Virus record (IMG/VR): IMGVR_UViG_3300032235_001069
Coordinates: 21,693-85,692 of that record
DNA length: 64,000 nt
DNA from: a virus
Reading direction: 5' to 3' (one strand)
Shown here: positions 1 through 64,000 of the stretch, piece by piece
Layout: each line of letters opens with the position of its first letter
Position numbering within the stretch: position 1 is the first letter of the stretch
The notes under the pieces: model-generated
Told to the model about the DNA's origin: nothing
Databases searched by the model: none
The model's input: only the letters and a program-made list of their open reading frames with translations
Position numbers and translations under genes: made by a program

Positions 1-225
1 CTCTATAGACCTCTTTTCAATTAACTGATTTTGATTTTGCATTTCTTCATTATCAACTATAATAGAATAATAAATACCATTTTTACTCAATGATGATATT
101 TTTTGGAGAAAACCTTTTTTATTAGCATCTATTCCTTTTAGTGCGGATAATGCGTTATTAATTTTTAATTTAAAAAAATTTCCAAAAATATGAGCTAATT
201 CCCCATGTAAATAAATTTTAGTCAT
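1..225 (-). CDS. Tail assembly protein I-like, second paralog (runs off window start)
   Basis: Read manually: MTKIYLHGELAHIFG...ALKGIDANKKGF, parallel to the N-terminus of 218..829 (MTTVKIYGLLSKEFG...IAIDAVKNGF). Confidence 0.75.
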   Translation of the reverse strand, partial: MTKIYLHGELAHIFGNFFKLKINNALSALKGIDANKKGFLQKISSLSKNGIYYSIIVDNEEMQNQNQLIEKRSIE

Positions 226-829
226 AAATGTCTATTTTATTTCCCAAGGAGTAAAAATCAGCTTCCTCATTAAATGAAATATTAGTGGGATAGCTTTTTA
301 CGGATATCGCTAAAATTTTAGAAGCAGTTTTAAATCTACCATATCCAAAATCTACTATTGTTCCTTGTGAAGATATGTTTTGCATATTGTCGAAAATATA
401 ACTTTTTCCAGCAGCTTCTGAAGCGTAAGCTGCACCACCAATAGATTGATCTGGCAGTTTAGGTGGAGATGGAATTTTTATCATGGCGTATTGAGCCATC
501 GAAAAAGCGCTAGTTAAAAGCGACACTCCCAACATTGGCATGCCGAATGCAAAAGCCACTACTGCCGCTACAACTAAAACTGCCGTAACAACCCATTTCC
601 ATACTTTTCCACTTCCGCCAATTATCGGCAGTATGCATAAAGTTTTATTTTTTTTATCAATTTGAATGCAATAACTTAATTTATTTTTATTTAATTCGTT
701 TATTTTTTTTCTAAAACCATTCTTTACAGCATCAATCGCAATTAAAACGTCATTTATTCTTCCTAAATGAATTTTTATTGTTTCTCCAAATTCTTTTGAC
801 AACAAACCGTATATTTTTACAGTAGTCAC
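218..829 (-). CDS. Tail assembly protein I-like (lambda gpI family)
   Basis: Ubiquitin-like N-terminus, 'ILPIIGGSG' plus hydrophobic stretch, 'YIFDN..N...QG...GYGR'; L-K-I gene order. Confidence 0.75.
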   Translation of the reverse strand: MTTVKIYGLLSKEFGETIKIHLGRINDVLIAIDAVKNGFRKKINELNKNKLSYCIQIDKKNKTLCILPIIGGSGKVWKWVVTAVLVVAAVVAFAFGMPMLGVSLLTSAFSMAQYAMIKIPSPPKLPDQSIGGAAYASEAAGKSYIFDNMQNISSQGTIVDFGYGRFKTASKILAISVKSYPTNISFNEEADFYSLGNKIDIYD

Positions 830-1224
830 ACTAATTCCTTTAACCTTTGTATAGTATTTACATCATAATCTTTATATTGAGGTTCATAAATAAAAAATTT
901 CTCACTACATATTGAGTAAATTATGAAGGCCAAACAGCAATTTTCAGAAGTTTTTTCATCAAACTCGGATGGCTTTTCACTACCCACTAAATGACTATGA
1001 AAAACTGAAATAATTTTAAAATCATTTATAAACTCTAAATATTCATAAGGATCAATCATGAAATACATTTCTGGATTTTTTGATCTATTTTGCATTTTTC
1101 TATAAACAATTTCATTTTTATTATTTAATCCTATGAGAGCGCATAATTCTGCAAAAAGACTATATTCAGCTTCTTTTTTTAAAAAAGGCACTAAATCTTC
1201 AATTTTTGAAAAAATTTTATCCAT
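826..1224 (-). CDS. Tail assembly protein K-like, JAB/MPN domain
   Basis: E-x-C...HSH-x7-S-x2-D JAB motif (FHSHLVGSEKPSEFD); start moved to ATG 1224. Confidence 0.75.
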   Translation of the reverse strand: MDKIFSKIEDLVPFLKKEAEYSLFAELCALIGLNNKNEIVYRKMQNRSKNPEMYFMIDPYEYLEFINDFKIISVFHSHLVGSEKPSEFDEKTSENCCLAFIIYSICSEKFFIYEPQYKDYDVNTIQRLKELV

Positions 1225-1225
1225 G

Positions 1226-2257
1226 TTATTGATATTGAAATTTATCAGTACCTGGAAATCCGCCAAAGGGCATAATTCCATTTACTGTATCGGAATCGTT
1301 ATAGGCAATATAATTTAAAAATGAATTATATTGTGGTAATACAAATCTTTTTTTACAAGCTTTAATTGTTTTTGAGCATCCGTCTTTTTGCCAAAAATCG
1401 TAAGATTTATTTGGAGTAATAAATTTTGAAGACGTATGACTTTTTACGCATACAAAAAATGTCCTAGCTGGATCTTTAAAGCCATTTAAATCTATGTTTT
1501 CAACAAAAACTATATCACCATCCAAATATTGCTTATCTAAAGACCATTTAAATTTTTTAATCGTTTCATCATAAGTCCCATTAATAAATTGACCAACTGA
1601 ATCTTTTAAATGATTATTGGAAGTTGGCGCAACCGTAAAATCAACATCATTTTCTTGACATATTAAATCTCCTTGATATCCACAGCCAGCACCTCTATAT
1701 TGCCAATAGCAATATCTACCATAAATAGCCCTTGTTGCAGTTTCTAAACTTTGCAAATCGAAAGGCGTAATCAATTCAAATTGAATTATTTGTTTATTTT
1801 CGATTAATTTTTGCGATATCAGATATCTTTCTTGAGAAATATAAGCTAATGGATCTGGAGTTCCGAAAGGATTTTCTCCTTCATCAAAATTAACTGCATC
1901 CAAATGTTTTAAAAATAATCTAATTCTAACAAATTTACCGTTTCTAAAATCAGAATAGTCTCTTAAAATATTAGATATAGTATAATCAACGTTTGCCACA
2001 GTTACCTTTGGGCGAGGCAGTCTACCCATCAAGTTGGCCTCAAAACCTTCTACTTCAATTGCTGAAGCAAAATATTCATTACCATTCCAAACGATATTTT
2101 TTAAAAGATTGTTTGTTCCAGAATGAAATCGATAAGGCTCCTGTTCCACATCAAAATAGAGTTCATACAGCTCAAGAATAGCTGATGGCTCCAACTCAAT
2201 CAAAGATTTTCCGATTGTTTGCCTAGCTATTTTCCCTAATTCTTCTCTTGTTGCCAT
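1226..2257 (-). CDS. Minor tail protein L-like
   Basis: 'GFE....GRLPRPKVTVAN', 'CYWQYRGAGCGY', 'CSKTIKACKKRF', 'PFGGFPG' Fe-S cysteine pattern. Confidence 0.9.
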   Translation of the reverse strand: MATREELGKIARQTIGKSLIELEPSAILELYELYFDVEQEPYRFHSGTNNLLKNIVWNGNEYFASAIEVEGFEANLMGRLPRPKVTVANVDYTISNILRDYSDFRNGKFVRIRLFLKHLDAVNFDEGENPFGTPDPLAYISQERYLISQKLIENKQIIQFELITPFDLQSLETATRAIYGRYCYWQYRGAGCGYQGDLICQENDVDFTVAPTSNNHLKDSVGQFINGTYDETIKKFKWSLDKQYLDGDIVFVENIDLNGFKDPARTFFVCVKSHTSSKFITPNKSYDFWQKDGCSKTIKACKKRFVLPQYNSFLNYIAYNDSDTVNGIMPFGGFPGTDKFQYQ

Positions 2258-2310
2258 AGTTATTATAATTTTAAGATTGACTTTTTAACAGATGGTTTTA
2301 CACTCATTAT

Positions 2311-2838
2311 ATGGGTTTCAGGAGTAAATACGACTACAGTGGAGAAAGTCAAAAAATGGGGGAATCTGCCGAATGCATTTTCGAGGATTTGGCAAAACAA
2401 AAGAATTTAAATCCCGTTAGGGCGACAACAAAGCAACAAATTTCTCACATAGACTTCATTTTAACTGCAAAAAATAATTTAAAGTATCTAGTAGACGTTA
2501 AGGCGAGGAAGAAAAGCTCTAGAGGTGATAGTGGAGTAAGTGACGAATTAGTTTGGGTTGAATTCAAAAATGTCGCTGGAAATAAAGGGTGGCTATATGG
2601 AGCTGCCGATTATATCGCTTTCGAAAGAGAAAATGATTTTATTATAGTTTCAAGATTGAATTTAATTACTCTTTGCGACCGTTTAGTTAATAAGAATTCA
2701 AAAGCAACCACCTCAAAAGATGCCTTGTACAAGATTTATTCGCGAGCTGGTAGAAATGATGAAATTTCTATGATTAAAATGCAGGATATTTTGGATAATA
2801 TTAAAACTACAGTATGGAACAAATCTCAGCAAATTTAA
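2311..2838 (+). CDS. PD-(D/E)XK-family nuclease-like protein
   Basis: E...HIDF...VDVKARK motif, 'WVEFKNVAGNKGWLYG.ADYIAF'. Confidence 0.6.
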   Translation: MGFRSKYDYSGESQKMGESAECIFEDLAKQKNLNPVRATTKQQISHIDFILTAKNNLKYLVDVKARKKSSRGDSGVSDELVWVEFKNVAGNKGWLYGAADYIAFERENDFIIVSRLNLITLCDRLVNKNSKATTSKDALYKIYSRAGRNDEISMIKMQDILDNIKTTVWNKSQQI

Positions 2839-3077
2839 AAGTAATAGGTACAAATGGCTTATTGAAGGAATGGTTGGATAAAGAATTTAAAGCTAATTCT
2901 ATTGTCGCAAACGAAGTGAGTTGCATTTTATGTCAACTAGACGATGGAAATGAGATTTATTTCAACAAATCTCCTAAAATCGAACTTACTACCGAGGGTT
3001 TTACAATTGAAGGTCTTGCACAAATAGGCTATTCTATCGGCAACATTAAAGTACTCTTAACAAATATAAACAAATGA
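2814..3077 (+). CDS. Hypothetical protein
   Basis: ORF tightly packed in operon. Confidence 0.6.
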   Translation: MEQISANLKVIGTNGLLKEWLDKEFKANSIVANEVSCILCQLDDGNEIYFNKSPKIELTTEGFTIEGLAQIGYSIGNIKVLLTNINK

Positions 3078-4048
3078 AAGAAATGCTATCTTACAAAGAT
3101 GTAGTTTTAATCCCTAACTACTCTGAAGTAAAATCAAGAGACAACCTATCAACAGAAGTAGATTTTCTCGGAACAAAATTCAAATTGCCAGTTTTGCCAG
3201 CAAATATGGCATGCACAGTAAATTTTAAATGGGCGGAGACGCTTGGAAAACAAGGATATTTTTACATTTTGCATAGATTTTATGATTATTTTGGCAAGAG
3301 TGGAATTCGCGAATGGTTAATGGCTAAAAATAAATCAGGCTTTCCTTTAAGCATTAGTGTCGGAGTAAAAGATATTGATTATGATCTGCTGCAAGATCTG
3401 GCAGAAAATGATTACAATGTTCATTTTATTACTATTGATGTTGCTCACGGACATAGTTTGCAAGTAAAGAATGTTTGTAAATTTTTTCATCAACTTCCTT
3501 GGAAGATTAAACCAAAACTAATCGTTGGCAATGCTGGATCAGTTTCAGGAGCAAAAGACTTGATTGAATGGGGCGCAGATGCAATTAAAGTTGGACTTTC
3601 AATGGGTGCGGCTTGCACAACCTATAATAATACTGGTGTGGGTACGCCAATGTATTCGATCATTGCTGAAATCAAAGAAGCAATGGAAAACAAAATCATG
3701 CCAAAAGTTCCAATTATCGCTGATGGACAAGTAAGAGAAGTGGGAGATTCCTGTAAAGCCCTCCATGCTGGAGCAGATATGGTTATGGTTGGCGGTATGT
3801 TTGCGGCTTGCCATGACAGTGCGGCTCCTTTTAATGGAGACAAGAAAATCTTTTATGGTTCTGCTTCTGCAAGAAATAAAGGCGAAGACAAATATACCGA
3901 AGGAAGAGAAAGTTTAATTGATTTATCTCAAGATTCAGTAATCGATTTGTTAAAAAGATTCGAACAAGGAATTAAATCATCAATGTCATATGCTGGGGCA
4001 TCATCTCCATACGAATTGTGTAAAATGGAAGTAAGGAAAAGAGTATGA
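3074..4048 (+). CDS. guaC: GMP reductase (IMPDH/GMPR family)
   Basis: PANM, IDVAHGH, GADAIKVG..G.ACTT, IIADG, MVMVGGMFA, SSMSYAG motifs; no CBS domains. Confidence 0.85.
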   Translation: MKEMLSYKDVVLIPNYSEVKSRDNLSTEVDFLGTKFKLPVLPANMACTVNFKWAETLGKQGYFYILHRFYDYFGKSGIREWLMAKNKSGFPLSISVGVKDIDYDLLQDLAENDYNVHFITIDVAHGHSLQVKNVCKFFHQLPWKIKPKLIVGNAGSVSGAKDLIEWGADAIKVGLSMGAACTTYNNTGVGTPMYSIIAEIKEAMENKIMPKVPIIADGQVREVGDSCKALHAGADMVMVGGMFAACHDSAAPFNGDKKIFYGSASARNKGEDKYTEGRESLIDLSQDSVIDLLKRFEQGIKSSMSYAGASSPYELCKMEVRKRV

Positions 4049-4713
4049 CTCCCGAAACCAAAAACAAAATACAAAGAATTTTAAACTATATAGAATCTGG
4101 CTCGCAAAATGGAAATTATGCGGCCATTTCTCTATATAAGGATGGTCCCAATCAAATCAAACAAATTACATTCGGCAAAAGCCAAACAACAGAATGGGGC
4201 AATTTAAATAAATTAATATCCCTATATGTTCAAAAAGATGGCAAATTTGCAGATGAATTAAAGCCATATTTACAAAAGATCGGAAAAGTTTCAGTAGTAA
4301 ATGACGCAAATTTACTTTCCTTGTTAAAGGGCTCTGGTTCAGATCCAATCATGCAAGAATCTCAAGATGAATTTTTCGATGAACATTATTGGAAGCCTGC
4401 TGTAAAGTGGTTTGAGTCAAACAAATTTACTTTGCCACTTTCCATGCTTGTGATTTATGATTCTTTCATTCATTCTGGCAGTATTTTGAGCTTTTTAAGG
4501 AATAAATTTTCTGCTTCAATTCCTTCCAAGGGTGGAGGCGAAAGAGAATGGATTGTTTCTTACTTGAAAGTAAGACATGAATGGCTAAAAAATCATTCCA
4601 ATCCAATTCTTAGAAAAACAATTTACAGAACAAGAGACATGCTTGCAGCAGTAGAAAAAGAAAACTGGGATCTTAAGCAAGTTTATCACTGCAATGGCGA
4701 AAATATCGCTTGA
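4045..4713 (+). CDS. GH46 chitosanase-like (lysozyme-fold) protein, candidate endolysin
   Basis: N-terminal catalytic E (YIESG), 'ITFGKSQTT', 'QDEFFDEHYWKPA', 'YDSFIHSG'. Confidence 0.7.
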   Translation: MTPETKNKIQRILNYIESGSQNGNYAAISLYKDGPNQIKQITFGKSQTTEWGNLNKLISLYVQKDGKFADELKPYLQKIGKVSVVNDANLLSLLKGSGSDPIMQESQDEFFDEHYWKPAVKWFESNKFTLPLSMLVIYDSFIHSGSILSFLRNKFSASIPSKGGGEREWIVSYLKVRHEWLKNHSNPILRKTIYRTRDMLAAVEKENWDLKQVYHCNGENIA

Positions 4714-4758
4714 CTTTTGAAAACGCTAGATGTATTATCTGGCACATATACGAAATTT

Positions 4759-5025
4759 ATGAATGAAGAAATCCCTACAATCAGCGAAGCAATCAACAAA
4801 GCAAACTCAGCTCAAGTAGACTGCCTTTGGGCAATCTTGAAGTATAAGGAAATTGGTATCTTGCGCAAGATCAAGTGCATGGCCGAAGTTCTTAATTTTG
4901 ATCTGGATTTGGCCTGTAAGGAATTGCCAGTGAATGAAAACGGTTTTATTGTAGATTACAAGAGTCGCCATATGATTCACGACATTCTTCTAGGTAAGTC
5001 AAAGCAACTTGCAGGAAGAAACTAA
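4759..5025 (+). CDS. Hypothetical protein
   Basis: ORF downstream of TTGACT promoter-like site; start moved to ATG 4759. Confidence 0.6.
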   Translation: MNEEIPTISEAINKANSAQVDCLWAILKYKEIGILRKIKCMAEVLNFDLDLACKELPVNENGFIVDYKSRHMIHDILLGKSKQLAGRN

Positions 5026-5029
5026 AAAA

Positions 5030-5254
5030 ATGGAAGAAAAGTCAGTTCCTCAATTTGATGAGTTGGTTTCTGTAGTAAGTTACGAGATCCTTGATGGCAA
5101 GGACGAATATGTAACTTCGTACAGTGCCGATCTTAAAAAAAATACGAATGGTCGTCTTGATGGTCTAAAAATGGCTAAAGATACTCTGAGGTATCGTCCA
5201 GATTATAGACTTTATGAGGTCTATTCTAATGGGTATAGGAAACTGATTGATTAA
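5030..5254 (+). CDS. Hypothetical protein
   Basis: ORF in operon. Confidence 0.55.
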   Translation: MEEKSVPQFDELVSVVSYEILDGKDEYVTSYSADLKKNTNGRLDGLKMAKDTLRYRPDYRLYEVYSNGYRKLID

Positions 5255-5260
5255 TTTAAT

Positions 5261-5336
5261 CGCAGGTTGGACAAGAGGTCAAGTCGTTTGGCTCATAACC
5301 AAAAGATCGGGGGTTCAAATCCCTCACCTGCAACCA
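5261..5336 (+). tRNA. tRNA-Met(CAT), initiator-like (C1:A72 mismatch)
   Basis: Cloverleaf; anticodon arm TTTGG-CTCATAA-CCAAA; TTCAAAT T-loop; CCA end. Confidence 0.92.
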
Positions 5337-5340
5337 ATTT

Positions 5341-5500
5341 CGAGTAACCACAACCCCACTGGTAGTAGGGTGGGATGTAATTGGAATGTAGCATCCTGTA
5401 ACTCCTGCTCGAAAGCGACACCTGCCTCTCTGCGAATGTGGAGTGCATGGATCGGGAATACTCGGTCGAAGAGTGGTGCGACTAATCGGAGAGACGATTT
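5341..5500 (+). ncRNA. Putative structured ncRNA, copy 1 (family not recognised)
   Basis: Several stems; shares GCGACACCTGC...AGTGGTGYGAC...stem-GAGAGA-stem with copy 2. Confidence 0.6.
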
Positions 5501-5506
5501 TTAATT

Positions 5507-5656
5507 AGCTCGTCCACCATGTGTGGAAGGAGCAACGAGGTCACTATGTGACTTCAGCCTTGCGACACCTGCTAGTGGCTCCATGCCGCTAGGTTGAGTC
5601 TGCGCTTGTTAGTTGCGTGGACTAAATCAGTGGTGTGACACTGGGAGAGACTAGAC
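5507..5656 (+). ncRNA. Putative structured ncRNA, copy 2
   Basis: Same conserved boxes with different but pairing-compatible stems. Confidence 0.6.
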
Positions 5657-5665
5657 AATTTTAAT

Positions 5666-5750
5666 GGGTAGTTCGCATAGCGGCTATTGCAGGAGACTGT
5701 AAATTTCCCGACTTCGGTCATCGATGGTTCGAGTCCATCACTACCCACCA
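5666..5750 (+). tRNA. tRNA-Tyr(GTA)
   Basis: Cloverleaf with long variable arm, CTGTAAA loop, CCA. Confidence 0.95.
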
Positions 5751-5789
5751 TTTTAGAAAAAATATAGTAATTATTTACTATATATTAAT

Positions 5790-5864
5790 TCCTCTCTACC
5801 ATAACGGAAATGGAACGTCCTGTTAAGACGTAATATCTTGGTTCAAATCCAAGGGGAGGAGCCA
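5790..5864 (+). tRNA. tRNA-Asn(GTT)
   Basis: ACGTC-CTGTTAA-GACGT arm, GCCA end. Confidence 0.92.
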
Positions 5865-5929
5865 TCTTTTTAAGATTAATGGTAGAGCAAAAATGTCTCT
5901 ACCATTTAAATTGAGTGTATTCTGCAATA

Positions 5930-6274
5930 ATGAAAGAAAAACTTATTATTAAAAAATGCCCTCATCATGGCGATTCCGACTTTGTTTTAGAAAATAGAAA
6001 TGCATATAGATGCAAAAAATGTAGATCAGAATCAATAGCAAAAAAAAGAAAAATTATTAAACAAAAACTAATTAATATTTTTGGCGGCAAATGTACAATT
6101 TGCAATTATAATAAATGCGATTCAGCCTTAGAATTTCATCATCTAGATAGAAAAACAAAATCTTTTGAATTGAGTCAGCGAAATTACTATAGATCATTTG
6201 AAAGAATTTTAGAAGAAGCTAAAAAATGCATATTAGTTTGCGCAAATTGCCACAGAGAAATTGAAAATTTATAA
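5930..6274 (+). CDS. Free-standing HNH homing endonuclease
   Basis: CxxC...ALEFHH...KCILVCANCHRE; start moved to ATG 5930. Confidence 0.85.
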   Translation: MKEKLIIKKCPHHGDSDFVLENRNAYRCKKCRSESIAKKRKIIKQKLINIFGGKCTICNYNKCDSALEFHHLDRKTKSFELSQRNYYRSFERILEEAKKCILVCANCHREIENL

Positions 6275-6283
6275 AAATTTCTC

Positions 6284-6358
6284 GCCAACATAGTTTAGTG
6301 GTAGAGCAACGGTTTTGTAAACCGTCGGTCCTCGGTTCAATCCCGAGTGTTGGCTCCA
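6284..6358 (+). tRNA. tRNA-Thr(TGT)
   Basis: ACGGT-TTTGTAA-ACCGT arm, CCA. Confidence 0.95.
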
Positions 6359-6389
6359 CTTTAATCTCGGTGTAAATATATTACAACCT

Positions 6390-7016
6390 ATGGACAACTA
6401 CAGATTCATTCAAATCCTCCAAGAGCTAATCAATTCTCAAAATAATACGATTGGCACTCTAAACAACTTCCTACAAGAAGCTCAAAATAGTAATTATTCT
6501 TCATATTCAGAAGCTGATTACGGCAATCTACAAAACACAAATCGCGATTTGCAAAGCCAAATAGATAATTTAAATGGCACAATTGGCAATCTTCAATCAA
6601 GCTATCAGCAATTAGTTGATCAAATTAATTCTGGTTCTATTTCAAATAGCGCTCAAACTGACGCTTTACAAAGCTTGGTTTCCGCAATCACTGCAGAAAG
6701 AGATTCCTTGGCGCAACAGTTGCAATCTAAAGAAAGCGAAGCTAATCTATTGAGAAGTGACTTGCAATCAGTCTCGAATTCAATTTCAGATTCATCTAAC
6801 GCATTAAATAATTTGCAAAATCAAATCACTGATTTGAATAACAAATTAACAGAAGCCTACGATAATCTTAATGCTAAAAATGAAGAGCTTTTAGCTTCTG
6901 AAGAAAAAATTAGCAATTTAAATCAAACCTTAATTGCCGTTAAGAGAAAAATCAAAGAAGAACTTGATGAAGCTGAAGCTGACATCGAATCAGCTTTGGA
7001 CCAAATCAAAGGTTGA
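6390..7016 (+). CDS. Coiled-coil protein (Q/N/S-rich heptads)
   Basis: Long heptad periodicity; GTGTAA upstream. Confidence 0.7.
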   Translation: MDNYRFIQILQELINSQNNTIGTLNNFLQEAQNSNYSSYSEADYGNLQNTNRDLQSQIDNLNGTIGNLQSSYQQLVDQINSGSISNSAQTDALQSLVSAITAERDSLAQQLQSKESEANLLRSDLQSVSNSISDSSNALNNLQNQITDLNNKLTEAYDNLNAKNEELLASEEKISNLNQTLIAVKRKIKEELDEAEADIESALDQIKG

Positions 7017-7070
7017 ATCAAAAGATTCTTTGCTAAAATATTTAATTTGCTTAAGTTTTAGTTGTAGCAT

Positions 7071-7142
7071 CCACCGTTACCCAAATGGCTAAGGGAGCAG
7101 TCTGCAAAACTGCGAATGTTGGTTCGATTCCAACACGGTGGT
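7071..7142 (+). tRNA. tRNA-Cys(GCA), CCA not encoded
   Basis: GCAGT-CTGCAAA-ACTGC arm; acceptor CCACCGT/ACGGTGG, U73. Confidence 0.9.
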
Positions 7143-7163
7143 TTATTTTGTGTAAAATATTTT

Positions 7164-7367
7164 ATGGGTTTAGAAAAAGCAATTCTTCATGGTAAGGAAA
7201 AGAGAAAATCCTTTAGGAACTCTAAAGCATTTGACTACTCCTGTCGCAATCACGGTTCATGCCCTTGGTGTTTACATAATCGCACTCATTCTCATCGTAA
7301 AAATAAACTGATTTGTTTAGAAAAGATAAAAGAATTCAATAATGAGTGGAAGAATAGACAAGATTGA
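7164..7367 (+). CDS. Small basic protein with C-x2-HG-x-C-x2-C motif
   Basis: MGLEKAI.HGKEKRK...SCRNHGSCPWC; GTGTAA 8 nt upstream. Confidence 0.7.
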   Translation: MGLEKAILHGKEKRKSFRNSKAFDYSCRNHGSCPWCLHNRTHSHRKNKLICLEKIKEFNNEWKNRQD

Positions 7368-7752
7368 TTGGTGGCTTGAATTAGCGGATGTCGCTTCAAA
7401 GCGCAGCGAAGATCCTTATCACAAGGTTGGTGCAGTAGCAATTAGAGAAGACGGCTCAATTGCTGGCGTTAGCTACAATGGCGCACCACCTAAAATAGAA
7501 ATCGATTGGTCAGATCGAGAAAAAAGAAGACAATTTGTTATCCACGCAGAAACAAATTTATTAAGATACATTAAACCCCAAGAATGCCCAAATGTTGCGG
7601 TAACTTTAGCTCCTTGTTATGACTGCCTAAAGAATTTGGCATCTTATGGAGTTAAAAAAATTTATTTTAAATCCTACTACGATAAATGCGATAAATCAAT
7701 TTTAGCAAAAATGGCTCACATTTACAAAATAGAATTATATCACTGCGATTAA
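7342..7752 (+). CDS. dCMP deaminase
   Basis: RSEDP..KVGA, YNG, HAETN, PCYDC zinc motifs. Confidence 0.9.
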   Translation: MSGRIDKIDWWLELADVASKRSEDPYHKVGAVAIREDGSIAGVSYNGAPPKIEIDWSDREKRRQFVIHAETNLLRYIKPQECPNVAVTLAPCYDCLKNLASYGVKKIYFKSYYDKCDKSILAKMAHIYKIELYHCD

Positions 7753-7910
7753 TGAAAAGTATTTTATACCTTTGGTTTAAAGCTCTTGGAGAAAAAGCTC
7801 ATAAAGATCCTAAGATAGCTGATCGAGTTGCCATCATTAGGACAATAATTTTATTAATTTATTTAATCACAAACTTTGTGATTATTGCTGGCGTAATTCG
7901 CCACTGGTAA
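7752..7910 (+). CDS. Small membrane protein (52 aa, not in ORF track)
   Basis: MKSILYLWFKALGEKA...ADRVAIIRTIILLIYLITNFVIIAGVIRHW; start overlaps previous stop. Confidence 0.65.
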   Translation: MKSILYLWFKALGEKAHKDPKIADRVAIIRTIILLIYLITNFVIIAGVIRHW

Positions 7911-8132
7911 TTATATCAAACCAATCGCACCATCTTTACTAACATCGGACCATTTTACTTCTGTTGCGTCTGAAGCATTTGATTTCTTATCTTTTCTGAC
8001 TCTAAATTGGCGATAACAAACTGCTGCTCTTTGCTTTTGATCTTTAAAATCTTTGTTCATCGTGGGATCACCCATGCAATTTTGCATAAAGGAGTCTTCT
8101 TCTTGGTTCTTTTCGGGAGTTGGAAGCGGCAT
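7911..8132 (-). CDS. Small hypothetical protein (MPLP.P...F..C...QRAAVCY type)
   Basis: ORF with GTGTAA 9 nt upstream. Confidence 0.7.
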   Translation of the reverse strand: MPLPTPEKNQEEDSFMQNCMGDPTMNKDFKDQKQRAAVCYRQFRVRKDKKSNASDATEVKWSDVSKDGAIGLI

Positions 8133-8181
8133 ATTTAGTATTTACACTTGACTTTCAGAAAAAAGTCTATATTTTAGACAT

Positions 8182-9138
8182 ATGAAAACATTGGTGATCG
8201 ATTCCCACAAAGGTGGACCAAAACTTTCCAATAACCTACATCTACTCAATGCAAAAACAATTTCAGATCACTTGGGCGCAGACCTCATCTGGTCGTATGA
8301 AGGAGTCAATGATAGCATTAAATCTGGCTATGACGCTATTATCTTTAATCACGCATCTCATTATTCTTTCGTGGATTATAAGTGGTTAGAAGAAAGTCCG
8401 AATGCCAAGCTTTTTTATATTACAAATGAATACAATCTGGGCGAACCTCGCGCACTTTGGATGGCTGTTAAACGTGGACGTAAGTATGATGTTATTGCAA
8501 ATCATTCTCATGAGCCAAGCAAGGTAGTAATGAAGTATGTAAACAAGTGGAATATTCTTAATCTAAATTCATTAATTTATTCGCGAGTAAAAACAGACAT
8601 ATCCAGTAAAAATGACATCATTTATCATGGCTCATTTCGGGCCGACAGAGCAAAATATTTTAGTAAGTATCTTAGCTCTGACGTTATCGTTAGTACTCAT
8701 CAGAAAAATCGTGAAAAATTCCTGAATGCAGGAGTAAAAACAGAAAAATTTATTGATCGCATTAAATGGGACAAAGATGGACTAGCTCCATATCTTTGTT
8801 CGCTTTATATTGAAGATGAGAAAACGCATACTTATTACAACCATCTAGCCAATAGATTTTACGAGTCCCTAAATTATAATGTTATACCGCTCTTCTCTGA
8901 AGAGTGCATTAATACCATTGAGCTTTCGAAGTATCCAATTACAACTGATTTAATATTTTCAAATCCTGATCAATTGAAGCAAAAGCATGATTTCGTAAAA
9001 AATAATCGAGATTATATGATTCAATTGTTGGTAAATTGGGATATTAAAGCTACACAAGAAAAGCGCAAGGCATTGGATGATATTAAATATTTAGTTTATG
9101 GACCAGAAAATTATACAGCTTCAATTAACACAAAGTGA
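8182..9138 (+). CDS. GT-B glycosyltransferase resembling T4 DNA beta-glucosyltransferase
   Basis: DIIYHGSFR (cf. T4 BGT DVIYGGSFR, recalled), SLYIED...ANRFYESL, similar length. Confidence 0.6.
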   Translation: MKTLVIDSHKGGPKLSNNLHLLNAKTISDHLGADLIWSYEGVNDSIKSGYDAIIFNHASHYSFVDYKWLEESPNAKLFYITNEYNLGEPRALWMAVKRGRKYDVIANHSHEPSKVVMKYVNKWNILNLNSLIYSRVKTDISSKNDIIYHGSFRADRAKYFSKYLSSDVIVSTHQKNREKFLNAGVKTEKFIDRIKWDKDGLAPYLCSLYIEDEKTHTYYNHLANRFYESLNYNVIPLFSEECINTIELSKYPITTDLIFSNPDQLKQKHDFVKNNRDYMIQLLVNWDIKATQEKRKALDDIKYLVYGPENYTASINTK

Positions 9139-9295
9139 ATTAGAAATCATGAAGGAAGCTTTATGGAATTATCAACTAGAGACTGATAGAAGTTCAAGAA
9201 AGCTTGCCTTTAGATATTTAAAGGGTATTGTGGAAGAATTGACCTCAAAATCACAAAGATCAAAAGATCTTGCTGAAAGAATAAAGGATTTATAA
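9098..9295 (+). CDS. Hypothetical protein
   Basis: ORF in operon. Confidence 0.5.
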   Translation: MDQKIIQLQLTQSELEIMKEALWNYQLETDRSSRKLAFRYLKGIVEELTSKSQRSKDLAERIKDL

Positions 9296-9337
9296 ATAGA
9301 AAAATCAATTTAGAAAGGCAGGGTTAATCAAATAGGC

Positions 9338-9934
9338 ATGTTCGATACAATCGCTGTGAAGGATCAACTAATTAAGCCATTAGTTGATAAAGATATTTTT
9401 GAAGCTATTCAGAAAGATGTTGAAGATAGTTTTCTATCTTTTCAAACAAAGGATTTGGAAAACTGCTTATTCTATTACAAAATAGACGAAGACAAAAAAT
9501 TAATGCAGCAAAAATATGGTTTCGTTGAAGATGAAACTGAATTTTTGGGAGGTAGATCTGAATTTCAAGAAGCTACACATGATACCCGCACAACGTATAT
9601 TGAATTTTATGATCATTTAGGATGCGTTGGTGAAGATAGTGTTTTCATTACCTTTAAGGCTCATATAGTAAAAGGTGAAATGCGGGATCTTTCTGTATTT
9701 AAAATAGAGAGAACAAATATAAAAGAACAACAAGAAGCGACCAAAAAATTTCAAGAAAGATGGAAAAAGATTCACTCAACTCCAGAATGGAAATTGCGAG
9801 ATTTTCTTAATAACATCGAATGGAAAATAAATAGATTATTTTATCCAATTAGTCGCAAATACTCTTCCTTTAAAACATTTTTAAGAGACAAAGCTGAATC
9901 AAAATTTCCAGATGAGGACATTAGTAGTCGGTGA
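9338..9934 (+). CDS. Hypothetical protein
   Basis: ORF; MFDTI...FQTKDLEN phage-type motif. Confidence 0.65.
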   Translation: MFDTIAVKDQLIKPLVDKDIFEAIQKDVEDSFLSFQTKDLENCLFYYKIDEDKKLMQQKYGFVEDETEFLGGRSEFQEATHDTRTTYIEFYDHLGCVGEDSVFITFKAHIVKGEMRDLSVFKIERTNIKEQQEATKKFQERWKKIHSTPEWKLRDFLNNIEWKINRLFYPISRKYSSFKTFLRDKAESKFPDEDISSR

Positions 9935-10640
9935 CATTCACCAAAAAATAGACAAAGTAGAAAAAATAATTTCTGATTGGGATGAAAAGATTATCTTTAT
10001 TGGAGATTACTTTGACGATTTTAATGACACTGTAGAAGATGCAAGAAGGACCGCCCAATGGCTTAAACAATCTTTGCAAAAGCCTAATAGAATTCATCTT
10101 ATGGGCAATCACGATTATAATTATCGTATCCGTCCTCCAGGCGCTTACTACTGCACTGGATTTACTCTGGAAAAGTATGAAGCAATTAATTTAGAATTAT
10201 CTATTTCTGATTGGAGAATGCTAAAATATTTCCATCATGAAAAAGACGATACAACAACTTACTGGTTCTCTCACGCTGGCATTAGCACTCATTGGTTTAA
10301 GCATCCTATATTGGGACTCACGACGGAAGTGATTGAAAAGAAAGTAAAGGAAGCTGATGAAGCTATAGAAAATAGACTTTTTGATAGTCCTCAAATTGCA
10401 TGTTTAAATGCGGTTGATATGTATAGAGGAGGAAGATGTCAAAAAGGAGGATTGCTTTGGAATCATTGGACTAATTGCGAAGTATTTGACGGAGTCACTC
10501 AAATAGTCGGACATACCACAAGAGAAGAAATTAAAATAAAAAGAGGAAAAGGATTTAGTTCAAAGTCGGTAAATATTGACACTCACTTAGCGCAAGTTTT
10601 AGTGATAGATGATGGAAATTTAATTATTAAAAATACATGA
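9912..10640 (+). CDS. Calcineurin-like metallophosphoesterase
   Basis: GDIH, GDYFD, GNHD, SHAG, GHT motifs. Confidence 0.9.
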   Translation: MRTLVVGDIHQKIDKVEKIISDWDEKIIFIGDYFDDFNDTVEDARRTAQWLKQSLQKPNRIHLMGNHDYNYRIRPPGAYYCTGFTLEKYEAINLELSISDWRMLKYFHHEKDDTTTYWFSHAGISTHWFKHPILGLTTEVIEKKVKEADEAIENRLFDSPQIACLNAVDMYRGGRCQKGGLLWNHWTNCEVFDGVTQIVGHTTREEIKIKRGKGFSSKSVNIDTHLAQVLVIDDGNLIIKNT

Positions 10641-11020
10641 GCACATATAGCCAGCACGATTATCAACATAATAAAAGTCATATTCTAGTTCCTAAAGGTT
10701 GGGGTTATGAATTATGGATAACCAATAATCATAATTACTGCGGTAAGCTATTAAAAATTATCAAAGCAAAAAAACTATCTTGGCACTATCATCTCGTTAA
10801 AGACGAAGTGATGTTTTGTCAAAGTGGAAGAGTAAAAATTACTTATGGCTGGGACAAGGATATGTCCTTAGCTGATGATATCATTTTAGAAAAAGGCGAA
10901 AGCTTTCATATTCCTAGAGAACTTGTTCATAGAATTGAAGCGATTGAAGATTCTGAGATCTTCGAATTCTCTACAACTCATCACGACGAAGATAGTTATA
11001 GGGTAATTAAAGGCGATTAA
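10637..11020 (+). CDS. Cupin (mannose-6-phosphate isomerase-like)
   Basis: KGWGYE, SWHYH..KDE, HRIEA, EFST. Confidence 0.8.
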   Translation: MSTYSQHDYQHNKSHILVPKGWGYELWITNNHNYCGKLLKIIKAKKLSWHYHLVKDEVMFCQSGRVKITYGWDKDMSLADDIILEKGESFHIPRELVHRIEAIEDSEIFEFSTTHHDEDSYRVIKGD

Positions 11021-11021
11021 T

Positions 11022-11282
11022 ATGATTTTATCATTAATTACTAATTTACTAAAATTAGCATTAGCATATTTCGAACTAAAAAACAAATCTTTTTATTATG
11101 ATATACTCGAAAAATCCAGAGCCAAATGTAATCAGCTCGCAGAAGACATTGAAAAACTTCGCACCGAAGGCACTCAGTCTTCTACTGATCGCGCTGACGT
11201 TCTCTTCATGCGTCTCAAGTCCGAACAAAAATATTCCGAACATCTTTCAGCCCAATATTCTAAGGTTGAAGCAGGGAACTGA
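11022..11282 (+). CDS. Putative i-spanin (Rz-like)
   Basis: N-terminal hydrophobic helix plus coiled coil; overlaps a lipoprotein gene in the +1 frame. Confidence 0.55.
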   Translation: MILSLITNLLKLALAYFELKNKSFYYDILEKSRAKCNQLAEDIEKLRTEGTQSSTDRADVLFMRLKSEQKYSEHLSAQYSKVEAGN

Positions 11283-11382
11283 GTTAATTACTGTAGATGG
11301 TCGATACATTGCTCAATCTGATGAGGTTTGGCATAGCGATGCGCGTTATAGAAAATTAGAAAGAGAATCATTATATAAATGA
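11149..11382 (+). CDS. Putative o-spanin lipoprotein (Rz1-like)
   Basis: TTG start, MKNFAPKALSLLLIALTFSS-C lipobox; overlapping architecture. Confidence 0.6.
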   Translation: MKNFAPKALSLLLIALTFSSCVSSPNKNIPNIFQPNILRLKQGTELITVDGRYIAQSDEVWHSDARYRKLERESLYK

Positions 11383-12083
11383 AAGTAGATTTAATTGATT
11401 GGATGGGTAGTGACTTGACAGTTGCGAATGCAGCTAGAGTCAGTTTTGACAAACAGTCAGAATGGGAAGTAACTGGATACGAAACGCAATTAGTTGCTGA
11501 TAGAGCTTACGCAGAATATCCAATAAACAAGTTAAAAAATGCAGATGAAAAATTAATTAAGTTTTTAGCGAAGCATAATCATTGGACTCCATTTGGTCAC
11601 TGCATGCTTCAGTTTAGAATCAAGGCTCCAATTTTTGTTGCCCGTCAATTAGGAAAGCATCAAGTTGGTCTTGTATGGAATGAAATTTCTCGTCGTTATG
11701 TAGACAGTGAACCAGAATTTTATTTTCCAGAAAAGTGGAGAAAAAAGAATCCAGACAAAAAACAAGGAAGTTACGAAGATCAATTTGTAGAATTAGATTT
11801 TTCCGAAAAACTATCTACTAAAACTATAATTAATATGGTCAAAGATCATTATAATTTTCTATTGAATTCTGGAGTATGTGCAGAACAAGCTAGAATGATT
11901 CTACCTCAAAACATGTATACAGAATGGTATTGGAGTGGATCTTTGTATGCGTTCGCTCGCATTTGTGGATTGAGACTTAAGCCAGACACTCAGAAAGAAA
12001 CAAGAGATATTGCAAACATGATTAATGATTTAGTGGCAGAAAAATTCCCAGTTTCATGGAAAGCTCTTACGTGTAAAGAGTAG
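11379..12083 (+). CDS. thyX: Flavin-dependent thymidylate synthase
   Basis: NAARVSF, HWTPF, ARQLGKHQ...NEISRRYV, EQARMILP. Confidence 0.95.
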   Translation: MKVDLIDWMGSDLTVANAARVSFDKQSEWEVTGYETQLVADRAYAEYPINKLKNADEKLIKFLAKHNHWTPFGHCMLQFRIKAPIFVARQLGKHQVGLVWNEISRRYVDSEPEFYFPEKWRKKNPDKKQGSYEDQFVELDFSEKLSTKTIINMVKDHYNFLLNSGVCAEQARMILPQNMYTEWYWSGSLYAFARICGLRLKPDTQKETRDIANMINDLVAEKFPVSWKALTCKE

Positions 12084-12084
12084 T

Positions 12085-12288
12085 ATGAAAGCAATAGTAT
12101 GGCTATCTCAACACAGTGATCAAATTATTGAAGCTCTTACAGCAATTGTAACTGGAGCATCAGCATTAGCCGCCTTAACGCCAACTCCCAAAGACGATAC
12201 CTTTTTAGGAAAAGCTTATAAAATCATAGATTGGTTAGCATTAAATGTAGGCAAAGCTAAAGAAACAGGAAAAGAAGAAAAAAAATAA
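12085..12288 (+). CDS. Small membrane protein, holin-like
   Basis: 'ASALAALTPTPKDD...LALNVGKAK'; GTGTAA upstream. Confidence 0.55.
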   Translation: MKAIVWLSQHSDQIIEALTAIVTGASALAALTPTPKDDTFLGKAYKIIDWLALNVGKAKETGKEEKK

Positions 12289-12305
12289 TATTAAATATTC
12301 ATGCG

Positions 12306-12336
12306 ACCCCGATTCGAAAGAATCGGGGTTTTTTTT
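12306..12336 (+). terminator. Rho-independent terminator
   Basis: ACCCCGATTC-GAAA-GAATCGGGGT plus T-run. Confidence 0.9.
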
Positions 12337-12351
12337 GTGTAATTTAATTTG

Positions 12352-12942
12352 ATGAAGAAAATAATATTCATTGCTTCAATTTACTTTTTAATTCTAGCGG
12401 CGAAAGTTATTTGTAGCGAAGACGAATCATTTTCAATACGTAGGGCATACATTGATGTCATTGGAGTAGTTCCAACTGCAGAAGAAATTGATTGGTATTG
12501 CGTATATAACAAAAATAGCTATGAAATGGCAGTAGATTGGTTGTTAAAACATCCTAATTACAGTTGGAATGATATAAGCAAACAAGACGCAAGAAAAATT
12601 CTTCTTTCAAGTGAGTATAAAAACTTTAGAAAAATGCCATTATCAAAAGATAAATTAAATAAAATTATACTTTATCTCGCTGGAAGCTCTGAAGAGATTA
12701 CGGACGAATCTATTAAAAAAGCTTCAATCAAATTCATTAAAGATGCCAGAATGAGTTCAGATAATGATATGGAAGCAATTGATCATATTACATATAGATT
12801 AATGTCAAGAGTGACCAACATAGAAGAAGCGAACTATTTATCAAAATTTCTTAAAGAAAAATTAAAAATAAAATCAGAAGAAGAAGCTTGGATAGATTTA
12901 TTTGATCAAATTTTACACCTTCAGGATGTAAGGAATAGATAA
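12352..12942 (+). CDS. Secreted protein with DUF1549/DUF1553-like segments
   Basis: Signal peptide; IRRAYIDVIGVVPTAEEI...AVDWLL; C-terminal LMSR....EE...EAWIDLFDQIL. Confidence 0.55.
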   Translation: MKKIIFIASIYFLILAAKVICSEDESFSIRRAYIDVIGVVPTAEEIDWYCVYNKNSYEMAVDWLLKHPNYSWNDISKQDARKILLSSEYKNFRKMPLSKDKLNKIILYLAGSSEEITDESIKKASIKFIKDARMSSDNDMEAIDHITYRLMSRVTNIEEANYLSKFLKEKLKIKSEEEAWIDLFDQILHLQDVRNR

Positions 12943-12943
12943 T

Positions 12944-13426
12944 ATGAGCCTTATAGAACAGCTTTATGACGACGAATCAGTTAAATTAATTCGTTCAATT
13001 TATAAAGACGATCCTTCTTCAAGAGATATTTTGTTTCAATCATTTGGACAAAAAATTATAGAAAAACAAGAAACTTTCATTAATTCAAAGCCATTAGATA
13101 TATTAAGTTTGATATGCATGACAGCATCTTTTGCGGATTCAAAAGAAGAATGTCAAGAAGTCGCAATGATATTTTTTAATAGATTAAAAGATGAAAATCC
13201 ACTTCCATATATAACGGATGATCATGGATTTCTACTTGCTCAAAAAACTCTAGTCGCACTATCTCTTTACCATAAAGCAATGGAAAAAAGATGGAAATAT
13301 CATGGTGCGCCATCTCCAGACTATTATAGAAGAGTATCGAAACTTGTTTTTGAAAAAAATGGCAAAAATTCTATTGCAAATCATCATGAAATGTGGGAGA
13401 ATTTTTTCTCTGAAATATTTTTATGA
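12944..13426 (+). CDS. Hypothetical protein
   Basis: ORF in operon. Confidence 0.65.
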   Translation: MSLIEQLYDDESVKLIRSIYKDDPSSRDILFQSFGQKIIEKQETFINSKPLDILSLICMTASFADSKEECQEVAMIFFNRLKDENPLPYITDDHGFLLAQKTLVALSLYHKAMEKRWKYHGAPSPDYYRRVSKLVFEKNGKNSIANHHEMWENFFSEIFL

Positions 13427-13884
13427 TTTTTAAAAAGGGTATTGCTACAATATCAGTCGAAAAAGAAGGAGATTTTGTAAAAAAAGTATTTCAAACGCAG
13501 AACAAATATAAAAAAGAAAGAGATTTTTATCTTTTTACTGGACATTTATTGGATTTTGTGCCGAAACTTCATAAATTTGAAGATAAAACCAAAACAATCT
13601 GGACTGAATATTGCGGTCAATCTTTAAATTTAAAATATATATCCAAAGATCGCTACAAATTTAAACCAGAAATAAGAAAAATGGTTAAGCTTTTAAGTGA
13701 TTTAAACTTATATCACAACGACATAAGATGGAAAAATATTGTAGAAAATGATAGTGGTCAGCTTTTTTTGATTGACTTTGAGGTCATTTCAAATGAGAAT
13801 AGGGAAAGAGATCCAGAAAATATCCTTACAGAAAAATATGAAAAAAGTACCAACAATTCACGAACTAAGAAAAGCGGGCTATAA
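13423..13884 (+). CDS. Minimal protein-kinase-like (RIO/APH-type) protein
   Basis: VKK...E, HNDIRWKNI catalytic loop, LIDFE. Confidence 0.75.
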   Translation: MIFKKGIATISVEKEGDFVKKVFQTQNKYKKERDFYLFTGHLLDFVPKLHKFEDKTKTIWTEYCGQSLNLKYISKDRYKFKPEIRKMVKLLSDLNLYHNDIRWKNIVENDSGQLFLIDFEVISNENRERDPENILTEKYEKSTNNSRTKKSGL

Positions 13885-14224
13885 AGTAAGAGTGACTCAC
13901 ATCAGAAAATTCTTTCGTTTTGATCCTCAGACTGGTAAAAAGCGTACATTTTGGGCAGCTTTTCATGCTAAAAAGCATGCTCCTCTTGCAAAGCCAGAAG
14001 ATATTAAAGAGTGCGAAGAATTCTTTATTGATTGTAAGGGTGGAGAAACCGTAATTGATCTAACTTCTCCAGATGGCAAGATGACTACAAAGGGAACTTC
14101 AATCTGCTCTGAAGATGATGCATATGTTAAGAGAAAAGGTATTAGAAGAGCATTGGGCCATGCAGTAAGCGCAATGGATAAACAAAAAGACGTTTACTTC
14201 TCTTTAAGGAAGATCTTTTCTTAA
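13838..14224 (+). CDS. Hypothetical protein
   Basis: KGGET...G.SICS.DD.YVKRKG...ALG phage motif; start moved to 13838. Confidence 0.65.
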   Translation: MKKVPTIHELRKAGYKVRVTHIRKFFRFDPQTGKKRTFWAAFHAKKHAPLAKPEDIKECEEFFIDCKGGETVIDLTSPDGKMTTKGTSICSEDDAYVKRKGIRRALGHAVSAMDKQKDVYFSLRKIFS

Positions 14225-14380
14225 GATGAAGGTTTTTTGTTTATTTTTCTATTATTTAGGCGATATATGCTCTCGATTGGGCGCATATGATTTATATGAT
14301 TTTTTTATGAGATTATCTATAGACATCTCAGATAAAAATGACTTAAATATATGGAAAATTGTTGACAAGAGTGACAAAGA

Positions 14381-15220
14381 TTAATCTTTGTTTAAATATT
14401 TAAAAAAATAACCCTTTACTGAAGATTTTCTTTCTTTAGACAAACTTCTTGAAATTATTGAACTGTCAACTTTAAGTTCTCTCGCGGCAGTAGCTATTGA
14501 ACTATAAATAATTCCATCAGATCTTTGTATAGATTGTCCTTTGTTAAATTTTGCTTTTGATAGATTTTTAATATGCTCTTGTGTAAATTTTTTATCAATT
14601 TTTCCTAAAGAAATTTTATCTTTAGTTTGTTGAGTTCTTGTTTTACCTAAATTTTTATTTTTTCGATAAACTACATTTAAGTATTTTTCCTTAAAAAAGG
14701 AAAAGCAAAAATCTTTTTTTAAAAACCATAATCTATCTTGAGATTTTGACATTTTTTTAAAAGTAGAAGTGTATTGAGGATGGAAACCTTCTTCTATTGG
14801 TTGGGAAGAAAAATCATAATGCTTAACTTCTCCAGTAATTAAATTGTACGAAATAATTTTTTTTCTGTTATTACTTTTGCATCCCTTATTATGAGGCTGC
14901 TTTTTATACCAATAATGATTTTTGCCATATAAAACAGCATGAGCGTCTGGTCTTGAATTAAATCCATTTTTATATGCATTTAAAAAATTTATCCAATACT
15001 GCTCTCTTTCAATTAAATTTTCTTTTATATCTTCTTCTAAAATTATGAAACTAAAATTATTTTCGCCATACTTAATCCAAGACCTTTGCAACTTTTTTGA
15101 ATGATGCTTTCCCCTTTTTAAATCATTTAAATGCCTACTCTTTCTTTTTTGAAAATTATTTGTAGATCCTACATACATTTTCATTGACAATATACACTTT
15201 ATTGCGTAAATTAAACCCAT
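14381..15220 (-). CDS. GIY-YIG homing endonuclease with NUMOD DNA-binding repeats
   Basis: GLIY...YVGS...R...H, EQYWI, GFN; NUMOD3-like 'TKDKIS', 'HIKNLS'; C-terminal HTH. Confidence 0.9.
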   Translation of the reverse strand: MGLIYAIKCILSMKMYVGSTNNFQKRKSRHLNDLKRGKHHSKKLQRSWIKYGENNFSFIILEEDIKENLIEREQYWINFLNAYKNGFNSRPDAHAVLYGKNHYWYKKQPHNKGCKSNNRKKIISYNLITGEVKHYDFSSQPIEEGFHPQYTSTFKKMSKSQDRLWFLKKDFCFSFFKEKYLNVVYRKNKNLGKTRTQQTKDKISLGKIDKKFTQEHIKNLSKAKFNKGQSIQRSDGIIYSSIATAARELKVDSSIISRSLSKERKSSVKGYFFKYLNKD

Positions 15221-15254
15221 ATTAGTTCTTACACTCAAAATTAATCTTATTGTC

Positions 15255-15773
15255 ATGAATATATTTGTATTAGATTCTTGTCCCAAAAAAGCAGCAGAGT
15301 ATAATTGCGACAAACATTTATCAAAAATTGTCGTAGAAATTTCTCAAATGGCCGCCAATTGTTTCGATGTCAATATACTTAAATCTGCTCCACCTAATAT
15401 GCTTGGCCAACCTCGCAAGCATTCTTATTTCAATCATCCTGTATCTAAGTGGATGCGGGAAACAATCGGCAACCTTCTTTGGTCTATCGACCATGCTTTC
15501 GCTCTTGAGCGGGAGCGTATTTATCGCGGATACAATCCACACTTTTCAATACGGTTTATCAATTGGGTTGCTGAGAACTTTGACAAGTCAGTAGTTCCAT
15601 ATGGCGATCAAACAGAATTTGCTGTAGCTATTGCGCCTACAATGCAATGCCGTCAACATCCGTCATTCAATGACGCAAATTCAGTTGACAAATATCGTTT
15701 GTATTATCAATATGATAAACCTTTTGTCACTTGGACAAAACGCAACAAACCTGACTGGTTCACAATCTTATAA
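15255..15773 (+). CDS. Pyrimidine-dimer DNA glycosylase (DenV-related) family protein
   Basis: MNIFVLD....AA...CDKH..K...E..Q, NHP..KW, YRLYY..DK, W.KR..PDW. Confidence 0.75.
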   Translation: MNIFVLDSCPKKAAEYNCDKHLSKIVVEISQMAANCFDVNILKSAPPNMLGQPRKHSYFNHPVSKWMRETIGNLLWSIDHAFALERERIYRGYNPHFSIRFINWVAENFDKSVVPYGDQTEFAVAIAPTMQCRQHPSFNDANSVDKYRLYYQYDKPFVTWTKRNKPDWFTIL

Positions 15774-15774
15774 T

Positions 15775-16209
15775 ATGAAAAAAATAGTAATCGCAACTGG
15801 TGGATTCGATCCAATTCATTCTGGTCATATCGCTTATTTGAATGAAGCGAAAAAACTAGGTGATTTTTTGGTGGTTGGACTCAATAGTGATGAATGGTTA
15901 AAAAGAAAAAAAGGTAAGTTTTTCTTGTCATTAAATGAAAGATATTGTATTTTGTCCAATTTGAAAATGGTAGATTTTGCAATAAATTTTGACGACTCCG
16001 ACAATTCTGCTAAAAATGCAATTATAAAAATTAGATCAGCTTACCCTGACGATAAAATTATTTTTGCAAATGGAGGAGATAGAACATCCGAAAACATTCC
16101 TGAAATGTCATTAAATGACGATAATCTAGAATTTGTTTTTGGAGTTGGAGGAAATTTTAAAATGAATTCAAGTTCTTGGATCTTAAACAAATGGAATGAA
16201 AAAAATTAA
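15775..16209 (+). CDS. Cytidylyltransferase-like (RfaE/TagD family)
   Basis: TGGFDPIHSGH, VGLNSD, FANGGDR, K.NSSS. Confidence 0.85.
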   Translation: MKKIVIATGGFDPIHSGHIAYLNEAKKLGDFLVVGLNSDEWLKRKKGKFFLSLNERYCILSNLKMVDFAINFDDSDNSAKNAIIKIRSAYPDDKIIFANGGDRTSENIPEMSLNDDNLEFVFGVGGNFKMNSSSWILNKWNEKN

Positions 16210-16251
16210 ATTTTGAATTGATTTTTTTGTAATTCCAATTATTCTTTTCAA

Positions 16252-16515
16252 ATGCGCGAAAACATTATAGAAATTTCAAAAGATAAATTTGATGAGTTCT
16301 TTAAAGAAATTTATCCCAAGCATCACAATATTGAAAGTCAAAATGTTAGCGAGATCCATCGACTATCGGCATTTGAAAAAAATTACGTAAACCAAATTTT
16401 TGAATTAAATTATGGTTTTAATTATGCTGGAATTTCAATAGATAGATCAAATTATAATTTACTCTTAGTTGACAAAAAGTTATTTTCAGTAGCAAGAATC
16501 AAATACGGTATATGA
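16252..16515 (+). CDS. Small protein, 'KYGI' C-terminal motif family
   Basis: Ends LVDKKLFSVARIKYGI. Confidence 0.65.
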   Translation: MRENIIEISKDKFDEFFKEIYPKHHNIESQNVSEIHRLSAFEKNYVNQIFELNYGFNYAGISIDRSNYNLLLVDKKLFSVARIKYGI

Positions 16516-16931
16516 TAAAATACATTATATTAACTTCGCTACTGTTGTCACCACCTAAAGCTGAAGGTGGTGTTCGCATTCAAAGCTTGGAGATCAATCA
16601 GCAAAAGATTATTAGCAATAATCTTGGAATTCTGCAGCCAAGTTTAATTATTTCTTTAAATGTTGGTGATTCAATTAAATTCTATTTTCCAGATGGAACT
16701 TTTGAAACTGGAATAGTAAAATCAAGAAAGGAAGAAAAAGATTGCATCAGAGTATTTGGTTGCATCTTAAATAAAAAAGATTCTGGTTTTGGTTTTGGCT
16801 TAACCCCAAATGCTTTTGGGGGCGCTCTCGTTTATAGAGATACGGAAAAAAATAAAATTTACGAAGCAAAATTTGACGACTTGCTAGGTGGATTTATTTT
16901 TCGTTTAAAAGTGCCAAGCGTTGAACTTTAA
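16512..16931 (+). CDS. Hypothetical secreted protein
   Basis: N-terminal signal-like segment, beta-rich body. Confidence 0.6.
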   Translation: MIKYIILTSLLLSPPKAEGGVRIQSLEINQQKIISNNLGILQPSLIISLNVGDSIKFYFPDGTFETGIVKSRKEEKDCIRVFGCILNKKDSGFGFGLTPNAFGGALVYRDTEKNKIYEAKFDDLLGGFIFRLKVPSVEL

Positions 16932-17224
16932 TGATGGAAGTCAAAATTGATTCTCTTGTTTATCAAGATTTTGTCTATCATTGGATAAAAAAAGTTAAAA
17001 AAAAGAATCCAGATAGATTGCCAGAAGATAAGTTGGATTTACTCTACGTAGACTTTGACAGAGTAAATGGCTTAAAACACAAAGAAAGACTTTATACCAA
17101 TAAATATTCTCCAGAAGATATTTTTGAAATTGTTGATAATGGAAAATATTTATTTTTCAAATTGAAAAACAACCTTGACAGTTCCGAGTTTGATGATAGT
17201 ATCGAGGAAATCTATGAAAACTAA
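16931..17224 (+). CDS. Small protein related to the 'KYGI' family
   Basis: FEIVDNGKYLFFKLKNNL. Confidence 0.55.
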   Translation: MMEVKIDSLVYQDFVYHWIKKVKKKNPDRLPEDKLDLLYVDFDRVNGLKHKERLYTNKYSPEDIFEIVDNGKYLFFKLKNNLDSSEFDDSIEEIYEN

Positions 17225-17768
17225 ATGCCTAAACGAAGAAGAAATTGCAGTTTTATTCACAGAATATTTTTGCGAACTTAAAAAATATGTTTTAAATTTT
17301 ACTAGTTGTGTTGATTTTGCTGAAGATTCAGCGCAATTGAGCTTCATGAAGCTTTGTAAAAGCAAGCCATTTTTTGAAGATCAAGAATCCGCAAAACATT
17401 GGCTGAAAAAAGTTGCAAGAAATTCCCTTTTTACTTTGCATAAAAAGAATAAGAAATATATCTTTATTGATCCTCAAGAAAGTAATTCTGAAATTCAAAA
17501 TCTTGAACCAATGCTTGATATTGTCAGCGGCTTTGAAAGCCTAGCTTCTTCAGAAGAAGAAGTTTCATGCAAAACAACTTTAGTTAGTTTAATGAACAAG
17601 CTAACCAAAAAACAAAAGGAAGTTTTGCGACTTAGATATTTTGAAAATCTTACTTACGAACAAATTGCACAAAAAACAAAAAATAAAGTTACAAATGTCG
17701 GCTTTCTCCTTAATGAAGGAAAAAGAAATTTAAGAAAATTCTGGGATAGTTACGCAAAAGCTCACTAA
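17214..17768 (+). CDS. ECF-type RNA polymerase sigma factor
   Basis: Region 2 'AEDSAQLSFMKL...WL.KVARN'; region 4 'LTKKQKEVLRLRYFENLTYEQIA'. Confidence 0.9.
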   Translation: MKTKCLNEEEIAVLFTEYFCELKKYVLNFTSCVDFAEDSAQLSFMKLCKSKPFFEDQESAKHWLKKVARNSLFTLHKKNKKYIFIDPQESNSEIQNLEPMLDIVSGFESLASSEEEVSCKTTLVSLMNKLTKKQKEVLRLRYFENLTYEQIAQKTKNKVTNVGFLLNEGKRNLRKFWDSYAKAH

Positions 17769-17775
17769 TTATATT

Positions 17776-18123
17776 ATGATGATCAGCTCTCAAAAAATTA
17801 AAGACGTTTTAATGACTTCGTTTGCAGTCTTATCGGTTGCAGCGGTTTCAGTTTGTTATGATTCTTATTTAACTGACAAAGAATGGAAGCAGATGCTTCT
17901 AAAAGAAGGGTATGCAGAGTACGATTCTAAAACTGGAGATTGGAAATTAAGCAAACCAGAAATTGTAATGTTTAATCTTAATGATCTGGAGAGTAAGGGT
18001 CAAAAGATGCAGCTCAAAATTGATGATTATTTAAAAGCTCTTGAAACAGAAGTGGATAAATTTCAGAAGCAATCAGAAGCCATTATCGAAGGTGTAAAAG
18101 CCTCTAATGGAAAAAAGAATTAA
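17776..18123 (+). CDS. Membrane-anchored hypothetical protein
   Basis: N-terminal TM segment. Confidence 0.6.
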   Translation: MMISSQKIKDVLMTSFAVLSVAAVSVCYDSYLTDKEWKQMLLKEGYAEYDSKTGDWKLSKPEIVMFNLNDLESKGQKMQLKIDDYLKALETEVDKFQKQSEAIIEGVKASNGKKN

Positions 18124-18292
18124 AATTAATTTTAATAATTCGACTCAACTTTGGACTGCTGAAACTGAAAGTGGAATTTTTATCGGAAGAGCGAAAGATA
18201 AAGAAAGTTTGTATGAACAAATTTTCCTTTATTTCAGAATAAATATTCACTTTTAATCTTGACAAAATATATAAATCTGCTAAATTCTCATC

Positions 18293-19387
18293 ATGAGTAC
18301 TGATAAAAAAATTGACGTAACAAAAACTACACAAAGCAATGCCCTTGGACCATCTGCAATTAAATCTGCCATCAAGACTCTATTGAAGGCCAGAGAAGTT
18401 CCTATGATTTGGGGACCTCCAGGTGTCGGCAAATCAGATCTCTGTTTTGAAATTGGCAAAGAAACAAATCGGAAAGTTCTCGATATTCGTCTTGCGCTTT
18501 GGGAACCAACTGATGTTCGCGGGATTCCATTTTACGATCCAGAGTCTAAAACAATGAAGTGGGCTCCGCCTTCTGAGCTACCACAAGGTAAAAAAGATAA
18601 TCCTATTATTTTATTTGACGAACTTCCTTCTGCAGCACCCACTGTTCAAGTTGGGGCGTATCAGATTACTCTAAATCGCAGAATTGGCGAGTATGTACTT
18701 CCCGAAGGCGCAGATATGATTTGTGCTGGTAATCGCGAAAATGATCGTGGTGTTACTTACAAAATGCCAATGCCTTTGGCCAATCGCTTGATTCATCTTC
18801 AGATGAAAGCAGATTTTAATGATTGGTTTCAATGGGCAATTAATAATGATGTACATAATGACGTAGTTTCATTTTTAACTTGGTCCAAAAAAGATCTTTT
18901 TGATTTTGATCCAAAGTCTTCGTCAATGGCTTTTGCAACTCCTCGTTCTTGGGAAAAGGCATCTAACATTCTAAAGCATGTAACTAATGAATCTGAAAAT
19001 TTAGTTACCTCCTTGATGGGGGGAGCGATTGGCGATGGCTTGGCAATTAGTTTCATGACCTACAGGAAGCTCGCAAGTAAGCTTCCTAAGACAGATGAAA
19101 TTTTAGATGGTTCGCTTAAGAAACTTAAGAACTCAAAAGACATTTCAATTCTTTACGCAGTTTGCATCAATTGCTGTTCAGAACTAAGAGAAAGAATTGG
19201 TCAGAAAAATTGGCTAGAACAAGTAGATAATTATTTTCAGTTTGCTCTTGACAATTTCATGCAGGAGATGATAGTTGTAGCAGTCAAGTTCGCATTGAGA
19301 AATTACGAACTGCCAATCGATCCATGCAAGCTTAAAACATACAACGCTTTCATGGAAAAAGTGGAGAAACATCTCTTTTCTAATTAA
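18293..19387 (+). CDS. MoxR-like AAA+ ATPase
   Basis: GPPGVGKS, LFDE, AGNR, LANR, TPRSW. Confidence 0.9.
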   Translation: MSTDKKIDVTKTTQSNALGPSAIKSAIKTLLKAREVPMIWGPPGVGKSDLCFEIGKETNRKVLDIRLALWEPTDVRGIPFYDPESKTMKWAPPSELPQGKKDNPIILFDELPSAAPTVQVGAYQITLNRRIGEYVLPEGADMICAGNRENDRGVTYKMPMPLANRLIHLQMKADFNDWFQWAINNDVHNDVVSFLTWSKKDLFDFDPKSSSMAFATPRSWEKASNILKHVTNESENLVTSLMGGAIGDGLAISFMTYRKLASKLPKTDEILDGSLKKLKNSKDISILYAVCINCCSELRERIGQKNWLEQVDNYFQFALDNFMQEMIVVAVKFALRNYELPIDPCKLKTYNAFMEKVEKHLFSN

Positions 19388-19388
19388 T

Positions 19389-20564
19389 ATGCTCAAAAAA
19401 ACGGAACAGTTGTCAGCTACCGATAAAATTATATCGGCAAGAATTAAATTGCTATTAAGTCAACCGTTTTTCGGAAATATTGTATCTCGTCTCGAATTGG
19501 TCGAGACGAGACAATTTCCAACTGGAGCAACTGATGGATATAGATTATATTTTAATCCAGACTTTATTGACAAATTAACTTCAGCAGAAGTTTTATTTTT
19601 TGTTGCTCATGAAGCTTGTCATATCATTTTCCTTTATTGGGAAAGACAGAATGATAGGATCAGTCAAATGTGGAATGCAGCTTCTGATTATGCGGCTAAT
19701 GATATTTTAAAAGTAAATAAAATTGGCAAATTGGTTGAAGATTGTCTTTGGAGTGAAAAATACAAGAATTCTTATTCCGAAGAAATTTATGACGATTTGC
19801 AAAAAAATGCTCCTAAAACTGCTGCGGCATACGATAAGTTTTTAAAAGATTTAGCTTCTAAGATTCTTGATACCCATATTCCAATGGATAAGGATGGAGA
19901 GGGCAATCAAAGATCTCAAGAAGAAATTGAAAGCTTAATTAATCAAATTAAGCAAGATATTATTTCTGGAATACAATCTTGCGATTCTGGAAATAGACCG
20001 CAAGGAATTGATCGAATTGTTGGATCTATCACCAATCCGCAACTGTCTTGGCAGGAAGTTATTCGCCAAAAGTGCAAATCAAAAATAAGAAATGATTTTA
20101 CTTTCATGCGCCCAAGCAAAAGATCTTTTCATACGGGAGTATATCTACCCAGCATGCATGTTGAAGATCATATTGATATCTGCATTGCATTTGATGTTTC
20201 GGGTTCAATTGGAGACGATTTGATTTCGCTCTTTAAGTCTGAGATTTTTGGAATTATTTCTGATTTTAAATCTTGGAATATCAAGATGTGGAGTTTCGAT
20301 ACTAAGGTGTACAACGTCAAAGAATACTCGTCAGATGGCGATTCTGGCGTCCTTGATTACGAACCTCAAGGAGGTGGAGGTACTGATTACGAATGCAATT
20401 GGCAATACATGAAAAACAATGAAATAGATCCTAAACTTTTCATCATGTTTACCGATCTATATCCATATGGAAGTTGGGGCGATCCTAACTACTGCGATAC
20501 AATTTTTATAGGTTATCATAATAAGACAACAGTAGCTCCATTCGGTGAAACGATTCATCTATGA
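19389..20564 (+). CDS. Metallopeptidase-like (DUF2201-type) plus VWA domain protein
   Basis: ATDG, HEACH, WN.A.D...N; DVSGS MIDAS; GGGGTD; FTD. Confidence 0.88.
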   Translation: MLKKTEQLSATDKIISARIKLLLSQPFFGNIVSRLELVETRQFPTGATDGYRLYFNPDFIDKLTSAEVLFFVAHEACHIIFLYWERQNDRISQMWNAASDYAANDILKVNKIGKLVEDCLWSEKYKNSYSEEIYDDLQKNAPKTAAAYDKFLKDLASKILDTHIPMDKDGEGNQRSQEEIESLINQIKQDIISGIQSCDSGNRPQGIDRIVGSITNPQLSWQEVIRQKCKSKIRNDFTFMRPSKRSFHTGVYLPSMHVEDHIDICIAFDVSGSIGDDLISLFKSEIFGIISDFKSWNIKMWSFDTKVYNVKEYSSDGDSGVLDYEPQGGGGTDYECNWQYMKNNEIDPKLFIMFTDLYPYGSWGDPNYCDTIFIGYHNKTTVAPFGETIHL

Positions 20565-20935
20565 CACTTTATAAAAAGATTGGTAAAAAATACGTTCCAG
20601 TAAGCGACACTGAGGCTTATTCTGGACTAGATAATGGCCACTGGCTAATTTCTATTGAAAAGGGTTCAACAAGCTGCAGAAGGGCAATTAATCCAGCTTT
20701 TGCTGAATTAGAACTCGCTTGCCTCTTGACAAGCCATAAGCTTGTGAGCTATCTTAGTGAAGTTAGTGCTGGTAGACCCAAAAGCAAATCTTTGACAGAA
20801 AAAGAACAGAAAGCACTTAAAGCCTTCTACAGGATAGCTGGTAAAGATTCTTTGCTTTATTGGGAATATCCGTCTCTTCAAGAAATGGCAGAAAATATAC
20901 TCAAATTAATTGCTTCAAACGGAAAATGTGCCTAA
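20561..20935 (+). CDS. Hypothetical protein
   Basis: ORF in operon. Confidence 0.6.
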   Translation: MTLYKKIGKKYVPVSDTEAYSGLDNGHWLISIEKGSTSCRRAINPAFAELELACLLTSHKLVSYLSEVSAGRPKSKSLTEKEQKALKAFYRIAGKDSLLYWEYPSLQEMAENILKLIASNGKCA

Positions 20936-21144
20936 ATTTATTAATGTTATATTTGATAATATTTCACACACCAAAATTCTTTAAACATATTAAATGATTA
21001 AATTTATTAATTCATTTCTAAATCTTTTCGAAAAGATCTTTAAAAGATGTCTGTTTGCATGCTTCGCAACCGTTGCATTTCCATTCATAATGATAGCTTT
21101 TATACTTGGCATAATAGGTTTAGAAAAAATAAAAACCAAAGACG

Positions 21145-21339
21145 ATGAAGACTAAAACAATTGAAATAGATTTAAATAAATTCTCCAAAGAAGAATTGAT
21201 TTTTCTCATTAACATGGCTCATTCTAAAGATATAACATTTAACGAGTGTATTGTATATATAATTAAAAGAGCATTAAATGAATTCGAAACAATTGAACGA
21301 GTTAGAGCTGAACGAGCAGCTGCAAATATTGAAGAGTGA
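21145..21339 (+). CDS. Small hypothetical protein
   Basis: 'L..MAH.KDITFN' motif. Confidence 0.6.
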   Translation: MKTKTIEIDLNKFSKEELIFLINMAHSKDITFNECIVYIIKRALNEFETIERVRAERAAANIEE

Positions 21340-21880
21340 GTATTTAGCTAGAAAAACTTTCCATCTAATAAAAACTGGAAAAGAGCCAAAAAGAAAAAAT
21401 CTATTTAAAAATCTATTTTATCTAGCTGGTTTCGGAGATAAATATTTGCAAATATTGTCTACTGGTCAAAAAGGCATTGACTCTCAACTTTATCAATTTT
21501 GCAAAATAAAAATAAGAGAAACTATGGATGAAAATGTTACGGACTTTATGATCCGTAGCATAATTGATGTCTGCGATAAATATTTAAACATAGCTTCTTT
21601 TAATTTTAACAAATCTTATGTTTGGACTTTAGAAATAGCTTATTCGGATGTGCAGTGGGAGCAGATTGATTTAGAACTTCTATCTAATCACTCTGACAAT
21701 ATTGATATTGTTAATTATTTTCCTAGCGTTATAAATTTTAAAAAAATCCCACAAAGCATTAAAAAAATTCTTGAAGAAAAAAAATTAGAATTTGAGGCTA
21801 AAAAAGAACTCGAAAGAGAGCAGATTATGATTGACTATCTTCAAACAAAAGGCTATACAGTTCAAAAAACAATTCTATGA
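21278..21880 (+). CDS. Hypothetical protein
   Basis: ORF in operon. Confidence 0.55.
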   Translation: MNSKQLNELELNEQLQILKSEYLARKTFHLIKTGKEPKRKNLFKNLFYLAGFGDKYLQILSTGQKGIDSQLYQFCKIKIRETMDENVTDFMIRSIIDVCDKYLNIASFNFNKSYVWTLEIAYSDVQWEQIDLELLSNHSDNIDIVNYFPSVINFKKIPQSIKKILEEKKLEFEAKKELEREQIMIDYLQTKGYTVQKTIL

Positions 21881-22335
21881 ATAGACATACTAAATTAAGT
21901 TCCAAGCAACCATACTTATCTTTAAATAAGTTTTTATACGAGGAAACATTTGAGTTCGAACTTCATGATTTTAATTCTTTAAAATTTTGGATTCAAAAAA
22001 TTGAAGAACAATTTCCAGAATTTAAAACAAATTTTGAAATCAAAACTGAGAATCATCGATGTATTATTAAATTTTCTAGATATCAGAGAGAAGATGAAGA
22101 TACTTCTTTAGAGACTTTCGAAAAGATTCTTGAAAGTAAAGGTTATTTAATCGTCAAACCAGTATTGCCTATTTCAAAATCTGAGATTAAGCCCCTTACT
22201 ATAGCGCAACTCTCAGAGCAGTTCATGTCGGTTAAACCATTAGATACTCAATTTCTACCAACATTAACCACAAACTATTTAGCAAATTTATTTCCAACTG
22301 GATTTACTTACCTCAACACTACAAATACAAAATAA
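21877..22335 (+). CDS. Hypothetical protein
   Basis: ORF in operon. Confidence 0.55.
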   Translation: MNRHTKLSSKQPYLSLNKFLYEETFEFELHDFNSLKFWIQKIEEQFPEFKTNFEIKTENHRCIIKFSRYQREDEDTSLETFEKILESKGYLIVKPVLPISKSEIKPLTIAQLSEQFMSVKPLDTQFLPTLTTNYLANLFPTGFTYLNTTNTK

Positions 22336-22337
22336 AT

Positions 22338-22619
22338 ATGAAAATCAAAAATCTAATCATTAGCTCAATTTTAATGAGCGCATCTATCGTTTCAGCTATT
22401 AAAGCTGTTGATAATAAGCAAGCTAAGTATTGTCCTGTTGTTGAGCCAATTGTAATTAATCCCGCAGAACTTTACGCACAGAATAATGAAGAGCAGCAAT
22501 TTATTTTTGAAGAACATTGTCCAAAATGTCAGTCTGGAGTTTTTAGGGCAAGAATTGACGATCCCAAAAACGAAAAAGGTTTAAGTTGCACATTCTGTAG
22601 TTTCACTAAGGCTGAATAA
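22338..22619 (+). CDS. Signal-peptide protein with C-terminal zinc ribbon
   Basis: CPKC...CTFC. Confidence 0.6.
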   Translation: MKIKNLIISSILMSASIVSAIKAVDNKQAKYCPVVEPIVINPAELYAQNNEEQQFIFEEHCPKCQSGVFRARIDDPKNEKGLSCTFCSFTKAE

Positions 22620-22622
22620 TTC

Positions 22623-22871
22623 ATGATTCCAGAAATAGGTAAAAAATACAATATAAATTATCTTCCTTGGCCAAGTTTTCTAAAAAATCAATTTTTAGTT
22701 AAATATAAAGGCATTGGCACTTATGGAGGAGATTCAAGAATTGAAACCTATGGAATGGAATATGGAGCAGAAGCAAGTGAAATAATTTATTGGTTTACAG
22801 ATCTAGAAGGTGGAAATTCGGGCTGGTTCTCTTCAGAGGATATCATATCTGAATGCAAGGATGAAGTGTAA
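22623..22871 (+). CDS. Hypothetical protein
   Basis: ORF in operon. Confidence 0.55.
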   Translation: MIPEIGKKYNINYLPWPSFLKNQFLVKYKGIGTYGGDSRIETYGMEYGAEASEIIYWFTDLEGGNSGWFSSEDIISECKDEV

Positions 22872-22880
22872 TACTATTAC

Positions 22881-23261
22881 ATGGATTCTAATCATTTAAA
22901 AGAGTATGGGATTGACATAGGTCTGTTGGTGAGCGGTTTGTTCGGAGCAATACTTCTCACCAGTAAAGGCTCTGCAATGAATCTTCCTAGAACTATATCT
23001 AGTTTAATAGGTGGTGCTGCTTCAGCTAATTACATCACCCCTATCGTAGTTAATATAGCTAAACTGGATAATACTCACTACCATTATGGTATAGCTTTTC
23101 TGTTGGGCTTCTTGGGATTGAAGGGAATTGAATATTTTAGCAAAAAACTTCTCCCAGATGATATGGAACAAATTATACAAAAAGTTGAAATTCCTCTCGA
23201 AGAGGAGAGTATAAAAGAGATCAAGAAATCTAGAAAACCAAGAAAGAAAACTTCTTTATGA
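22881..23261 (+). CDS. Three-TM membrane protein, holin-like
   Basis: Three TM segments, basic tail, GTGTAA 9 nt upstream. Confidence 0.6.
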   Translation: MDSNHLKEYGIDIGLLVSGLFGAILLTSKGSAMNLPRTISSLIGGAASANYITPIVVNIAKLDNTHYHYGIAFLLGFLGLKGIEYFSKKLLPDDMEQIIQKVEIPLEEESIKEIKKSRKPRKKTSL

Positions 23262-23665
23262 GCGCAATCGTAGTAGTCAATGCAATCTGTAACGTAACAA
23301 CATCAATTTCCTCTTTAGCATTATTGCTTCATGTTTTTGGAGATCCTCATAATGAAATTTGGGATAATAAAATTAAAGCTTGGCTTGCCAAGCTTGGATT
23401 GAGCGTAATGATTTGTGGTGCGACATCCAACGCTTTAACGCTTTCAAATCCACCTGCAACAGAAGTTTTATTAAATGTCGGTATCGCCCTTACGCTATTC
23501 TGGCTATCTTGGTGGCAATGGGAATTGTTCAAGCAAATGCACCACAAAGCAAAAAAGCATGTGGAAAAGCAGCAAGAATTAAAAAAGTCCGAAGAAAAAG
23601 AACAGGTTAAACCTGTAGTTCGTAGATCTCCAAGAGTCAAGAGAACGAACAAAGTTAATGCTTAA
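23258..23665 (+). CDS. Three-TM membrane protein
   Basis: Hydrophobic segments, basic tail; coupled to previous gene. Confidence 0.6.
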   Translation: MSAIVVVNAICNVTTSISSLALLLHVFGDPHNEIWDNKIKAWLAKLGLSVMICGATSNALTLSNPPATEVLLNVGIALTLFWLSWWQWELFKQMHHKAKKHVEKQQELKKSEEKEQVKPVVRRSPRVKRTNKVNA

Positions 23666-24350
23666 AAAGCTTTTAAATTTAAACTTTTTACGTCTCAGCC
23701 TTTTTAATAAGACTGAGACTCTTGCTATATATGTGCAATACCCAATAGCTGATTTAGAATGCGCTCAAGCATTAGGTGCAATTTGTAAGAAAAAATATAA
23801 AATCAAATACCTGAACCATGGCACTTTAAACAAAAAAGCTTTAAAAAAAGTCGATTGTTTAGTTTTTCCAGGTGGCTTGGGTGATTCTGATAATTTTGAT
23901 CATCTTCTAAAAGATAAAAAGAAAATCGTCGAAGATTACGTTTCGAACGGCGGCAAGTATCTAGGCATATGTATGGGTGGATATCTTGCGGGTAAGCATT
24001 ATTTTAATTTATTAAAAAATGTAGATGCGGTTCAATACATTAAAAGAAAAAAAGCTGAACTGCGATACGAACACGAAACAGTAACCCAAATCAAGTGGAA
24101 AGGAAAAGCATATAAAATGTTTTTTTATGATGGTTGTGCATTGATTGGTGATGAATCTAGCTTTCAAACTATCGCAAGATATAAGAATGGCGATCCAATG
24201 GCTATTATTCAAGGTAACGTTGGCGTAATTGGCTGTCATCCCGAAAGTCCAAAGTATTGGTACGAAGGCACTGCATTTGAAAAATACTGGCATGAAGGCG
24301 CGGATCATGAATTATTGCTTGACTTTATTCAAGACTTGCTAGATAATTAA
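23658..24350 (+). CDS. Class I glutamine-amidotransferase-like (BPL_N-type) protein
   Basis: FPGG, GKYLGICMGGY nucleophile elbow, HPE. Confidence 0.8.
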   Translation: MLKKLLNLNFLRLSLFNKTETLAIYVQYPIADLECAQALGAICKKKYKIKYLNHGTLNKKALKKVDCLVFPGGLGDSDNFDHLLKDKKKIVEDYVSNGGKYLGICMGGYLAGKHYFNLLKNVDAVQYIKRKKAELRYEHETVTQIKWKGKAYKMFFYDGCALIGDESSFQTIARYKNGDPMAIIQGNVGVIGCHPESPKYWYEGTAFEKYWHEGADHELLLDFIQDLLDN

Positions 24351-24372
24351 CGCGCACCCTTTCTTGTAAAGT

Positions 24373-24600
24373 ATGAAAAATAAAAACGAAGTAATCTTTG
24401 TCGTAAGCAATCAAATCGTCTTTCCAAATTCAAAAATCAATTGGCCTGATTTGAATTATCCAGATTCTGGAGAAACAATTCTTAGATATCTTCATTTGAT
24501 CGACTATTCGAATAAAAAGATTCAACTAGATTCTGCAAATGGACCTTGGTTTGAGAACTCTCAACTTCCATCTGGCGTAGGTTTCTTCAAAAAAATTTAA
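24373..24600 (+). CDS. Hypothetical protein
   Basis: ORF after TTGCTA promoter-like site. Confidence 0.5.
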   Translation: MKNKNEVIFVVSNQIVFPNSKINWPDLNYPDSGETILRYLHLIDYSNKKIQLDSANGPWFENSQLPSGVGFFKKI

Positions 24601-24705
24601 TCATGCAAAACGGAAAAGGTTCAAAGCCTAGACCAATCAAAAATTTTGATCAGTTTTCAAATAACTGGGAACAAATCAATTGGAACAATAAAAAGCCTAA
24701 AAAAA

Positions 24706-24927
24706 ATGAAAAAAGTAAAAATCAAAACACTGTGCTCAACTTGTCTGGACCCACTAGAAGTTGAGTGGCCTGAACAAATGAATTGGGCTGGCGAAACAGT
24801 CACTGCCCACGAATACATGGCAAAAGCGTTAAATTCAGACTTTGCCAAGATCTGTTGTGATAAATGTCTTGACGAAATGCCAGATTTTGATTTTAATGAT
24901 CCTAATTACAACGTAGAATACGTATGA
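24706..24927 (+). CDS. Small zinc-binding protein
   Basis: CSTC...CDKC. Confidence 0.55.
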   Translation: MKKVKIKTLCSTCLDPLEVEWPEQMNWAGETVTAHEYMAKALNSDFAKICCDKCLDEMPDFDFNDPNYNVEYV

Positions 24928-25089
24928 ATTTATATAAAAAAGAACCAGAGACTTCAGAACTTGAATCTGTACTAACTCTTGTTCCAGATGTTGGAAGTGT
25001 TGCTGATTTGATAGATTATTTGATTGATCAGCAAAACAAATATAAAAACGACGAACTCTTTTATAGTTTCGTGCAGTCAAAGAAAATCT

Positions 25090-25395
25090 ATGGAGAATGA
25101 TGATTCTTTAACAGTTCAAATAGAAGAGCAGAATTATCATAGACTTGTTGACACGATTATTGAGCAGTCATACGTTCTCGAAGGAGAAGATTTAGAAACC
25201 TTTAATAGAATTCTCCGTAAAAAAAGAAAACATTTTGATGAGTCTTGTGGTTTAGAATTCGTTTCGGTAACTAGAAAAAGCACGCTTGATGGAGATGACG
25301 AATTCGAAGACTACGTAAGATATACTTATTATCATAATTTTAAAGTAGTAAATAAGAAAAAATACACTTGGGCAAAAATAAAATATGGAATCTAA
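25090..25395 (+). CDS. Small protein, 'KYGI' family
   Basis: Ends FKVVNKKKYTWAKIKYGI. Confidence 0.65.
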   Translation: MENDDSLTVQIEEQNYHRLVDTIIEQSYVLEGEDLETFNRILRKKRKHFDESCGLEFVSVTRKSTLDGDDEFEDYVRYTYYHNFKVVNKKKYTWAKIKYGI

Positions 25396-25600
25396 ACTTA
25401 ATGATCTAATTGAATATCACGTAGCCAAAAGAGAAAACAATACTTGGTGGACATGCAAAGAAGTAAATTCTCTTGAAGAGGCTCTTGAGACTCTACAGAA
25501 TTTGAAATTTGAAAACAAAAAAGCAGATTATCAGATTTTAAAGAAAACAACTTCCTTCGAGGTAGTTTTCCATGATTCGGCGCAAATGGATTTATTTTAA
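25385..25600 (+). CDS. Hypothetical protein
   Basis: ORF in operon. Confidence 0.55.
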   Translation: MESKLNDLIEYHVAKRENNTWWTCKEVNSLEEALETLQNLKFENKKADYQILKKTTSFEVVFHDSAQMDLF

Positions 25601-25693
25601 TATGAATAAAATTTTATTCGTAATCGGATCAATCATACTTTTAGTTTTTGGAGGCTTGACAACTGGTCTTTTATTTGCTTATCTAATGAAGCA

Positions 25694-25915
25694 ATGACAT
25701 ACCTGCTCAAGATATACAAACAAGATAAAAGAAAAAAAACTGGCTATCGTTTTTGTGGCGAGTACGAATACGATAGAAAAGACTTGCATTCAATGCATAG
25801 AGAGATAAAAGAACTACATCCTTTATATCCTCACAAAGAAGGATACATGTTTCAAGTCTTTGAAAAAGAAAATCCACCATTTGCTTCAACCAAAGATCCT
25901 GTATATCAAGCATGA
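25694..25915 (+). CDS. Hypothetical protein
   Basis: ORF in operon. Confidence 0.55.
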   Translation: MTYLLKIYKQDKRKKTGYRFCGEYEYDRKDLHSMHREIKELHPLYPHKEGYMFQVFEKENPPFASTKDPVYQA

Positions 25916-26373
25916 AAATCTTCTTAGATGGCCACAAACCTTTTGAAAAACATTTCAAAATTAAATTTGATGAGCCAAAAATTAAAATCCATAGTAATGG
26001 ATTTATTTCTGTTACTGTAGATTGGCATTCAAAGAAGGGTTGCGAGCATTTCTGGAGATTTAAATATCCAGATTTGACCCACAAAATGTTTGGCGGCGAA
26101 ACAATCTTTAAAAGAAAAAAATATTTAACTAAAGCTGCGGCATTCAATTTTCCAGATCTAGATGTAGATAACGAGGATTGCAAGAAGGTGGATTTTAAAG
26201 AATTAAAAATGGCTTCTTGGTTTGACATATGCATTGGATCAGAAACGGAAGAAGAATTTTATAAAGATAGATATGATTACATTTTCTTCGAAAGTACAAA
26301 ATACGGTTTGGTTTGCTGGTTTGCTCCAGAACGCTGGGAAAATTGGGATGAAGCAAAAGATTTCGTACAATGA
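25912..26373 (+). CDS. Hypothetical protein
   Basis: ORF in operon (ATGA overlaps). Confidence 0.6.
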   Translation: MKIFLDGHKPFEKHFKIKFDEPKIKIHSNGFISVTVDWHSKKGCEHFWRFKYPDLTHKMFGGETIFKRKKYLTKAAAFNFPDLDVDNEDCKKVDFKELKMASWFDICIGSETEEEFYKDRYDYIFFESTKYGLVCWFAPERWENWDEAKDFVQ

Positions 26374-26579
26374 AACAATGGCCTAAAGTTGGTAGTAAAG
26401 TAACCTTTATAGGTGCGCAGCATTTTTGGTTTAAAAATGTTACCAATTATGCAAATGATCTCTTGCAAGTTGGTCAAGAATATACTATATCTAAGGTAGA
26501 ACCTTTGTCTAGTTGGTGCAAAATTTATTTAGAAGAGTTTCCAGATAAAATATTTTCTTTAAGTTTCTTTGATTATTAG
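26370..26579 (+). CDS. Hypothetical protein
   Basis: ORF in operon. Confidence 0.6.
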   Translation: MKQWPKVGSKVTFIGAQHFWFKNVTNYANDLLQVGQEYTISKVEPLSSWCKIYLEEFPDKIFSLSFFDY

Positions 26580-26588
26580 CAAACAACG

Positions 26589-26834
26589 ATGAGTAGTTTA
26601 AGTGGACAGAACAGCAATGGACGCATTAGTGGTACACGTTCGAGTCGTGTCTCATCGACCTTATTTCATCAATTACGAGAGTTAGATAGAAAGATCACTA
26701 AGATTGACGACAACATAATATTCTGGCTTAGAATCTTTAATTACAAAGAAGCAAATAAATTAGAAAAGAGAAGAGAAACTCTTGATAAAAAGAGGCAGCA
26801 AGTTAGAAACAAAAGAAAAAAGTATGAAGCATAA
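26589..26834 (+). CDS. Hypothetical protein
   Basis: ORF; start uncertain. Confidence 0.4.
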   Translation: MSSLSGQNSNGRISGTRSSRVSSTLFHQLRELDRKITKIDDNIIFWLRIFNYKEANKLEKRRETLDKKRQQVRNKRKKYEA

Positions 26835-27033
26835 AATTGCTTACAAATTCTACTCTTATGAGTGCGGAGATGGTTGTTGCGTTGAAACTGGGTACGACTG
26901 GTACGTAGATGGAGAATTTATTCTTCGTAGTCCGAGCGAGGACGCTGGATGGATGGCGGTAATACGAAAACTAGGAATTGATGCCACATTGGTGGGGCTG
27001 GATGAGAATGATCAAGAAATTTGGGAACTATAA
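26824..27033 (+). CDS. Hypothetical protein (CGDGCC motif)
   Basis: YECGDGCC..G. Confidence 0.6.
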   Translation: MKHKIAYKFYSYECGDGCCVETGYDWYVDGEFILRSPSEDAGWMAVIRKLGIDATLVGLDENDQEIWEL

Positions 27034-27037
27034 TATT

Positions 27038-27274
27038 ATGGATAAAACTCCCACACCTACTCTCAAACAGAAAGTAGAACAGTACGAACTGTTCTTGCAC
27101 AACATTAACATGATGCTTGTTTCTGGAAGTATTAAAGGTGTTCAAAAACTTATTGACCATGCAGATTCTTGGTCGTATAGTCATCGAGTGGGTAACGGAG
27201 AACTTACAGAAGAAGAACAGCAAGAATTAATCAACAGAGCTTTCTGGAATCTCAATAATATTCATCTAGATTGA
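27038..27274 (+). CDS. Hypothetical protein
   Basis: 'WSYSHRVGNGEL' motif. Confidence 0.6.
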   Translation: MDKTPTPTLKQKVEQYELFLHNINMMLVSGSIKGVQKLIDHADSWSYSHRVGNGELTEEEQQELINRAFWNLNNIHLD

Positions 27275-27275
27275 C

Positions 27276-27878
27276 ATGGAAAACACAAACTTTCTAAAAG
27301 AATTAGAAAAAAATCACAGAAAAGCTATCAAAGCAATCAAACACATGATTGATATTGAGGCTCAAGAATATCCTGAATATAAAGCAGCCGCAACACTGTG
27401 CAGGTTTATTTATGATAGCGAAGATAGGTATCTACTAATCCAAGAATCTGAAAAATTTGTTTATTTCTACCAAAGCTCACATGACTTTGAAATTCTGTGC
27501 AATAATATATATCACTCATTGACTGATGATGGGGATATTGCCTTCGTGCAGATTAATAATCATTGCCCAGTTATCGTGTTTCAATCTCGTTGGGAGCTGA
27601 AGATTGATGATCTCATGTCTAAAAGTGATAAGGCATTATATGAAAGATTAAATGCATTTAAAAAACGAAGAGGAATGCTTCCTCTTCATGAGAATAAAAT
27701 GGTAATTTTTAATAATGCTTACGAGTATATTGAAGCGGTTAAGCAGTATCGCATAGACTCAGAAATACAGAGCAACCGATTTGAAGAATGGAAAAGGTTG
27801 AATTTGAGATTAGCAGATAGACCACAAGCTAATTTAGATGAAGTTGACTTTGGAGCACCACATTTAAAAGAAGAATAA
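27276..27878 (+). CDS. Hypothetical protein
   Basis: ORF in operon. Confidence 0.6.
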   Translation: MENTNFLKELEKNHRKAIKAIKHMIDIEAQEYPEYKAAATLCRFIYDSEDRYLLIQESEKFVYFYQSSHDFEILCNNIYHSLTDDGDIAFVQINNHCPVIVFQSRWELKIDDLMSKSDKALYERLNAFKKRRGMLPLHENKMVIFNNAYEYIEAVKQYRIDSEIQSNRFEEWKRLNLRLADRPQANLDEVDFGAPHLKEE

Positions 27879-27879
27879 T

Positions 27880-28074
27880 ATGGAAATCAAACCAAAACAT
27901 TTCTATTACAACGAAACAGAAAACCGATTAATCTTTGTCTCAAAAGTCGAGAAAAGGCATGATGGAGTTGAAATCGTTTGGGCTTCCAAAGTTAACAAGA
28001 AAGATAGCATTTATACTCATTATGCTTCTGGTTTTTTGTTTAATCATAAATTGGTAGGATTTTTAATAGAATAA
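27880..28074 (+). CDS. Hypothetical protein
   Basis: ORF in operon. Confidence 0.5.
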   Translation: MEIKPKHFYYNETENRLIFVSKVEKRHDGVEIVWASKVNKKDSIYTHYASGFLFNHKLVGFLIE

Positions 28075-28077
28075 TAT

Positions 28078-28278
28078 ATGGGTAAATCAAACTACAAACT
28101 ATCAGACGAACAAAAGAAAGAATTAGATATCGTTGCTGAAAAAATGATTGAAGAGCTAGAAAATAGGTTGAGCGCTGTCGTAGGAGATATTTTAGATCCA
28201 TACGATGGTCGCAAACTAGATAATAATAAACTTACTGCCATGATGCGGCATGTTGGTGATCAGATAGCTTCTTATTGA
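28078..28278 (+). CDS. Hypothetical protein
   Basis: ORF in operon. Confidence 0.55.
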   Translation: MGKSNYKLSDEQKKELDIVAEKMIEELENRLSAVVGDILDPYDGRKLDNNKLTAMMRHVGDQIASY

Positions 28279-28279
28279 T

Positions 28280-28549
28280 ATGACAGAAGAAGCCAAATTC
28301 CAAAAACTCTTTGAACAGAATGAAAAAGAAATAATTAAATGTCTGATCAATGAGACTAAAGAGCTTTATGACAAACTAGAAGCTTGGGAAAAGTGTGCTG
28401 AAAATCTTGTTGACTATGCTCATGAATTTGTGCATCAATTATCATTATGGGGCAAAGGTTACGATAGAAATGATAAACAAATTAAGCTTGCAGAAGACGC
28501 TATTGCAGAGTATATTAGATTGAAAAATGAAACGAAACCTAATGAATGA
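28280..28549 (+). CDS. Hypothetical protein
   Basis: ORF in operon. Confidence 0.55.
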   Translation: MTEEAKFQKLFEQNEKEIIKCLINETKELYDKLEAWEKCAENLVDYAHEFVHQLSLWGKGYDRNDKQIKLAEDAIAEYIRLKNETKPNE

Positions 28550-28766
28550 ATTGAAAGAAGGTATCGATGCATTGACTTATTTAGCCACTAATATGAAAGT
28601 TTACCTTGTAATTGGTCACAGTAATATTTACGGCAGTGATGTTCATAGCGTTCATCAAACAAAAGAATCAGCTGAGATGCAACAGCAATTCTTAGAGGAA
28701 TCTGACAATAAAGAAGAAGGAAAGTTCTATTTGGTTGAAGTGTTTGAAGTTGAGAATATAAAATAA
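28527..28766 (+). CDS. Hypothetical protein
   Basis: ORF in operon. Confidence 0.5.
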   Translation: MKRNLMNELKEGIDALTYLATNMKVYLVIGHSNIYGSDVHSVHQTKESAEMQQQFLEESDNKEEGKFYLVEVFEVENIK

Positions 28767-28771
28767 TAAAT

Positions 28772-29146
28772 ATGGCAATTGAAACACATTTCGACGCATG
28801 GATAAGATTCCCAGTGATCTCCGAATATGATCATGGGACGTTTGATCGTTTACATAAATTGCTTGGTTCGGTAGAAGATATCGAATATAGCTTTGCAATT
28901 GAATTCTCCTGTGGAGATGGAAAATATCTATCAGATCTAGACACAAAAGAGGAAATAGAAAAGTATGATGGTAATGTTTGTCTACTTACTCCTCCTCGTC
29001 TTAATGTAATTAAGATGTCTCAGATGCCAGAGCAAATGAAACCTAACAAAGATTACCGCTTTACTGTCAAATATAATCCCAAAACAGAAGAACAAATCTT
29101 CTACATCAATAGTAAAGTAAGAAGCAGAAAAGAAATAAGAAGATAA
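28772..29146 (+). CDS. Hypothetical protein
   Basis: ORF in operon. Confidence 0.6.
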   Translation: MAIETHFDAWIRFPVISEYDHGTFDRLHKLLGSVEDIEYSFAIEFSCGDGKYLSDLDTKEEIEKYDGNVCLLTPPRLNVIKMSQMPEQMKPNKDYRFTVKYNPKTEEQIFYINSKVRSRKEIRR

Positions 29147-29156
29147 TTTCGGGCTA

Positions 29157-29399
29157 ATGAAATTAAATTATCTAATAATCTTTGTTAGTCTTGTATTAAT
29201 AGACATTGTCTACATCTTTTATCTTAAGTATGTAGCTCAAAACAAAATAAATAAAGCATCTAGCTGGGCATCAGTTGTTACTCTCTTGAATGGAATTATA
29301 ATCATTAATTATTCCTCCGACATTTATAGCGTACTTTCTGCGATGATTGGCGCATATGTTGGCACTTTCATCTCAATGAAATTCTTTAATAAAGATTAA
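29157..29399 (+). CDS. Small membrane protein
   Basis: Three hydrophobic helices, 'GAYVGTF'. Confidence 0.65.
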   Translation: MKLNYLIIFVSLVLIDIVYIFYLKYVAQNKINKASSWASVVTLLNGIIIINYSSDIYSVLSAMIGAYVGTFISMKFFNKD

Positions 29400-29401
29400 A
29401 A

Positions 29402-29959
29402 ATGAAAAACTACGACGATCTAGTAAAAAAATATCCAGAACTCTTCGTTGTTGAAGAGGATTCTCAAGAGCCTTTTGCACATTTTGGTTTTGAATGTGGC
29501 ATTGGATGGTATGACATCATCGATAAAGCGTGCTATGTAATATATTCTGAATATAAACGTCACCTTTATTATGCAAAAAAGTACAAACAAGATTTAGACG
29601 ACATTGAAAAAACCATTCAAGAAAGGCAATCTTGGGATAAAGACAAGACTAGAGAATGGATTATTGCGCATACTGAAGCATCTTATAGCAGTTACAGCAA
29701 GATGGCAGAAGAAGAAAAAGAAAGATTGCCCAAAACAACCCAAATCAAAGAAAAATTTGGTACTTTGCGCTGGTATGTAAACAATGCCGACAAAACTTCT
29801 CAAAAAATCATTGACTTTGCGGAGCTAATGAGCGAGAATACCTGCGAAGTTTGCGGTGAATACGGTAAAACCTACACAACAGGCTGGCATAAAACTTTTT
29901 GCTTAAAACATGCTATTGAAAAATATGGAAAAGAAAAAGTTGATCAGTACAACAGTTGA
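29402..29959 (+). CDS. Conserved phage protein
   Basis: FECG.GW...QIKEKFGTLRWY...S..TCEVCG...GW.KT.C..H. Confidence 0.7.
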   Translation: MKNYDDLVKKYPELFVVEEDSQEPFAHFGFECGIGWYDIIDKACYVIYSEYKRHLYYAKKYKQDLDDIEKTIQERQSWDKDKTREWIIAHTEASYSSYSKMAEEEKERLPKTTQIKEKFGTLRWYVNNADKTSQKIIDFAELMSENTCEVCGEYGKTYTTGWHKTFCLKHAIEKYGKEKVDQYNS

Positions 29960-30135
29960 GAATGTAGAGACAACTGTAGCTTTCATCAGAGAACTTCAAA
30001 ACAGAATCAAACAATTAGAATCAGAAGCAAATAAAAACTACGACAAAGGATATGATATGGGCTACGAGACTGGCTATGAAGCTGGTTTAAACGCCGCATA
30101 CATATCTAGTCAACATCCAGAATAAAAGAATAAAT

Positions 30136-30606
30136 ATGATAACTGAAAAAAAAATGTCACTTAGCGAACTATTTGAAAGCTTTCCTTCTATTAATTTATC
30201 TCTAAAAGAAATTAGGGAAATTATTCCTGCAGAGGAAGTCATGAGTAGAAAATTTGTTTTCATAGACTCAGATTTATTGTTTGATATTGAAGAGGAGTTT
30301 GGGAGGAGTCTTGAAAAAGAAAGTCGCAAAAACGAAAGAAGAGAATTACCTCCACCTCCAGAAGTTCATTACTTTTCCTCTTTTGGTATTCACAGAATAA
30401 TGGAGGAAATGAACGATTTATGCGGTATGGATGAAATAGGTAGATCAGATTTGGAAGTATTAGGATTTGACTATGGCGAAGGTGGAGAAAATTGTCACAT
30501 TTATGAAATCCTTGATGAAGAAAAGTTTTTAAAAGGTAATGAACGATTTAATTTTAATTATAAGAATGTAGTTTTAACAAAGACAGATAAATACGATTCA
30601 ATATGA
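30136..30606 (+). CDS. Hypothetical protein, distant 'KYGI'-family member
   Basis: YEILDEEKF..G..RFNF near the C-terminus. Confidence 0.55.
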   Translation: MITEKKMSLSELFESFPSINLSLKEIREIIPAEEVMSRKFVFIDSDLLFDIEEEFGRSLEKESRKNERRELPPPPEVHYFSSFGIHRIMEEMNDLCGMDEIGRSDLEVLGFDYGEGGENCHIYEILDEEKFLKGNERFNFNYKNVVLTKTDKYDSI

Positions 30607-30953
30607 AATACCAAATCCGCAAAGTAGAAAAAGTAACCATCTGGGAAGCAACAGATGCAATTGAACTAAATCCTAAGTTCTTTAAGAAACTAAAAGATAA
30701 CCCATACAAGGGCTCGACAGAAGAAGATTTCCTAAAGTATATCAATTCTCTTCAATTCGATCTACCACAAGAACTAGAGGATATTGATTTCGAAACCTAT
30801 GATAAACTAAAAGATCTATTCGAAGGCGAAATGCAGAAAAAAATCTACAACTCAACAGCTGAACACTCCGAAGACTCTTGGCTCGAAATCGGTGACGTAG
30901 ATCCTAGCTATTCTAAAAAAGGTGGATTTAATTCTCGATTTGATACTCTTTAA
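30603..30953 (+). CDS. Hypothetical protein
   Basis: ORF in operon. Confidence 0.6.
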   Translation: MKYQIRKVEKVTIWEATDAIELNPKFFKKLKDNPYKGSTEEDFLKYINSLQFDLPQELEDIDFETYDKLKDLFEGEMQKKIYNSTAEHSEDSWLEIGDVDPSYSKKGGFNSRFDTL

Positions 30954-30956
30954 TGT

Positions 30957-31352
30957 ATGGGGCGCAATTATTGGGGTGATATAGAAGGTAAGTTTTGGTA
31001 TGGTATCCAATCGTCGGATGACGCTTCTTTTTTCAAGGAGCCATCCTTGATAAATGAAGATGACGATGGCGATGAAGTTTCTCTCACGTATTCCTTTGAT
31101 GAATCAGATATAGAGCTGTTAGAGGACGTACTTGAGGAAATAAATAACGAACTTGGCCCTTGGAAAGAAAAGATTGATAAGTTCTGTAACCTCAACGAAT
31201 CTTTTAGTGAAGATATCTTATGTAAAGAGACAGGTATCTTTGCGGAAGATAGCAAATCAATTCTAGCTTTATATGCTCGCATCAAACTAGGCAATCAAAT
31301 ACTAGATTGCGTTAAGGAGAATGGCGAATGTGTATTTGAATGTGAATTATAA
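30957..31352 (+). CDS. Conserved acidic phage protein
   Basis: MGR.Y.GDIEGKFW..IQSSDDA...LG.QI..C. Confidence 0.7.
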   Translation: MGRNYWGDIEGKFWYGIQSSDDASFFKEPSLINEDDDGDEVSLTYSFDESDIELLEDVLEEINNELGPWKEKIDKFCNLNESFSEDILCKETGIFAEDSKSILALYARIKLGNQILDCVKENGECVFECEL

Positions 31353-31355
31353 TTA

Positions 31356-31712
31356 ATGAGTGAAGCAATAAAGTCTTTACTTCCATATGATATGGCAAGG
31401 GGAGGTCAGGTAATAGAAAAGCTTGACCTTACCTTTGCTAATCATAACAGAAAAAATAAGCTTCATTCATACGCTACATCCAAGATGGATGATTTGCGTA
31501 AACAGTATGAAGATACTATCGCCCCATGGGAATGGAACGAATACGTCGATACATTCGACATAGGCTTCGAACCCGTCGTAGGTAAGACGTACTATCTATA
31601 CGAAGGCGTAACCAAATTCGTATCCATACTCAGTCCAAAAGAGTTCAGGAAAAAATCATTAGGTACAATCAAATTGTCTAGTGATGGTTATTGGATCAAG
31701 TTGGATGAATAA
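31356..31712 (+). CDS. DUF2452-like protein
   Basis: LLPY...FEPVVGKTYYLY...SILSP.E...L.SDGYW. Confidence 0.6.
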   Translation: MSEAIKSLLPYDMARGGQVIEKLDLTFANHNRKNKLHSYATSKMDDLRKQYEDTIAPWEWNEYVDTFDIGFEPVVGKTYYLYEGVTKFVSILSPKEFRKKSLGTIKLSSDGYWIKLDE

Positions 31713-31974
31713 TATTATTTATCTTTCCAATAGGGATGTCTGGAAAATATTTTCCATAACTTCTGCAAATAACAGAAAAGGAATCAAGCCTTTTAAATTT
31801 GAGGATGTTGGTTTGAAATTTGTAGATGAATTAGATGAATTTGTGGAAGACAATCTCAATATTCAAGAGCCTTATAATGCAGATACTATTGTAGAAAAAA
31901 AACGACGCTTTGAAGTAATAGACAAAAAAGAGTTTATATTTTTTGCAATTAAGTATGGCATAAATTATAATTAA
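31705..31974 (+). CDS. Small protein, 'KYGI' family
   Basis: Ends FEVIDKKEFIFFAIKYGINYN. Confidence 0.65.
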   Translation: MNNIIYLSNRDVWKIFSITSANNRKGIKPFKFEDVGLKFVDELDEFVEDNLNIQEPYNADTIVEKKRRFEVIDKKEFIFFAIKYGINYN

Positions 31975-32317
31975 TTATATGCGAAAGCTTTTTCGTTTTT
32001 ATTGTCTTGACTGCGACAACGCATGGCTTGAAATCCTCAATGCAGATGAGATGCATTCAAGGTGTGAATACTGTAATAGTTTACAAACAGCAGAAGTGCT
32101 AGATTAGGGGTAAAAAATCAAATTACAATCGCGGCTGAATGTAATTTATAATGAATTTTTATTCCAGTTTTCTATTTGCTCTCTGTAGTTTGTAATGAGA
32201 TGCAGTGTTTGTGGTGATTTAATGTAATTAGCCTAGTATATTACTGACTCGGCTCCAACAGAAGCGGAAAGAAATTTAATAATCGAATCGTTGTCATTTC
32301 ATAACGACTCATTATGG

Positions 32318-32339
32318 ACTAGGTAATTTTTGCCTAGTA
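32318..32339. repeat. Isolated CTAGG(C/T)AATTTTTGCCTAG palindrome
   Basis: actaggtaatttttgcctagta. Confidence 0.85.
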
Positions 32340-32402
32340 AATTAAAAAACGTCAAAGCCGAATGGCCAATGAACGTTGGTTTGTATTGGCGTTTGTTACA
32401 AA

Positions 32403-32900
32403 TTAACGATACGTTAATACGTATAAGGCTAACCAAAGCCAAGTGATATTGTCGGAACCTATATCGTAAAGGATAGTAGAGATCAAGTTAGTCATGTTCT
32501 TGGCTTGCTTTATCGTCTCAACAGAAGCGGAGAAGTCCAAAATGTTATCTGGGGACATGTAAATAGAGTCAAAAGCACTTACTTGCCCACTCGACTCACT
32601 GCCACGTAAAGCATCAAGATTATTAGAATTACCATCATATTGTTGGTTATTATAAGCCGACGCTAACGCCTTTTCCACAGGTTCGACAGGATACGCCAAA
32701 CAAACGATCTTATCAGCAGCAATAGGAGAAGAAACAATAGTAGAATGAGAGACAGAAGAAATAGAAGAAGAAGATAAAGAAGATGGTAAAGATGAAAGAT
32801 TAGATGAAGAAGATGATTTTGAATGAGTGGAACTTTCACGTTTGCCTAACTCTCCCGTTTGTTTTATTTTACTCCTTTCACTAGGCTTTAATCTGCTCAT
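32403..32900 (-). CDS. Hypothetical protein with Ser-rich N-terminal tract
   Basis: Start MSRLKP at 32900 has GTGTAA 8 nt upstream, as other genes do. Confidence 0.55.
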   Translation of the reverse strand: MSRLKPSERSKIKQTGELGKRESSTHSKSSSSSNLSSLPSSLSSSSISSVSHSTIVSSPIAADKIVCLAYPVEPVEKALASAYNNQQYDGNSNNLDALRGSESSGQVSAFDSIYMSPDNILDFSASVETIKQAKNMTNLISTILYDIGSDNITWLWLALYVLTYR

Positions 32901-32970
32901 GCAACGATTTACACGGACGTAGAACCGACGAGACAAAATATTTTGTAACTTATTGCAGACACAAAACTTA

Positions 32971-33233
32971 CAAAAATTTCTTACGATGGGCCAAATAATA
33001 CAACTAGGCAAATTTTGCCTAGTAGCTCAAAAAAACCCAAAAAATTTCATGACCTCGGCCAAATAAAGAGGTAGGCAATTTTTGCCTAGTACGTAAAAAA
33101 CTCAAAAAATTTCATATAATGGGCCAAATAAGCGCCCCTCCCAACTAGGCAAATTTTGCCTAGTAATAAAAAAGCAAAAAATTCCCAGCCGCCAGGCAAA
33201 TAAAGACCAGGGCAACTAGGCAATTTTTGCCTA
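32971..33233. repeat. Four ~70-bp tandem units, each with the TAGGCAA(A/T)TTTTGCCTA palindrome (candidate origin or packaging/terminus signal)
   Basis: TAGGC at 33005, 33072, 33146, 33217; linkers share CAAAAAATTTC and GG(C)CAAATAA. Confidence 0.85.
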
Positions 33234-33420
33234 CCATCTAGTTATCGCCACCGATATGGTTAGTCACACAATTTCTTTTGTTTCTATGCTATTATATAGT
33301 AACACAAATCTAAACGTATTTCGCGCAATCAAATCAAATCAAACGTTAGGTAAGACAATCAAACAAAAACAAAAAGAATCTTGTTAGTTAATTTTTTATC
33401 ATTTAAATGCGCCAAGGGGC

Positions 33421-33450
33421 TTGACAACCTCACTTCTTTCTGATTTAATC
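33421..33450 (+). promoter_or_regulatory. Sigma70-like promoter for AT-hook gene
   Basis: TTGACA-N17-TTTAAT, ATG 9 nt downstream. Confidence 0.6.
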
Positions 33451-33458
33451 TCTCCCAT

Positions 33459-33758
33459 ATGAATACCCAATCCTATGCTCAAACCGTAAACGAAACTGCA
33501 GCAACCAAGCGTGGACGCGGTCGCCCATCTGGTTCCAACAGTTTTGCAAACGCACAAATCAAACAGTTGCTTACACTTCTGTCTGAAGATGCAGTTATCC
33601 CAGTGTCGCGCATCTGGTTACGTGATACATTTGGTGCGATTGCAGAGCCCGCACCTGTCATCATCAACACGGCCAATAACACTGTAGTAGAAAACCAAAC
33701 AGAAGAAAAAATTCAGTTCCACATCGAAAAATTTGAGGACGCGAATTGTCCTTTTTAA
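33459..33758 (+). CDS. AT-hook DNA-binding protein
   Basis: KRGRGRPSGS. Confidence 0.7.
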   Translation: MNTQSYAQTVNETAATKRGRGRPSGSNSFANAQIKQLLTLLSEDAVIPVSRIWLRDTFGAIAEPAPVIINTANNTVVENQTEEKIQFHIEKFEDANCPF

Positions 33759-33794
33759 TTGACATTTAAATTCAACCCCTATATATTTGCTCAC

Positions 33795-34718
33795 ATGTTT
33801 GACAACCTCATTGGACAATCCGAAATCAAAGATCAACTGGGCTTCTACTCGAAAGCCTATCAAAAGACTGGTACTGTGCCATTTATATTGCTGAATGGTG
33901 CTAAAGGCTTGGGTAAGACCGAGTTCCTAAAAGCATTCAGCAAGACTATCACCAATAGTGATGGCAAGCCGCGCCCCATGCTGGAACTAAACTCCAGCAC
34001 AATCAAGAACAATACAATGTTCTTTGAGCAGATCTTCCTACCCATCGTGCAGGGAAACGAAGTAACTCTTTTCTTCGATGAGTGCCATGCACTCCCCAAC
34101 GATCTGGTGATGGCATTCCCATCCATCCTCAATACAGAACGTACACCTTATAAGGAGTTCAACTGGAGAGAGTACACCTTTACTTTTGATTTCACTAAGA
34201 TCTCCATGATCTTTGCGACTACTGAGTTAGATAAACTATTTCCTCCTCTTAAGGATCGGCTGACTGTTCTTGATTTCAAACCATATAATCAAAATAAGTT
34301 AGCCGCAATCATCAAGGGTCGCTTGCCAGATGTAGAGTTCGAAGATGGTCTGCTGGAAGAGATTGCCACCACTACCAGAGGTAATGCGCGTGATGCAGTT
34401 AAGCGTGCAAAACAAATTGAGTTGTATTGTGAAACCAATAACTCTAATCTGTTTCTCAAAGATGAGTGGAATGATCTTCGCAAAGTGCTTGGTATCAAAC
34501 CTTTGGGGCTTTCTAATACAGAGTTGCAAGTGCTTGAGATTCTTAACACTAGGGGGCCATCTACCCTACAGACTATCGCAGCAGTAACTGGCATGAGTCG
34601 TACTGCAATCCAGAAGGATGCTGAACTGTATCTCCTACAGCGTGGACTCATGAAGATCAATGGTGTTCGTGAGCTTACCAAAGCAGGATCAGATCTAATC
34701 AAACAAATGTCAGAGTAG
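33795..34718 (+). CDS. ruvB: Holliday-junction branch-migration helicase RuvB-like
   Basis: FDNLIGQ, GAKGLGKT, FFDECH, FATT, PLKDR, RGNAR, LG....GL, E.YLLQ.G, G.R; start moved to ATG 33795 (TTG at 33759 is part of a TTGACA box). Confidence 0.85.
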   Translation: MFDNLIGQSEIKDQLGFYSKAYQKTGTVPFILLNGAKGLGKTEFLKAFSKTITNSDGKPRPMLELNSSTIKNNTMFFEQIFLPIVQGNEVTLFFDECHALPNDLVMAFPSILNTERTPYKEFNWREYTFTFDFTKISMIFATTELDKLFPPLKDRLTVLDFKPYNQNKLAAIIKGRLPDVEFEDGLLEEIATTTRGNARDAVKRAKQIELYCETNNSNLFLKDEWNDLRKVLGIKPLGLSNTELQVLEILNTRGPSTLQTIAAVTGMSRTAIQKDAELYLLQRGLMKINGVRELTKAGSDLIKQMSE

Positions 34719-34733
34719 AGAGTAGTCAAACAG

Positions 34734-34756
34734 CCCCCCTTCGAGTGAAGGGGGGT
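34734..34756 (+). terminator. Hairpin/terminator after ruvB
   Basis: CCCCCCTTC-GAGT-GAAGGGGGG. Confidence 0.65.
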
Positions 34757-34765
34757 AACTCTTTT

Positions 34766-35014
34766 ATGAAAGCGCAATACATCTTCAGACACATAAGCAA
34801 GAGAAAGTCAAGAACTATCTTGTTCCATTGCTTGTATGATCCCAAAACATTGCGCATTATTGCAATGAGTGCATTCAACTTCGACGATGGAGTAGCTAAA
34901 GAATGCGACTACTCGCTCTTCACCGACGAAGAGCTGAACTACACGCTCGCGTGGCTCGAACTAATGCTAGAGACTAAATCGTGGGAGGAAGATAAGCAGG
35001 AAGATAAAGAATAG
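34766..35014 (+). CDS. Hypothetical protein
   Basis: ORF from ATG 34766. Confidence 0.5.
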   Translation: MKAQYIFRHISKRKSRTILFHCLYDPKTLRIIAMSAFNFDDGVAKECDYSLFTDEELNYTLAWLELMLETKSWEEDKQEDKE

Positions 35015-35061
35015 TCAAGAGTAAAAATTAACAAAAATTATTCTAAATAAGACGAAATAAG

Positions 35062-35090
35062 TAGGCAAAAACTGCCAGGGGGAGCCCTGG
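35062..35090 (+). repeat. Left boundary element of cassette array (inverted repeat of 44630-44659)
   Basis: TAGGCAAAAACTG-CCAGGGGGAGCCCTGG. Confidence 0.8.
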
Positions 35091-35197
35091 TCAGAAAAGA
35101 CTACACCCCACCCTTTCGGGTGAGGTGTTTTTTATTGGGGGGAAATTTATTTACTTTTTATTCTTGCTTGCCAGTGCGAACACAACTAGTAGAACAA

Positions 35198-35752
35198 TTA
35201 AGATTTGCATTTGCTGGGGGCATATGGCTCTCCTGTTTCTAGGTTGATGAGGACAACGTCGTCGAGATGTCCTCCGTCTTTTGCGTTCTTGGCATAGGTA
35301 TCAAGCATAAGGCTTGGCGTTACATGTCTTGCATATACATAGATCTTGCCACTTGCAACGTTTCTGATTGCCCACTTGGCGTTCTTTGGTACGCAGAGCC
35401 ACTTGCTGCTGTCGTAGCATCTCTCGACAGGTATTCCCAGCTTCTTCATCCAAGACTTCCAAGTAGGCCCATGCCCCCAACCCTTGTTAACTTCCCAATC
35501 TAAAGCGTGCGCCCATTCGTGTAAAATAGTTTCTTTTGCTTTTTTTAAGAAGTTCGGGCTGTTCTTGTTTATGTGTATTATGTGGGTGGAAAGCTCGATT
35601 CGTTTTGTCTTTCCATTATCAGATCTCCAAGCCCTGCCCATTACAGTTCTAAGCCTTTTGTTCCATTTGATTTCCCACCCTTCTAGGATGGGATACTGGA
35701 GTTTGATCTGAGCAGAGATGTCTTTGAACAATGTATTTACTTCGGCAATCAT
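35198..35752 (-). CDS. SprT-like zinc metalloprotease
   Basis: WNKRL...GRA, TILHEWAHA, GHGPTWK. Confidence 0.85.
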   Translation of the reverse strand: MIAEVNTLFKDISAQIKLQYPILEGWEIKWNKRLRTVMGRAWRSDNGKTKRIELSTHIIHINKNSPNFLKKAKETILHEWAHALDWEVNKGWGHGPTWKSWMKKLGIPVERCYDSSKWLCVPKNAKWAIRNVASGKIYVYARHVTPSLMLDTYAKNAKDGGHLDDVVLINLETGEPYAPSKCKS

Positions 35753-35753
35753 A

Positions 35754-35939
35754 TTAGTCTTCGTTTCTAAATTTAATCTCATCTTGGATGTAGTCAAGCA
35801 AATTTAGGATACCATCCATATGTTCGCGCATTTCATCTGTCCACTCAATTTTCTCATCCATGAGTTTGTAGAGTGTTTGTTTTTGTTTGTCTAACAGAAC
35901 TGGACAAACTGTTATTTCGATGTCGTACAATTTATTCAT
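35754..35939 (-). CDS. Hypothetical protein
   Basis: ORF. Confidence 0.55.
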   Translation of the reverse strand: MNKLYDIEITVCPVLLDKQKQTLYKLMDEKIEWTDEMREHMDGILNLLDYIQDEIKFRNED

Positions 35940-35958
35940 ATTTTTTAGCAATTTAAAT

Positions 35959-36033
35959 TGGCGATTCTAGCTGGATTCGAACCAGCAATAATTCTTTAGA
36001 AGAGAACTGTGATGTCCATTTCACTATAGAATC
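35959..36033 (-). tRNA. tRNA-Arg(TCT)
   Basis: Reverse-complement cloverleaf, CTTCTAA loop, GCCA end. Confidence 0.9.
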
Positions 36034-36074
36034 TTTGTTCACTGGGATAAATTCAAAGTGTAAACACTTGAACT

Positions 36075-36560
36075 ATGGACAAGAGTATTTTAGCAGAGAT
36101 GATAAGTCAAGGATTTTCCACCAGAGAAATTTCGAAAAAAATGAATTGCGGCCAAACAAATGTTATGTATTGGATGCGAAAACATAATTTAAATATTTTA
36201 ACTAAAGTGAAGAGCGAAAAAACTTGTCCAAAATGCAAGCAAATTTTAGATCTTTCTTTTTTTTACCAAAGGAGAGGAAAAATTGGAGGATCAGTTTATT
36301 GCAAAGGCTGCACTAACTCACAAGCAATGGAGAGGCAGAAAAAATTAAAAATACAATGCGTTGAATACAAGGGTGGCTGTTGTCAAGTTTGTAATTATTC
36401 TAAATCTTTATCCGCTTTGGAATTTCATCACTTGAATCCAAGCGAAAAGGAATTTAGTTTATCTAGCAAAAAATCGTTTTCTTTCAACGAGCTGATAAAA
36501 AAGGAACTGGATAAATGCATTTTGCTTTGCGCAAATTGCCATAGGGAACAACATGACTAG
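36075..36560 (+). CDS. HNH homing endonuclease with N-terminal HTH; paralog of 5930..6274
   Basis: GGCCQVCNY.K..SALEFHH...KCILLCANCHRE. Confidence 0.85.
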   Translation: MDKSILAEMISQGFSTREISKKMNCGQTNVMYWMRKHNLNILTKVKSEKTCPKCKQILDLSFFYQRRGKIGGSVYCKGCTNSQAMERQKKLKIQCVEYKGGCCQVCNYSKSLSALEFHHLNPSEKEFSLSSKKSFSFNELIKKELDKCILLCANCHREQHD

Positions 36561-36892
36561 ACTGAGCTATGGGTACTGGAAAGATCAATGCTCTTGCGGT
36601 GATATTCTTCACCATAAACTCTTTCTGTCAAGACAATTTCGACTTTGCCTGACGGATAAACATACACCTCACCATAAGTGCCAAGAAAATAATCGAACTT
36701 TGGATAATGTTCTCTTAGAAAATCAGCAACTGCATCTCCGTAGTCGTCGCCCATCTTGACGCACGCGCCTTCCATATATGCTGCCGCATCAAACCATTCG
36801 AAGATACGGTCTTGAGCAGACCAGTTAAAGATGGCATAGTCTAGCTTACCACTCTTCAGAAACTCAACAAGATCAAGCAATGTCTTTTCCAT
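36557..36892 (-). CDS. Hypothetical early protein
   Basis: ORF directly after TTGCAT-N16-TATCAT promoter. Confidence 0.65.
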   Translation of the reverse strand: MEKTLLDLVEFLKSGKLDYAIFNWSAQDRIFEWFDAAAYMEGACVKMGDDYGDAVADFLREHYPKFDYFLGTYGEVYVYPSGKVEIVLTERVYGEEYHRKSIDLSSTHSSV

Positions 36893-36924
36893 ATGCGATA
36901 CATGATAGCCAGTGTTAGGGAGAA

Positions 36925-36999
36925 TGCAACACTTATTTCAAAAAATATTTACGCACTTGTGCGTAATAACACTTGACAGGGAGCCAGGGCTATCCCTGG
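36925..36999. repeat. Cassette-junction element A
   Basis: TTACGCAC-TT-GTGCGTAA; TTGACA; CCAGGG-CTAT-CCCTGG. Confidence 0.9.
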
Positions 37000-37022
37000 A
37001 ACGTAACCACCTCATTCTGAGG

Positions 37023-37108
37023 TGGTACGGGGAGTGGGACTCGAACCCACACGCTCTAACGAGCATCAAATTTTAAGTCTGATGTGGCTGCCATTACACC
37101 ATCCCCGC
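37023..37108 (-). tRNA. tRNA-Leu(TAA)
   Basis: Reverse-complement cloverleaf with long variable arm, CTTAAAA loop, CCA. Confidence 0.93.
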
Positions 37109-37534
37109 TTTTCTTTTCTTGTTTCTCCAGTTGTCTGTCAAAGCATGACAGTTGCAACATAAGAGTTGAAGATTTTCAAAATTGTTATTGGTTCTATTTC
37201 CATCTACATGGTGAAGCTCCAAAGGGATACTATCACTCAACCATTCACTTTGCAAGCATTTTTCGCATTTGTGGCCTTTTTCATTTATTAAATGAGAACG
37301 AAGATTCTTTGTTCTTTTGTAGGAAGACCAATCTTTAATCCTTTGATCTTTGCTCCAAAGTTGACCAGTGAAATGCGACGTTTCTAAATTTAGTTTAGCA
37401 ATCTTTGTCTTGACTGTATCAAAGTTTCCACCAGCTTCCTTTAGATCCAAAAATCTAAGGACTTCAGAAATGGATTTGCTTTTCTTAACCGCATTAATCA
37501 AATCCTCTTCTGTGTATCGTCTATACTTTCTCAT
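37094..37534 (-). CDS. HNH homing endonuclease (3' end overlaps tRNA-Leu)
   Basis: CEKC...LELHHVDGNRTNN..ENLQLLCCNCHALT. Confidence 0.9.
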   Translation of the reverse strand: MRKYRRYTEEDLINAVKKSKSISEVLRFLDLKEAGGNFDTVKTKIAKLNLETSHFTGQLWSKDQRIKDWSSYKRTKNLRSHLINEKGHKCEKCLQSEWLSDSIPLELHHVDGNRTNNNFENLQLLCCNCHALTDNWRNKKRKAGMV

Positions 37535-37597
37535 GCTTTATTTTACACTAAAAAGGTAGACGAAGAATCAATTTGATTGCGAGACTGCCGAAGAAAG

Positions 37598-37870
37598 TGG
37601 GGGAGGTGGGAATTGAACCCACGACCAAGCGATTATGCTTACTACTATAACTTTCGTTACCAGAATTTCTGTTTGTAGTCTGGACTATGCCTTTACCGTG
37701 GTATTTCTACTTTAGGTAGGTGATTATAGTCTCTACACGTTCCTCTTTCGAGGCTTCGCTCGACGTTGGGATTTTAAACCGTTCATCGAATTTACACCTT
37801 ACTAATTATTCGTTTCCGAATAATCGACCCATTATTAAGTCGCCTGCTCTTACCTCTGAGCTACTCCCCC
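37598..37870 (-). tRNA. tRNA-Ile2(CAT) split by a group I intron (exons 37838-37870 and 37598-37637)
   Basis: Spliced arm GGCGA-CTCATAA-TCGCT; G1-C72 paired; core matches bacterial ileX-type tRNA as recalled. Confidence 0.88.
37638..37837 (-). ncRNA. Group I self-splicing intron, 200 nt, no ORF
   Basis: 5' exon ends at U33; IGS GGGTCG pairs with CGACT; R box GTAGAGACTA; S box AAGGCATAGTCC; terminal G. Confidence 0.88.
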
Positions 37871-37877
37871 TAAAAAC

Positions 37878-38198
37878 TTACAATTCAAAAGCGAGAATGT
37901 TATCTGCTGGAAGAAAGTTCAACTCTGCCTCACCTTCATATAAGGAATATCCTAGCACAGTCAAAGCGAAGACGCAAGCATTATCGTAAGAAAAATCTCG
38001 AAAGGAATGAATCTCTACACCATCATCTTTGTCCACGATGTAATAGTCTTTAATCTCATCAGACAAAGATTTAGGTTCTACACGAAAGCCCAAATGTGTA
38101 AGGGCTTGTTCTTCAGCGGTTTCCGCTGAATCTTTGTCAATCATTACTTGTTCCTGAAAGGAAGTATCATCTTCGATTAGTGTGTATGGTTCGTGCAT
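37878..38198 (-). CDS. Hypothetical acidic protein
   Basis: ORF; start uncertain (38198 or 38264). Confidence 0.55.
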   Translation of the reverse strand: MHEPYTLIEDDTSFQEQVMIDKDSAETAEEQALTHLGFRVEPKSLSDEIKDYYIVDKDDGVEIHSFRDFSYDNACVFALTVLGYSLYEGEAELNFLPADNILAFEL

Positions 38199-38256
38199 AT
38201 TTATTTCTTTAATGTTAAGCATATTACTACAAGGGTTACGATTAGAGCATCCATAA

Positions 38257-38952
38257 TTAGACATGAATTACAAAGCCCGAATTATCTTTTTTTGCTGGTC
38301 CCTTGGCACGCAGTCCCACGATTGCGTTCTTTGGATCAAGGAAGCGGAGATCGTTTTCATCTCCGTCAATGACTTTGAAACCTTCGTGTTCTGTTGGCAA
38401 GGGTTGATCTTTTTTAGTGGAGAAAACAAAAGCTGAATTGTTTCCTTTTGCTAAAGCTGCGAACGATTTAACTTGAGACACTTTAGTCTCTGCGCGTGAA
38501 AAAGTCAAGTGGTAATTTGAAATTGTCAAGTCCAAACGATCAAACAATTTTATGTAATCATAGAACTGCACACCAGAAAAATGCTGGAAAATGTTTTTTC
38601 CCTTGTGGATAATGTCTTCCCATCTGATATCAGAAGTCAAGTTGAGACGAAACACAGCTTGCAAGCTTTTCTTTGCGGCTGATTTGATTCCTGTCTCAAT
38701 TTCTTTGATTAAATTATCCATGAACAAAGCCTGCTCTTCAAAGAAGCTTTTTGTTTTTTCGATTCGCTGTGGCTGAACCATGACACCCATGCCTGCCAAG
38801 TTAAGGCAAGAATCTGTGCAACCTTTTGATCTGCCTTGACAAACTTCATACCCGCTAATGTTAGCGGGTGCAAAGTGAATGCCAAAGGTTTCGTATCCGA
38901 AGGATCTGCCCTTCAGTGTTTTGTAATTAGCAACGGTGAGTATTTTTTGCAT
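38257..38952 (-). CDS. GP88-like phage protein
   Basis: C...S.GC...CL, RLN.TSD, FYDY.K, YHLTFS, DGDENDLRFLD, GL.AKG. Confidence 0.7.
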   Translation of the reverse strand: MQKILTVANYKTLKGRSFGYETFGIHFAPANISGYEVCQGRSKGCTDSCLNLAGMGVMVQPQRIEKTKSFFEEQALFMDNLIKEIETGIKSAAKKSLQAVFRLNLTSDIRWEDIIHKGKNIFQHFSGVQFYDYIKLFDRLDLTISNYHLTFSRAETKVSQVKSFAALAKGNNSAFVFSTKKDQPLPTEHEGFKVIDGDENDLRFLDPKNAIVGLRAKGPAKKDNSGFVIHV

Positions 38953-38980
38953 GACGTAAGAATATCACTAGCAAGGGTTC

Positions 38981-39078
38981 GTGCAACAATTATTTCGCAA
39001 AATATTTACGCCTTTAGGCGTAATAGTTCTTGACATCCCAGCCAGGGCTACCCCTGGCCCCCACCCGATGGGTGGGGG
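38981..39078. repeat. Cassette-junction element B
   Basis: TTACGCCT-TT-AGGCGTAA; TAGTTCTTGACA; CCAGGG-CTAC-CCCTGG; GC hairpin. Confidence 0.9.
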
Positions 39079-39131
39079 TCAGCTTCCCGATAGTGTTGGT
39101 AGTCAGTTAAACAAACCAAAAAACAAACCAA

Positions 39132-39386
39132 CTATCTATTTGGAAGAATGGAATTGTCCAAGATTCTGTCAAGGTAGAACATTCCGAAGTGTGGTTGCTC
39201 CACCTTACCGTTCTTTGCTACTATGTAGAGAGTGACAGCTTCAGGTGGGCAATGGTTAGTTCCACCTTTTGATCCTTTCTTTACGCCAGTACGAACGGTG
39301 TAGGTGTTTGTTTCACCTTTCTTGTTGTGATACTTAATCGAAAAGAACTTTCCGTTTGTTGTTGCGATAATGCGTTTGCCAATCAT
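39132..39386 (-). CDS. Small SH3/WYL-like beta protein
   Basis: GKFFSI.Y..K.GE.......GVKK. Confidence 0.6.
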   Translation of the reverse strand: MIGKRIIATTNGKFFSIKYHNKKGETNTYTVRTGVKKGSKGGTNHCPPEAVTLYIVAKNGKVEQPHFGMFYLDRILDNSILPNR

Positions 39387-39390
39387 AATG

Positions 39391-39642
39391 TTATTCCTCG
39401 TCTTCGTCGTCAAAATCTTCGTCCTCGTCGTCCCAATCATCTGGTTCTGTGGTGTTCATCGCAATGGTGGCGAGCAGATGATCGTAGTCTCCGCTTTGCG
39501 CTTCTTCTAGAACCGCACGAACTTCTTCTTGTGACCAGCCTTGGCGAAGCGCATTGCTTCTCCATGTTCCCATGATCACGAATGCATTGCCATCGAGGCC
39601 GACCAACTGCATCTTAACTTTCTTGGTTTTTGTGTTTTGCAT
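39391..39642 (-). CDS. Small conserved phage protein with acidic tail
   Basis: LVG.DGNAF.IMG...A....GW..EE...EA.SGDYDHLL. Confidence 0.75.
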   Translation of the reverse strand: MQNTKTKKVKMQLVGLDGNAFVIMGTWRSNALRQGWSQEEVRAVLEEAQSGDYDHLLATIAMNTTEPDDWDDEDEDFDDEDEE

Positions 39643-39732
39643 GTCGCTTGTATTGTTTTTTGCTTGGTTGTACGACTCGCAACATTCTGTTGCCCCATCG
39701 TAAAGTTTTTTGATAGGTTACTCCATCAACTT

Positions 39733-39975
39733 TTAGTTGTTTCTTTTTGGAGTCCATACTTTGAGCATAGCCTCATCCTTCATAATGTCAATACCGAATC
39801 CTAAAGTCTGGAAAGTATTTCTGAGAGTGTAGGCTTGGAGTTCAAGAATCTTTTTCATTTCGCTAGTTGACATTGCATCGCCAACAGCTTCCTGCGTAGC
39901 CCTGTGGAATGCGTAAAGCATTTCACAGAACTGGTTTACCAACGGGGTCAACTCTTCAATAGTGCTTTTGTTCAT
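39733..39975 (-). CDS. Hypothetical early protein (leaderless)
   Basis: TTGCGC-N16-TATGCT-TCTCAC-ATG. Confidence 0.65.
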   Translation of the reverse strand: MNKSTIEELTPLVNQFCEMLYAFHRATQEAVGDAMSTSEMKKILELQAYTLRNTFQTLGFGIDIMKDEAMLKVWTPKRNN

Positions 39976-40003
39976 GTGAGAAGCATATACAGAGCAAACG
40001 AAT

Positions 40004-40100
40004 GCGCAACATTTATTTCAAAAATATTTACGTCCTTGGACGTAATAGTTGTTGACAGTCCAGCCAGGGGTAGCCCTGGACCCCCGCCTTTCGGCGGGAG
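40004..40100. repeat. Cassette-junction element C
   Basis: TTACGTCC-TT-GGACGTAA; TAGTTGTTGACA; CCAGGG-GTAG-CCCTGG; hairpin. Confidence 0.9.
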
Positions 40101-40116
40101 CCCATTCGTATGGAAA

Positions 40117-40422
40117 TTAATGTGCGACTACTTCTGCTTCGTCGATTTCTATAGAGAAGTCTCCACCACCAAAGGAGAATTCAAGCTCATTACCCGTAAG
40201 GGAAACTTCTTGAGGAAGCCTGCGATCTGTTTTATGGTTAAGTAGAACGCTGTGATCCATCCCATCTTTCCACCTTTCGAGGTGAACATTAGTGGGAACG
40301 AAGTGGGAGACATGATTCCAGAGAATCAATCTTTCTCCCTTTTTGATTGCTCTCTTGACTCTCTCAACGTGAGCGTGTTTGACTTTGATTGTGATGTTGG
40401 TGTTTCCAATGTTTGTTTGCAT
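40117..40422 (-). CDS. Hypothetical early protein (leaderless)
   Basis: TTGCAC...TATGCT-TCTCAC-ATG. Confidence 0.65.
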   Translation of the reverse strand: MQTNIGNTNITIKVKHAHVERVKRAIKKGERLILWNHVSHFVPTNVHLERWKDGMDHSVLLNHKTDRRLPQEVSLTGNELEFSFGGGDFSIEIDEAEVVAH

Positions 40423-40450
40423 GTGAGAAGCATAGCAAAAGCTCTCATGC

Positions 40451-40544
40451 GTGCAACAATTTTAATTAAAAAAAATTACGCACCTGTGCGTAATAGTTGT
40501 TGACAGGAAAGCCAGGGCCCTGGACCCCGCCTTGCGGTGGGGTC
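40451..40544. repeat. Cassette-junction element D
   Basis: TTACGCAC-CT-GTGCGTAA; TTGACA; CCAGGGCCCTGG (core absent); hairpin. Confidence 0.9.
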
Positions 40545-40552
40545 TGGTTCTT

Positions 40553-40762
40553 TTACGCTTGTTTGATTCTCGCCTCTACGAGCATCTCATTGAACTGGTC
40601 AAGCACTTTCTGCTTGTTGCCTCTCAAACCAAACTCCTTTTTGATTTGAGCATATGCGGAACATCCTTTGATCGGATAGATTCCTTTTGTTTCGAGTTTC
40701 AGGGCGCTTGCCAGCATCAGGAGGCGATAAGCGGAGATTTGTTGTGGTGTGTCTAGTGTCAT
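40553..40762 (-). CDS. Hypothetical early protein
   Basis: ALKLE.KG......SAY..IKKEFGL.G.K..VL.Q. Confidence 0.65.
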   Translation of the reverse strand: MTLDTPQQISAYRLLMLASALKLETKGIYPIKGCSAYAQIKKEFGLRGNKQKVLDQFNEMLVEARIKQA

Positions 40763-40763
40763 A

Positions 40764-40967
40764 TTAGGTGTAGCATACTGGGTGGATGTCATTCCTGCAA
40801 CCATTATATTTTCTGTTCATCATAATGGAATGGGTGTGCATGACTCTTTTGAGCCTCTGCTTGGATTCTGTCTTGACCTTCTTCAACTTGGAAAGCTCCA
40901 TCTGCAGATAGGTAATCTCATCAATGCTGAGACTTTTTGCGGCTTCAATGATTTGTTTTTTATTCAT
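40764..40967 (-). CDS. Hypothetical early protein
   Basis: ORF in cassette. Confidence 0.5.
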   Translation of the reverse strand: MNKKQIIEAAKSLSIDEITYLQMELSKLKKVKTESKQRLKRVMHTHSIMMNRKYNGCRNDIHPVCYT

Positions 40968-40972
40968 AAGAA

Positions 40973-41308
40973 TTAGCGAAAGACTCTTGTCAAGTGATTA
41001 TTGACACCGTTCTTGAAAAGCTCATAGTCAACGCAGTCAACCGCATCCAACTTGTACCCACCGATATTCCATTCAAACAAAACGTCTGGGCTGGATGGTA
41101 CACGCTTCCATGCGTAGATGGTGGCGACTGTATCATTGGGGAACTTTAAGCGCCATTCGATGTTAACTTTTTCGCTTTCATCGATTGGATTATTATGCTT
41201 GTCAGGCGCACCGAATACAGCAACCAATTGGTCGTATGTGCATGAGATGTAACCTTTGAGCGAGGTTCCGTTGATGAGTGGCGTTCTTCTAACTGTTGTA
41301 GTTGTCAT
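40973..41308 (-). CDS. Conserved small phage protein
   Basis: GTSLKGY....Y.QL...FG.P...KV..EW......ATIY.WK.....W.IGG. Confidence 0.75.
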   Translation of the reverse strand: MTTTTVRRTPLINGTSLKGYISCTYDQLVAVFGAPDKHNNPIDESEKVNIEWRLKFPNDTVATIYAWKRVPSSPDVLFEWNIGGYKLDAVDCVDYELFKNGVNNHLTRVFR

Positions 41309-41337
41309 GGATAGAAAGATAGCACAGGAAAGAGTGC

Positions 41338-41412
41338 GTGCAACTTATTTTTCAAAAATAATTACGCCCTTGGGCGTAATAGTGCTTGACAGATCCCCAG
41401 GGCTACCCCTGG
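41338..41412. repeat. Cassette-junction element E
   Basis: TTACGCCC-TT-GGGCGTAA; TTGACA; CCAGGG-CTAC-CCCTGG abutting tRNA-Lys 3' end. Confidence 0.9.
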
Positions 41413-41416
41413 GCGT

Positions 41417-41491
41417 TGGTGGACAGGATGAGACTCGAACTCATAACCAACGCCTTAAAAGGGCGCTGCTCTACCATTGAGCTACCTGTCC
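41417..41491 (-). tRNA. tRNA-Lys(TTT)
   Basis: Reverse-complement cloverleaf, CTTTTAA loop, CCA. Confidence 0.95.
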
Positions 41492-41559
41492 CTTTGTGCC
41501 AGAGCCTCCCCTGCACCCGCAGGGGAGGATGGATGACACAACACACCTAACCACAGAAA

Positions 41560-41868
41560 TTATTTTCTTGCTACCTCAAAGCAGTGAGCCGCATGGAGTT
41601 CCAGATGTTTGCGGATGTCTTTAATCTTTTGCTTGACCTCATCTCTTTGAGAGACTGCCATGTTCCAACTCTCATCACCCTTTGGGTAGTAGTCTCGCTT
41701 GTGGAACTCAACCGCAAAAAACTTTTCAGAGAATTGTTCTAACGCACGAAGTGCATCGAAGTATTGTCCACCTAGCGCTTTACCGCTATTCCCATTCATG
41801 TGGATAAATGGAAAGCAAACAGAAGGATTATCAAGCTGAACTTGTGATTGTGCTGTTTCGGAGATCAT
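41560..41868 (-). CDS. Hypothetical early protein
   Basis: P.IH.NG.S...L...FH.RDYYP. Confidence 0.65.
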   Translation of the reverse strand: MISETAQSQVQLDNPSVCFPFIHMNGNSGKALGGQYFDALRALEQFSEKFFAVEFHKRDYYPKGDESWNMAVSQRDEVKQKIKDIRKHLELHAAHCFEVARK

Positions 41869-42020
41869 TGTTGCAAGTATGTTTGGATTTTTTCTTTTAG
41901 TTCAATGAGGAAGTTTTCTTCCACGTTCAATTCGTATGAGAGCTTATCTCTTAAGTCTGCATCTGTCAAGCAATGTTTGCAGATTTCGAGGGCTTTGGTG
42001 ATGTCTTCTGGTGTTAACAT
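41865..42020 (-). CDS. Hypothetical early protein
   Basis: ORF from MLTPED. Confidence 0.5.
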   Translation of the reverse strand: MLTPEDITKALEICKHCLTDADLRDKLSYELNVEENFLIELKEKIQTYLQQ

Positions 42021-42021
42021 A

Positions 42022-42219
42022 TTATGCGTATTTGGCTTCGTACTCTGCATTGCAGATGACATGATCAAGCCAGATCTGAAACTTCTTGAGATTCCATACT
42101 CCGCTCTTGACCCATTCATAGGCTTGTTCGGAGGTAATGCTCAGATAGCCTTCTCTGTCAGTTGATTTGATGTCGTGTTTGTTCATGCCTTCTAGTGTTA
42201 GCATATTATGCACTTTCAA
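42022..42219 (-). CDS. Hypothetical early protein
   Basis: YEWVKSG.W..K.F..W; start uncertain. Confidence 0.55.
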   Translation of the reverse strand: MKVHNMLTLEGMNKHDIKSTDREGYLSITSEQAYEWVKSGVWNLKKFQIWLDHVICNAEYEAKYA

Positions 42220-42526
42220 TCATGCTCATGAGCATTACCTTTACGTTGACTTCCTGCAAAACAATAAACTTGAGTGTTGAATTAATGCATGAGGTGAGTT
42301 CGACGAATCCATCAGCATAAAGTTTTGCGCCACAATCAAATTTAAACTTTATTTCTGCTCCATCATTGCCACAAAACAAACCAAACTCGTCAAGAGATTC
42401 TGAGTCGTTGTTGTAGTACCAGATTTCTGATCTGCCTTTGTATGCGAGTCCCCAAGAACTTTCGAGGATGTTTCGCAGGTTTGTGGCATTGATTGGTTTT
42501 GGTTCTGCTTTCAATGGGTTGTTCAT
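42206..42526 (-). CDS. Hypothetical early protein (leaderless)
   Basis: First gene after TTGCGC promoter. Confidence 0.6.
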   Translation of the reverse strand: MNNPLKAEPKPINATNLRNILESSWGLAYKGRSEIWYYNNDSESLDEFGLFCGNDGAEIKFKFDCGAKLYADGFVELTSCINSTLKFIVLQEVNVKVMLMSMIESA

Positions 42527-42556
42527 GTTTAGAACTCTATCATGGGTTTTGATTCG

Positions 42557-42654
42557 CGCAACATTTATTTATCAAAAAATTACGCACTTAGTGCGTAATA
42601 GTTCTTGACAGTCGAGCCAGGGGTAGCCCTGGCCCCAACCCTTTCGGGTTGAGG
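42557..42654. repeat. Cassette-junction element F
   Basis: TTACGCACT-T-AGTGCGTAA; TAGTTCTTGACA; CCAGGG-GTAG-CCCTGG; CCCCAACCCTTTCGGGTTGAGG. Confidence 0.9.
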
Positions 42655-42662
42655 CGGTTATG

Positions 42663-42938
42663 CTAGTCTTCCAATTCGTAGGGTCGAATCTCGCGATCAA
42701 AAGCGTGCCACTCGCTGACCTCTTTTTCCTCCTCTTCTTCTTCGTCCCCACCGAAGAGCGAGTCCCACTCTTCGGCGGTTATGCCTGACTTAATGAACTC
42801 CCGCTCGTCGGGAGTTAAGTTAGGGAACGCATCTTGCAGCAGAGCGCCTGCTGCATAGAGGTCGAGCTGCGTCTGCGTGATGGGAAGATCAAGCGTGTTG
42901 ACTTCCCCCGATACCCACGATGTGCGTGTGATGTTCAT
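42663..42938 (-). CDS. Conserved small phage protein
   Basis: TLDLPIT......G.L.Q.AFPNL..DEREFI.SGIT..EW. Confidence 0.75.
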   Translation of the reverse strand: MNITRTSWVSGEVNTLDLPITQTQLDLYAAGALLQDAFPNLTPDEREFIKSGITAEEWDSLFGGDEEEEEEKEVSEWHAFDREIRPYELED

Positions 42939-42947
42939 GTTTTTTTA

Positions 42948-43130
42948 TTATTTGTTATTGACTTGACGGATAGAAGAAACTGGTGGCCATTCGGGCTTTT
43001 CGCCATTGATCAATCTGATCATGTACAAACGCTCTTCGATTAAACACTCAATTGCGCTTTCTAGCTGGCGCAACGAATCGAGGTCGCTGAAGTTCTGCTT
43101 AATGAGGTCGATTAGAGGGTTCACGTTCAT
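42948..43130 (-). CDS. Hypothetical early protein
   Basis: First gene of cassette. Confidence 0.5.
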   Translation of the reverse strand: MNVNPLIDLIKQNFSDLDSLRQLESAIECLIEERLYMIRLINGEKPEWPPVSSIRQVNNK

Positions 43131-43183
43131 GGAAGAATCATCTCACACTTTTGTTTTTTAACAATAAAAAAGAGCAAAAAAAT

Positions 43184-43258
43184 TTACGTTACAAGCGTAA
43201 TAGTTGTTGACAGCCAGTCCAGGGGTAGCCCTGGCCTCCAACCCATTCGGGTTGAGGG
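43184..43258. repeat. Cassette-junction element G
   Basis: TTACGTT-ACA-AGCGTAA; TAGTTGTTGACA; CCAGGG-GTAG-CCCTGG; hairpin. Confidence 0.9.
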
Positions 43259-43270
43259 CTTTAGCTCTGT

Positions 43271-43531
43271 CTACTTAGCCAAGTCAAAGAATGGGCCGCT
43301 GAACTGGATCTGCCGTTCGTGCGCAAGTGCTTGCGCCCGTTCACGTTCCTCTTCGTCTGCCACCTGCTGATTGAGGATATGCGCTTCCTGCAACATTGCG
43401 CTGCACTCATGCGCAAGCATGAAAAGCAATGTGTGTTGCTCGCAAGTGAGGTTAAGTGGGTCGAGCCCCGCAACCATTTTGCGGGACTCAATGAGGACTG
43501 CGTTTTGCATGAGTTGAAGTGCGTTTTGCAT
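43271..43531 (-). CDS. Hypothetical early protein
   Basis: ORF from MQNALQ. Confidence 0.55.
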   Translation of the reverse strand: MQNALQLMQNAVLIESRKMVAGLDPLNLTCEQHTLLFMLAHECSAMLQEAHILNQQVADEEERERAQALAHERQIQFSGPFFDLAK

Positions 43532-43542
43532 AGGATGTATGA

Positions 43543-43752
43543 TTAGCGGTTCTGGAGCTGTTCGATTCTGTCTGCGATATGTTCTTTGGCCTCTGGCACA
43601 AAAGTTGCCATGCCTATCAAGAAACCTTCGAGGTGGCCAACCATGCACGCATCGACAAGTTTCTCGCCATGCCTTTTCGCGATGTCCGCCCTAGTGGTGG
43701 CCATGAAGGTTTCGATCATCTGAACTGCGTCTGTGTACCTGTTGTTTTCCAT
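43543..43752 (-). CDS. Hypothetical early protein (leaderless)
   Basis: TTGCGG...TATGCT/TATTGT then ATG. Confidence 0.6.
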   Translation of the reverse strand: MENNRYTDAVQMIETFMATTRADIAKRHGEKLVDACMVGHLEGFLIGMATFVPEAKEHIADRIEQLQNR

Positions 43753-43841
43753 GCCCAAACAATAGCATAAAAAGAAAAGACCGCAACACTCTTTTTTCAT
43801 GCCAAGCGTGAAAAAAAGTTCATAAAAATTTTCACTTAATA

Positions 43842-43904
43842 GCGTAATAGTTCTTGACACCCAGCCCAGGGGTAGCCCTGGACCCCAACCCTTTCGGGTT
43901 GAGG
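43842..43904. repeat. Cassette-junction element H
   Basis: GCGTAATAGTTCTTGACA; CCAGGG-GTAG-CCCTGG; CCCCAACCCTTTCGGGTTGAGG. Confidence 0.9.
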
Positions 43905-43918
43905 TGTTTGCGCTTATG

Positions 43919-44185
43919 CTATTCTTCCATCATGCACTCGATGGCTGCTTTAATCTTTGCTAGTGAATCTGGGTCATTATATCCTTGACGGATTTGCTGA
44001 ATGATTCCTTCGCATGATTGCGTATTCTCGACGAACGTGCATAACTCCTTGAAGTCTGGGTCGCTTGGAAGCGACAGCGCCCAATTCAGACTCTGCTGAA
44101 TTGCGCGAAGTGCGTTTAGATCCCTGTCTTCGTAAGTATCGGTGGTTTCAGGATAGTCGTACATAACTGAGAGAATCATATACAA
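43919..44185 (-). CDS. Hypothetical early protein
   Basis: Single-gene cassette; start uncertain. Confidence 0.55.
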   Translation of the reverse strand: MYMILSVMYDYPETTDTYEDRDLNALRAIQQSLNWALSLPSDPDFKELCTFVENTQSCEGIIQQIRQGYNDPDSLAKIKAAIECMMEE

Positions 44186-44223
44186 GAAAGTGTGCGGTTC
44201 AACATAAAAATTTTGCTTTTGAT

Positions 44224-44287
44224 GCGTAATAGTTCTTGACAGCCAGTCCAGGGGTAGCCCTGGCCCCCAACCCTTTCGGGTTGAGGG
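44224..44287. repeat. Cassette-junction element I
   Basis: GCGTAATAGTTCTTGACA; CCAGGG-GTAG-CCCTGG; same hairpin as F and H. Confidence 0.9.
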
Positions 44288-44299
44288 TTTTGCGTATGC

Positions 44300-44539
44300 T
44301 TACTTACCGCATGCGGCAAGTGCATCTTGCGCGTACCGCTCGCGCTCCTCAAACCATTCGACGGAGGCGACATCCGCCTCCTGCGTGAAACGCGCCTCCT
44401 GCGCGTTCGCGCATGCGAAGGATGCAATTTGATGGAGGAGCGCGATATGCTCCTCCGTCAAGGAGGCGCAATTGAGGTCGCGCACGCAGGCGCGAACGTG
44501 GATGAGGACCGCTGTGAGATTTGACGATGTATTAACCAT
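44300..44539 (-). CDS. Hypothetical early protein (GC-rich)
   Basis: Single-gene cassette from MVNTSS. Confidence 0.55.
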   Translation of the reverse strand: MVNTSSNLTAVLIHVRACVRDLNCASLTEEHIALLHQIASFACANAQEARFTQEADVASVEWFEERERYAQDALAACGK

Positions 44540-44605
44540 GCGGACACAGTACAAAAAGAATGCTGTGATTGGAAGGATTATTTTGCAAAAAATTTCTCAC
44601 TCTAT

Positions 44606-44700
44606 GCTTAATAGTTCTTGACAGGGTGGCCAGGGCTCCCCCTGGGCAAATTTTGCCTAGTGAGTTTTTGCCGCTTTTGGGACTAGGCACTTTTTGCCTA
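44606..44700. repeat. Cassette-junction element J plus two TAGGC/GCCTA palindromes (right boundary)
   Basis: GCTTAATAGTTCTTGACA; CCAGGG-CTCC-CCCTGG; GGCAAATTTTGCCTAG; CTAGGCACTTTTTGCCTA. Confidence 0.88.
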
Positions 44701-44710
44701 CTGCTCCAGG

Positions 44711-44824
44711 GATCATGCACGCCATGCATCATGCACTGGCCGCATGTGCATGCACCGCATGCATACGATGCACCCGCCGCATGGCCATGCATGGCCCGCA
44801 TGCCATGCACAGCCCGCATGCACC
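44711..44824. repeat. CATG/TGCA-dense non-coding tract
   Basis: 12 CATG and about 10 TGCA counted in ~114 bp. Confidence 0.85.
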
Positions 44825-44943
44825 TACTTCTTACTCATGAAGTATTCTGCAGCTTCCGCAACGAAGGCGACTAGGGCGATGAATACCATCGGGAAAAGTA
44901 CGAAGATTGATGCGGCGAGGATGTCAAGGATTTGTGTTTTCAT
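44824..44943 (-). CDS. Small single-TM protein
   Basis: MKTQILDILAASIFVLFPMVFIALVAFVAE. Confidence 0.5.
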   Translation of the reverse strand: MKTQILDILAASIFVLFPMVFIALVAFVAEAAEYFMSKK

Positions 44944-44999
44944 GGTGTGTTTTTTTGTGTGGTTTGAAGGGGGGCTTTCGCCCCCCCTTTGTGGTTTGC

Positions 45000-45251
45000 T
45001 TAGGCGTTTGCGTATTCTCTGATAAGCTTTAGTCCGTTCACTTCCAAGGTGCGGATTTTTGCCGCACTGGTGAAGCTGCGCGTCCCCTTGGCCGTTGCTA
45101 GGATGTATTGCGTGCCAGCGGCGCATGCCTTAGCTTCAACCAACGTGCCTTCCAGCGTCTTGAATTGCCCGTTGTCATTCACGCGATCATTTGACGATGC
45201 GTGATAGGTGACTTTGATGTTCGATCCGTTTGCGATTGTTAGGTTTGCCAT
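45000..45251 (-). CDS. Hypothetical early protein (leaderless)
   Basis: TTGTTT...TATACT-TCTCACAT-ATG. Confidence 0.65.
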   Translation of the reverse strand: MANLTIANGSNIKVTYHASSNDRVNDNGQFKTLEGTLVEAKACAAGTQYILATAKGTRSFTSAAKIRTLEVNGLKLIREYANA

Positions 45252-45293
45252 ATGTGAGAAGTATAGGTGAGAGGGTGAGAGAAACAAGCTTTT

Positions 45294-45500
45294 TTAAGCT
45301 TTTTTTACCGAATGATCAAAGTGCATACTGCACTCTTTTGCATATTCTTCGTTAGTGAGGATAAGCGCGAAGCTGATATCGAAGCGACCGCTTGCAAACA
45401 GCTCTGCGCGAACGGCTTTCGCCTCCTCGCGAGTCTCGCAACGGATCGCCTCATGCCCGAAGTTTCCTGCCTTGTTTAAGCTAACGTATAATGTGAACAT
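45294..45500 (-). CDS. Hypothetical early protein (leaderless)
   Basis: Near-identical promoter block to 45251. Confidence 0.6.
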   Translation of the reverse strand: MFTLYVSLNKAGNFGHEAIRCETREEAKAVRAELFASGRFDISFALILTNEEYAKECSMHFDHSVKKA

Positions 45501-45603
45501 GAGAGAAGTATAGGTGAGCGAGAGAGCGAAACAAGCTTTTTTGTGTTTTTATGCTACTTTTTTTTGCACGCGCAAAGCACTAAGAGAGAGAGTGTTAGGA
45601 AGG

Positions 45604-45804
45604 TCATTTGCCTTGACCCTCCATCTTTTCGATCCTCGCTTTCAGAAACTCTTGAATCTGAGGGTGATGCGATGCCAAGATTTGCAAGGTGCTTTGAAGG
45701 TGTGCAATCGTGCACGTTTCAACATACTCAGGTGCGTAAGTGTTTTCGGCGTTGCGCTTTACGCATGCGACGAAGTTTTCTGCGAGTGTTAGTGGGTCTT
45801 GCAT
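45604..45804 (-). CDS. Hypothetical early protein
   Basis: ORF. Confidence 0.5.
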   Translation of the reverse strand: MQDPLTLAENFVACVKRNAENTYAPEYVETCTIAHLQSTLQILASHHPQIQEFLKARIEKMEGQGK

Positions 45805-45862
45805 AAGTAGGTGAATGAGAGAAGGTTAGAGAGAGGGGATGGAACCCTCTCCGTTTCAGTGA

Positions 45863-46078
45863 CTAGTGAATGTAATCGTGAGCGGCTTCTTGGCAATCGT
45901 CTGAAGGAATGCTTTCAAGCTCCTCAGCAGTAAGCGCAACGTACTCATTGCCAACCTTTTTCAAAGCCCCGATAATGAATGCGTCACAGAAGTCTGGATA
46001 ATCGCGCATATCGATCCCATCCATCTCAATGTCAAAACACTCGATCACTTCGCCGTTCACAGTCAATTTCATATCCAT
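45863..46078 (-). CDS. Small acidic phage protein (leaderless)
   Basis: GID.RDYPDFCDAFI...LT.EEL; TTGCGG...TAGTCT-TCTCAC-ATG. Confidence 0.7.
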   Translation of the reverse strand: MDMKLTVNGEVIECFDIEMDGIDMRDYPDFCDAFIIGALKKVGNEYVALTAEELESIPSDDCQEAAHDYIH

Positions 46079-46330
46079 GTGAGAAGACTAAGCGAAGCGC
46101 TTTCGAACCGCAACATTTATTTAATGTTTTTTTACCCCCCCCATTATTTGAAAAATGCATGCGGTGCATCGGCGGCCAGGCCAGGGGGGACTATTTTTTC
46201 AGTCTACCCCCAAAAATTCACCATTCCAAACTACCCCCCCCTTTTTTTTAAAATCATTATAATCTCTCCCTATACAACATATAACTAAAGTCAAAAAAAA
46301 TCGGACGCTACTATTCGTGTAACCTTTTTT

Positions 46331-46948
46331 ATGAACCACGACGTAAACTTCAAGTGCTTCGTCCGCAGATCACACTTTACTAAAAAAAATATAGACAAAG
46401 AGGTTTTCGATCCTTGTATTGCATTTGCCCTCCAATCAATCTCAGGAAAAATCCTAACATTTCACATCATGACCGATTACGGAATGCTTCGTTCGCGAGT
46501 TCCAATATCAGAAATATTTACTAAGCCGCCAGGATGTGATATCCCCTACCACTACAAACAACTCTGGGATTGTTTTGGCGAGAAAGCTGAAGTCATAAGC
46601 TATGAATATCTCAAACAAAAGAGATGCCAAGTCATTTTAAAAGATAAAAAATTAATCTGGGCAACTTATATGTTTACTGTGGATTGGTATGACAATCCCT
46701 ACAGCGAAGAACCTAGCGATTACAAGTGTGGCCACATCTTAGCGGCAGACGACGGCTATCTTCTCTGCCAACCAAACAATAGAATATATTGGAAAGACTC
46801 GAATTTCATTTGCCGCGATTTTCCAATTGACAAAAAAGATATTAAAGTAGACAATGAATTACTATCTGTAGAAACTGCATCTGATAAATGGGTGTCAGAA
46901 GATACGGATTCATTTTACTACAATATCAATGAAAACAGAACAAATTAA
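46331..46948 (+). CDS. Conserved phage hypothetical protein
   Basis: QLWDCF, Y.FTVDW, K..H....DG....QPNNRI.W. Confidence 0.75.
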   Translation: MNHDVNFKCFVRRSHFTKKNIDKEVFDPCIAFALQSISGKILTFHIMTDYGMLRSRVPISEIFTKPPGCDIPYHYKQLWDCFGEKAEVISYEYLKQKRCQVILKDKKLIWATYMFTVDWYDNPYSEEPSDYKCGHILAADDGYLLCQPNNRIYWKDSNFICRDFPIDKKDIKVDNELLSVETASDKWVSEDTDSFYYNINENRTN

Positions 46949-47519
46949 CATATTCACATCGACAAAAGAATTGCTCGAACACTATTCTCACATCACAACT
47001 GAGAAGAAAGATGAAGTTGGCCACAAACATTTCATGATTCCAATCGAGCATCAGCTCAAATGGTTTAATGACGGCTTAGGCTCCATCACCTATTTCGAAA
47101 CAATTAAAAATGATAAAATAACCACAACCAAAGGAGAACATCTTTATCAAATGCACATGGAATATGCAAAAAATCTCCAAATGGGCGAAATCAAAGATGA
47201 CCAGATTACTGAACCTGTCTACATCAAAGCTGATGGATTCGATGATTGTCTTGTTGGCTTAGGGTTCCGTTTCGGCAATAGAGGAACCTTAGTTTATGAT
47301 CAAGCAAAAGTAATTGACAAACTGATTAAAGACAGCGATGGCAAAATGTCCGAAGAAGAAGCTTTAGAATATTATGAATTTAATATTCTTGGAGCATTCG
47401 TTGGGGAGAACATGCCAATGTTTGTAGAGAAATGCACAATGCAAGATATTAATGATCTAATTGAAGATTGCCCACAAGATGAATGCTGTGGCGGAGGATG
47501 TCACCAAACGGATTCGTAA
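46929..47519 (+). CDS. Hypothetical protein
   Basis: ADGFDD...G...VYD...M.EEEA.EY.EFNI.GA.VGE.MP.F. Confidence 0.7.
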   Translation: MKTEQINIFTSTKELLEHYSHITTEKKDEVGHKHFMIPIEHQLKWFNDGLGSITYFETIKNDKITTTKGEHLYQMHMEYAKNLQMGEIKDDQITEPVYIKADGFDDCLVGLGFRFGNRGTLVYDQAKVIDKLIKDSDGKMSEEEALEYYEFNILGAFVGENMPMFVEKCTMQDINDLIEDCPQDECCGGGCHQTDS

Positions 47520-47920
47520 GATCCGTTATCTAAAGTATAAAATATATTTTTAAAGCCCAAACCCTGCAGGACTTTCATACAGTTCTGACAGGGTTTTGCT
47601 ATTTTAACATTATCTTCGTTATCAATACGCACATTAACAAAGGTAAGCTTAGAGCAATCGGTTTTCCCCATCTTAATTAAAGCATCAATCTCAGAATGAA
47701 TTGAGGCAATATACTTTTCTGGATTATCCTTAAATCCCCTATAAGCTCCAAACATGTTTCTTCTATGCAATTTTTTAAGATTATTTATTCCAATGCTTAT
47801 TAACTTGTTCTTATTGTAAACGAAAGTTACATGAAAAGCTCTACCTGTTTGCCTGTCTTTCTTCAGGCATTTTGCTATTTCTATACACTTTTTTATTTTG
47901 GTAGTTACGCTCTTGGTCAT
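47501..47920 (-). CDS. Cytidine/deoxycytidylate deaminase-like protein
   Basis: H....., SIG.N, HSEIDAL, KPCQNC, IFYT. Confidence 0.8.
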   Translation of the reverse strand: MTKSVTTKIKKCIEIAKCLKKDRQTGRAFHVTFVYNKNKLISIGINNLKKLHRRNMFGAYRGFKDNPEKYIASIHSEIDALIKMGKTDCSKLTFVNVRIDNEDNVKIAKPCQNCMKVLQGLGFKNIFYTLDNGSYESVW

Positions 47921-47954
47921 CTGAAGAGTGTAAAAAGACTAAAGGAATAAGTCA

Positions 47955-48848
47955 ATGGCATTTTTAAAATATTCAGATTTACCAGTATTTGCAGAATTCA
48001 CTTCACAAAATACAGCTCCATCAAAAAATGTATCAAAGATATTCATGGCGACAGAAGCCAGTCTAGCTTTAGACACAAATTTAACTGCAAATCGTTATTT
48101 GGGCAAAGCGCAGATTAGAAATGACTATTCGTTGACTGGTCCCTTGGAAGGTAAATTTTCGATGTCCTTTATTCCAATCATCGAAAAGGACACTTCAATA
48201 ACTAATATTCAAAAAGAAAATCAATTAGGATTTTTTGGACTAACTGGCGATTTTAGCGCTGGACATCAAATATACTTCTCAAATTTCTTGCTTAAAAAAG
48301 TATATCTCCAAGGATATTCAGTAAAAATAAATCCTTATCAACCAGTTTCTGTTTCTGCTAATTTTATAGCTTACGATGTCACGGATTTAAAGGGTCAAAC
48401 TTTATCTGGTTTCTCTGATCAATTGGCAGTACCCAAAAATACATCTGCTCCATACTATGAAGCTTTGCACGCTTTGACGACTAGGATGGATGGATCTACA
48501 GTAAACATTCCATCAACTAAAATATCAATAGAAATTAATGTAGATTGCCAAAGAACGCCAATTTATCCATTAGGACAACAAACTCCAGAATCAGTAGTCC
48601 TAACTGCTGTAGAAAGAACTACAACAGTACAAGGGGAAAATATAGGAGCAGTAGTAGATATCACAGGAGTCAATCCAGGCGCCACAAATGTACACTTCCT
48701 TCCCTTGAGTAAGAAAGATTCTACTCCAGATCAAAACTATAACTCTTTATCGTTTGATATTAATGGAAGAATCACATCTCAACAAGTATCTGTTTCTCAA
48801 AATTCAATGTTGAATGGCAGGATTATCATAAAAGAAGTTATTCTTTAA
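47955..48848 (+). CDS. Probable virion structural protein (tail-tube-like)
   Basis: Beta-rich, T/S/N-rich composition; GTGTAA upstream. Confidence 0.45.
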   Translation: MAFLKYSDLPVFAEFTSQNTAPSKNVSKIFMATEASLALDTNLTANRYLGKAQIRNDYSLTGPLEGKFSMSFIPIIEKDTSITNIQKENQLGFFGLTGDFSAGHQIYFSNFLLKKVYLQGYSVKINPYQPVSVSANFIAYDVTDLKGQTLSGFSDQLAVPKNTSAPYYEALHALTTRMDGSTVNIPSTKISIEINVDCQRTPIYPLGQQTPESVVLTAVERTTTVQGENIGAVVDITGVNPGATNVHFLPLSKKDSTPDQNYNSLSFDINGRITSQQVSVSQNSMLNGRIIIKEVIL

Positions 48849-48862
48849 TTTATAATATATAA

Positions 48863-49603
48863 ATGGCTAAAAAACCAGTTCTCAAAAAAACTCAAGATTT
48901 AAAAATTGCACCAAGACCTAAAGAAAAAATAAATTTTAAGCAAAGACCTTTTAAATTTTCAGATAAACAAAAACAATTTTTGGAATTAGCATTGGCTGAC
49001 GAATCTAAGATAATTTTCTTAGCAGGACCAGCAGGGACATCCAAGACCTATATGTCTGTATACGCAGCAATTAATTTGCTCGCGAAAGATACAAATAAAG
49101 AAATAATCTACGTAAGAAGTATTGCTGAAAGCGCAGAAAAGGGCTTGGGAAGTTTACCAGGCGAAGCAGACCACAAGTTCGAACCATTCGTAACTCCATT
49201 ATGGGAAAAGATCGATGAAATGGTTTCTGAAGAGCATGCAGTTTGGTTAAAAAGAAGTGAACTGCTTTCTGCAAAGCCAATAAATTATCTCAGAGGTGCA
49301 AGTTGGGCAGATAAATTAATTGTAGCTGATGAAGCTCAGAATTTTTCCTACAAAGAACTAGTTACTTTAATAACTCGCATTGGCGAAAATAGTAAAATGT
49401 TTATCTGCGGAGATTTCATGCAAGCAGATGTTAAATCTACTGGATTTAGACAAATGTTTAATTTGTTTAATGATCAAGATTCACAAGATAATGGAATTTT
49501 CTGTTTTGAATTCGACAATAACGATATTTATAGAAGTGGAATTTTAAAATATATTATTATTAAATTGCAGCAAGAAAAAGATAAGGAAAAAAATAATAAT
49601 TAG
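48863..49603 (+). CDS. phoH: PhoH-like ATPase
   Basis: GPAGTSKT, LG.LPG, YLRG, DEAQN, TRIGENSK, GD..Q.D, DI.RS. Confidence 0.92.
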   Translation: MAKKPVLKKTQDLKIAPRPKEKINFKQRPFKFSDKQKQFLELALADESKIIFLAGPAGTSKTYMSVYAAINLLAKDTNKEIIYVRSIAESAEKGLGSLPGEADHKFEPFVTPLWEKIDEMVSEEHAVWLKRSELLSAKPINYLRGASWADKLIVADEAQNFSYKELVTLITRIGENSKMFICGDFMQADVKSTGFRQMFNLFNDQDSQDNGIFCFEFDNNDIYRSGILKYIIIKLQQEKDKEKNNN

Positions 49604-49688
49604 ATATTATTTTTACTTATAATCATTTTTAATTTCCCAAGGTTTCTTTAAAGAAGGTTTTCTTATTTGATTATATAATAAGAAAAAT

Positions 49689-50081
49689 ATGGCATCAATA
49701 TTCTGTCCAAGCTGCGGAAGTAAATCTGAATATCAGTTCGCGCCACCGAATTTCTGTTCGAAATGTGGTCAACCTTATGCTGGAAGAACTTCGCATAAAA
49801 AAATGCCAACTTCTGCTCAAGTAAAATTGCGCAAAGATCAACCAGACGAACAAGATTCTATTGAAGACGATTATGATGAAGAAAGTTATGCCGAAGATAC
49901 ATTTTCTGACTCTACTAGAGTGCCAAGACTTAGATCGCTTCAAGTAGATATAGACAACTCATCAGATGTAAGAGTGGTCAAAATGTCCGATTTGCTTAAT
50001 GGAAATTTTGAACAGCAGTCATTAAAATTAGGCGAACGTCAAAGCATAGATGAGGTAATGGATGAGCGAAAATCAAACTAA
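49689..50081 (+). CDS. Zinc-ribbon protein with acidic tail
   Basis: FCPSCG...PNFCSKCG. Confidence 0.7.
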   Translation: MASIFCPSCGSKSEYQFAPPNFCSKCGQPYAGRTSHKKMPTSAQVKLRKDQPDEQDSIEDDYDEESYAEDTFSDSTRVPRLRSLQVDIDNSSDVRVVKMSDLLNGNFEQQSLKLGERQSIDEVMDERKSN

Positions 50082-50766
50082 AAAATTCACCTTTGAAGAA
50101 AAAAGCGAAATAATAATCAAAGCGATAAACAAGAAAAGAAATAAGTGGCAATTGACCGCTATTGCTTGGATGGATTTTGATGATGTCTCTCAAATCATTA
50201 AATTACATATTTATAAAAAGTGGGGAATGTGGGATCAGTCGAAACCGCTTGAACCTTGGATTGGAAGAATAATAGCCAATCAACTTAAAAATTTAATTAG
50301 GAATAATTATACAAATTACATAAGACCATGTTTGAGTTGTCCACATAATGGTGGTGAAGATCAGTGTATTATTTCCCCCAATGGATTACAAAGTGGATTT
50401 TGTGAATTGTTTAAGAAATGGGAACGGCAGAAGAAGAGTGGTTATGATTTGAAGATGCCTTTAGCTTTGGAGAACCACAAAAAAGAAGTTGAAGAAACTA
50501 TAGATAATTCATTTTTTTCATTTAGTTCTGTTGATGTATTAAATGACGAGATGAAAAAAGTTTTAACACTTAAGCAATACAGCGCATATGTAATGCTTTT
50601 CTTTGAGAAGAAAGATGAAGAGGAAGTTGCTCGTTTTATGGGATATAAAACAACTGAAAAGAACAGAATGATTGGATACAAGCAAATTAAAAATCTCAAA
50701 AAACTTTTCAGGGAAAAAGCTTTAGAAATTCTAAAAAATAAAGACATCTGTTATGGATCAGAATGA
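50062..50766 (+). CDS. Sigma-factor-like protein (candidate late sigma)
   Basis: DFDDVSQ...KW..WD..KPL..W...I..NQ.KN region-2-like; C-terminal HTH 'EEVARFMG'. Confidence 0.6.
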   Translation: MSENQTKKFTFEEKSEIIIKAINKKRNKWQLTAIAWMDFDDVSQIIKLHIYKKWGMWDQSKPLEPWIGRIIANQLKNLIRNNYTNYIRPCLSCPHNGGEDQCIISPNGLQSGFCELFKKWERQKKSGYDLKMPLALENHKKEVEETIDNSFFSFSSVDVLNDEMKKVLTLKQYSAYVMLFFEKKDEEEVARFMGYKTTEKNRMIGYKQIKNLKKLFREKALEILKNKDICYGSE

Positions 50767-51844
50767 ATCATTGAGCTTGGAGCAGAATAAACCATTAAGT
50801 TTAAGCTTCGAGCAAGAGCAATTTATTTTAAATAATTATAAATTAGTTAAAGACCTAAATCTTTTAACTAAAAAAGTTTTCGGAAACGAAGATATTGATG
50901 GAAGGTCAATTGAAGGAAAATTAATTAGGGCATTTCTTGTAAGAAATAAGCTTGAGTATAAAACCACAAAGCATAAAAAAGTAGATGCAGTCGAATTAAC
51001 TGAGGCAAACAAACATTTCATCATGCAGTCCGCTGAAAATGGAATGAGTTCATTTGCGATTGCTGAATTATTGTTTCCAGATAGGGAAGTAAAGAAGCTA
51101 GGAGCCGAACAGAGGGCAGTATTGGAACATATCCGCACAGTTAATGAGGATTTTGTACCAAGTCAAGAAAGTGGCTTATTGACGCATTACAGCCCACCTA
51201 AATCATACCCCAGATTAATTAAAAAAGTTTTCGATTCCACGGGAACTCAATTAGAAGAATTAAAGTTAGCTAGAAATCAAAAAAATTGCTTAGACAAGAT
51301 GGCGATTAATTTATCGAATTCTCGATTTATTAAAATAATGAACAACTATACCTCTAAAGATGATCGCAATCTTTTTGAGGAAGAGTTTGTGAGATTGACT
51401 TGGGATAAGCCAGACTTAACTGCAGACGAACTTAATTTATACATGAACGTTTGCAAGGAAATTATTAACCTTGAAGTTATAAGCAAACATTTGAATAAAT
51501 TAAATGACCTATTCGAGGACGCGCAAGATCAAAATGAAATGACTGTTAAATTAGCAGAAATTATTAAAGCTAAAAGTGGCGAATATCATCAATGCGAAGG
51601 CAGAATAGAAACTTTAACAAAAAAACTTCAAGGCGATAGGGCAGAAAGAATGAAAAACAAGCAAAGAGAAAATGCTTCGATTCTTTCTTTAGTTCAAATG
51701 TTTCAAGAAGAAGATGAGCGCAAAAATATGATTCGAATTGCAGAAATGCAAAAAGAATTAGTATCCAAGGAGGCTGAACGTCTTGAAGGCATGGCTGCAT
51801 TCAAAGCTAGAGTTTTAGGAATTTCAAAAGAAGATGTCATTTAA
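50753..51844 (+). CDS. Hypothetical protein upstream of terminase (helical; possible small terminase)
   Basis: Position; coiled-coil C-terminus. Confidence 0.55.
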   Translation: MDQNESLSLEQNKPLSLSFEQEQFILNNYKLVKDLNLLTKKVFGNEDIDGRSIEGKLIRAFLVRNKLEYKTTKHKKVDAVELTEANKHFIMQSAENGMSSFAIAELLFPDREVKKLGAEQRAVLEHIRTVNEDFVPSQESGLLTHYSPPKSYPRLIKKVFDSTGTQLEELKLARNQKNCLDKMAINLSNSRFIKIMNNYTSKDDRNLFEEEFVRLTWDKPDLTADELNLYMNVCKEIINLEVISKHLNKLNDLFEDAQDQNEMTVKLAEIIKAKSGEYHQCEGRIETLTKKLQGDRAERMKNKQRENASILSLVQMFQEEDERKNMIRIAEMQKELVSKEAERLEGMAAFKARVLGISKEDVI

Positions 51845-52754
51845 CTGTTTAGAGTGTGAGCAGGAATTTGATTCTGAGAGATCCCTTCATGCGCATATTA
51901 AAAAACACGAAATATATCTGCACGATTATTTCGTTAAACATTTTTCACGCAGAAATTTATTAACAAATGAATTATTACCTTTTAAAAATAAAGAAAGTTA
52001 TTTTGATTATGATTTTGACAATATTGATCAACTTTATAAGTGGTGTTCAGTGGGTAACCAACAAACTGTTAAAAATTATATACTAGATAAGCTTGCTACC
52101 AGAATTAAAAGTCGTAATTTAAATTTTGCACCGAATGAAATTGAATTATATACGAGCATGCTTCCAAGCATATCGATATATAAAAAATTCTTTAAGAGTT
52201 ATACGTTTGCATGCGAGGAAATTGGCGCAAAGCCAATGTTCAATGCAAAAATTCCAGATGCATTTTGGAAAGATGATTCAATTAAAGAATTAACTATTTT
52301 AACTGATACTAGAGAACAAGAACCTTTGTTTTTTGAAAATCAAATAGTCAGAAAACTTGATGTTGGCGACTATGCGATACAGGATCATTTTGATTATACA
52401 TTTGTCGATAGAAAGTCTGAGGGAGATTTCAAATCTACTTTAAGTAAAGATAATTTTTTAAGATTTAAAAGAGAGTTGGATAGATGCAGGGCAATGGATT
52501 GCTATTTATTTGTGGTAGTCGAATCTGATTTAAAAAAATTAGAGCAATCTAATAAAAGATCTGCGCACAAAGCAAACATGAAATATATTTATCACAATAT
52601 GCGAGTATTGCAACATGAATATAGAGATTGTTGTCAATTTGTTTTTTCTGGCAATAGAAAAAATAGCGAAGACTTAATTCCAAGAATCTTACTTCACGGA
52701 AAAAAAATTTGGAATGTTGATTTACAATATTTCATTAACGAAAAACAATTATGA
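51834..52754 (+). CDS. C2H2 zinc-finger plus ERCC4-type nuclease protein
   Basis: CLEC...LHAHIKKH; DTREQ, LDVGDY, DRKS..D. Confidence 0.75.
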   Translation: MSFNCLECEQEFDSERSLHAHIKKHEIYLHDYFVKHFSRRNLLTNELLPFKNKESYFDYDFDNIDQLYKWCSVGNQQTVKNYILDKLATRIKSRNLNFAPNEIELYTSMLPSISIYKKFFKSYTFACEEIGAKPMFNAKIPDAFWKDDSIKELTILTDTREQEPLFFENQIVRKLDVGDYAIQDHFDYTFVDRKSEGDFKSTLSKDNFLRFKRELDRCRAMDCYLFVVVESDLKKLEQSNKRSAHKANMKYIYHNMRVLQHEYRDCCQFVFSGNRKNSEDLIPRILLHGKKIWNVDLQYFINEKQL

Positions 52755-55700
52755 GTTGGGAATTAGGAAATCAAAAGAGCAGAAATAGGGATCGAGACAT
52801 TAATAAACTAATTCTTGAGAAGGATGGCTTTCTGGACGAGAGGGAAGCTAAGATTTTATTGTATAAATTTCTTAGAGAGAATCCTTCGTTCACTTCCGAG
52901 CTTTTAACTGGCGTCGAATTATTTCCGTTTCAGCACATGGCAATTAAAGCGATGTTTCAGACTGATTATTTTTTAGGAATCTGGAGTCGCGGATTAAGTA
53001 AGTGTAGTCACTATAACTCTTTAGTATGGACCAATCGGGGATTGATTAAAATAGGAGATATTAATGTTGGAGATAAAGTTCAATCACTAAACTCTTTTAA
53101 TAAAGTGCTTGGAAAAACCGTAAACCCTATTCAGAAGACTTATAAAATAACAACAAAATCTGGCGCTATTTCTGAAGGGTTAGATTATCATCGCACTATG
53201 GTCTTGACTAAAGATCTCAATCTCGATTGGAAATATAATAAGGATATTTGCCTAGATGATTATATTGTTTTAAAGCGAGGATGCGATATAGATTTATTAG
53301 AAAGAGATATTTTTGAAGGGTTCAAGTTTAATAATGAAATACAAAACAATAACAACAAACCTAAAAAAATAATTTTAAATAAAAAAGATATTAAGGATTG
53401 GTATTACTTTTTTGGATTGCTTATTGGAGATGGTTGCATTTTAGAAAAGGGAGTATCTATTTCTTCTGAGGATTATGAAACGTTGGACTTTTTAACATAT
53501 TTTTCTAAAAAAATTGGATTGAAAGTTTCAGTTTCAACGAAAACAGCTTCTCACTGCAGAGACATTAGAATATATTCAAAAGAGCTTATTTACTTTTTAA
53601 AGTTTATTGGGTTTGGTAATGAAAAAGCATTTGAAAAAACTATTCCTTCCGCATTAACCAACAATTCTCGCGCAAATTTATCTTATCTTTTGAAAGGTTT
53701 GTTTGATACGGATGGATATTGTTCCGTGCAAAAAAAAGACAAAAAGGGAACTAATGTAAAAATAGGTTTCACTAGTTCTAGCGAAGGGTTAATTGATCAA
53801 GTGCGAAATCTTAGTCTTCAGTTAGGAATTTCTTTTCGTAAAAGCGTTACCTTCAAAGGTAGTAGGTCTAAATTTCCAAATGGGCGAGAATATGATTGTA
53901 AAAAAGCTTGGAGTTTGATCGCTTGCAGTCAAAAGGAAGCTCGAATATTTTCCAAGCAAATTAATTTTAATATTCGGCATAAATCTGACAAGTTATTAAG
54001 CATATCAGATCAATTAATTCAAAATGAATCATTTTGTGATTATATTCCTTATGTAGGCGAAGTATTGAAAAAGCATTTTGGAAAAAAAAGTATTGTTATC
54101 GCTAATGACAATAATTACAAGCTGAACTTTCGCAAAAATTCTAGTAGAAGATTACTTGGTGAAATACTTGAGACTGGCTATATCAAAGGAGAACTTTACG
54201 ATAAATTAACAAATCTTATTCGCGAAGATGTCATCTTTGAAAAGGTCGCTTCCATAGATGAGTCTAATGCTGTAACTGTTGACATTCAAGTTGAAAAGGA
54301 ATGCTGTTATGTCGCAGACGGCATCTTAAATCATAACTCATTTACGACTGGAGTCTTCGCAGTATTGGATGCCATCATGCATCAAGGCGTTCATATTGGC
54401 ATCATATCTAAATCATTTCGTCAGGCAAAGATGATTTTTAGAAAGATTGAAGAGATTTCTAAGACAGTTAAAGCCTCAATGTTTGCAGAGGCTATTACGA
54501 GGGTTTCTAGAGGCAATGACGAATGGTTCATGGAGATTGGCAGATCTCGTATTACTGCACTTCCATTGGGTGATGGCGAAAAGCTTCGCGGTTTTCGTTT
54601 TCAAAGAATGATTATTGATGAATTTTTATTGATGCCAGAAAAGATTTTTACAGAAGTTATAACTCCATTCTTGGCGGTTGTAGAAAATCCTACCGAAAGG
54701 CAAAACATTTACAACATGGAAAGCAAAATGATTGCCGAAGGAAAAATGACTGAGGACGAAAGAACAATTTGGCCCAACAATAAAATTATTGGCCTGTCAT
54801 CGGCAAGTTATAAATTTGAATATCTTTATAAGATATATCAAGAATACGAAAGCTTAATAAAATCTGAAGATACTAAAAATTTAGCGCATAGAGTAATAAT
54901 GCATTTCAGTTATGACTGCGCACCTAGCCAATTGTATGATGCCGCAGCTTTACAGCAAGCAAAAGCGACCTTAAGTGAATCTGCATTTCAAAGAGAGTAT
55001 GGAGCAGTGTTTACTGATGATAGTAGTGGCTACTTTAAAGTCAGTAAAATGCTCGCTTGTACCATAAAAGATGGAGAAGGACAATCCGTAGAAATTGCAG
55101 GAGAAGCTGGAGCTAAATATATCCTAGCATTCGACCCCTCATGGTCAGAATCAGAAGGTTCTGATGATTTCGCCATGCAAGTTATCAAATTAAATACTGA
55201 AAAAAATACTGGCACAGTTGTTCATAGTTATGCCGTAGCTGGAACTACATTAAAAGATCATATATTTTATTTTCATTACTTAATAACTCATTTTAATATT
55301 GTTTGCATGGTTGGTGACTACAACGGAGGCGTTCAGTTTTTAAATTCCGCAAACGAAAGTGAGTTGTTTAAAAATTCAAAAATTAAAATCGAAACTTTTG
55401 ATGCTGATTTCGATAATCTGCCAGATTACCACTCTGCAATTAGAGACTGCAAAAATCAATACAACATTTCTCAAAGAAGAATTTGCCATTTAAGAAAACC
55501 TTCTTCTGGTTGGATTAGATATGCCAATGAATTGCTCCAAGCAGACTTTGATCATAAAAAGATATTCTTTGCTGGCGCAGCAATGAATGACGACTATCAA
55601 TCACAAAGGAATAAGAGCATTCCGATAGATAATATTAAATTCTTACGTGTGGAAGATGAAAGTCAAGGCTCTGGCGCAAAGATGATTGATTTTATTGAAC

Positions 55701-55945
55701 ATCAAAAAGATATGCTTGATTTAACAAAAGCTGAATGCGCATTAATTCAACCAAGTAGTACTGCAAATGGTACTCAGACTTTTGATTTGCCGCCTAACTT
55801 AAAAGGTCAGAAGGGTCCAGATAGAGCAAGAAAAGATTCTTATTCTGCTCTTATTTTAGGTAATTGGATGATGAATATTTATTATGATATGTTAAAGTCT
55901 CCAGAAGTGGAAATCGTATCATTTGTGCCAATGTTCATAAAGTGA
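52751..55945 (+). CDS. Terminase large subunit with intein
   Basis: Walker A SRGLSK|SF, LRGFR, IIDE Walker B, LSSA, AFDP nuclease, KD.YSAL. Confidence 0.9.
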   Translation: MSWELGNQKSRNRDRDINKLILEKDGFLDEREAKILLYKFLRENPSFTSELLTGVELFPFQHMAIKAMFQTDYFLGIWSRGLSKCSHYNSLVWTNRGLIKIGDINVGDKVQSLNSFNKVLGKTVNPIQKTYKITTKSGAISEGLDYHRTMVLTKDLNLDWKYNKDICLDDYIVLKRGCDIDLLERDIFEGFKFNNEIQNNNNKPKKIILNKKDIKDWYYFFGLLIGDGCILEKGVSISSEDYETLDFLTYFSKKIGLKVSVSTKTASHCRDIRIYSKELIYFLKFIGFGNEKAFEKTIPSALTNNSRANLSYLLKGLFDTDGYCSVQKKDKKGTNVKIGFTSSSEGLIDQVRNLSLQLGISFRKSVTFKGSRSKFPNGREYDCKKAWSLIACSQKEARIFSKQINFNIRHKSDKLLSISDQLIQNESFCDYIPYVGEVLKKHFGKKSIVIANDNNYKLNFRKNSSRRLLGEILETGYIKGELYDKLTNLIREDVIFEKVASIDESNAVTVDIQVEKECCYVADGILNHNSFTTGVFAVLDAIMHQGVHIGIISKSFRQAKMIFRKIEEISKTVKASMFAEAITRVSRGNDEWFMEIGRSRITALPLGDGEKLRGFRFQRMIIDEFLLMPEKIFTEVITPFLAVVENPTERQNIYNMESKMIAEGKMTEDERTIWPNNKIIGLSSASYKFEYLYKIYQEYESLIKSEDTKNLAHRVIMHFSYDCAPSQLYDAAALQQAKATLSESAFQREYGAVFTDDSSGYFKVSKMLACTIKDGEGQSVEIAGEAGAKYILAFDPSWSESEGSDDFAMQVIKLNTEKNTGTVVHSYAVAGTTLKDHIFYFHYLITHFNIVCMVGDYNGGVQFLNSANESELFKNSKIKIETFDADFDNLPDYHSAIRDCKNQYNISQRRICHLRKPSSGWIRYANELLQADFDHKKIFFAGAAMNDDYQSQRNKSIPIDNIKFLRVEDESQGSGAKMIDFIEHQKDMLDLTKAECALIQPSSTANGTQTFDLPPNLKGQKGPDRARKDSYSALILGNWMMNIYYDMLKSPEVEIVSFVPMFIK
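53003..54337 (+). mobile_element. Intein with LAGLIDADG homing endonuclease (445 aa)
   Basis: Starts Cys (CSHYNS), ends HN followed by Ser; FFGLLIGDG and LLKGLFDTDG motifs. Confidence 0.93.
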
Positions 55946-55978
55946 CTTTAAAGTTAACTTTTAAGTGTAATCAATAAT

Positions 55979-58027
55979 ATGTCAGACAAAAGGAAGTATA
56001 ATAAAAAGTCAGAATACTGGGGTAAATTCAAAAAAGAATATCCAGCAGAAGTTAAAATTTCTCAAGGTTCTGCGTCAGTTCCACCAATTACGGCTGGAGA
56101 TCCTTTTTACACTTCTGACGCTTCAATTTCTACAGCAAATTATACTAGGTCTGGAGATAAGAACGGTGCAGTAAGAACTAATTCGACAAGAATAAATAGA
56201 GCAGCATTTGCCAATCCATATAATCGCTTTAGTAGCATTCGAATGGGCATGTTGCCATACGAATATGCAGCAGATGGAGTTAACGTAAGAGAAGCTATTG
56301 AGTTATGCCAAAAGGCATATGCAAACGTTTCTATTTTTAGAAACTCAATCGATGTAATGGCTGAATTTGCTAATTCTGAAATCTATTTAGAAGGTGGCAA
56401 TAAATCTTCTAGAGACTTTTTCTATAAATGGTTCAATAAGATACGTTTATGGGACTTAAAAGATCAATATTTTAGAGAGTACTACAGAAGCGGCAATATA
56501 TTCTTATATAGAGTTGATGGAGAATTTTCTTTGGAAGATTTTGCAACTATATCAAAAACTTACGCAGCCGAAGGACTAAAGCCAAACAAACTTCCAATCA
56601 AATATATCTTATTAAATCCTTTTGATATCGTAGCAAAAAGAAGTACGAGTTTTGCAACTGGAGCTTATGAAAAAATTCTTTCTGAATACGACATGGAGAG
56701 ATTGCGCAATCCAAAAGATGACTACGATAAAGAGGTTTTAAAAGGTTTGCCGCCCGATGTTCAAGAAAAGATTAAGCAGGGCCAATATTATTCAAGCGGA
56801 CTATTGATAAAGTTAGAAAATGAAAAACTTTCTTATAGTTTTTATAAGAAGCAAGATTATGAACCTTTTGCGATTCCTTTTGGCTTCTCAGTTTTAGAAG
56901 ATATCAATGCAAAGCTAGAATTGAAGAAAATGGACCAAGCTATAACTCGAACAGTGGAGAATGTTATTTTATTGATAACAATGGGGACTGAGCCAGACAA
57001 GGGGGGAATTAATCAAAACAACTTGTTGGCTATGCAGCAGCTTTTCATGAACGAAAGCGTTGGAAGAGTGTTAGTTTCTGATTACACAACAAAAGCAGAA
57101 TTCATTATTCCAGACATTTCCAAAATAATTGGACCAGAAAAATACCAAGTCCTGAATGAAGACATAAGACAAGGATTACAAAACATAATGATCGGTAGTG
57201 AAAAATATAATACTACCGAAGTTAAAGCTCGGATATTCATGGATAGATTGAATGAAGCAAGAAGAGCTTTCTTGAATGATTTCTTGCAAAGAGAGATTAG
57301 AAGAACTGCAAAAAATTTAGGATTTAGATCTATTCCAACAGCTAAGTTTGTAGATATGGACTCAAAGGATGAAACTGAAGTCCTTAGAATTACAACTCGC
57401 TTAATGGAGCTAGGCATTATAACTCCTCAACAAGGATTAGACGTATTCAATACTGGAAGATTCCCAAGTTCTGAAGATATAGGAACTGTTCAAGATGAAT
57501 TCGTTAAAGAAAGAAAGAAGGGTTATTATAATCCTCTTGTGGGTGGCGTTCCCGTTATTGCTCCTCCAGCTCCTAAAGTTCCAGCTGGAGCAAACGTTCC
57601 ACCAGCAGCTGCAAATCCAGCCTTACAAAAAAATACAACTCCTAAATCTCCAGGCCGTCCAACTGGAACTAAAAAACCAACTTCTCAAAAAGTAGTAAAA
57701 GCATATTCTCAAAAAAATATTCAAAACATTGTTGGCAAGGTAGATAACTTCAGAAAACAAGTCGAAGAAAAATTAAAAGCAAAATACGAGATTGAAACTT
57801 TAAATGAAAGTCAAACTCAAATGGCTGATAAACTTTGCGAGTCGATTGTATGCGCTACAGAAATGGATCAATGGATGAATCAATTAGAAACTTGTGTAAT
57901 TGATATTAATAAAATTCAAGAGCTTAATACAATTGACAAAGTTTTAGATATTTCTGTCGAACATGAGCTAGAAGTTTACCCGTCTGCAATTTTATATCAT
58001 TCCGAAAAAGATGAACAATCAATATAA
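55979..58027 (+). CDS. Portal protein
   Basis: Position after terminase, size, 'REYYRSGN.F', Pro-rich linker GRP.G. Confidence 0.75.
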   Translation: MSDKRKYNKKSEYWGKFKKEYPAEVKISQGSASVPPITAGDPFYTSDASISTANYTRSGDKNGAVRTNSTRINRAAFANPYNRFSSIRMGMLPYEYAADGVNVREAIELCQKAYANVSIFRNSIDVMAEFANSEIYLEGGNKSSRDFFYKWFNKIRLWDLKDQYFREYYRSGNIFLYRVDGEFSLEDFATISKTYAAEGLKPNKLPIKYILLNPFDIVAKRSTSFATGAYEKILSEYDMERLRNPKDDYDKEVLKGLPPDVQEKIKQGQYYSSGLLIKLENEKLSYSFYKKQDYEPFAIPFGFSVLEDINAKLELKKMDQAITRTVENVILLITMGTEPDKGGINQNNLLAMQQLFMNESVGRVLVSDYTTKAEFIIPDISKIIGPEKYQVLNEDIRQGLQNIMIGSEKYNTTEVKARIFMDRLNEARRAFLNDFLQREIRRTAKNLGFRSIPTAKFVDMDSKDETEVLRITTRLMELGIITPQQGLDVFNTGRFPSSEDIGTVQDEFVKERKKGYYNPLVGGVPVIAPPAPKVPAGANVPPAAANPALQKNTTPKSPGRPTGTKKPTSQKVVKAYSQKNIQNIVGKVDNFRKQVEEKLKAKYEIETLNESQTQMADKLCESIVCATEMDQWMNQLETCVIDINKIQELNTIDKVLDISVEHELEVYPSAILYHSEKDEQSI

Positions 58028-59552
58028 ATATATAACACAATTTACAAATGGTCAAATTAAAGTTTGCCCAATTTTAACCGAAGAAAAAATTACTAGAGCA
58101 TCTTTAGAAAATTTATCATCACTAATTCCGAATGAAGAAGTAGATCTTAATGAAAATATCGATCTTTTGGGAGTCGCATTTAATGCTGCGTTAGTAAATC
58201 GTTTCAATAAAAATGATGATGGCATTGATACGGAAACTGCATTAAGAATTGCTAAACTTTTTAAACATAAGCCAACAAATATCGAACACAAAAAAGAAAA
58301 AGTTGTTGGGCATATTTTAACTGCTGGATTTAGTAGGTATGGAGATAGCCAAATTTTAACGCCAGACGAATTAAATAATTATTCCGATGTTTTTAATATT
58401 TCTTTGGGCGCTGTTGTCTATAAATTTGTTAATAAAGAATTTGCTTTAGCGTTGCAATCTTCGTCCGAAGATCCATCAAGCGAATACTATGGTAAAATTT
58501 CTACAAGTTGGGAATTAGGTTTTAATGATTACAAAATTGCAATTGGTTCTGACAATTTAAAAGATGCGGAAATTGTTAGCGATCAAAAACATATAGAAGA
58601 ATTAAAAAGCAAATTAAAATCTTATGGAGGTTCTGGAAAGCTTGATGATGGAACAAAAATTTATCGTTTAGTAGTCGGAGAAGTATATCCACTCGGTATT
58701 GGTTTTACAACAAATCCTGCCGCAGATGTTAATGGAGTCATTACCGACAAGGCTGAAAATTACGAACCAAAAGAAGAACCAAAAGCCAAAATCTATCATT
58801 TCAAATCTCACTTTTTCACCAAAAAAAATTCCCAATCACAAAACACCACTGTAAACCATCAAAAAGAAAGTGCCATGAATTTAGACAATCTTATTTCCGA
58901 AGTTAAAGAAGCTCTTTTGGAAAAGAAAATTTCCCAAGAAGCTGCAGCAAACATGACTGCAACATTTACCGAAGCAATCAAAAAGAAGGACGAAGAATAT
59001 CGCAAGGATATTGAACAAGCTAAACTTTCCGTTGAAAATGCGGAAAAAGAAAAGCTCGAACTTAAAGCTTCCGTTGAGCAAGTTCAAGAACAATTAGCTG
59101 AAGCGCTTTCCAAAATTAATGAGTTTGAAACTCAAAGAAAAGCTGCAGAAGCTCTCGCTCGTTTCAATGTCAGAATGCAAGAAATCGACGAAGCGTTTGA
59201 ACTCGATGACGAAGATCGTCAAGTCTTGGCAGAAGACATTAAGAATTTAGAAGAAAGCGAAGAAGCTTTCGCTGCTTTCAAAAAGAAACTCGGCGTAATG
59301 TGGAAGAACAAAGATAAGCAAGCAAAGCAAGAAAAAGAAAAACAAATGAAAGCTGCTATCGACGCAGAAGTCGAAAAAAGAATTTCAGAATTAAAATCCA
59401 AAGCTTCAGCTTCCGTTGAAGACGCTTTGGATAAAGTCGAAGCTTCCGAAGTTGGAGTGCCAAACAATAATGAGCAATCCTCTCAAGCTCCTAAATCACT
59501 AATTGAAAAATTCAAGGGTGCATTTAGCAAAGACAACATCACAATTTCTTAA
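58011..59552 (+). CDS. Prohead protease / scaffold fusion
   Basis: N.NDD, NIEH, VVGH, S.SWE, G.GFT.NPAA; long acidic coiled-coil C-terminus. Confidence 0.75.
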   Translation: MNNQYKYITQFTNGQIKVCPILTEEKITRASLENLSSLIPNEEVDLNENIDLLGVAFNAALVNRFNKNDDGIDTETALRIAKLFKHKPTNIEHKKEKVVGHILTAGFSRYGDSQILTPDELNNYSDVFNISLGAVVYKFVNKEFALALQSSSEDPSSEYYGKISTSWELGFNDYKIAIGSDNLKDAEIVSDQKHIEELKSKLKSYGGSGKLDDGTKIYRLVVGEVYPLGIGFTTNPAADVNGVITDKAENYEPKEEPKAKIYHFKSHFFTKKNSQSQNTTVNHQKESAMNLDNLISEVKEALLEKKISQEAAANMTATFTEAIKKKDEEYRKDIEQAKLSVENAEKEKLELKASVEQVQEQLAEALSKINEFETQRKAAEALARFNVRMQEIDEAFELDDEDRQVLAEDIKNLEESEEAFAAFKKKLGVMWKNKDKQAKQEKEKQMKAAIDAEVEKRISELKSKASASVEDALDKVEASEVGVPNNNEQSSQAPKSLIEKFKGAFSKDNITIS

Positions 59553-59582
59553 CAGAAAAACTAAACAAATAAATAAAATAAT

Positions 59583-60200
59583 ATGGGCAAAAGACTATTA
59601 CCCTTTAGACAATATAATGAACATGAAGTTATCAACATGTTCGCACTCGAAGACGCTTCGGTTAACGAAAACATTACTGGCTTTGGTGCTGGTGATGCTG
59701 GAGTTTTCGTAAAAGTTGCGGCTGGAAATTTGGATCTTGATCCCGTTACATACGGATCGAATTCCTATCTTGGAAAAACTGATTATCCATTCGTTGGATC
59801 AAATGCATATCCATCCGTATCTCTTAAAGTAGCTCCTGCAGCTTCTGGTGATATCAAACCTCTCGGAATTACACTTTTCGAAACTGCAAAGTATGATGAA
59901 AATGGTGAAAAGCTTCTTTATTACAAGCAAAAAGCTATTGACCATCAAGTGTTGCTCCCTGGTCAATCCGTACCTGTTGCAACTCGCGGAGTATTCACAG
60001 TTTCCTCAAGAGCTTATGATGGTACTTTGACTGTTGGCGCTGGATTTAAACTTTCTGCAACTGCAGGAAAAATTACAGGTGCAGCTTTAACTGATTCTGC
60101 AGCTATTGGATCAGTTCTCGCTACTGGTTCAAGAGGCGCTAATGGCGCTACTCTTGCAGACACCTTCTCTGGTAATTACGCAATCATCAAATTAGGCTAA
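59583..60200 (+). CDS. Head decoration/cement protein
   Basis: Small G/A-rich gene between scaffold and capsid genes. Confidence 0.55.
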   Translation: MGKRLLPFRQYNEHEVINMFALEDASVNENITGFGAGDAGVFVKVAAGNLDLDPVTYGSNSYLGKTDYPFVGSNAYPSVSLKVAPAASGDIKPLGITLFETAKYDENGEKLLYYKQKAIDHQVLLPGQSVPVATRGVFTVSSRAYDGTLTVGAGFKLSATAGKITGAALTDSAAIGSVLATGSRGANGATLADTFSGNYAIIKLG

Positions 60201-60222
60201 TAATTTAAATTTAAAAAGTAAT

Positions 60223-61383
60223 ATGAAAATCTCACTTAAAAGAACTCCTGAACAGATCGAATTGGTAAAGGCTATGGCCTCCAAGAATCGTGACGTTGCT
60301 TACGAAGCACAAGTAGCTTTGGCGCAATTCCTCGGACCTGTTCTCGCAGAAGTTATCAACAATGCTCCTGTATTGTCTAACCTCTTCTCAACTCTTCAAT
60401 TCAATTCCGAAGATAATCCTTCAATTCCTTTGGATTTGTATTATGACATTACTGATGAAGATTACATTCAAGTTTACAGCCAATCCGTAGCTGGCGGTCT
60501 TCCAACAAATCAAGTGTTGCCTGCAACACAAGAAATGAAGATTACAACCTACACTCTTGATTCTGCTCTCAGCTTCGATAAGCGTTATGCAGCTAAGAGC
60601 CGTATGGATGTAGTCAGCAAGACTTTCACTCGCATGGCTCAAGAAATTCTCTTCAAACAAGAAAGAACTTCTGCAAGCTTAGTTTTGACAGCTTTGGCAA
60701 ATGCAACCACAAATGGCCAAAAGCATGTTCAACGTGCTAACGCAGCTGGTCGTTTCTTGTTGCAAGACATGAACGAACTCTTGACACTTTCTCGTAGGGT
60801 CTTCACATCTTTCACTGGTGGAACTCCCGCTGGTGGAGTATCTGGAATGGGAATCACTGATTTGATGATTTCTCCAGAAATCGAAGAAGAGCTTCGCGCA
60901 ATGGCTTACAATCCAATCAACACAAAGGGTGTATTGGCAACAACTCCAGATGGAGGTAATGCTGGTATCGCTGCTCCTGATTCAGTTCGTGTTGGATTGT
61001 TCAATGGTGCTGGCGTTCCTTCTTTCTACGGCGTCAATCTCTTGATCTTCAATGAATTTGGTGTTGGCAGGAAGTTCAATGATATCTTCGACACCGTCGC
61101 TTCTTCTACAACCTACGCTAAAGCTGATGGTAGTGGTGGAGCTGCATTCGAAGGCGCAACATCTGGAACAAGAGACGAGTTGCTTCTCGGCATCAATCGT
61201 AATCGCGAATCATTGATTCGTGCGGTTGCAACTGATTCGGAAAGTGGCGCTGAGTTCTCATTGATCGCTGACGATCAATACAGCATCCGCCAAAACAAGA
61301 TCGGATACTTCGGTTCTCTCGAAGAAGGTCGTATGGTACTCGATACCCGCGCACTCTTCGGTAAGATCATCAGACGTTCCTAG
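60223..61383 (+). CDS. Major capsid protein
   Basis: Position, 386 aa, optimised codons, followed by terminator. Confidence 0.8.
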   Translation: MKISLKRTPEQIELVKAMASKNRDVAYEAQVALAQFLGPVLAEVINNAPVLSNLFSTLQFNSEDNPSIPLDLYYDITDEDYIQVYSQSVAGGLPTNQVLPATQEMKITTYTLDSALSFDKRYAAKSRMDVVSKTFTRMAQEILFKQERTSASLVLTALANATTNGQKHVQRANAAGRFLLQDMNELLTLSRRVFTSFTGGTPAGGVSGMGITDLMISPEIEEELRAMAYNPINTKGVLATTPDGGNAGIAAPDSVRVGLFNGAGVPSFYGVNLLIFNEFGVGRKFNDIFDTVASSTTYAKADGSGGAAFEGATSGTRDELLLGINRNRESLIRAVATDSESGAEFSLIADDQYSIRQNKIGYFGSLEEGRMVLDTRALFGKIIRRS

Positions 61384-61404
61384 TCTTAATTAATTAAAAA
61401 AAGA

Positions 61405-61438
61405 GTGGCCGCTCCTTTAAAGAGCGGCCATTTTTTTT
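61405..61438 (+). terminator. Rho-independent terminator
   Basis: TGGCCGCTC-CTTTAAA-GAGCGGCCA plus T-run. Confidence 0.85.
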
Positions 61439-61451
61439 ATAATATTATGAT

Positions 61452-61811
61452 ATGAAAGACATAGATTCATTGGAGCAAACAAATGGTAAAGATTTTATTG
61501 CAAAACAAAAAAGTTTAGAATCACTTTTGGGTATTGATAAGATTAGTCCATTTGGCACAAATGAACTAGAAGTTTTTGAGGAAAATCTTAAAGGCGCAAC
61601 TCATGCAGATCTTCAAAAGATTGCTCAACGAGTTGGCCTTAATCCTTTTTTGGACAGAAGCAGATTAAAGAATGCTTTAGTAAAAGAATTTAAAGCGTAT
61701 TCAAAAAATTCTAGAAGAAATTTAATTCCTCAAGCTGCACACCAAATTAAACTTGATAAAAATAATCCAAAGCACGCAAGAACATTAAAGATTTTGGGGG
61801 AAATTAATTAA
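61452..61811 (+). CDS. Hypothetical protein (head module)
   Basis: ORF. Confidence 0.65.
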   Translation: MKDIDSLEQTNGKDFIAKQKSLESLLGIDKISPFGTNELEVFEENLKGATHADLQKIAQRVGLNPFLDRSRLKNALVKEFKAYSKNSRRNLIPQAAHQIKLDKNNPKHARTLKILGEIN

Positions 61812-62413
61812 TGAGTGAATTAGGTATATTGGCTAGTGGAATATATAGTTCCGAATTTGATTCGGATTCTAATGCTGCTAATTATAGCCAAATTTGCGCG
61901 TGGCTATCTGAGAATTTAGGTTTGTTAAATACATTAATAAACACAAATTTTTCTGGACAAAATCCAAGCTTAGGTTTAGAGGAACAAGCTATTTATAAAG
62001 AAACTTATCTTTATAATTTTTATAACAAACAAGCGAGAAATATATTAAGAGGAATTACTGCGACATCAAATGCTGGAGATAATATTTTATCTGTTTCTGA
62101 TGGAGATAATAGTATTTCTTTTGTTAATAGGAATGAAGTAGGAAAGGTTTATAGGGATCTGGCAAAGGAGTCAAAACAAAAATTAGATGGTTTAATAACC
62201 AAATATACTATCTATCAATCTCAGCCACTTCAAGTGGGTGGATATGAATCTGTAAGTTACGAAGCTCAAATTGCTGCAGCTGCGGCTGGAGCAGCAACTC
62301 AAATGCCTCCAACTGGTGACGCTGGATCGGAAGAAACTCTAGATGATTTTGCTCAAATTTATTATGGCGATGCATTACCTGACGGTGGAATTGTAGATGC
62401 TGGCGAAGAATAA
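61811..62413 (+). CDS. Probable head-tail adaptor
   Basis: Position after capsid; 'SVSDGDNSISF' beta hairpin. Confidence 0.5.
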   Translation: MSELGILASGIYSSEFDSDSNAANYSQICAWLSENLGLLNTLINTNFSGQNPSLGLEEQAIYKETYLYNFYNKQARNILRGITATSNAGDNILSVSDGDNSISFVNRNEVGKVYRDLAKESKQKLDGLITKYTIYQSQPLQVGGYESVSYEAQIAAAAAGAATQMPPTGDAGSEETLDDFAQIYYGDALPDGGIVDAGEE

Positions 62414-62420
62414 TTGAGCA

Positions 62421-63374
62421 ATGTCTGAGCCATTTAGATTCTTACAAAGAAGAACTAGGGTTTCTGGAAGAATTCCAGAAACCAATAGTCTTTGTCATGG
62501 AGAATTATATTTGCAGCTTGCTGATAATTTTCTTTTATTTAAGAATGCTCAAAATCAATTAACATCAATCCCAACAGATAGAGATGTTAGCGGTTTTAAT
62601 AAATTAAAATGGTATGGTGCTTGCTATGGAGATTTTCCGCTGTGGAATGGAGAAACATTTGAACCTGGATCTTTAGCTGATCTTGCTGATGATTTCTATA
62701 CAAAACCGCAGGCTGACGAAAAATTTGTTTATGTAAATACTGGATCAATTAATGATGGCGATTCAATTTGTTGGCGTAGCGGCAATTGGATTTTGCACAA
62801 TCCAATGCAAGGAACTAGCGGAGAAACTTTAGCAAATCAAGGATTTTTTTCTTATTCATTTGGAAATTGCAATCAAACAAATTGTCAAAATTCTTTTGCT
62901 TTTGGTAATTCTGGATCAACACTTCAAGATGGAGAGTTTACTATTTCAAACGGATCTTTCGGGCAAGCTGGAGATTCACAATACTCATTAATTGCAGCAA
63001 GAACTTCAACAGAAGATGATCAATATAAATTTCTAGAAATAAATTCTTCAACTGCTCTTTATCCGATTGATTATAATACTAACATATTTTTTACAGCTTA
63101 TATAGTTGGAGCTGGCGGTTCGAAATTCGCAGGTTTTGAAATTAAGGGAATAGTAAAAAGATCTTCGCAAATTGAAGAGACTTTGCAATATGATTCCGTG
63201 ATGTTTCCAAGCAATCCAACAACCAATACTTTTGCTAGAACTGATTTGGCTTATACTGCTGTTGCGATTGCTGATACGACGGATGGATCTCTTAAAATAA
63301 AAGTAAAAGGTGACGAAACTACATCAATGCGATGGTTCGCAAAGATAGATTTGGTAAAGATAATTTCTTCTTAA
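62421..63374 (+). CDS. Virion fibre/appendage protein
   Basis: N-terminal RRT.VSG..P...L..GEL....AD..L.FK anchor; C-terminal 'LKIKVKG......RW'. Confidence 0.6.
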   Translation: MSEPFRFLQRRTRVSGRIPETNSLCHGELYLQLADNFLLFKNAQNQLTSIPTDRDVSGFNKLKWYGACYGDFPLWNGETFEPGSLADLADDFYTKPQADEKFVYVNTGSINDGDSICWRSGNWILHNPMQGTSGETLANQGFFSYSFGNCNQTNCQNSFAFGNSGSTLQDGEFTISNGSFGQAGDSQYSLIAARTSTEDDQYKFLEINSSTALYPIDYNTNIFFTAYIVGAGGSKFAGFEIKGIVKRSSQIEETLQYDSVMFPSNPTTNTFARTDLAYTAVAIADTTDGSLKIKVKGDETTSMRWFAKIDLVKIISS

Positions 63375-63409
63375 TCGCATTAAATTAAGGTGTAAGAATG
63401 ATATAGATC

Positions 63410-64000
63410 ATGTCAAATATACCTTTCAGATTTTTACAAAGAAGAACGTCTACGTCTGGCAGAACTCCAGATGTAGAAAGCTTACTTAATGGTGAGCTTT
63501 ACGTGCAACTTGCAGATGAAACTATTTATTTTAAAAATGATAAATGTCAATTAGTTTCAGTTGTTACTAGTTCAAGCTTAAATAAATTTGGAACTGGTAG
63601 TTTTATTACTACTGGCATGACAGGAAATTTTGGTGGAAGTGCTAATACTGGAAGTTTGACTGGAATATTCGCTCCAATTGGCAATTACGTTACCGTTAAT
63701 CAAACTGGTAATTTTATAACTACATCAATGACTGGTGGATTTGGTGCGAGCAACGTTGATTTAACGAATTACGTAACGACTGGAAATACTGGCAATTTCT
63801 TAATAATTTCACAAACTGGCGCATTCGCACCAACTGGCGATTACGTTGTCGCTAGTGCAACTGGCAGCTTCGTTACTACGTCTCAAACTGGCGCATTCGC
63901 ACCAACTGGCGATTACGTTGTCGCTAGTGCAACTGGCAGCTTCGTTACTACGTCTCAAACTGGCGCATTCGCACCAACTGGCGATTACGTTGTCGCTAAT
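63410..64000 (+). CDS. Repeat-rich fibre protein (partial, runs off window end)
   Basis: MSNIPFRFLQRRTSTSGRTP...GELYVQLAD; TG.F repeats; open to the end; GTGTAA upstream. Confidence 0.75.
   Translation, partial: MSNIPFRFLQRRTSTSGRTPDVESLLNGELYVQLADETIYFKNDKCQLVSVVTSSSLNKFGTGSFITTGMTGNFGGSANTGSLTGIFAPIGNYVTVNQTGNFITTSMTGGFGASNVDLTNYVTTGNTGNFLIISQTGAFAPTGDYVVASATGSFVTTSQTGAFAPTGDYVVASATGSFVTTSQTGAFAPTGDYVVAN
63812..63998 (+). repeat. 72-bp in-frame tandem repeat (QTGAFAPTGDYVVASATGSFVTTS), at least 2.6 copies
   Basis: Identical units start at 63812, 63884, 63956. Confidence 0.95.

Follow-up and report, generated by a model that had tools for sequence, protein, structure and literature searches.

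PeSLs are known in the T4-type myoviruses RB49/phi1, T4/PST and KVP40/nt-1, where each pairs a G/C stem-loop terminator and an AT-rich tract with a sigma70-like early promoter; ORFans flank the motif, and indels occur from one copy to another (PMC2839356, PMC4122927). In the defining paper, termination and promoter activity were both demonstrated with reporter assays, mini-circles form by exchange between neighbouring copies, and the authors also speculated on a protein that binds the conserved stem (PMC2839356, PMC4122927). We analyzed a 64,000-nucleotide stretch of viral DNA (the window) in which small genes are separated by a repeated composite element. According to a preliminary description, this element matches neither PeSLs nor integron attC arrays; at the sequence level, its architecture in fact agrees on every point with the definition of the T4-type PeSL (PMC2839356, PMC4122927).

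As in PeSLs, the composite terminator/promoter joins a G/C-rich stem-loop and an AT-rich tract to a sigma70-like early promoter, many copies lie in the same orientation within a hyperplastic ORFan region, and insertions, deletions and replacements among close relatives have their junctions in the motif, here with ORFan flanks, four whole-cassette indels relative to the related genome G001 and one relocation in the related genome G003. The stable G/C stem-loop expected just upstream of a PeSL promoter is represented by hairpin A, palindrome B and hairpin C being additional. Unlike PeSLs, the element shows no sequence similarity to cultured phages, has in addition a 16-bp interrupted palindrome that does not vary, a conserved box and as many as three hairpins, and places its promoter 6 nt from the ATG (leaderless type); tRNA genes also travel as cassettes, and the phage backbone differs, with a J-type tail protein of 2,892 aa. 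A blastn search with the element found no match among 50,697 phage records, and a search for Gp23 gave no match, nor did its positive control. With no sequence match and no sign of a T4-like genome, the element is treated as a PeSL analogue or variant, not a homologue. It is best read as a PeSL-like linker outside the T4-like phages, to which palindrome B is an addition. On balance, we favor the view that the element marks, as a composite boundary, where one transcription unit gives way to the next in an early region dependent on host RNA polymerase, a PeSL-like terminator/promoter linker in which B is probably a protein docking site.

The putative early-gene block and its junctions

The source is best read as a lytic, uncultivated freshwater tailed phage, whose lineage is widespread in freshwater (runs from 11 studies). 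Its early-gene block (35062..46330, minus strand) consists of small ORFs and tRNAs in ~14 short transcription units, with a GC content of 42–50% vs ~33% for the rest of the genome. The small early genes are arranged as ~10 self-contained promoter–gene–terminator cassettes, joined by one repeated linker of ~130 bases. Consistent with the preliminary description, the units hold 1–4 small ORFs and/or tRNAs (tRNA-Arg, tRNA-Leu, tRNA-Lys and an intron-split tRNA-Met); the ORFs are mostly small and without match to known families, and paralogues are located in different cassettes. A neighbouring gene previously called ruvB is assigned by PHROGs to an AAA+/clamp-loader-like ATPase instead. Two sigma-like genes are present and no T7-type RNA polymerase was found, which fits the host holoenzyme reading the early genes. 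Shine-Dalgarno sites are absent from almost all genes of the phage.

In SPO1, the host-takeover module consists of 12 operons with 24 small genes in total, and every operon has a strong early promoter. It resembles the present block in its dense, very short operons of small genes of little-known function, which have their own strong early promoter and terminator and use the host polymerase, and differs in that SPO1 genes have strong Shine-Dalgarno sites. SPO1 is not known to have a palindrome or linker common to these operons, or to shuffle cassettes through one.

The anatomy, copy number and conservation pattern of the element, like the cassette polymorphism and crossover intervals described below, were read directly from the window phage and six related viral contigs with the same arrays (seven genomes, 79 copies of B). 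In the window, the core-box 18-mer GCGTAATAGTTSTTGACA (≤3 mismatches) gave 10 matches, all on the plus strand, where shuffles give 0.09, and CCAGGG-N0-6-CCCTGG gave 11 matches vs 0.01 expected; the starts are the lower box and B coordinates given below. No further palindrome copy lies outside the array in the whole 85,692-bp contig. Ten full copies and one partial copy, all on one strand, thus occur where they had first been reported, each placed after the stop of a minus-strand unit and before the promoter of the unit that follows. The reported order (A/T tract, TTACG hairpin, box, palindrome, GC hairpin) is also correct, with a box–palindrome gap of 5–8 nt; a well-formed TTACG hairpin, however, is seen in no more than 35/67 copies, or about half. 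Read on the minus strand, a junction runs from a G/C hairpin of variable sequence (A), or from the 3′ end of a tRNA, through the invariant palindrome B (CCAGGG-N4-CCCTGG), a GTCAA..TATTACG box and a covarying hairpin C with a T-run to TTGCRC-N16-TAnnnT, followed after exactly 6 nt by ATG. The core measures ~70 nt and occurs in 10–16 copies per genome, in a single orientation.

All junctions lie on the minus strand. At the distal array end, the partial copy (35062..35134; A 35103–35128, B 35075–35090 then a T-run) has no box and no promoter; its hairpin A is bidirectional terminator-like, and the copy is also present in G001 and G003. Junction 1 (36890..37025; A 37007–37025, adjoining tRNA-Leu; B 36984–36999; box 36961–36978; C 36949–36966 with T-run) carries the promoter TTGCAT-16-TATCAT, with its ATG at 36892. 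Junction 2 (38950..39078; A 39058–39078, B 39042–39057, box 39018–39035, C 39006–39023 with T-run) and junction 3 (39973..40101; A 40080–40101, B 40064–40079, box 40040–40057, C 40028–40045 with T-run) carry TTGCAC-16-TATTCT-6-ATG (38952) and TTGCGC-16-TATGCT-6-ATG (39975), respectively. Junction 4 (40420..40547; A 40524–40547, box 40488–40505, C 40475–40494 with T-run; TTGCAC-16-TATGCT-6-ATG, 40422) has lost the 4-nt centre of B (40512–40523) and, compared with G001, is a recombinant joint at a place where G001 carries one more cassette. The 3′ end of tRNA-Lys replaces A in junction 5 (41306..41416; B 41397–41412, box 41374–41391, C 41361–41380 with T-run; TTGCAC-16-TATCTT-7-ATG, 41308). Junction 6 (42524..42655; A 42633–42654, B 42617–42632, box 42593–42610, C 42579–42599 with T-run; TTGCGC-16-TAGAGT-7-ATG, 42526) has an RNA fold of z = −6.5. 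Hairpin C is weak, with a T-run, in junction 7 (43128..43258; A 43235–43258, B 43219–43234, box 43195–43212; TTGTTA-16-GATGAT-6-ATG, 43130) and missing from junctions 8 and 9. Junction 8, of a long class with an extra TTGGCATGAAAAAAGAG segment (43750..43905; A 43882–43905, B 43866–43881, box 43842–43859; TTGCGG-16-TATTGT-6-ATG, 43752), is a recombinant joint whose upstream half is G001 copy 12049 and whose downstream half is G001 copy 11628. Junction 9 spans 44163..44287 (A 44264–44287, B 44248–44263, box 44224–44241; TTGAAC-16-TATGAT-10-ATG, 44165). At the proximal array end, GGCA..TGCC mini-hairpins replace A in junction 10 (44537..44700; B 44630–44645, box 44606–44623; TTCCAA-17-TACTGT-6-ATG, 44539), a further recombinant joint relative to G001 (copies 13752 and 13387).

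Promoter-like and terminator-like halves

At the sequence level, a promoter-like TTGnnn-15..18-TAnnnT precedes the first ORF in 38/44 copies, with a 16-nt spacer in 31 of these 38 and a distance of 6 nt to the start codon in 29. The −35 sequence TTGCRC matches TTGACA at only 3/6 positions. Immediately before the −35, an invariant AAATTTTT tract and then an A/T-rich stretch correspond to the AT-rich tract of PeSLs. A promoter placed 6 nt before the ATG would start mRNAs at the start codon, which implies that the array mRNAs are leaderless. Two more early promoters of the leaderless type, without palindrome or box, lie at 45252..45550 on the minus strand (repeat D6, TTGTTT-N-TATACT-TCTCAC-ATG).

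Hairpin A, mostly a CCCC..GGGG-type stem, has a dG ≤ −12 in 56/67 copies and no sense-strand U-run. Hairpin C with its T-run looks like an intrinsic terminator and promoter UP element; it was called as a minus-strand terminator, at the level of pattern, at 6/10 window junctions, and follows the Rho-independent pattern in 35/67 copies overall. Since hairpin C is missing in about half of the copies, many junctions must terminate via A and B, or leak. The 26 different stems of hairpin A and the covarying inner pairs of hairpin C indicate that pairing, not sequence, is under selection, and RNA folding of the three hairpins together gives z = −3.4 to −6.5. We propose that the upstream half would close the preceding cassette, on the sense (minus) strand, by a tRNA or by stem-loop A, which is rich in G/C, with hairpin C and its T-run adding an intrinsic-terminator-like closure in about half of the copies. 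The downstream half would open the next cassette, the same T-rich tract acting as an UP-like element ahead of TTGCRC-N16-TAnnnT. From these patterns, we infer promoter activity, terminator activity, leaderless starts and early timing.

The opposite strand allows another reading, in which the plus-strand TTGACA and the distal arm of B would form an antisense promoter for a phage sigma-like factor, shutting off the early cassettes by antisense transcription. The 15–18-nt spacing between TTGACA and CCCTGG in sub-family 1 and the two sigma-like proteins encoded by the phage suit this reading, and hairpin A followed by a weak plus-strand T-run could end a short antisense RNA. However, sub-family 2 copies swap GTCAA/TTGAC for GCATTATG yet keep B and hairpin C, and CCCTGG is unlike any known −10 element. 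We consider such a promoter highly improbable.

Palindrome B

All 79 copies of B in the seven genomes have perfect arms, around 14 different centres, and within the array the half-site hexamers occur only inside B. Such invariance of a 16-bp palindrome implies a candidate sequence-specific factor, and B is most likely a docking site on double-stranded DNA for a dimeric protein. This putative protein could be a global regulator or insulator of early units; alternatively, it could make the site recombination-prone. Because the distances from B to the −35, which fall into classes of 45, 54–56 and 78–84 nt, do not all keep the helical phase, a classical face-of-helix activator is disfavored. Flanking proteins gave no DNA-binding match in Pfam or PHROGs. 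The KorB OB sites on plasmid RK2 are multi-copy palindromic operators of a global regulator. They offer a functional analogy for B only, as an invariant palindrome of ~13–16 bp present in about a dozen copies at variable distances upstream of many promoters of a single replicon; the difference here is that no HTH_3 or ParB/KorB-like protein was found in the available genome parts.

B might instead be bound as RNA, the three hairpins serving polycistronic early transcripts as a signal for processing, stability or antitermination, by analogy with T7 RNase III sites and the lambda nut and HK022 put sites. In keeping with this, every copy strictly faces the same way with respect to the genes, covariation is seen in hairpins A and C, strong folds are predicted, and B adjoins hairpin A or a tRNA 3′ end and is kept at the array end with no promoter after it. 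However, the pattern of B is the opposite of that in known protein-binding RNA hairpins: the stem is invariant, without covariation in 79 copies, while the loop varies freely and can even be inverted (CTAC/GTAG). There was no Rfam match, and a cassette with its own promoter needs neither antitermination nor processing for expression. We therefore consider an RNA-level element unlikely. A lambda-type nut/boxB antitermination site in particular was rejected, as B has an invariant stem and 14 different loops.

Cassette exchange among related genomes

Cassette number, content and order vary among the related contigs. Compared with the window, G001 carries four additional whole cassettes, the tRNA-Lys cassette lies at another place in G003, and many cassettes occur in a single genome. 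Of the four whole-cassette indels that separate the window from G001, three have a crossover that maps to B or the adjoining 18 nt; in the fourth, homology just stops at the edge of B. The shuffling envisaged in the preliminary description is upheld in that relatives do not keep identical content and order and breakpoints are not random but concentrated in the element, which contains 22/56 homology-block ends vs 10.5 expected (P = 2.6e-4). About 60% of these ends lie outside the element, so the arrays change elsewhere too. Contigs from independent metagenomes join at element coordinates; the RNA run was examined as contigs only, and such contigs break at repeats. An X2-run contig deletes exactly the 247 bp between the two D6 promoters, which lack B (joint 45292>45540), showing that ordinary homologous recombination between plain promoter repeats is enough for cassette deletion. 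The repeated, co-oriented core thus acts as portable homology, and recombination machinery would exchange, delete, duplicate or relocate whole cassettes by crossing over inside it. What had been proposed as an acquisition and shuffling system therefore stands as an early-gene cassette array that shuffles, but an active acquisition system is not required.

Integron attC arrays share with this locus co-oriented small cassettes, imperfectly palindromic repeats between them, and content that differs among relatives. Integrons have IntI, whereas no IntI or any tyrosine recombinase was found in the four records searched here; integron cassettes are promoterless and expressed from a common Pc, whereas a promoter-like site belongs to each cassette here; no R/L box or GTTRRRY organization is seen in the repeat; and the crossovers are compatible with plain homologous recombination. 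An integron was rejected, with every cassette having a promoter-like site abutting its start codon and no recombinase found in four records that are 19–59% complete.

A dedicated site-specific system with integron-like logic could nevertheless operate if B were the recognition and crossover site of a recombinase, or of a structure-specific nuclease acting on an extruded cruciform, encoded by the missing ~40% of the genome or by the host. All resolvable crossovers include or touch B, its invariant inverted arms and short variable centre resemble recombinase core sites, and its presence at the distal array end leaves every cassette flanked by B on both sides. In agreement with the initial remark that no integrase is visible, however, tyrosine recombinases, serine recombinases and Y1-HUH enzymes were absent from the four records searched, as was PF00589 (IntI-type tyrosine recombinase), for which the positive controls were detected; these records are only 19–59% complete. 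Tyrosine recombinases need identical overlap regions between partner sites, so the 14 centre variants would make most copy pairs incompatible. No other perfectly identical stretch shared by the copies is as long as B, so homologous recombination would cross there anyway, the 45292>45540 deletion occurs without it, and orthologous junctions are stable between genomes, their copies not being homogenized. We regard a true cassette-exchange system as quite doubtful; if real, it would be a phage "early-gene integron" without a tyrosine integrase and not a set of passively recombining repeats.

Until now, mobile regulatory cassettes of the PeSL type had been reported from T4-like myoviruses only. 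The PeSL-like linker favored here would be an analogous system, seemingly independently built, in an unrelated lineage of phages found widely in freshwater. This suggests that large lytic phages may generally rely on terminator–promoter linkers to maintain a fast-evolving toolbox of host-takeover or anti-defence genes, and such linkers would spare core genes from disruption. The rigid promoter–ATG spacing predicts that the whole early regulon is expressed as leaderless mRNAs, and the arrays provide a catalogue of ~60 small early proteins in exchangeable units that can be screened for function.

Architecture of the junction element

The array element is a real, well-delimited feature. All ten full copies and the one partial copy listed in the preliminary description are present between 35.07 and 44.6 kb of the window, in a single orientation and nowhere else in the contig. 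The 18-mer box was matched 10 times against 0.09 expected, and palindrome B 11 times against 0.01 expected. Read 5' to 3' on the minus strand, a junction begins at the stop codon of the preceding unit and continues through the G/C-rich hairpin A, palindrome B (CCAGGG-N4-CCCTGG), a spacer of 5-8 nt, the box (T/C)GTCAA-N4-TATTA(C/T)G, hairpin C (TTACG..CGTAA), the invariant AAATTTTT tract followed by more A/T, a putative promoter (TTGCRC-N16-TAnnnT) and six nucleotides that precede the ATG. Hairpin A was found in 56 of 67 copies, with 26 stem sequences; in some copies it is replaced by a tRNA 3' end, or by a terminator and a second TTGACA. Hairpin C is well formed in 35 of 67 copies, with fixed outer pairs and covarying inner pairs (position 9 is A-T in 20 copies, C-G in 11 and T-A in 3), and with the T-run it is predicted to form an intrinsic terminator of the minus strand at six junctions of the window. 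The T-rich tract also resembles a full UP element.

A promoter of TTGnnn-spacer-TAnnnT form precedes the first ORF in 38 of the 44 copies from four genomes; its spacer is 16 nt in 31 of these 38, and exactly 6 nt separate the -10 hexamer from the start codon in 29. Such a geometry, with the hexamer at -12 to -7, would place +1 at the A of the ATG, and the cassette mRNAs are thus predicted to be leaderless. Two more promoters of this type, located at 45.25 and 45.5 kb, lack both B and the box. One metatranscriptome run covers several cassettes; its contigs break at the repeats and tell neither strand nor transcript ends, and the run was left out of the case for starts and ends. Hairpin promoters of the N4 or crAss type, used by a virion RNA polymerase, were rejected, the giant 2,892-aa ORF being a J-type tail protein; a search for a T7-type RNA polymerase gave no match, and its control was likewise silent.

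Long-class junctions carry an extra conserved segment between the T-run and the -35 hexamer, consisting of (C/T)TTGGCA(T/C)G, an A-rich stretch and TTTTTGAC/TGTTGCG (window 43790-43830; ~12951 and 13752 in array locus L023; 11308-12208 in array locus L025). This segment may be a second operator; a sigma54 promoter (TGGCAYG...TTGC) was dismissed by inspection, as the spacing is ~10 nt and 4 is needed. At both array ends, in inverted orientation, lies GTAGGCAAAAA(C/G)TGCC (35062-35077 and 44683-44698), each copy adjoining a B with a GGAG-type centre. The pair, kept in the related contigs G001 and G002 and not in G003, may merely be similar small terminator hairpins. Between junction 10 and the ORF of a 39-aa membrane peptide (44824-44943, minus strand), a 130-bp tract (44700-44830) is filled with overlapping GCATGC/CATGCA-type motifs, CCGCATGCA being repeated ~10 times; relatives have a different sequence at this place.

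Cassette exchange between related arrays

Pattern scans of IMG/VR recovered six more viral contigs with the same arrays. We cut the arrays at B and compared cassettes between genomes. Cassette content and order both vary with breakpoints in the element, as the shuffling proposal of the preliminary description had foreseen: the six genome pairs compared gave 56 homology-block ends, of which 22 fall in the element against 10.5 expected from its 17-29% share of the arrays (P = 2.6e-4), and they cluster at both edges of the conserved core. Shared cassettes of G001 are 88-98% identical to those of the window; G001 has four whole extra cassettes, and three others differ from the window in their 3' parts only. 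Three of these four whole-cassette indels could be resolved to a switch point. In G003, which has many unique cassettes, the tRNA-Lys cassette adjoins cassette 1 rather than following cassette 5.

Individual junctions locate the switches more closely. Junction 43866 is a hybrid of two G001 copies, 12049 in its upstream half and 11628 in its downstream half; the changeover lies inside the 16 nt of B. At junction 44630 the switch falls within CCCTGGCCACCCTGTCAA, and at 40512 it lies at the centre of B, from which 4 nt have been lost. The fourth indel, at junction 44248, matches G001 copy 12428 from B downstream; its upstream side is unlike either G001 copy, so homology there merely stops at the edge of B. 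Contigs from three independent DNA runs join at element coordinates (36968>41415, 41390>42616, 43212>42627 and 44286>45264), joints that are indicative only because the repeats make placement ambiguous. Moreover, eight paralogous protein pairs are split between cassettes of a single genome, a pattern that unequal exchange would produce. Paralogous families of small helical proteins are distributed across the cassettes (window 42948-45804 and relatives), for example 43130-42948 with 44179-43919, and 45804-45604 with 43800-43543. MVN(S/T)S is the opening sequence of several cassettes in all carriers.

Since about 60% of block ends fall within cassettes, the element is a favored place of exchange but not the sole one. 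Some intra-cassette ends are tied to two HNH genes and an intron-bearing tRNA found only in the window. The HNH-type ORFs, with motifs judged by eye from translation, lie inside cassettes 1 and 2 (36075-36560, plus strand; 37094-37534, minus strand), and one adjoins this tRNA. Orthologous G001 cassettes lack either HNH region, which makes the regions look like recent mobile insertions; these insertions explain some of the intra-cassette breakpoints. A group I intron of 200 nt interrupts the tRNA-Met(CAT) gene (37597-37870, minus strand; ARAGORN with introns allowed) between positions 33 and 34. The intron matches Rfam RF00028 with 36.3 bits and E 6.6e-8, which is under the gathering score; the 5' exon of the tRNA ends in U and the intron in G. 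An intron-less allele occurs in contigs of other metagenomes (joint 37637>37868), and G001 lacks the tRNA-Met(CAT) altogether.

Could a dedicated system carry out this exchange? The preliminary description had seen no integrase, in agreement with our searches, which found no tyrosine recombinase, serine recombinase or Y1-HUH enzyme in the four incomplete records (G000, the window's own genome, and G001-G003) although their controls were positive. In addition, the variable centre of B would leave most pairs of copies incompatible for a tyrosine recombinase. B is the longest perfectly identical run among the copies, so homologous recombination would cross over there anyway, and one metagenome contig has lost exactly the 247 bp lying between the two plain promoter repeats without B. 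The exchange thus needs no more than homologous recombination between repeats, and we consider a dedicated cassette-exchange system improbable.

The role of palindrome B

The seven genomes hold 79 copies of B, the window's 11 included. Its 6-nt arms are constant, with only one clear single-mismatch copy, and the same holds for TATTA(C) and the T-tract. The sequences of hairpins A and C differ among copies. Fourteen sequences occur at the 4-nt centre of B, among them the inverted pairs CTAC/GTAG and GCAC/GTGC. A second sub-family has GCATTATG in place of GTCAA. An IHF site in TGTCAAGAACTAT was rejected, since it has three mismatches to the consensus and the second sub-family lacks GTCAA. In the array, CCAGGG and CCCTGG are confined to B; restriction-site avoidance was not favored, as the half-site hexamers number 3 outside the array against 7.5 expected, no clear depletion.

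A free centre of fixed length between invariant arms, and zero covariation, form the pattern expected of a double-stranded DNA site bound by a dimeric protein, which is what B would be. Protein-bound RNA hairpins such as boxB have the reverse pattern. The sense RNA of the element folds into three hairpins (z -3.4 to -6.5), and Rfam over 34-47 kb returned tRNAs only, with no known RNA family for the element. A role of B at the RNA level ranks second among the four considered. As for the putative ligand, Pfam and PHROGs returned no DNA-binding match for flanking or conserved early proteins, and ParB_N and HTH_3 were likewise not found in the sequence searched. Distances from B to the promoter form classes that are not all in helical phase. 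B persists at the array's distal end with no promoter after it, an observation that links it to the borders of cassettes and not to the activation of promoters. We rank first a docking site for a regulator or insulator, the proneness of the site to recombination being a by-product; a dedicated recombination site comes third and an antisense promoter last.

Phage setting and relation to known systems

The window covers bases 21,693-85,692 of one 85.7-kb virus contig. The contig, with a CheckV completeness estimate of 59%, is AT-rich (~33% GC) and encodes the J-type tail protein, a large terminase, two sigma-like proteins and PhoH. Its early block (35.1-46.3 kb of the window) is transcribed leftward and has 42-50% GC; the array loci of relatives are likewise GC-rich (46-50%). 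The sigma-like ORFs, both probably middle or late sigma factors, lie on the plus strand at 17175-17768 (regions 2 and 4) and at 50062-50766 (region 2 only, scoring just below the cut-off in G000). The latter is kept in all four relatives, ~4 kb past the array. Terminase matches of the 1,064-aa 'large terminase' (52751-55945, plus strand) are confined to residues 480-860, and residues 60-560 align weakly to phage helicase/RecA-like proteins; the protein may be a fusion.

Cultured phages include no close relative: the best TerL match is 22% identical, and megablast of the array returned only a 36-nt stretch. Near-identical DNA occurs in public runs of 11 studies, the labelled ones mostly freshwater metagenomes. 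Bacterial genomes gave no host or prophage lead, as the matches were scattered singles and those clustered in Nostocales trace to a single orthologous terminator hairpin rather than to the element. An SD-like 4-mer at -22 to -5 precedes only 6 of the 66 G000 genes of at least 120 aa outside the array, suggesting a host that probably initiates translation without reliance on Shine-Dalgarno pairing. Upstream regions of G000 genes are A/T-rich.

The preliminary description held that the element matches neither the promoter-early stem-loop (PeSL) cassettes of T4-type phages nor integron attC arrays. The second part stands, as there is no IntI, each cassette has its own promoter and attC organization is absent. 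The first does not, given the PeSL definition of Arbiol et al. 2010 and Comeau et al. 2014 (PMC2839356, PMC4122927). Features in common are an early promoter of sigma70-like form with AT-rich DNA ahead of it, a stem-loop built on G/C tracts (here a putative terminator), a setting among ORFans in hyperplastic regions, and relatives that differ by indels through recombination between copies, with crossovers in or beside the stem-loop. Unlike PeSLs, the element lacks sequence similarity to any cultured phage and sits on a non-T4 backbone. It has further components in palindrome B, the box and a second terminator-like hairpin, along with tRNA cassettes and a putatively leaderless design. The literature searched contained no PeSLs outside T4-like phages. 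We read the element as a PeSL-like mobile regulatory cassette linker outside T4-like phages, carrying the invariant palindrome B.

Follow-up and report, generated by a model that had tools for sequence, protein, structure and literature searches.

A tRNA-Ile2(CAU) gene split by an intact-looking group I intron lies on the minus strand of a 64,000-nt stretch of freshwater phage DNA (here, the window; positions 21,693 to 85,692 of IMG/VR virus record IMGVR_UViG_3300032235_001069), and the locus is real and cleanly delimited. With a probability of about 0.78, we read it from its sequence as a phage tRNA-Ile2 (CAU) gene interrupted between U33 and C34 by a 200-nt, IC3-like group I intron without an open reading frame (ORF), and this intron is probably functional. 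The 5′ exon comprises tRNA positions 1 to 33 and ends in U33 (37870-37838, minus strand), the intron extends from a U (37837) to the terminal guanosine, omega-G (37638), on the same strand, and the 3′ exon runs from C34 (37637) to the discriminator A73 (37598), also on the minus strand. The exon limits come from ARAGORN with its intron option and from the uninterrupted allele L368 described below, with metagenome contigs in addition for the 3′ exon, and those of the intron from Rfam, a family covariance model (R1), and L368. An earlier note on this DNA had proposed a tRNA-Ile2(CAU) gene split by a minimal 200-nt group I intron at 37598-37870, and this proposal is borne out. The source record is linear and 59% complete by the CheckV estimate; a phage origin is supported by its genes for the large subunit of a terminase and for a minor tail protein.

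The locus is easily missed by annotation, as the earlier note had expected. Default ARAGORN reports eight tRNAs in the 64-kb window, the split tRNA-Ile2 gene not among them, and Rfam at gathering thresholds reports only tRNAs in the window, with neither the split gene nor the intron. Both default finders and curated Rfam overlook the gene, so that annotation would credit the phage with no AUA decoder, although it probably possesses one. With its intron option, ARAGORN finds a 74-nt tRNA(cat) with a 200-nt intron (“Insertion Position(33-34): cgact-Intron-cataa”); the two exons together form a canonical cloverleaf with A as the discriminator and no encoded CCA at the 3′ end. The Rfam model RF00028 aligns to the locus end to end (model positions 1 to 253) in a cmscan of a 701-nt stretch, with a score of 36.3 bits (E = 1.4e-7) that lies below the curated gathering score of 50. 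RF00028 returned nothing at E ≤ 1 over the whole virus record, which we read as an effect of filter and threshold, since the local cmscan matches. None of the 12 seeds of the Rfam model is bacterial according to Williams 2020 (10.1101/2020.01.27.920355), where cut-offs of 18 to 20 bits were applied. The 273-nt precursor has a minimum free energy z-score of −5.0, and 0 of 200 shuffled sequences fold equally well.

Both splice sites have the pairings expected of a group I intron. The intron begins with UAAUAAUGGGUCG and ends in G, which is followed by exon CAUAA. In P1, exon C29-U33 (CGACU) pairs with intron positions +9 to +13 (GGUCG), U33 standing opposite G, and the helix can be extended by intron U+1 with G+8 and A+2 with U+7. 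In P10, G+8, U+7, and A+6 pair alternatively with C34, A35, and U36 of the 3′ exon (CAU with AUG), stacked directly on P1, with omega-G at 37638. The internal guide sequence is thus UGGGUCG (37825-37831, minus strand), of which GGUCG belongs to P1, while its G and U and the preceding A (37832) belong to P10; it was read from the sequence, and its P1 part was also aligned by cmscan. The guide pairing with exon CGACT through a U-G pair and the terminal G before CATAA had been pointed out before and hold as described. Because U33 and intron U+1 both form U-G pairs, next to each other in P1, P1 alone does not decide the 5′ site, which was chosen on the basis of P10, the 7-nt loop, and the empty-site allele. 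A 5′ splice one U later, at intron U+1, was rejected: it gives an 8-nt loop and no P10 and conflicts with the L368 allele.

An uninterrupted allele fixes the exact intron boundaries and establishes a presence/absence polymorphism. It is carried by L368, an IMG/VR contig of 79,358 bases that was reached via the ORF just upstream of the tRNA (93% amino acid identity). L368 and the window are 95.0% identical over 1,312 nt up to an alignment end exactly at 37838, and the alignment restarts at 37637 on the immediately following L368 base, the exons being joined between 37838 and 37637. Because the alignment resumes on the next base, L368 represents an uninterrupted allele of the tRNA(CAU) gene; its tRNA(CAU) reads ...GGCGACT directly joined to CATAATCGC..., and the L368 sequence is obtained only if the 200-nt gap is placed at exactly this position. 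This boundary and that found by ARAGORN with the intron option agree with the earlier claim of a 33-nt 5′ exon ending in U33. Intronless tRNA(CAU) contigs from other metagenomes match the 3′ exon up to 37637/37638, where their similarity to the window stops precisely and the complement of ...CU follows. Among metagenome DNA contigs over the locus itself, none has an exon-exon joint across the intron, and one related contig from the metagenome of another study (X2 record 4) carries both the 3′ exon and the intron. Contigs 98 to 99% identical to parts of the locus were found in freshwater and other metagenomes from several studies.

The fold of the intron is conserved, as shown by an alignment of 26 diverse introns that includes the window. 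From this alignment, RNAalifold recovers P2, P3, P4, P5, P6, P8, P9.0, P9, and P9a, to which P7 was added as a pseudoknot. Standard pairs fill 98.0% of the cells, and 32 of the 50 pairs show compensatory changes, against 27 to 42% pairing in slid controls in which the structure was shifted by 1 to 3 columns. The window sequence forms every pair of P2 to P9, including P7, and thus has the conserved group I core, and its row is included in all 59 family-invariant positions. All helices lie on the minus strand. P2 is a 7-bp hairpin with a GAAA tetraloop (37806-37823) and has compensatory changes at all seven pairs in the family. P3 (37798-37794/37724-37719) spans 37719-37798 and encloses P4 (37789-37784/37765-37760), P5 (37780-37779/37770-37769), and P6/P6a (37759-37750/37745-37737). 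P7 (37733-37727/37687-37682), which holds the presumed guanosine-binding site, encloses the 3′ strand of P3 and P8 (37718-37715/37697-37694), and it is followed by P9.0 (37679-37675/37645-37641), P9 (37671-37670/37662-37661), and P9a with a second GAAA tetraloop (37660-37656/37651-37647). The P7 strands in the window are GAGACUA and AUAGUCC, which pair as had been claimed; five of the six P7 pairs are invariant across the 26 introns, and the remaining one switches from U-A to A-U.

The covariance model R1 was built from 24 phage tRNA introns with the window left out. It matches the window at 37838-37638 (minus strand, model positions 1 to 200) with 184.9 bits (E ~1e-47 over 64 kb), other family members scoring 133 to 189 bits, and the match ends exactly on the terminal G at 37638. 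The two computational checks suggested in the earlier note thus both turned out in favor of its claim: group I covariance models match the core (RF00028 below its gathering score, R1 far more strongly), and the ARAGORN intron option finds the split tRNA(cat) with its intron at 33-34. R1 finds a single intron copy in the whole 85.7-kb virus record. A second, weak match (11678-11791, 16 bits) is without Rfam support and was dismissed as spurious. No endonuclease ORF exists inside the intron, whose 200 nt are occupied by the paired core, so that it does not encode a homing endonuclease of its own. The sole ORF of at least 60 amino acids that overlaps the intron lies on the opposite strand and extends past the intron.

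The spliced tRNA is very likely tRNA-Ile2, judging from its predicted sequence. Pair 3-70 is G3-C70, and it has been reported that G3 or C70 (also A3 or T70) marks tRNA-Ile(CAT), while Met and fMet tRNAs usually have C3-G70 (Silva 2006, PMC1635315). Marks of an initiator tRNA are absent: G1-C72 is paired, C11-G24 and U12-A23 are present, and the anticodon stem is GGCGA/UCGCU and not GGG/CCC, in agreement with an elongator cloverleaf. The best matches of the 3′ exon are PGAP-annotated tRNA-Ile genes in 5,423 of 5,426 Escherichia coli genomes. Compared with E. coli tRNA-Ile(CAT), the computed spliced tRNA differs at only two bases in positions 8 to 49, both in the D-loop; the 17-nt anticodon arm and the 5-nt variable loop are identical, and the overall identity is about 77%. 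G3-C70 and the identity of the anticodon arm also support the earlier assignment to the lysidine type of tRNA. Codon usage is consistent with a need for such a tRNA, in that ATA makes up 17.7 per 1,000 codons, or 24% of Ile codons (window G+C content, 35.8%). The other minus-strand tRNAs of the cluster, Leu-UAA, Arg-UCU, and Lys-UUU, also read A-ending codons (UUA, AGA, and AAA) that are heavily used by the phage.

It is quite improbable that the intron is genuine but the tRNA is an elongator tRNA-Met, reading AUG instead of being a lysidinylated AUA reader. ARAGORN does label the tRNA as tRNA-Met, though it gives this label to every CAT anticodon, and an elongator tRNA-Met was not found in the window, the other CAU tRNA there (5261-5336) being initiator-like (C1xA72). 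The acceptor stem has G4-C69 and G5-C68 in place of C4-G69/C5-G68, the pairs that act as TilS determinants in E. coli; these pairs are very frequent in tRNA-Ile(CAT), yet TilS determinants vary between bacteria (PMC1635315). A search of the source record (85.7 kb) with Pfam PF01171 found no match, and this absence of a TilS-like gene would also suit a tRNA-Met. Since TilS is present in almost all bacteria, the phage would not need a TilS of its own. In another phage contig of 441.9 kb (L247), an intron-bearing tRNA(CAU) with the intron at 33/34 adjoins a gene for a TilS N-domain (NCBIfam TIGR02432, 112 bits; cut-off, 93.6). Against the tRNA-Met reading, G3-C70 is described as a complete negative discriminator for both Met and fMet tRNAs (PMC1635315), the anticodon arm and variable loop are the same as those of E. 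coli tRNA-Ile(CAT), and ATA is common among the codons of this phage.

For the tRNA-Ile2 gene, we infer the following pathway of splicing and lysidine modification, as well as the route of transfer considered below, from the sequence. The precursor would fold so that exon C29-U33 pairs with the guide GGUCG in P1, and a free guanosine bound in P7 would attack after U33. Next, the terminal G (37638) would occupy the guanosine site, P10 would form between CAU of the 3′ exon and the neighboring guide bases, and ligation of the exons would restore the normal anticodon loop of 7 nt (CU-CAU-AA). Once the ends had been processed and CCA added, host TilS would convert C34 to lysidine; the lysidinylated tRNA would then accept isoleucine and decode AUA, which is frequent among the codons of this AT-rich phage. 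It is very improbable that splicing has been lost or has become too poor to matter, so that the phage would only be carrying an inactivated tRNA gene as baggage. In the precursor, P1 takes up three anticodon-stem bases and so competes with that stem, which favors a non-splicing reading, and the interrupted gene is evidently dispensable or replaceable, given that the close relative L368 lacks the intron. However, the helices are all intact, the window retains the family-invariant positions, and its R1 score is on par with those of other family members. Moreover, the exons still give a canonical cloverleaf, which argues against an inactivated gene, and a related intron-bearing copy exists in the metagenome of another study.

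The split tRNA gene is part of a minus-strand run consisting of a GP88-family gene, a 128-amino-acid ORF, the split tRNA, a 146-amino-acid HNH gene, and tRNA-Leu(UAA), beyond which lie a same-strand ORF, a second HNH gene (plus strand), and tRNA-Arg(UCU). The first of the two HNH genes (37534-37094, minus strand), which encodes a free-standing endonuclease, starts 63 nt downstream of tRNA-Ile2. It was recognized by the Pfam models HNH_3 and HNH, both below the cut-off, and by tblastn matches of its product to phage genes annotated as HNH endonucleases (identity up to 52%). The 3′ end of this HNH gene extends into the start of tRNA-Leu(UAA) (37108-37023, minus strand; ARAGORN and Rfam), which is intact and intronless. 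L368 lacks three elements of the window, namely, the intron and both HNH genes (the one that lies between tRNA-Ile2 and tRNA-Leu as well as the one on the plus strand), and its tRNA-Ile2 and tRNA-Leu are only 15 nt apart. The tRNA exons and tRNA-Leu are about 77 to 87% identical to those of L368, against 95% just upstream, and this diverged tRNA tract looks like an imported or converted segment. The intron can be called optional because a 95%-identical phage carries the gene uninterrupted, and it appears to be a horizontally moving element. We consider the natural allele pair in 95%-identical phages (intron+/HNH+ versus intron−/HNH−) the most useful new element of this analysis, as material for testing how ORF-less tRNA introns move between phages.

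Movement into the window lineage has to be weighed against a precise loss of the intron in L368, for which a spliced copy or an intronless tRNA gene could, for example, have served as recombination partner; we regard such a loss as rather unlikely, even though a comparison of two alleles, having no outgroup, is compatible with either direction. Divergence is far higher in the exons and tRNA-Leu than in the 1.3 kb upstream, and the two HNH genes differ between the window and L368 as well; import of a segment fits this pattern better than a clean 200-nt excision, although the importing lineage could be either one. One conceivable, if somewhat doubtful, route of transfer is trans or collaborative homing, in which the ORF-less intron and the downstream HNH gene travel together by hitch-hiking among phage tRNA genes: the HNH protein would cut intronless tRNA-cluster alleles of coinfecting relatives such as L368, and repair would copy in a tract comprising the diverged tRNA exons together with the intron and the HNH gene. 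In favor of this route, the intron and the HNH gene are both present in the window and both missing from L368, and the tRNA genes between are unusually diverged. The only IMG/VR relative of the HNH protein (57% identity, in contig L370) is likewise encoded in a cluster of tRNA genes, where it immediately precedes tRNA-Leu(UAA), but no R1 intron was found near this gene, and no HNH gene was found beside five other phage tRNA introns. The HNH family is thus tied to tRNA clusters, and possibly to tRNA-Leu, and not to this intron in particular, which lowers the standing of collaborative homing.

Relatives of the intron are widespread in phages. A 16-nt motif consisting of the P7 3′ strand and the following junction occurs at no fewer than 120 IMG/VR loci, and at least 66 of the 121 IMG/VR matches listed are intron-split tRNAs according to ARAGORN with the intron option. 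The labels given by this option were replaced by a splice-then-scan procedure; ARAGORN mislabels genes such as those of L063 and L117 as tRNA-Leu(taa/caa), because the first bases of the intron mimic an anticodon. Among the matches listed, the closest family member is the intron of L033 (phage tRNA-Leu(UAA), 33/34), which is 76.8% identical to that of the window and has the same guide, GGGUCG. It is followed by the introns of L063 and L117 (phage tRNA(CAU), 33/34), with 74.8% and 72.8% identity. The best database match by blastn is a tRNA-Leu(UAA) intron (34/35) of a 735-kb uncultured phage, with 77% identity over the 157-nt core; over the A1 alignment, the same intron is 70% identical to that of the window. 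Members of the family inserted at 33/34 mostly have a GGGUC guide, the other (L018) having a close variant, and all are preceded by an exon ending in ...ACU (GACU in the window and the Leu genes and AACU in L063 and L117), which fits the idea that the guide directs the choice of new tRNA hosts. A gapped pattern search uncovered further IMG/VR tRNA(CAU) cases in L037, L246, and L247. A scan of IMG/VR with the 15-mer GTAGTAAGCATAATC gave 119 loci, none with an intron-bearing tRNA, which we regard as chance matches. Altogether, one intron family spans phage tRNA-Leu, -Asn, -Thr, -Ala, and -Ile2 genes.

Bacteria contain the same class of split gene. In bacterial genomes, 5,292 intron-split tRNA genes have been cataloged, with sites in the anticodon loop numbered 0 to 7 and with four classical classes, Leu.3Ug, Arg.5Ug, fMet.2Ug, and Ile2.5Ug (Williams 2020, 10.1101/2020.01.27.920355); the seed alignment of that study also holds bacterial Met.2Ug and Ile2.2Ug members (for example, seed Gba28.Ile2.2Ug). 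Because site 2 in this scheme means after U33, 33/34 is the classical site of the cyanobacterial tRNA-fMet intron. The window intron corresponds to Ile2.2Ug, being inserted after loop position 2 (U33) of an Ile2 tRNA with U at position −1 and G at omega. In our scan of bacteria (one genome per species, gapped pattern), at least 72 of the 120 matches listed are tRNA(CAU) genes with a 33/34 intron, of which at least 38 are initiator-like (fMet) and at least 32 Ile2-like. The Ile2-like cases include cultured Limnohabitans and Polynucleobacter strains with G3-C70, C4-G69, and C5-G68. Since both the Williams seeds and the bacterial scan contain them, the tRNA class and the site were already known in bacteria.

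The bacterial Ile2.2Ug introns resemble that of the window in tRNA type, site, U at −1 and terminal G, small IC3-type core, and an identical motif of the P7 3′ strand and J7-9. However, they are chromosomal and about 245 to 253 nt long and show only about 82% identity to the window intron over 49 nt, whereas the latter is phage-borne and 200 nt long, and its nearest phage introns are 73 to 77% identical. The cyanobacterial tRNA-fMet intron (fMet.2Ug) has the same site, CU/CAUAA, in a CAU-anticodon tRNA, but its host is an initiator (C1xA72, A11-U24, and a G-C-rich anticodon stem), unlike the tRNA of the window. The cyanobacterial and plastid tRNA-Leu(UAA) introns (Leu.3Ug and its Leu.2Ug variant) share the intron family with the window but interrupt a different tRNA, the Leu.3Ug site lying one base further 3′ (34/35). 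The Azoarcus tRNA-Ile intron (Ile2.5Ug) agrees with the window intron in tRNA species and subgroup, and the J8/7-P7 motif AAGGCAUAGUCCAG in its seed row (Aol6.Ile2.5Ug) is identical to that of the window. GAAA tetraloops cap P2 and P9a of the Azoarcus intron, as in the window, and we take its length to be about 205 nt, which is close to that of the window intron. The Azoarcus precedent named in the earlier note therefore stands as a tRNA-Ile intron but not as a precedent for 33/34: it is bacterial and is inserted after the anticodon (36/37, exon ending in CAU), whereas the window intron is phage-borne and precedes the anticodon. Because the insertion sites differ, so do the guide sequences of the two introns.

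Introns of phage protein genes, such as those in L003 and L004 (a capsid gene and the tape-measure region), are likewise group I ribozymes and share core motifs with that of the window. They often occur alongside homing endonucleases, and in their mRNA hosts splicing interacts with translation; the window intron, in contrast, has a tRNA host and encodes no protein. According to a 2014 review, every phage group I intron then known was in a protein-coding gene (PMC3984707), and a later study describes introns in phage tRNAs as unreported before its own “enigmatic” Lak megaphage examples (Devoto 2019, PMC6784885). As far as described there, the Lak introns vary in presence and absence between related genomes, as here, but are enigmatic and are given no ribozyme class, whereas the window intron is unambiguously group I. 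In our full-text literature search, no description of a group I intron in a phage tRNA gene was found. The earlier description of the case as unusual thus needs to be divided: it stands for the phage setting, which is thinly published (PMC3984707 and PMC6784885), but not for the site and tRNA class, which are known from bacteria (Williams 2020) and recur among the split tRNAs of IMG/VR. The locus represents no new kind of system, and phage tRNA introns are evidently common, though underdescribed in print. The same annotation gap affects dozens of other phage tRNA genes, including the tRNA-Leu(UAA) gene of the cultured Agrobacterium jumbo phage Atu_ph07, which contains an unannotated intron.

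The group I intron family represented in the window also interrupts other tRNA genes among the IMG/VR phage loci compared. A tRNA-Asn(GUU) is split between U35 and U36 in loci L013, L028, L036, L059, L069, and L074 and in others among the matches listed, while the insertion follows U34 both in a tRNA-Thr(UGU) (L030) and in a tRNA-Ala(UGC) (L017). In three contigs among the matches listed (L056, L105, and L106), introns of this family lie in a class I tRNA, which ARAGORN reads as tRNA-Phe(GAA) only if the last base of the intron is C; if the intron instead ends in G, the anticodon would be UAA.

The family extends to a cultured jumbo phage, Agrobacterium phage Atu_ph07, in which a 278-nt group I intron interrupts tRNA-Leu(UAA) at the canonical 34/35 site (positions 345 to 706 of locus L002, corresponding to about 112890 to 113251, reverse strand, of GenBank accession no. 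MF403008.1). The intron was matched at 161.7 bits by our tRNA-intron covariance model (R1), which was built from 24 phage tRNA introns with that of the window left out. No tRNA is annotated in this interval of MF403008.1, for which the record lists only small hypothetical proteins. Atu_ph07 could serve as a laboratory system for the splicing of phage tRNA introns.

The tRNA-intron model matches contig L246 (IMGVR_UViG_3300035037_000204) three times over its full length (111 to 133 bits), all on one strand and within 1.8 kb (positions 5445 to 7223), so that several tRNA genes with introns may be clustered there. The intron in the tRNA(CAU) of L117 (positions 270 to 526) carries the guide GGGUCG, which, as in the window, matches the exon sequence CGACU perfectly; the exon of L117 itself reads CGAACU, leaving a mismatch within P1. 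The mismatch may be the trace of a recent transfer out of a CGACU-type tRNA. In a huge-phage contig of 441.9 kb (L247; IMGVR_UViG_3300029288_005873), a tRNA(CAU) gene with a 265-nt group I intron at 33/34 (positions ~4500 to 4850) is directly adjoined by a gene for a 227-aa protein that matches the TilS N-terminal (lysidine synthetase) domain above the NCBIfam cutoff (positions 4953 to 5636, minus strand).

Among the tRNA genes of the window lie two free-standing genes for HNH endonucleases, one at 37094 to 37534 (minus strand), overlapping the 5' end of tRNA-Leu(UAA), and the other at 36075 to 36560 (plus strand); both are missing from the 95%-identical phage contig L368. The sole IMG/VR relative of the former, in L370, likewise lies immediately upstream of a tRNA-Leu(UAA). 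Just downstream of the window's tRNA-Leu(UAA) are a hairpin and, after it, the palindrome CCAGGG-N4-CCCTGG (~36950 to 37020), an arrangement that is conserved in L368 (~3068 to 3130). The window's phage also appears to carry its own initiator-like tRNA: a second CAU tRNA (positions 5261 to 5336, plus strand) bears initiator features, with C1 opposite A72, an A11-T24 pair, and an encoded CCA.
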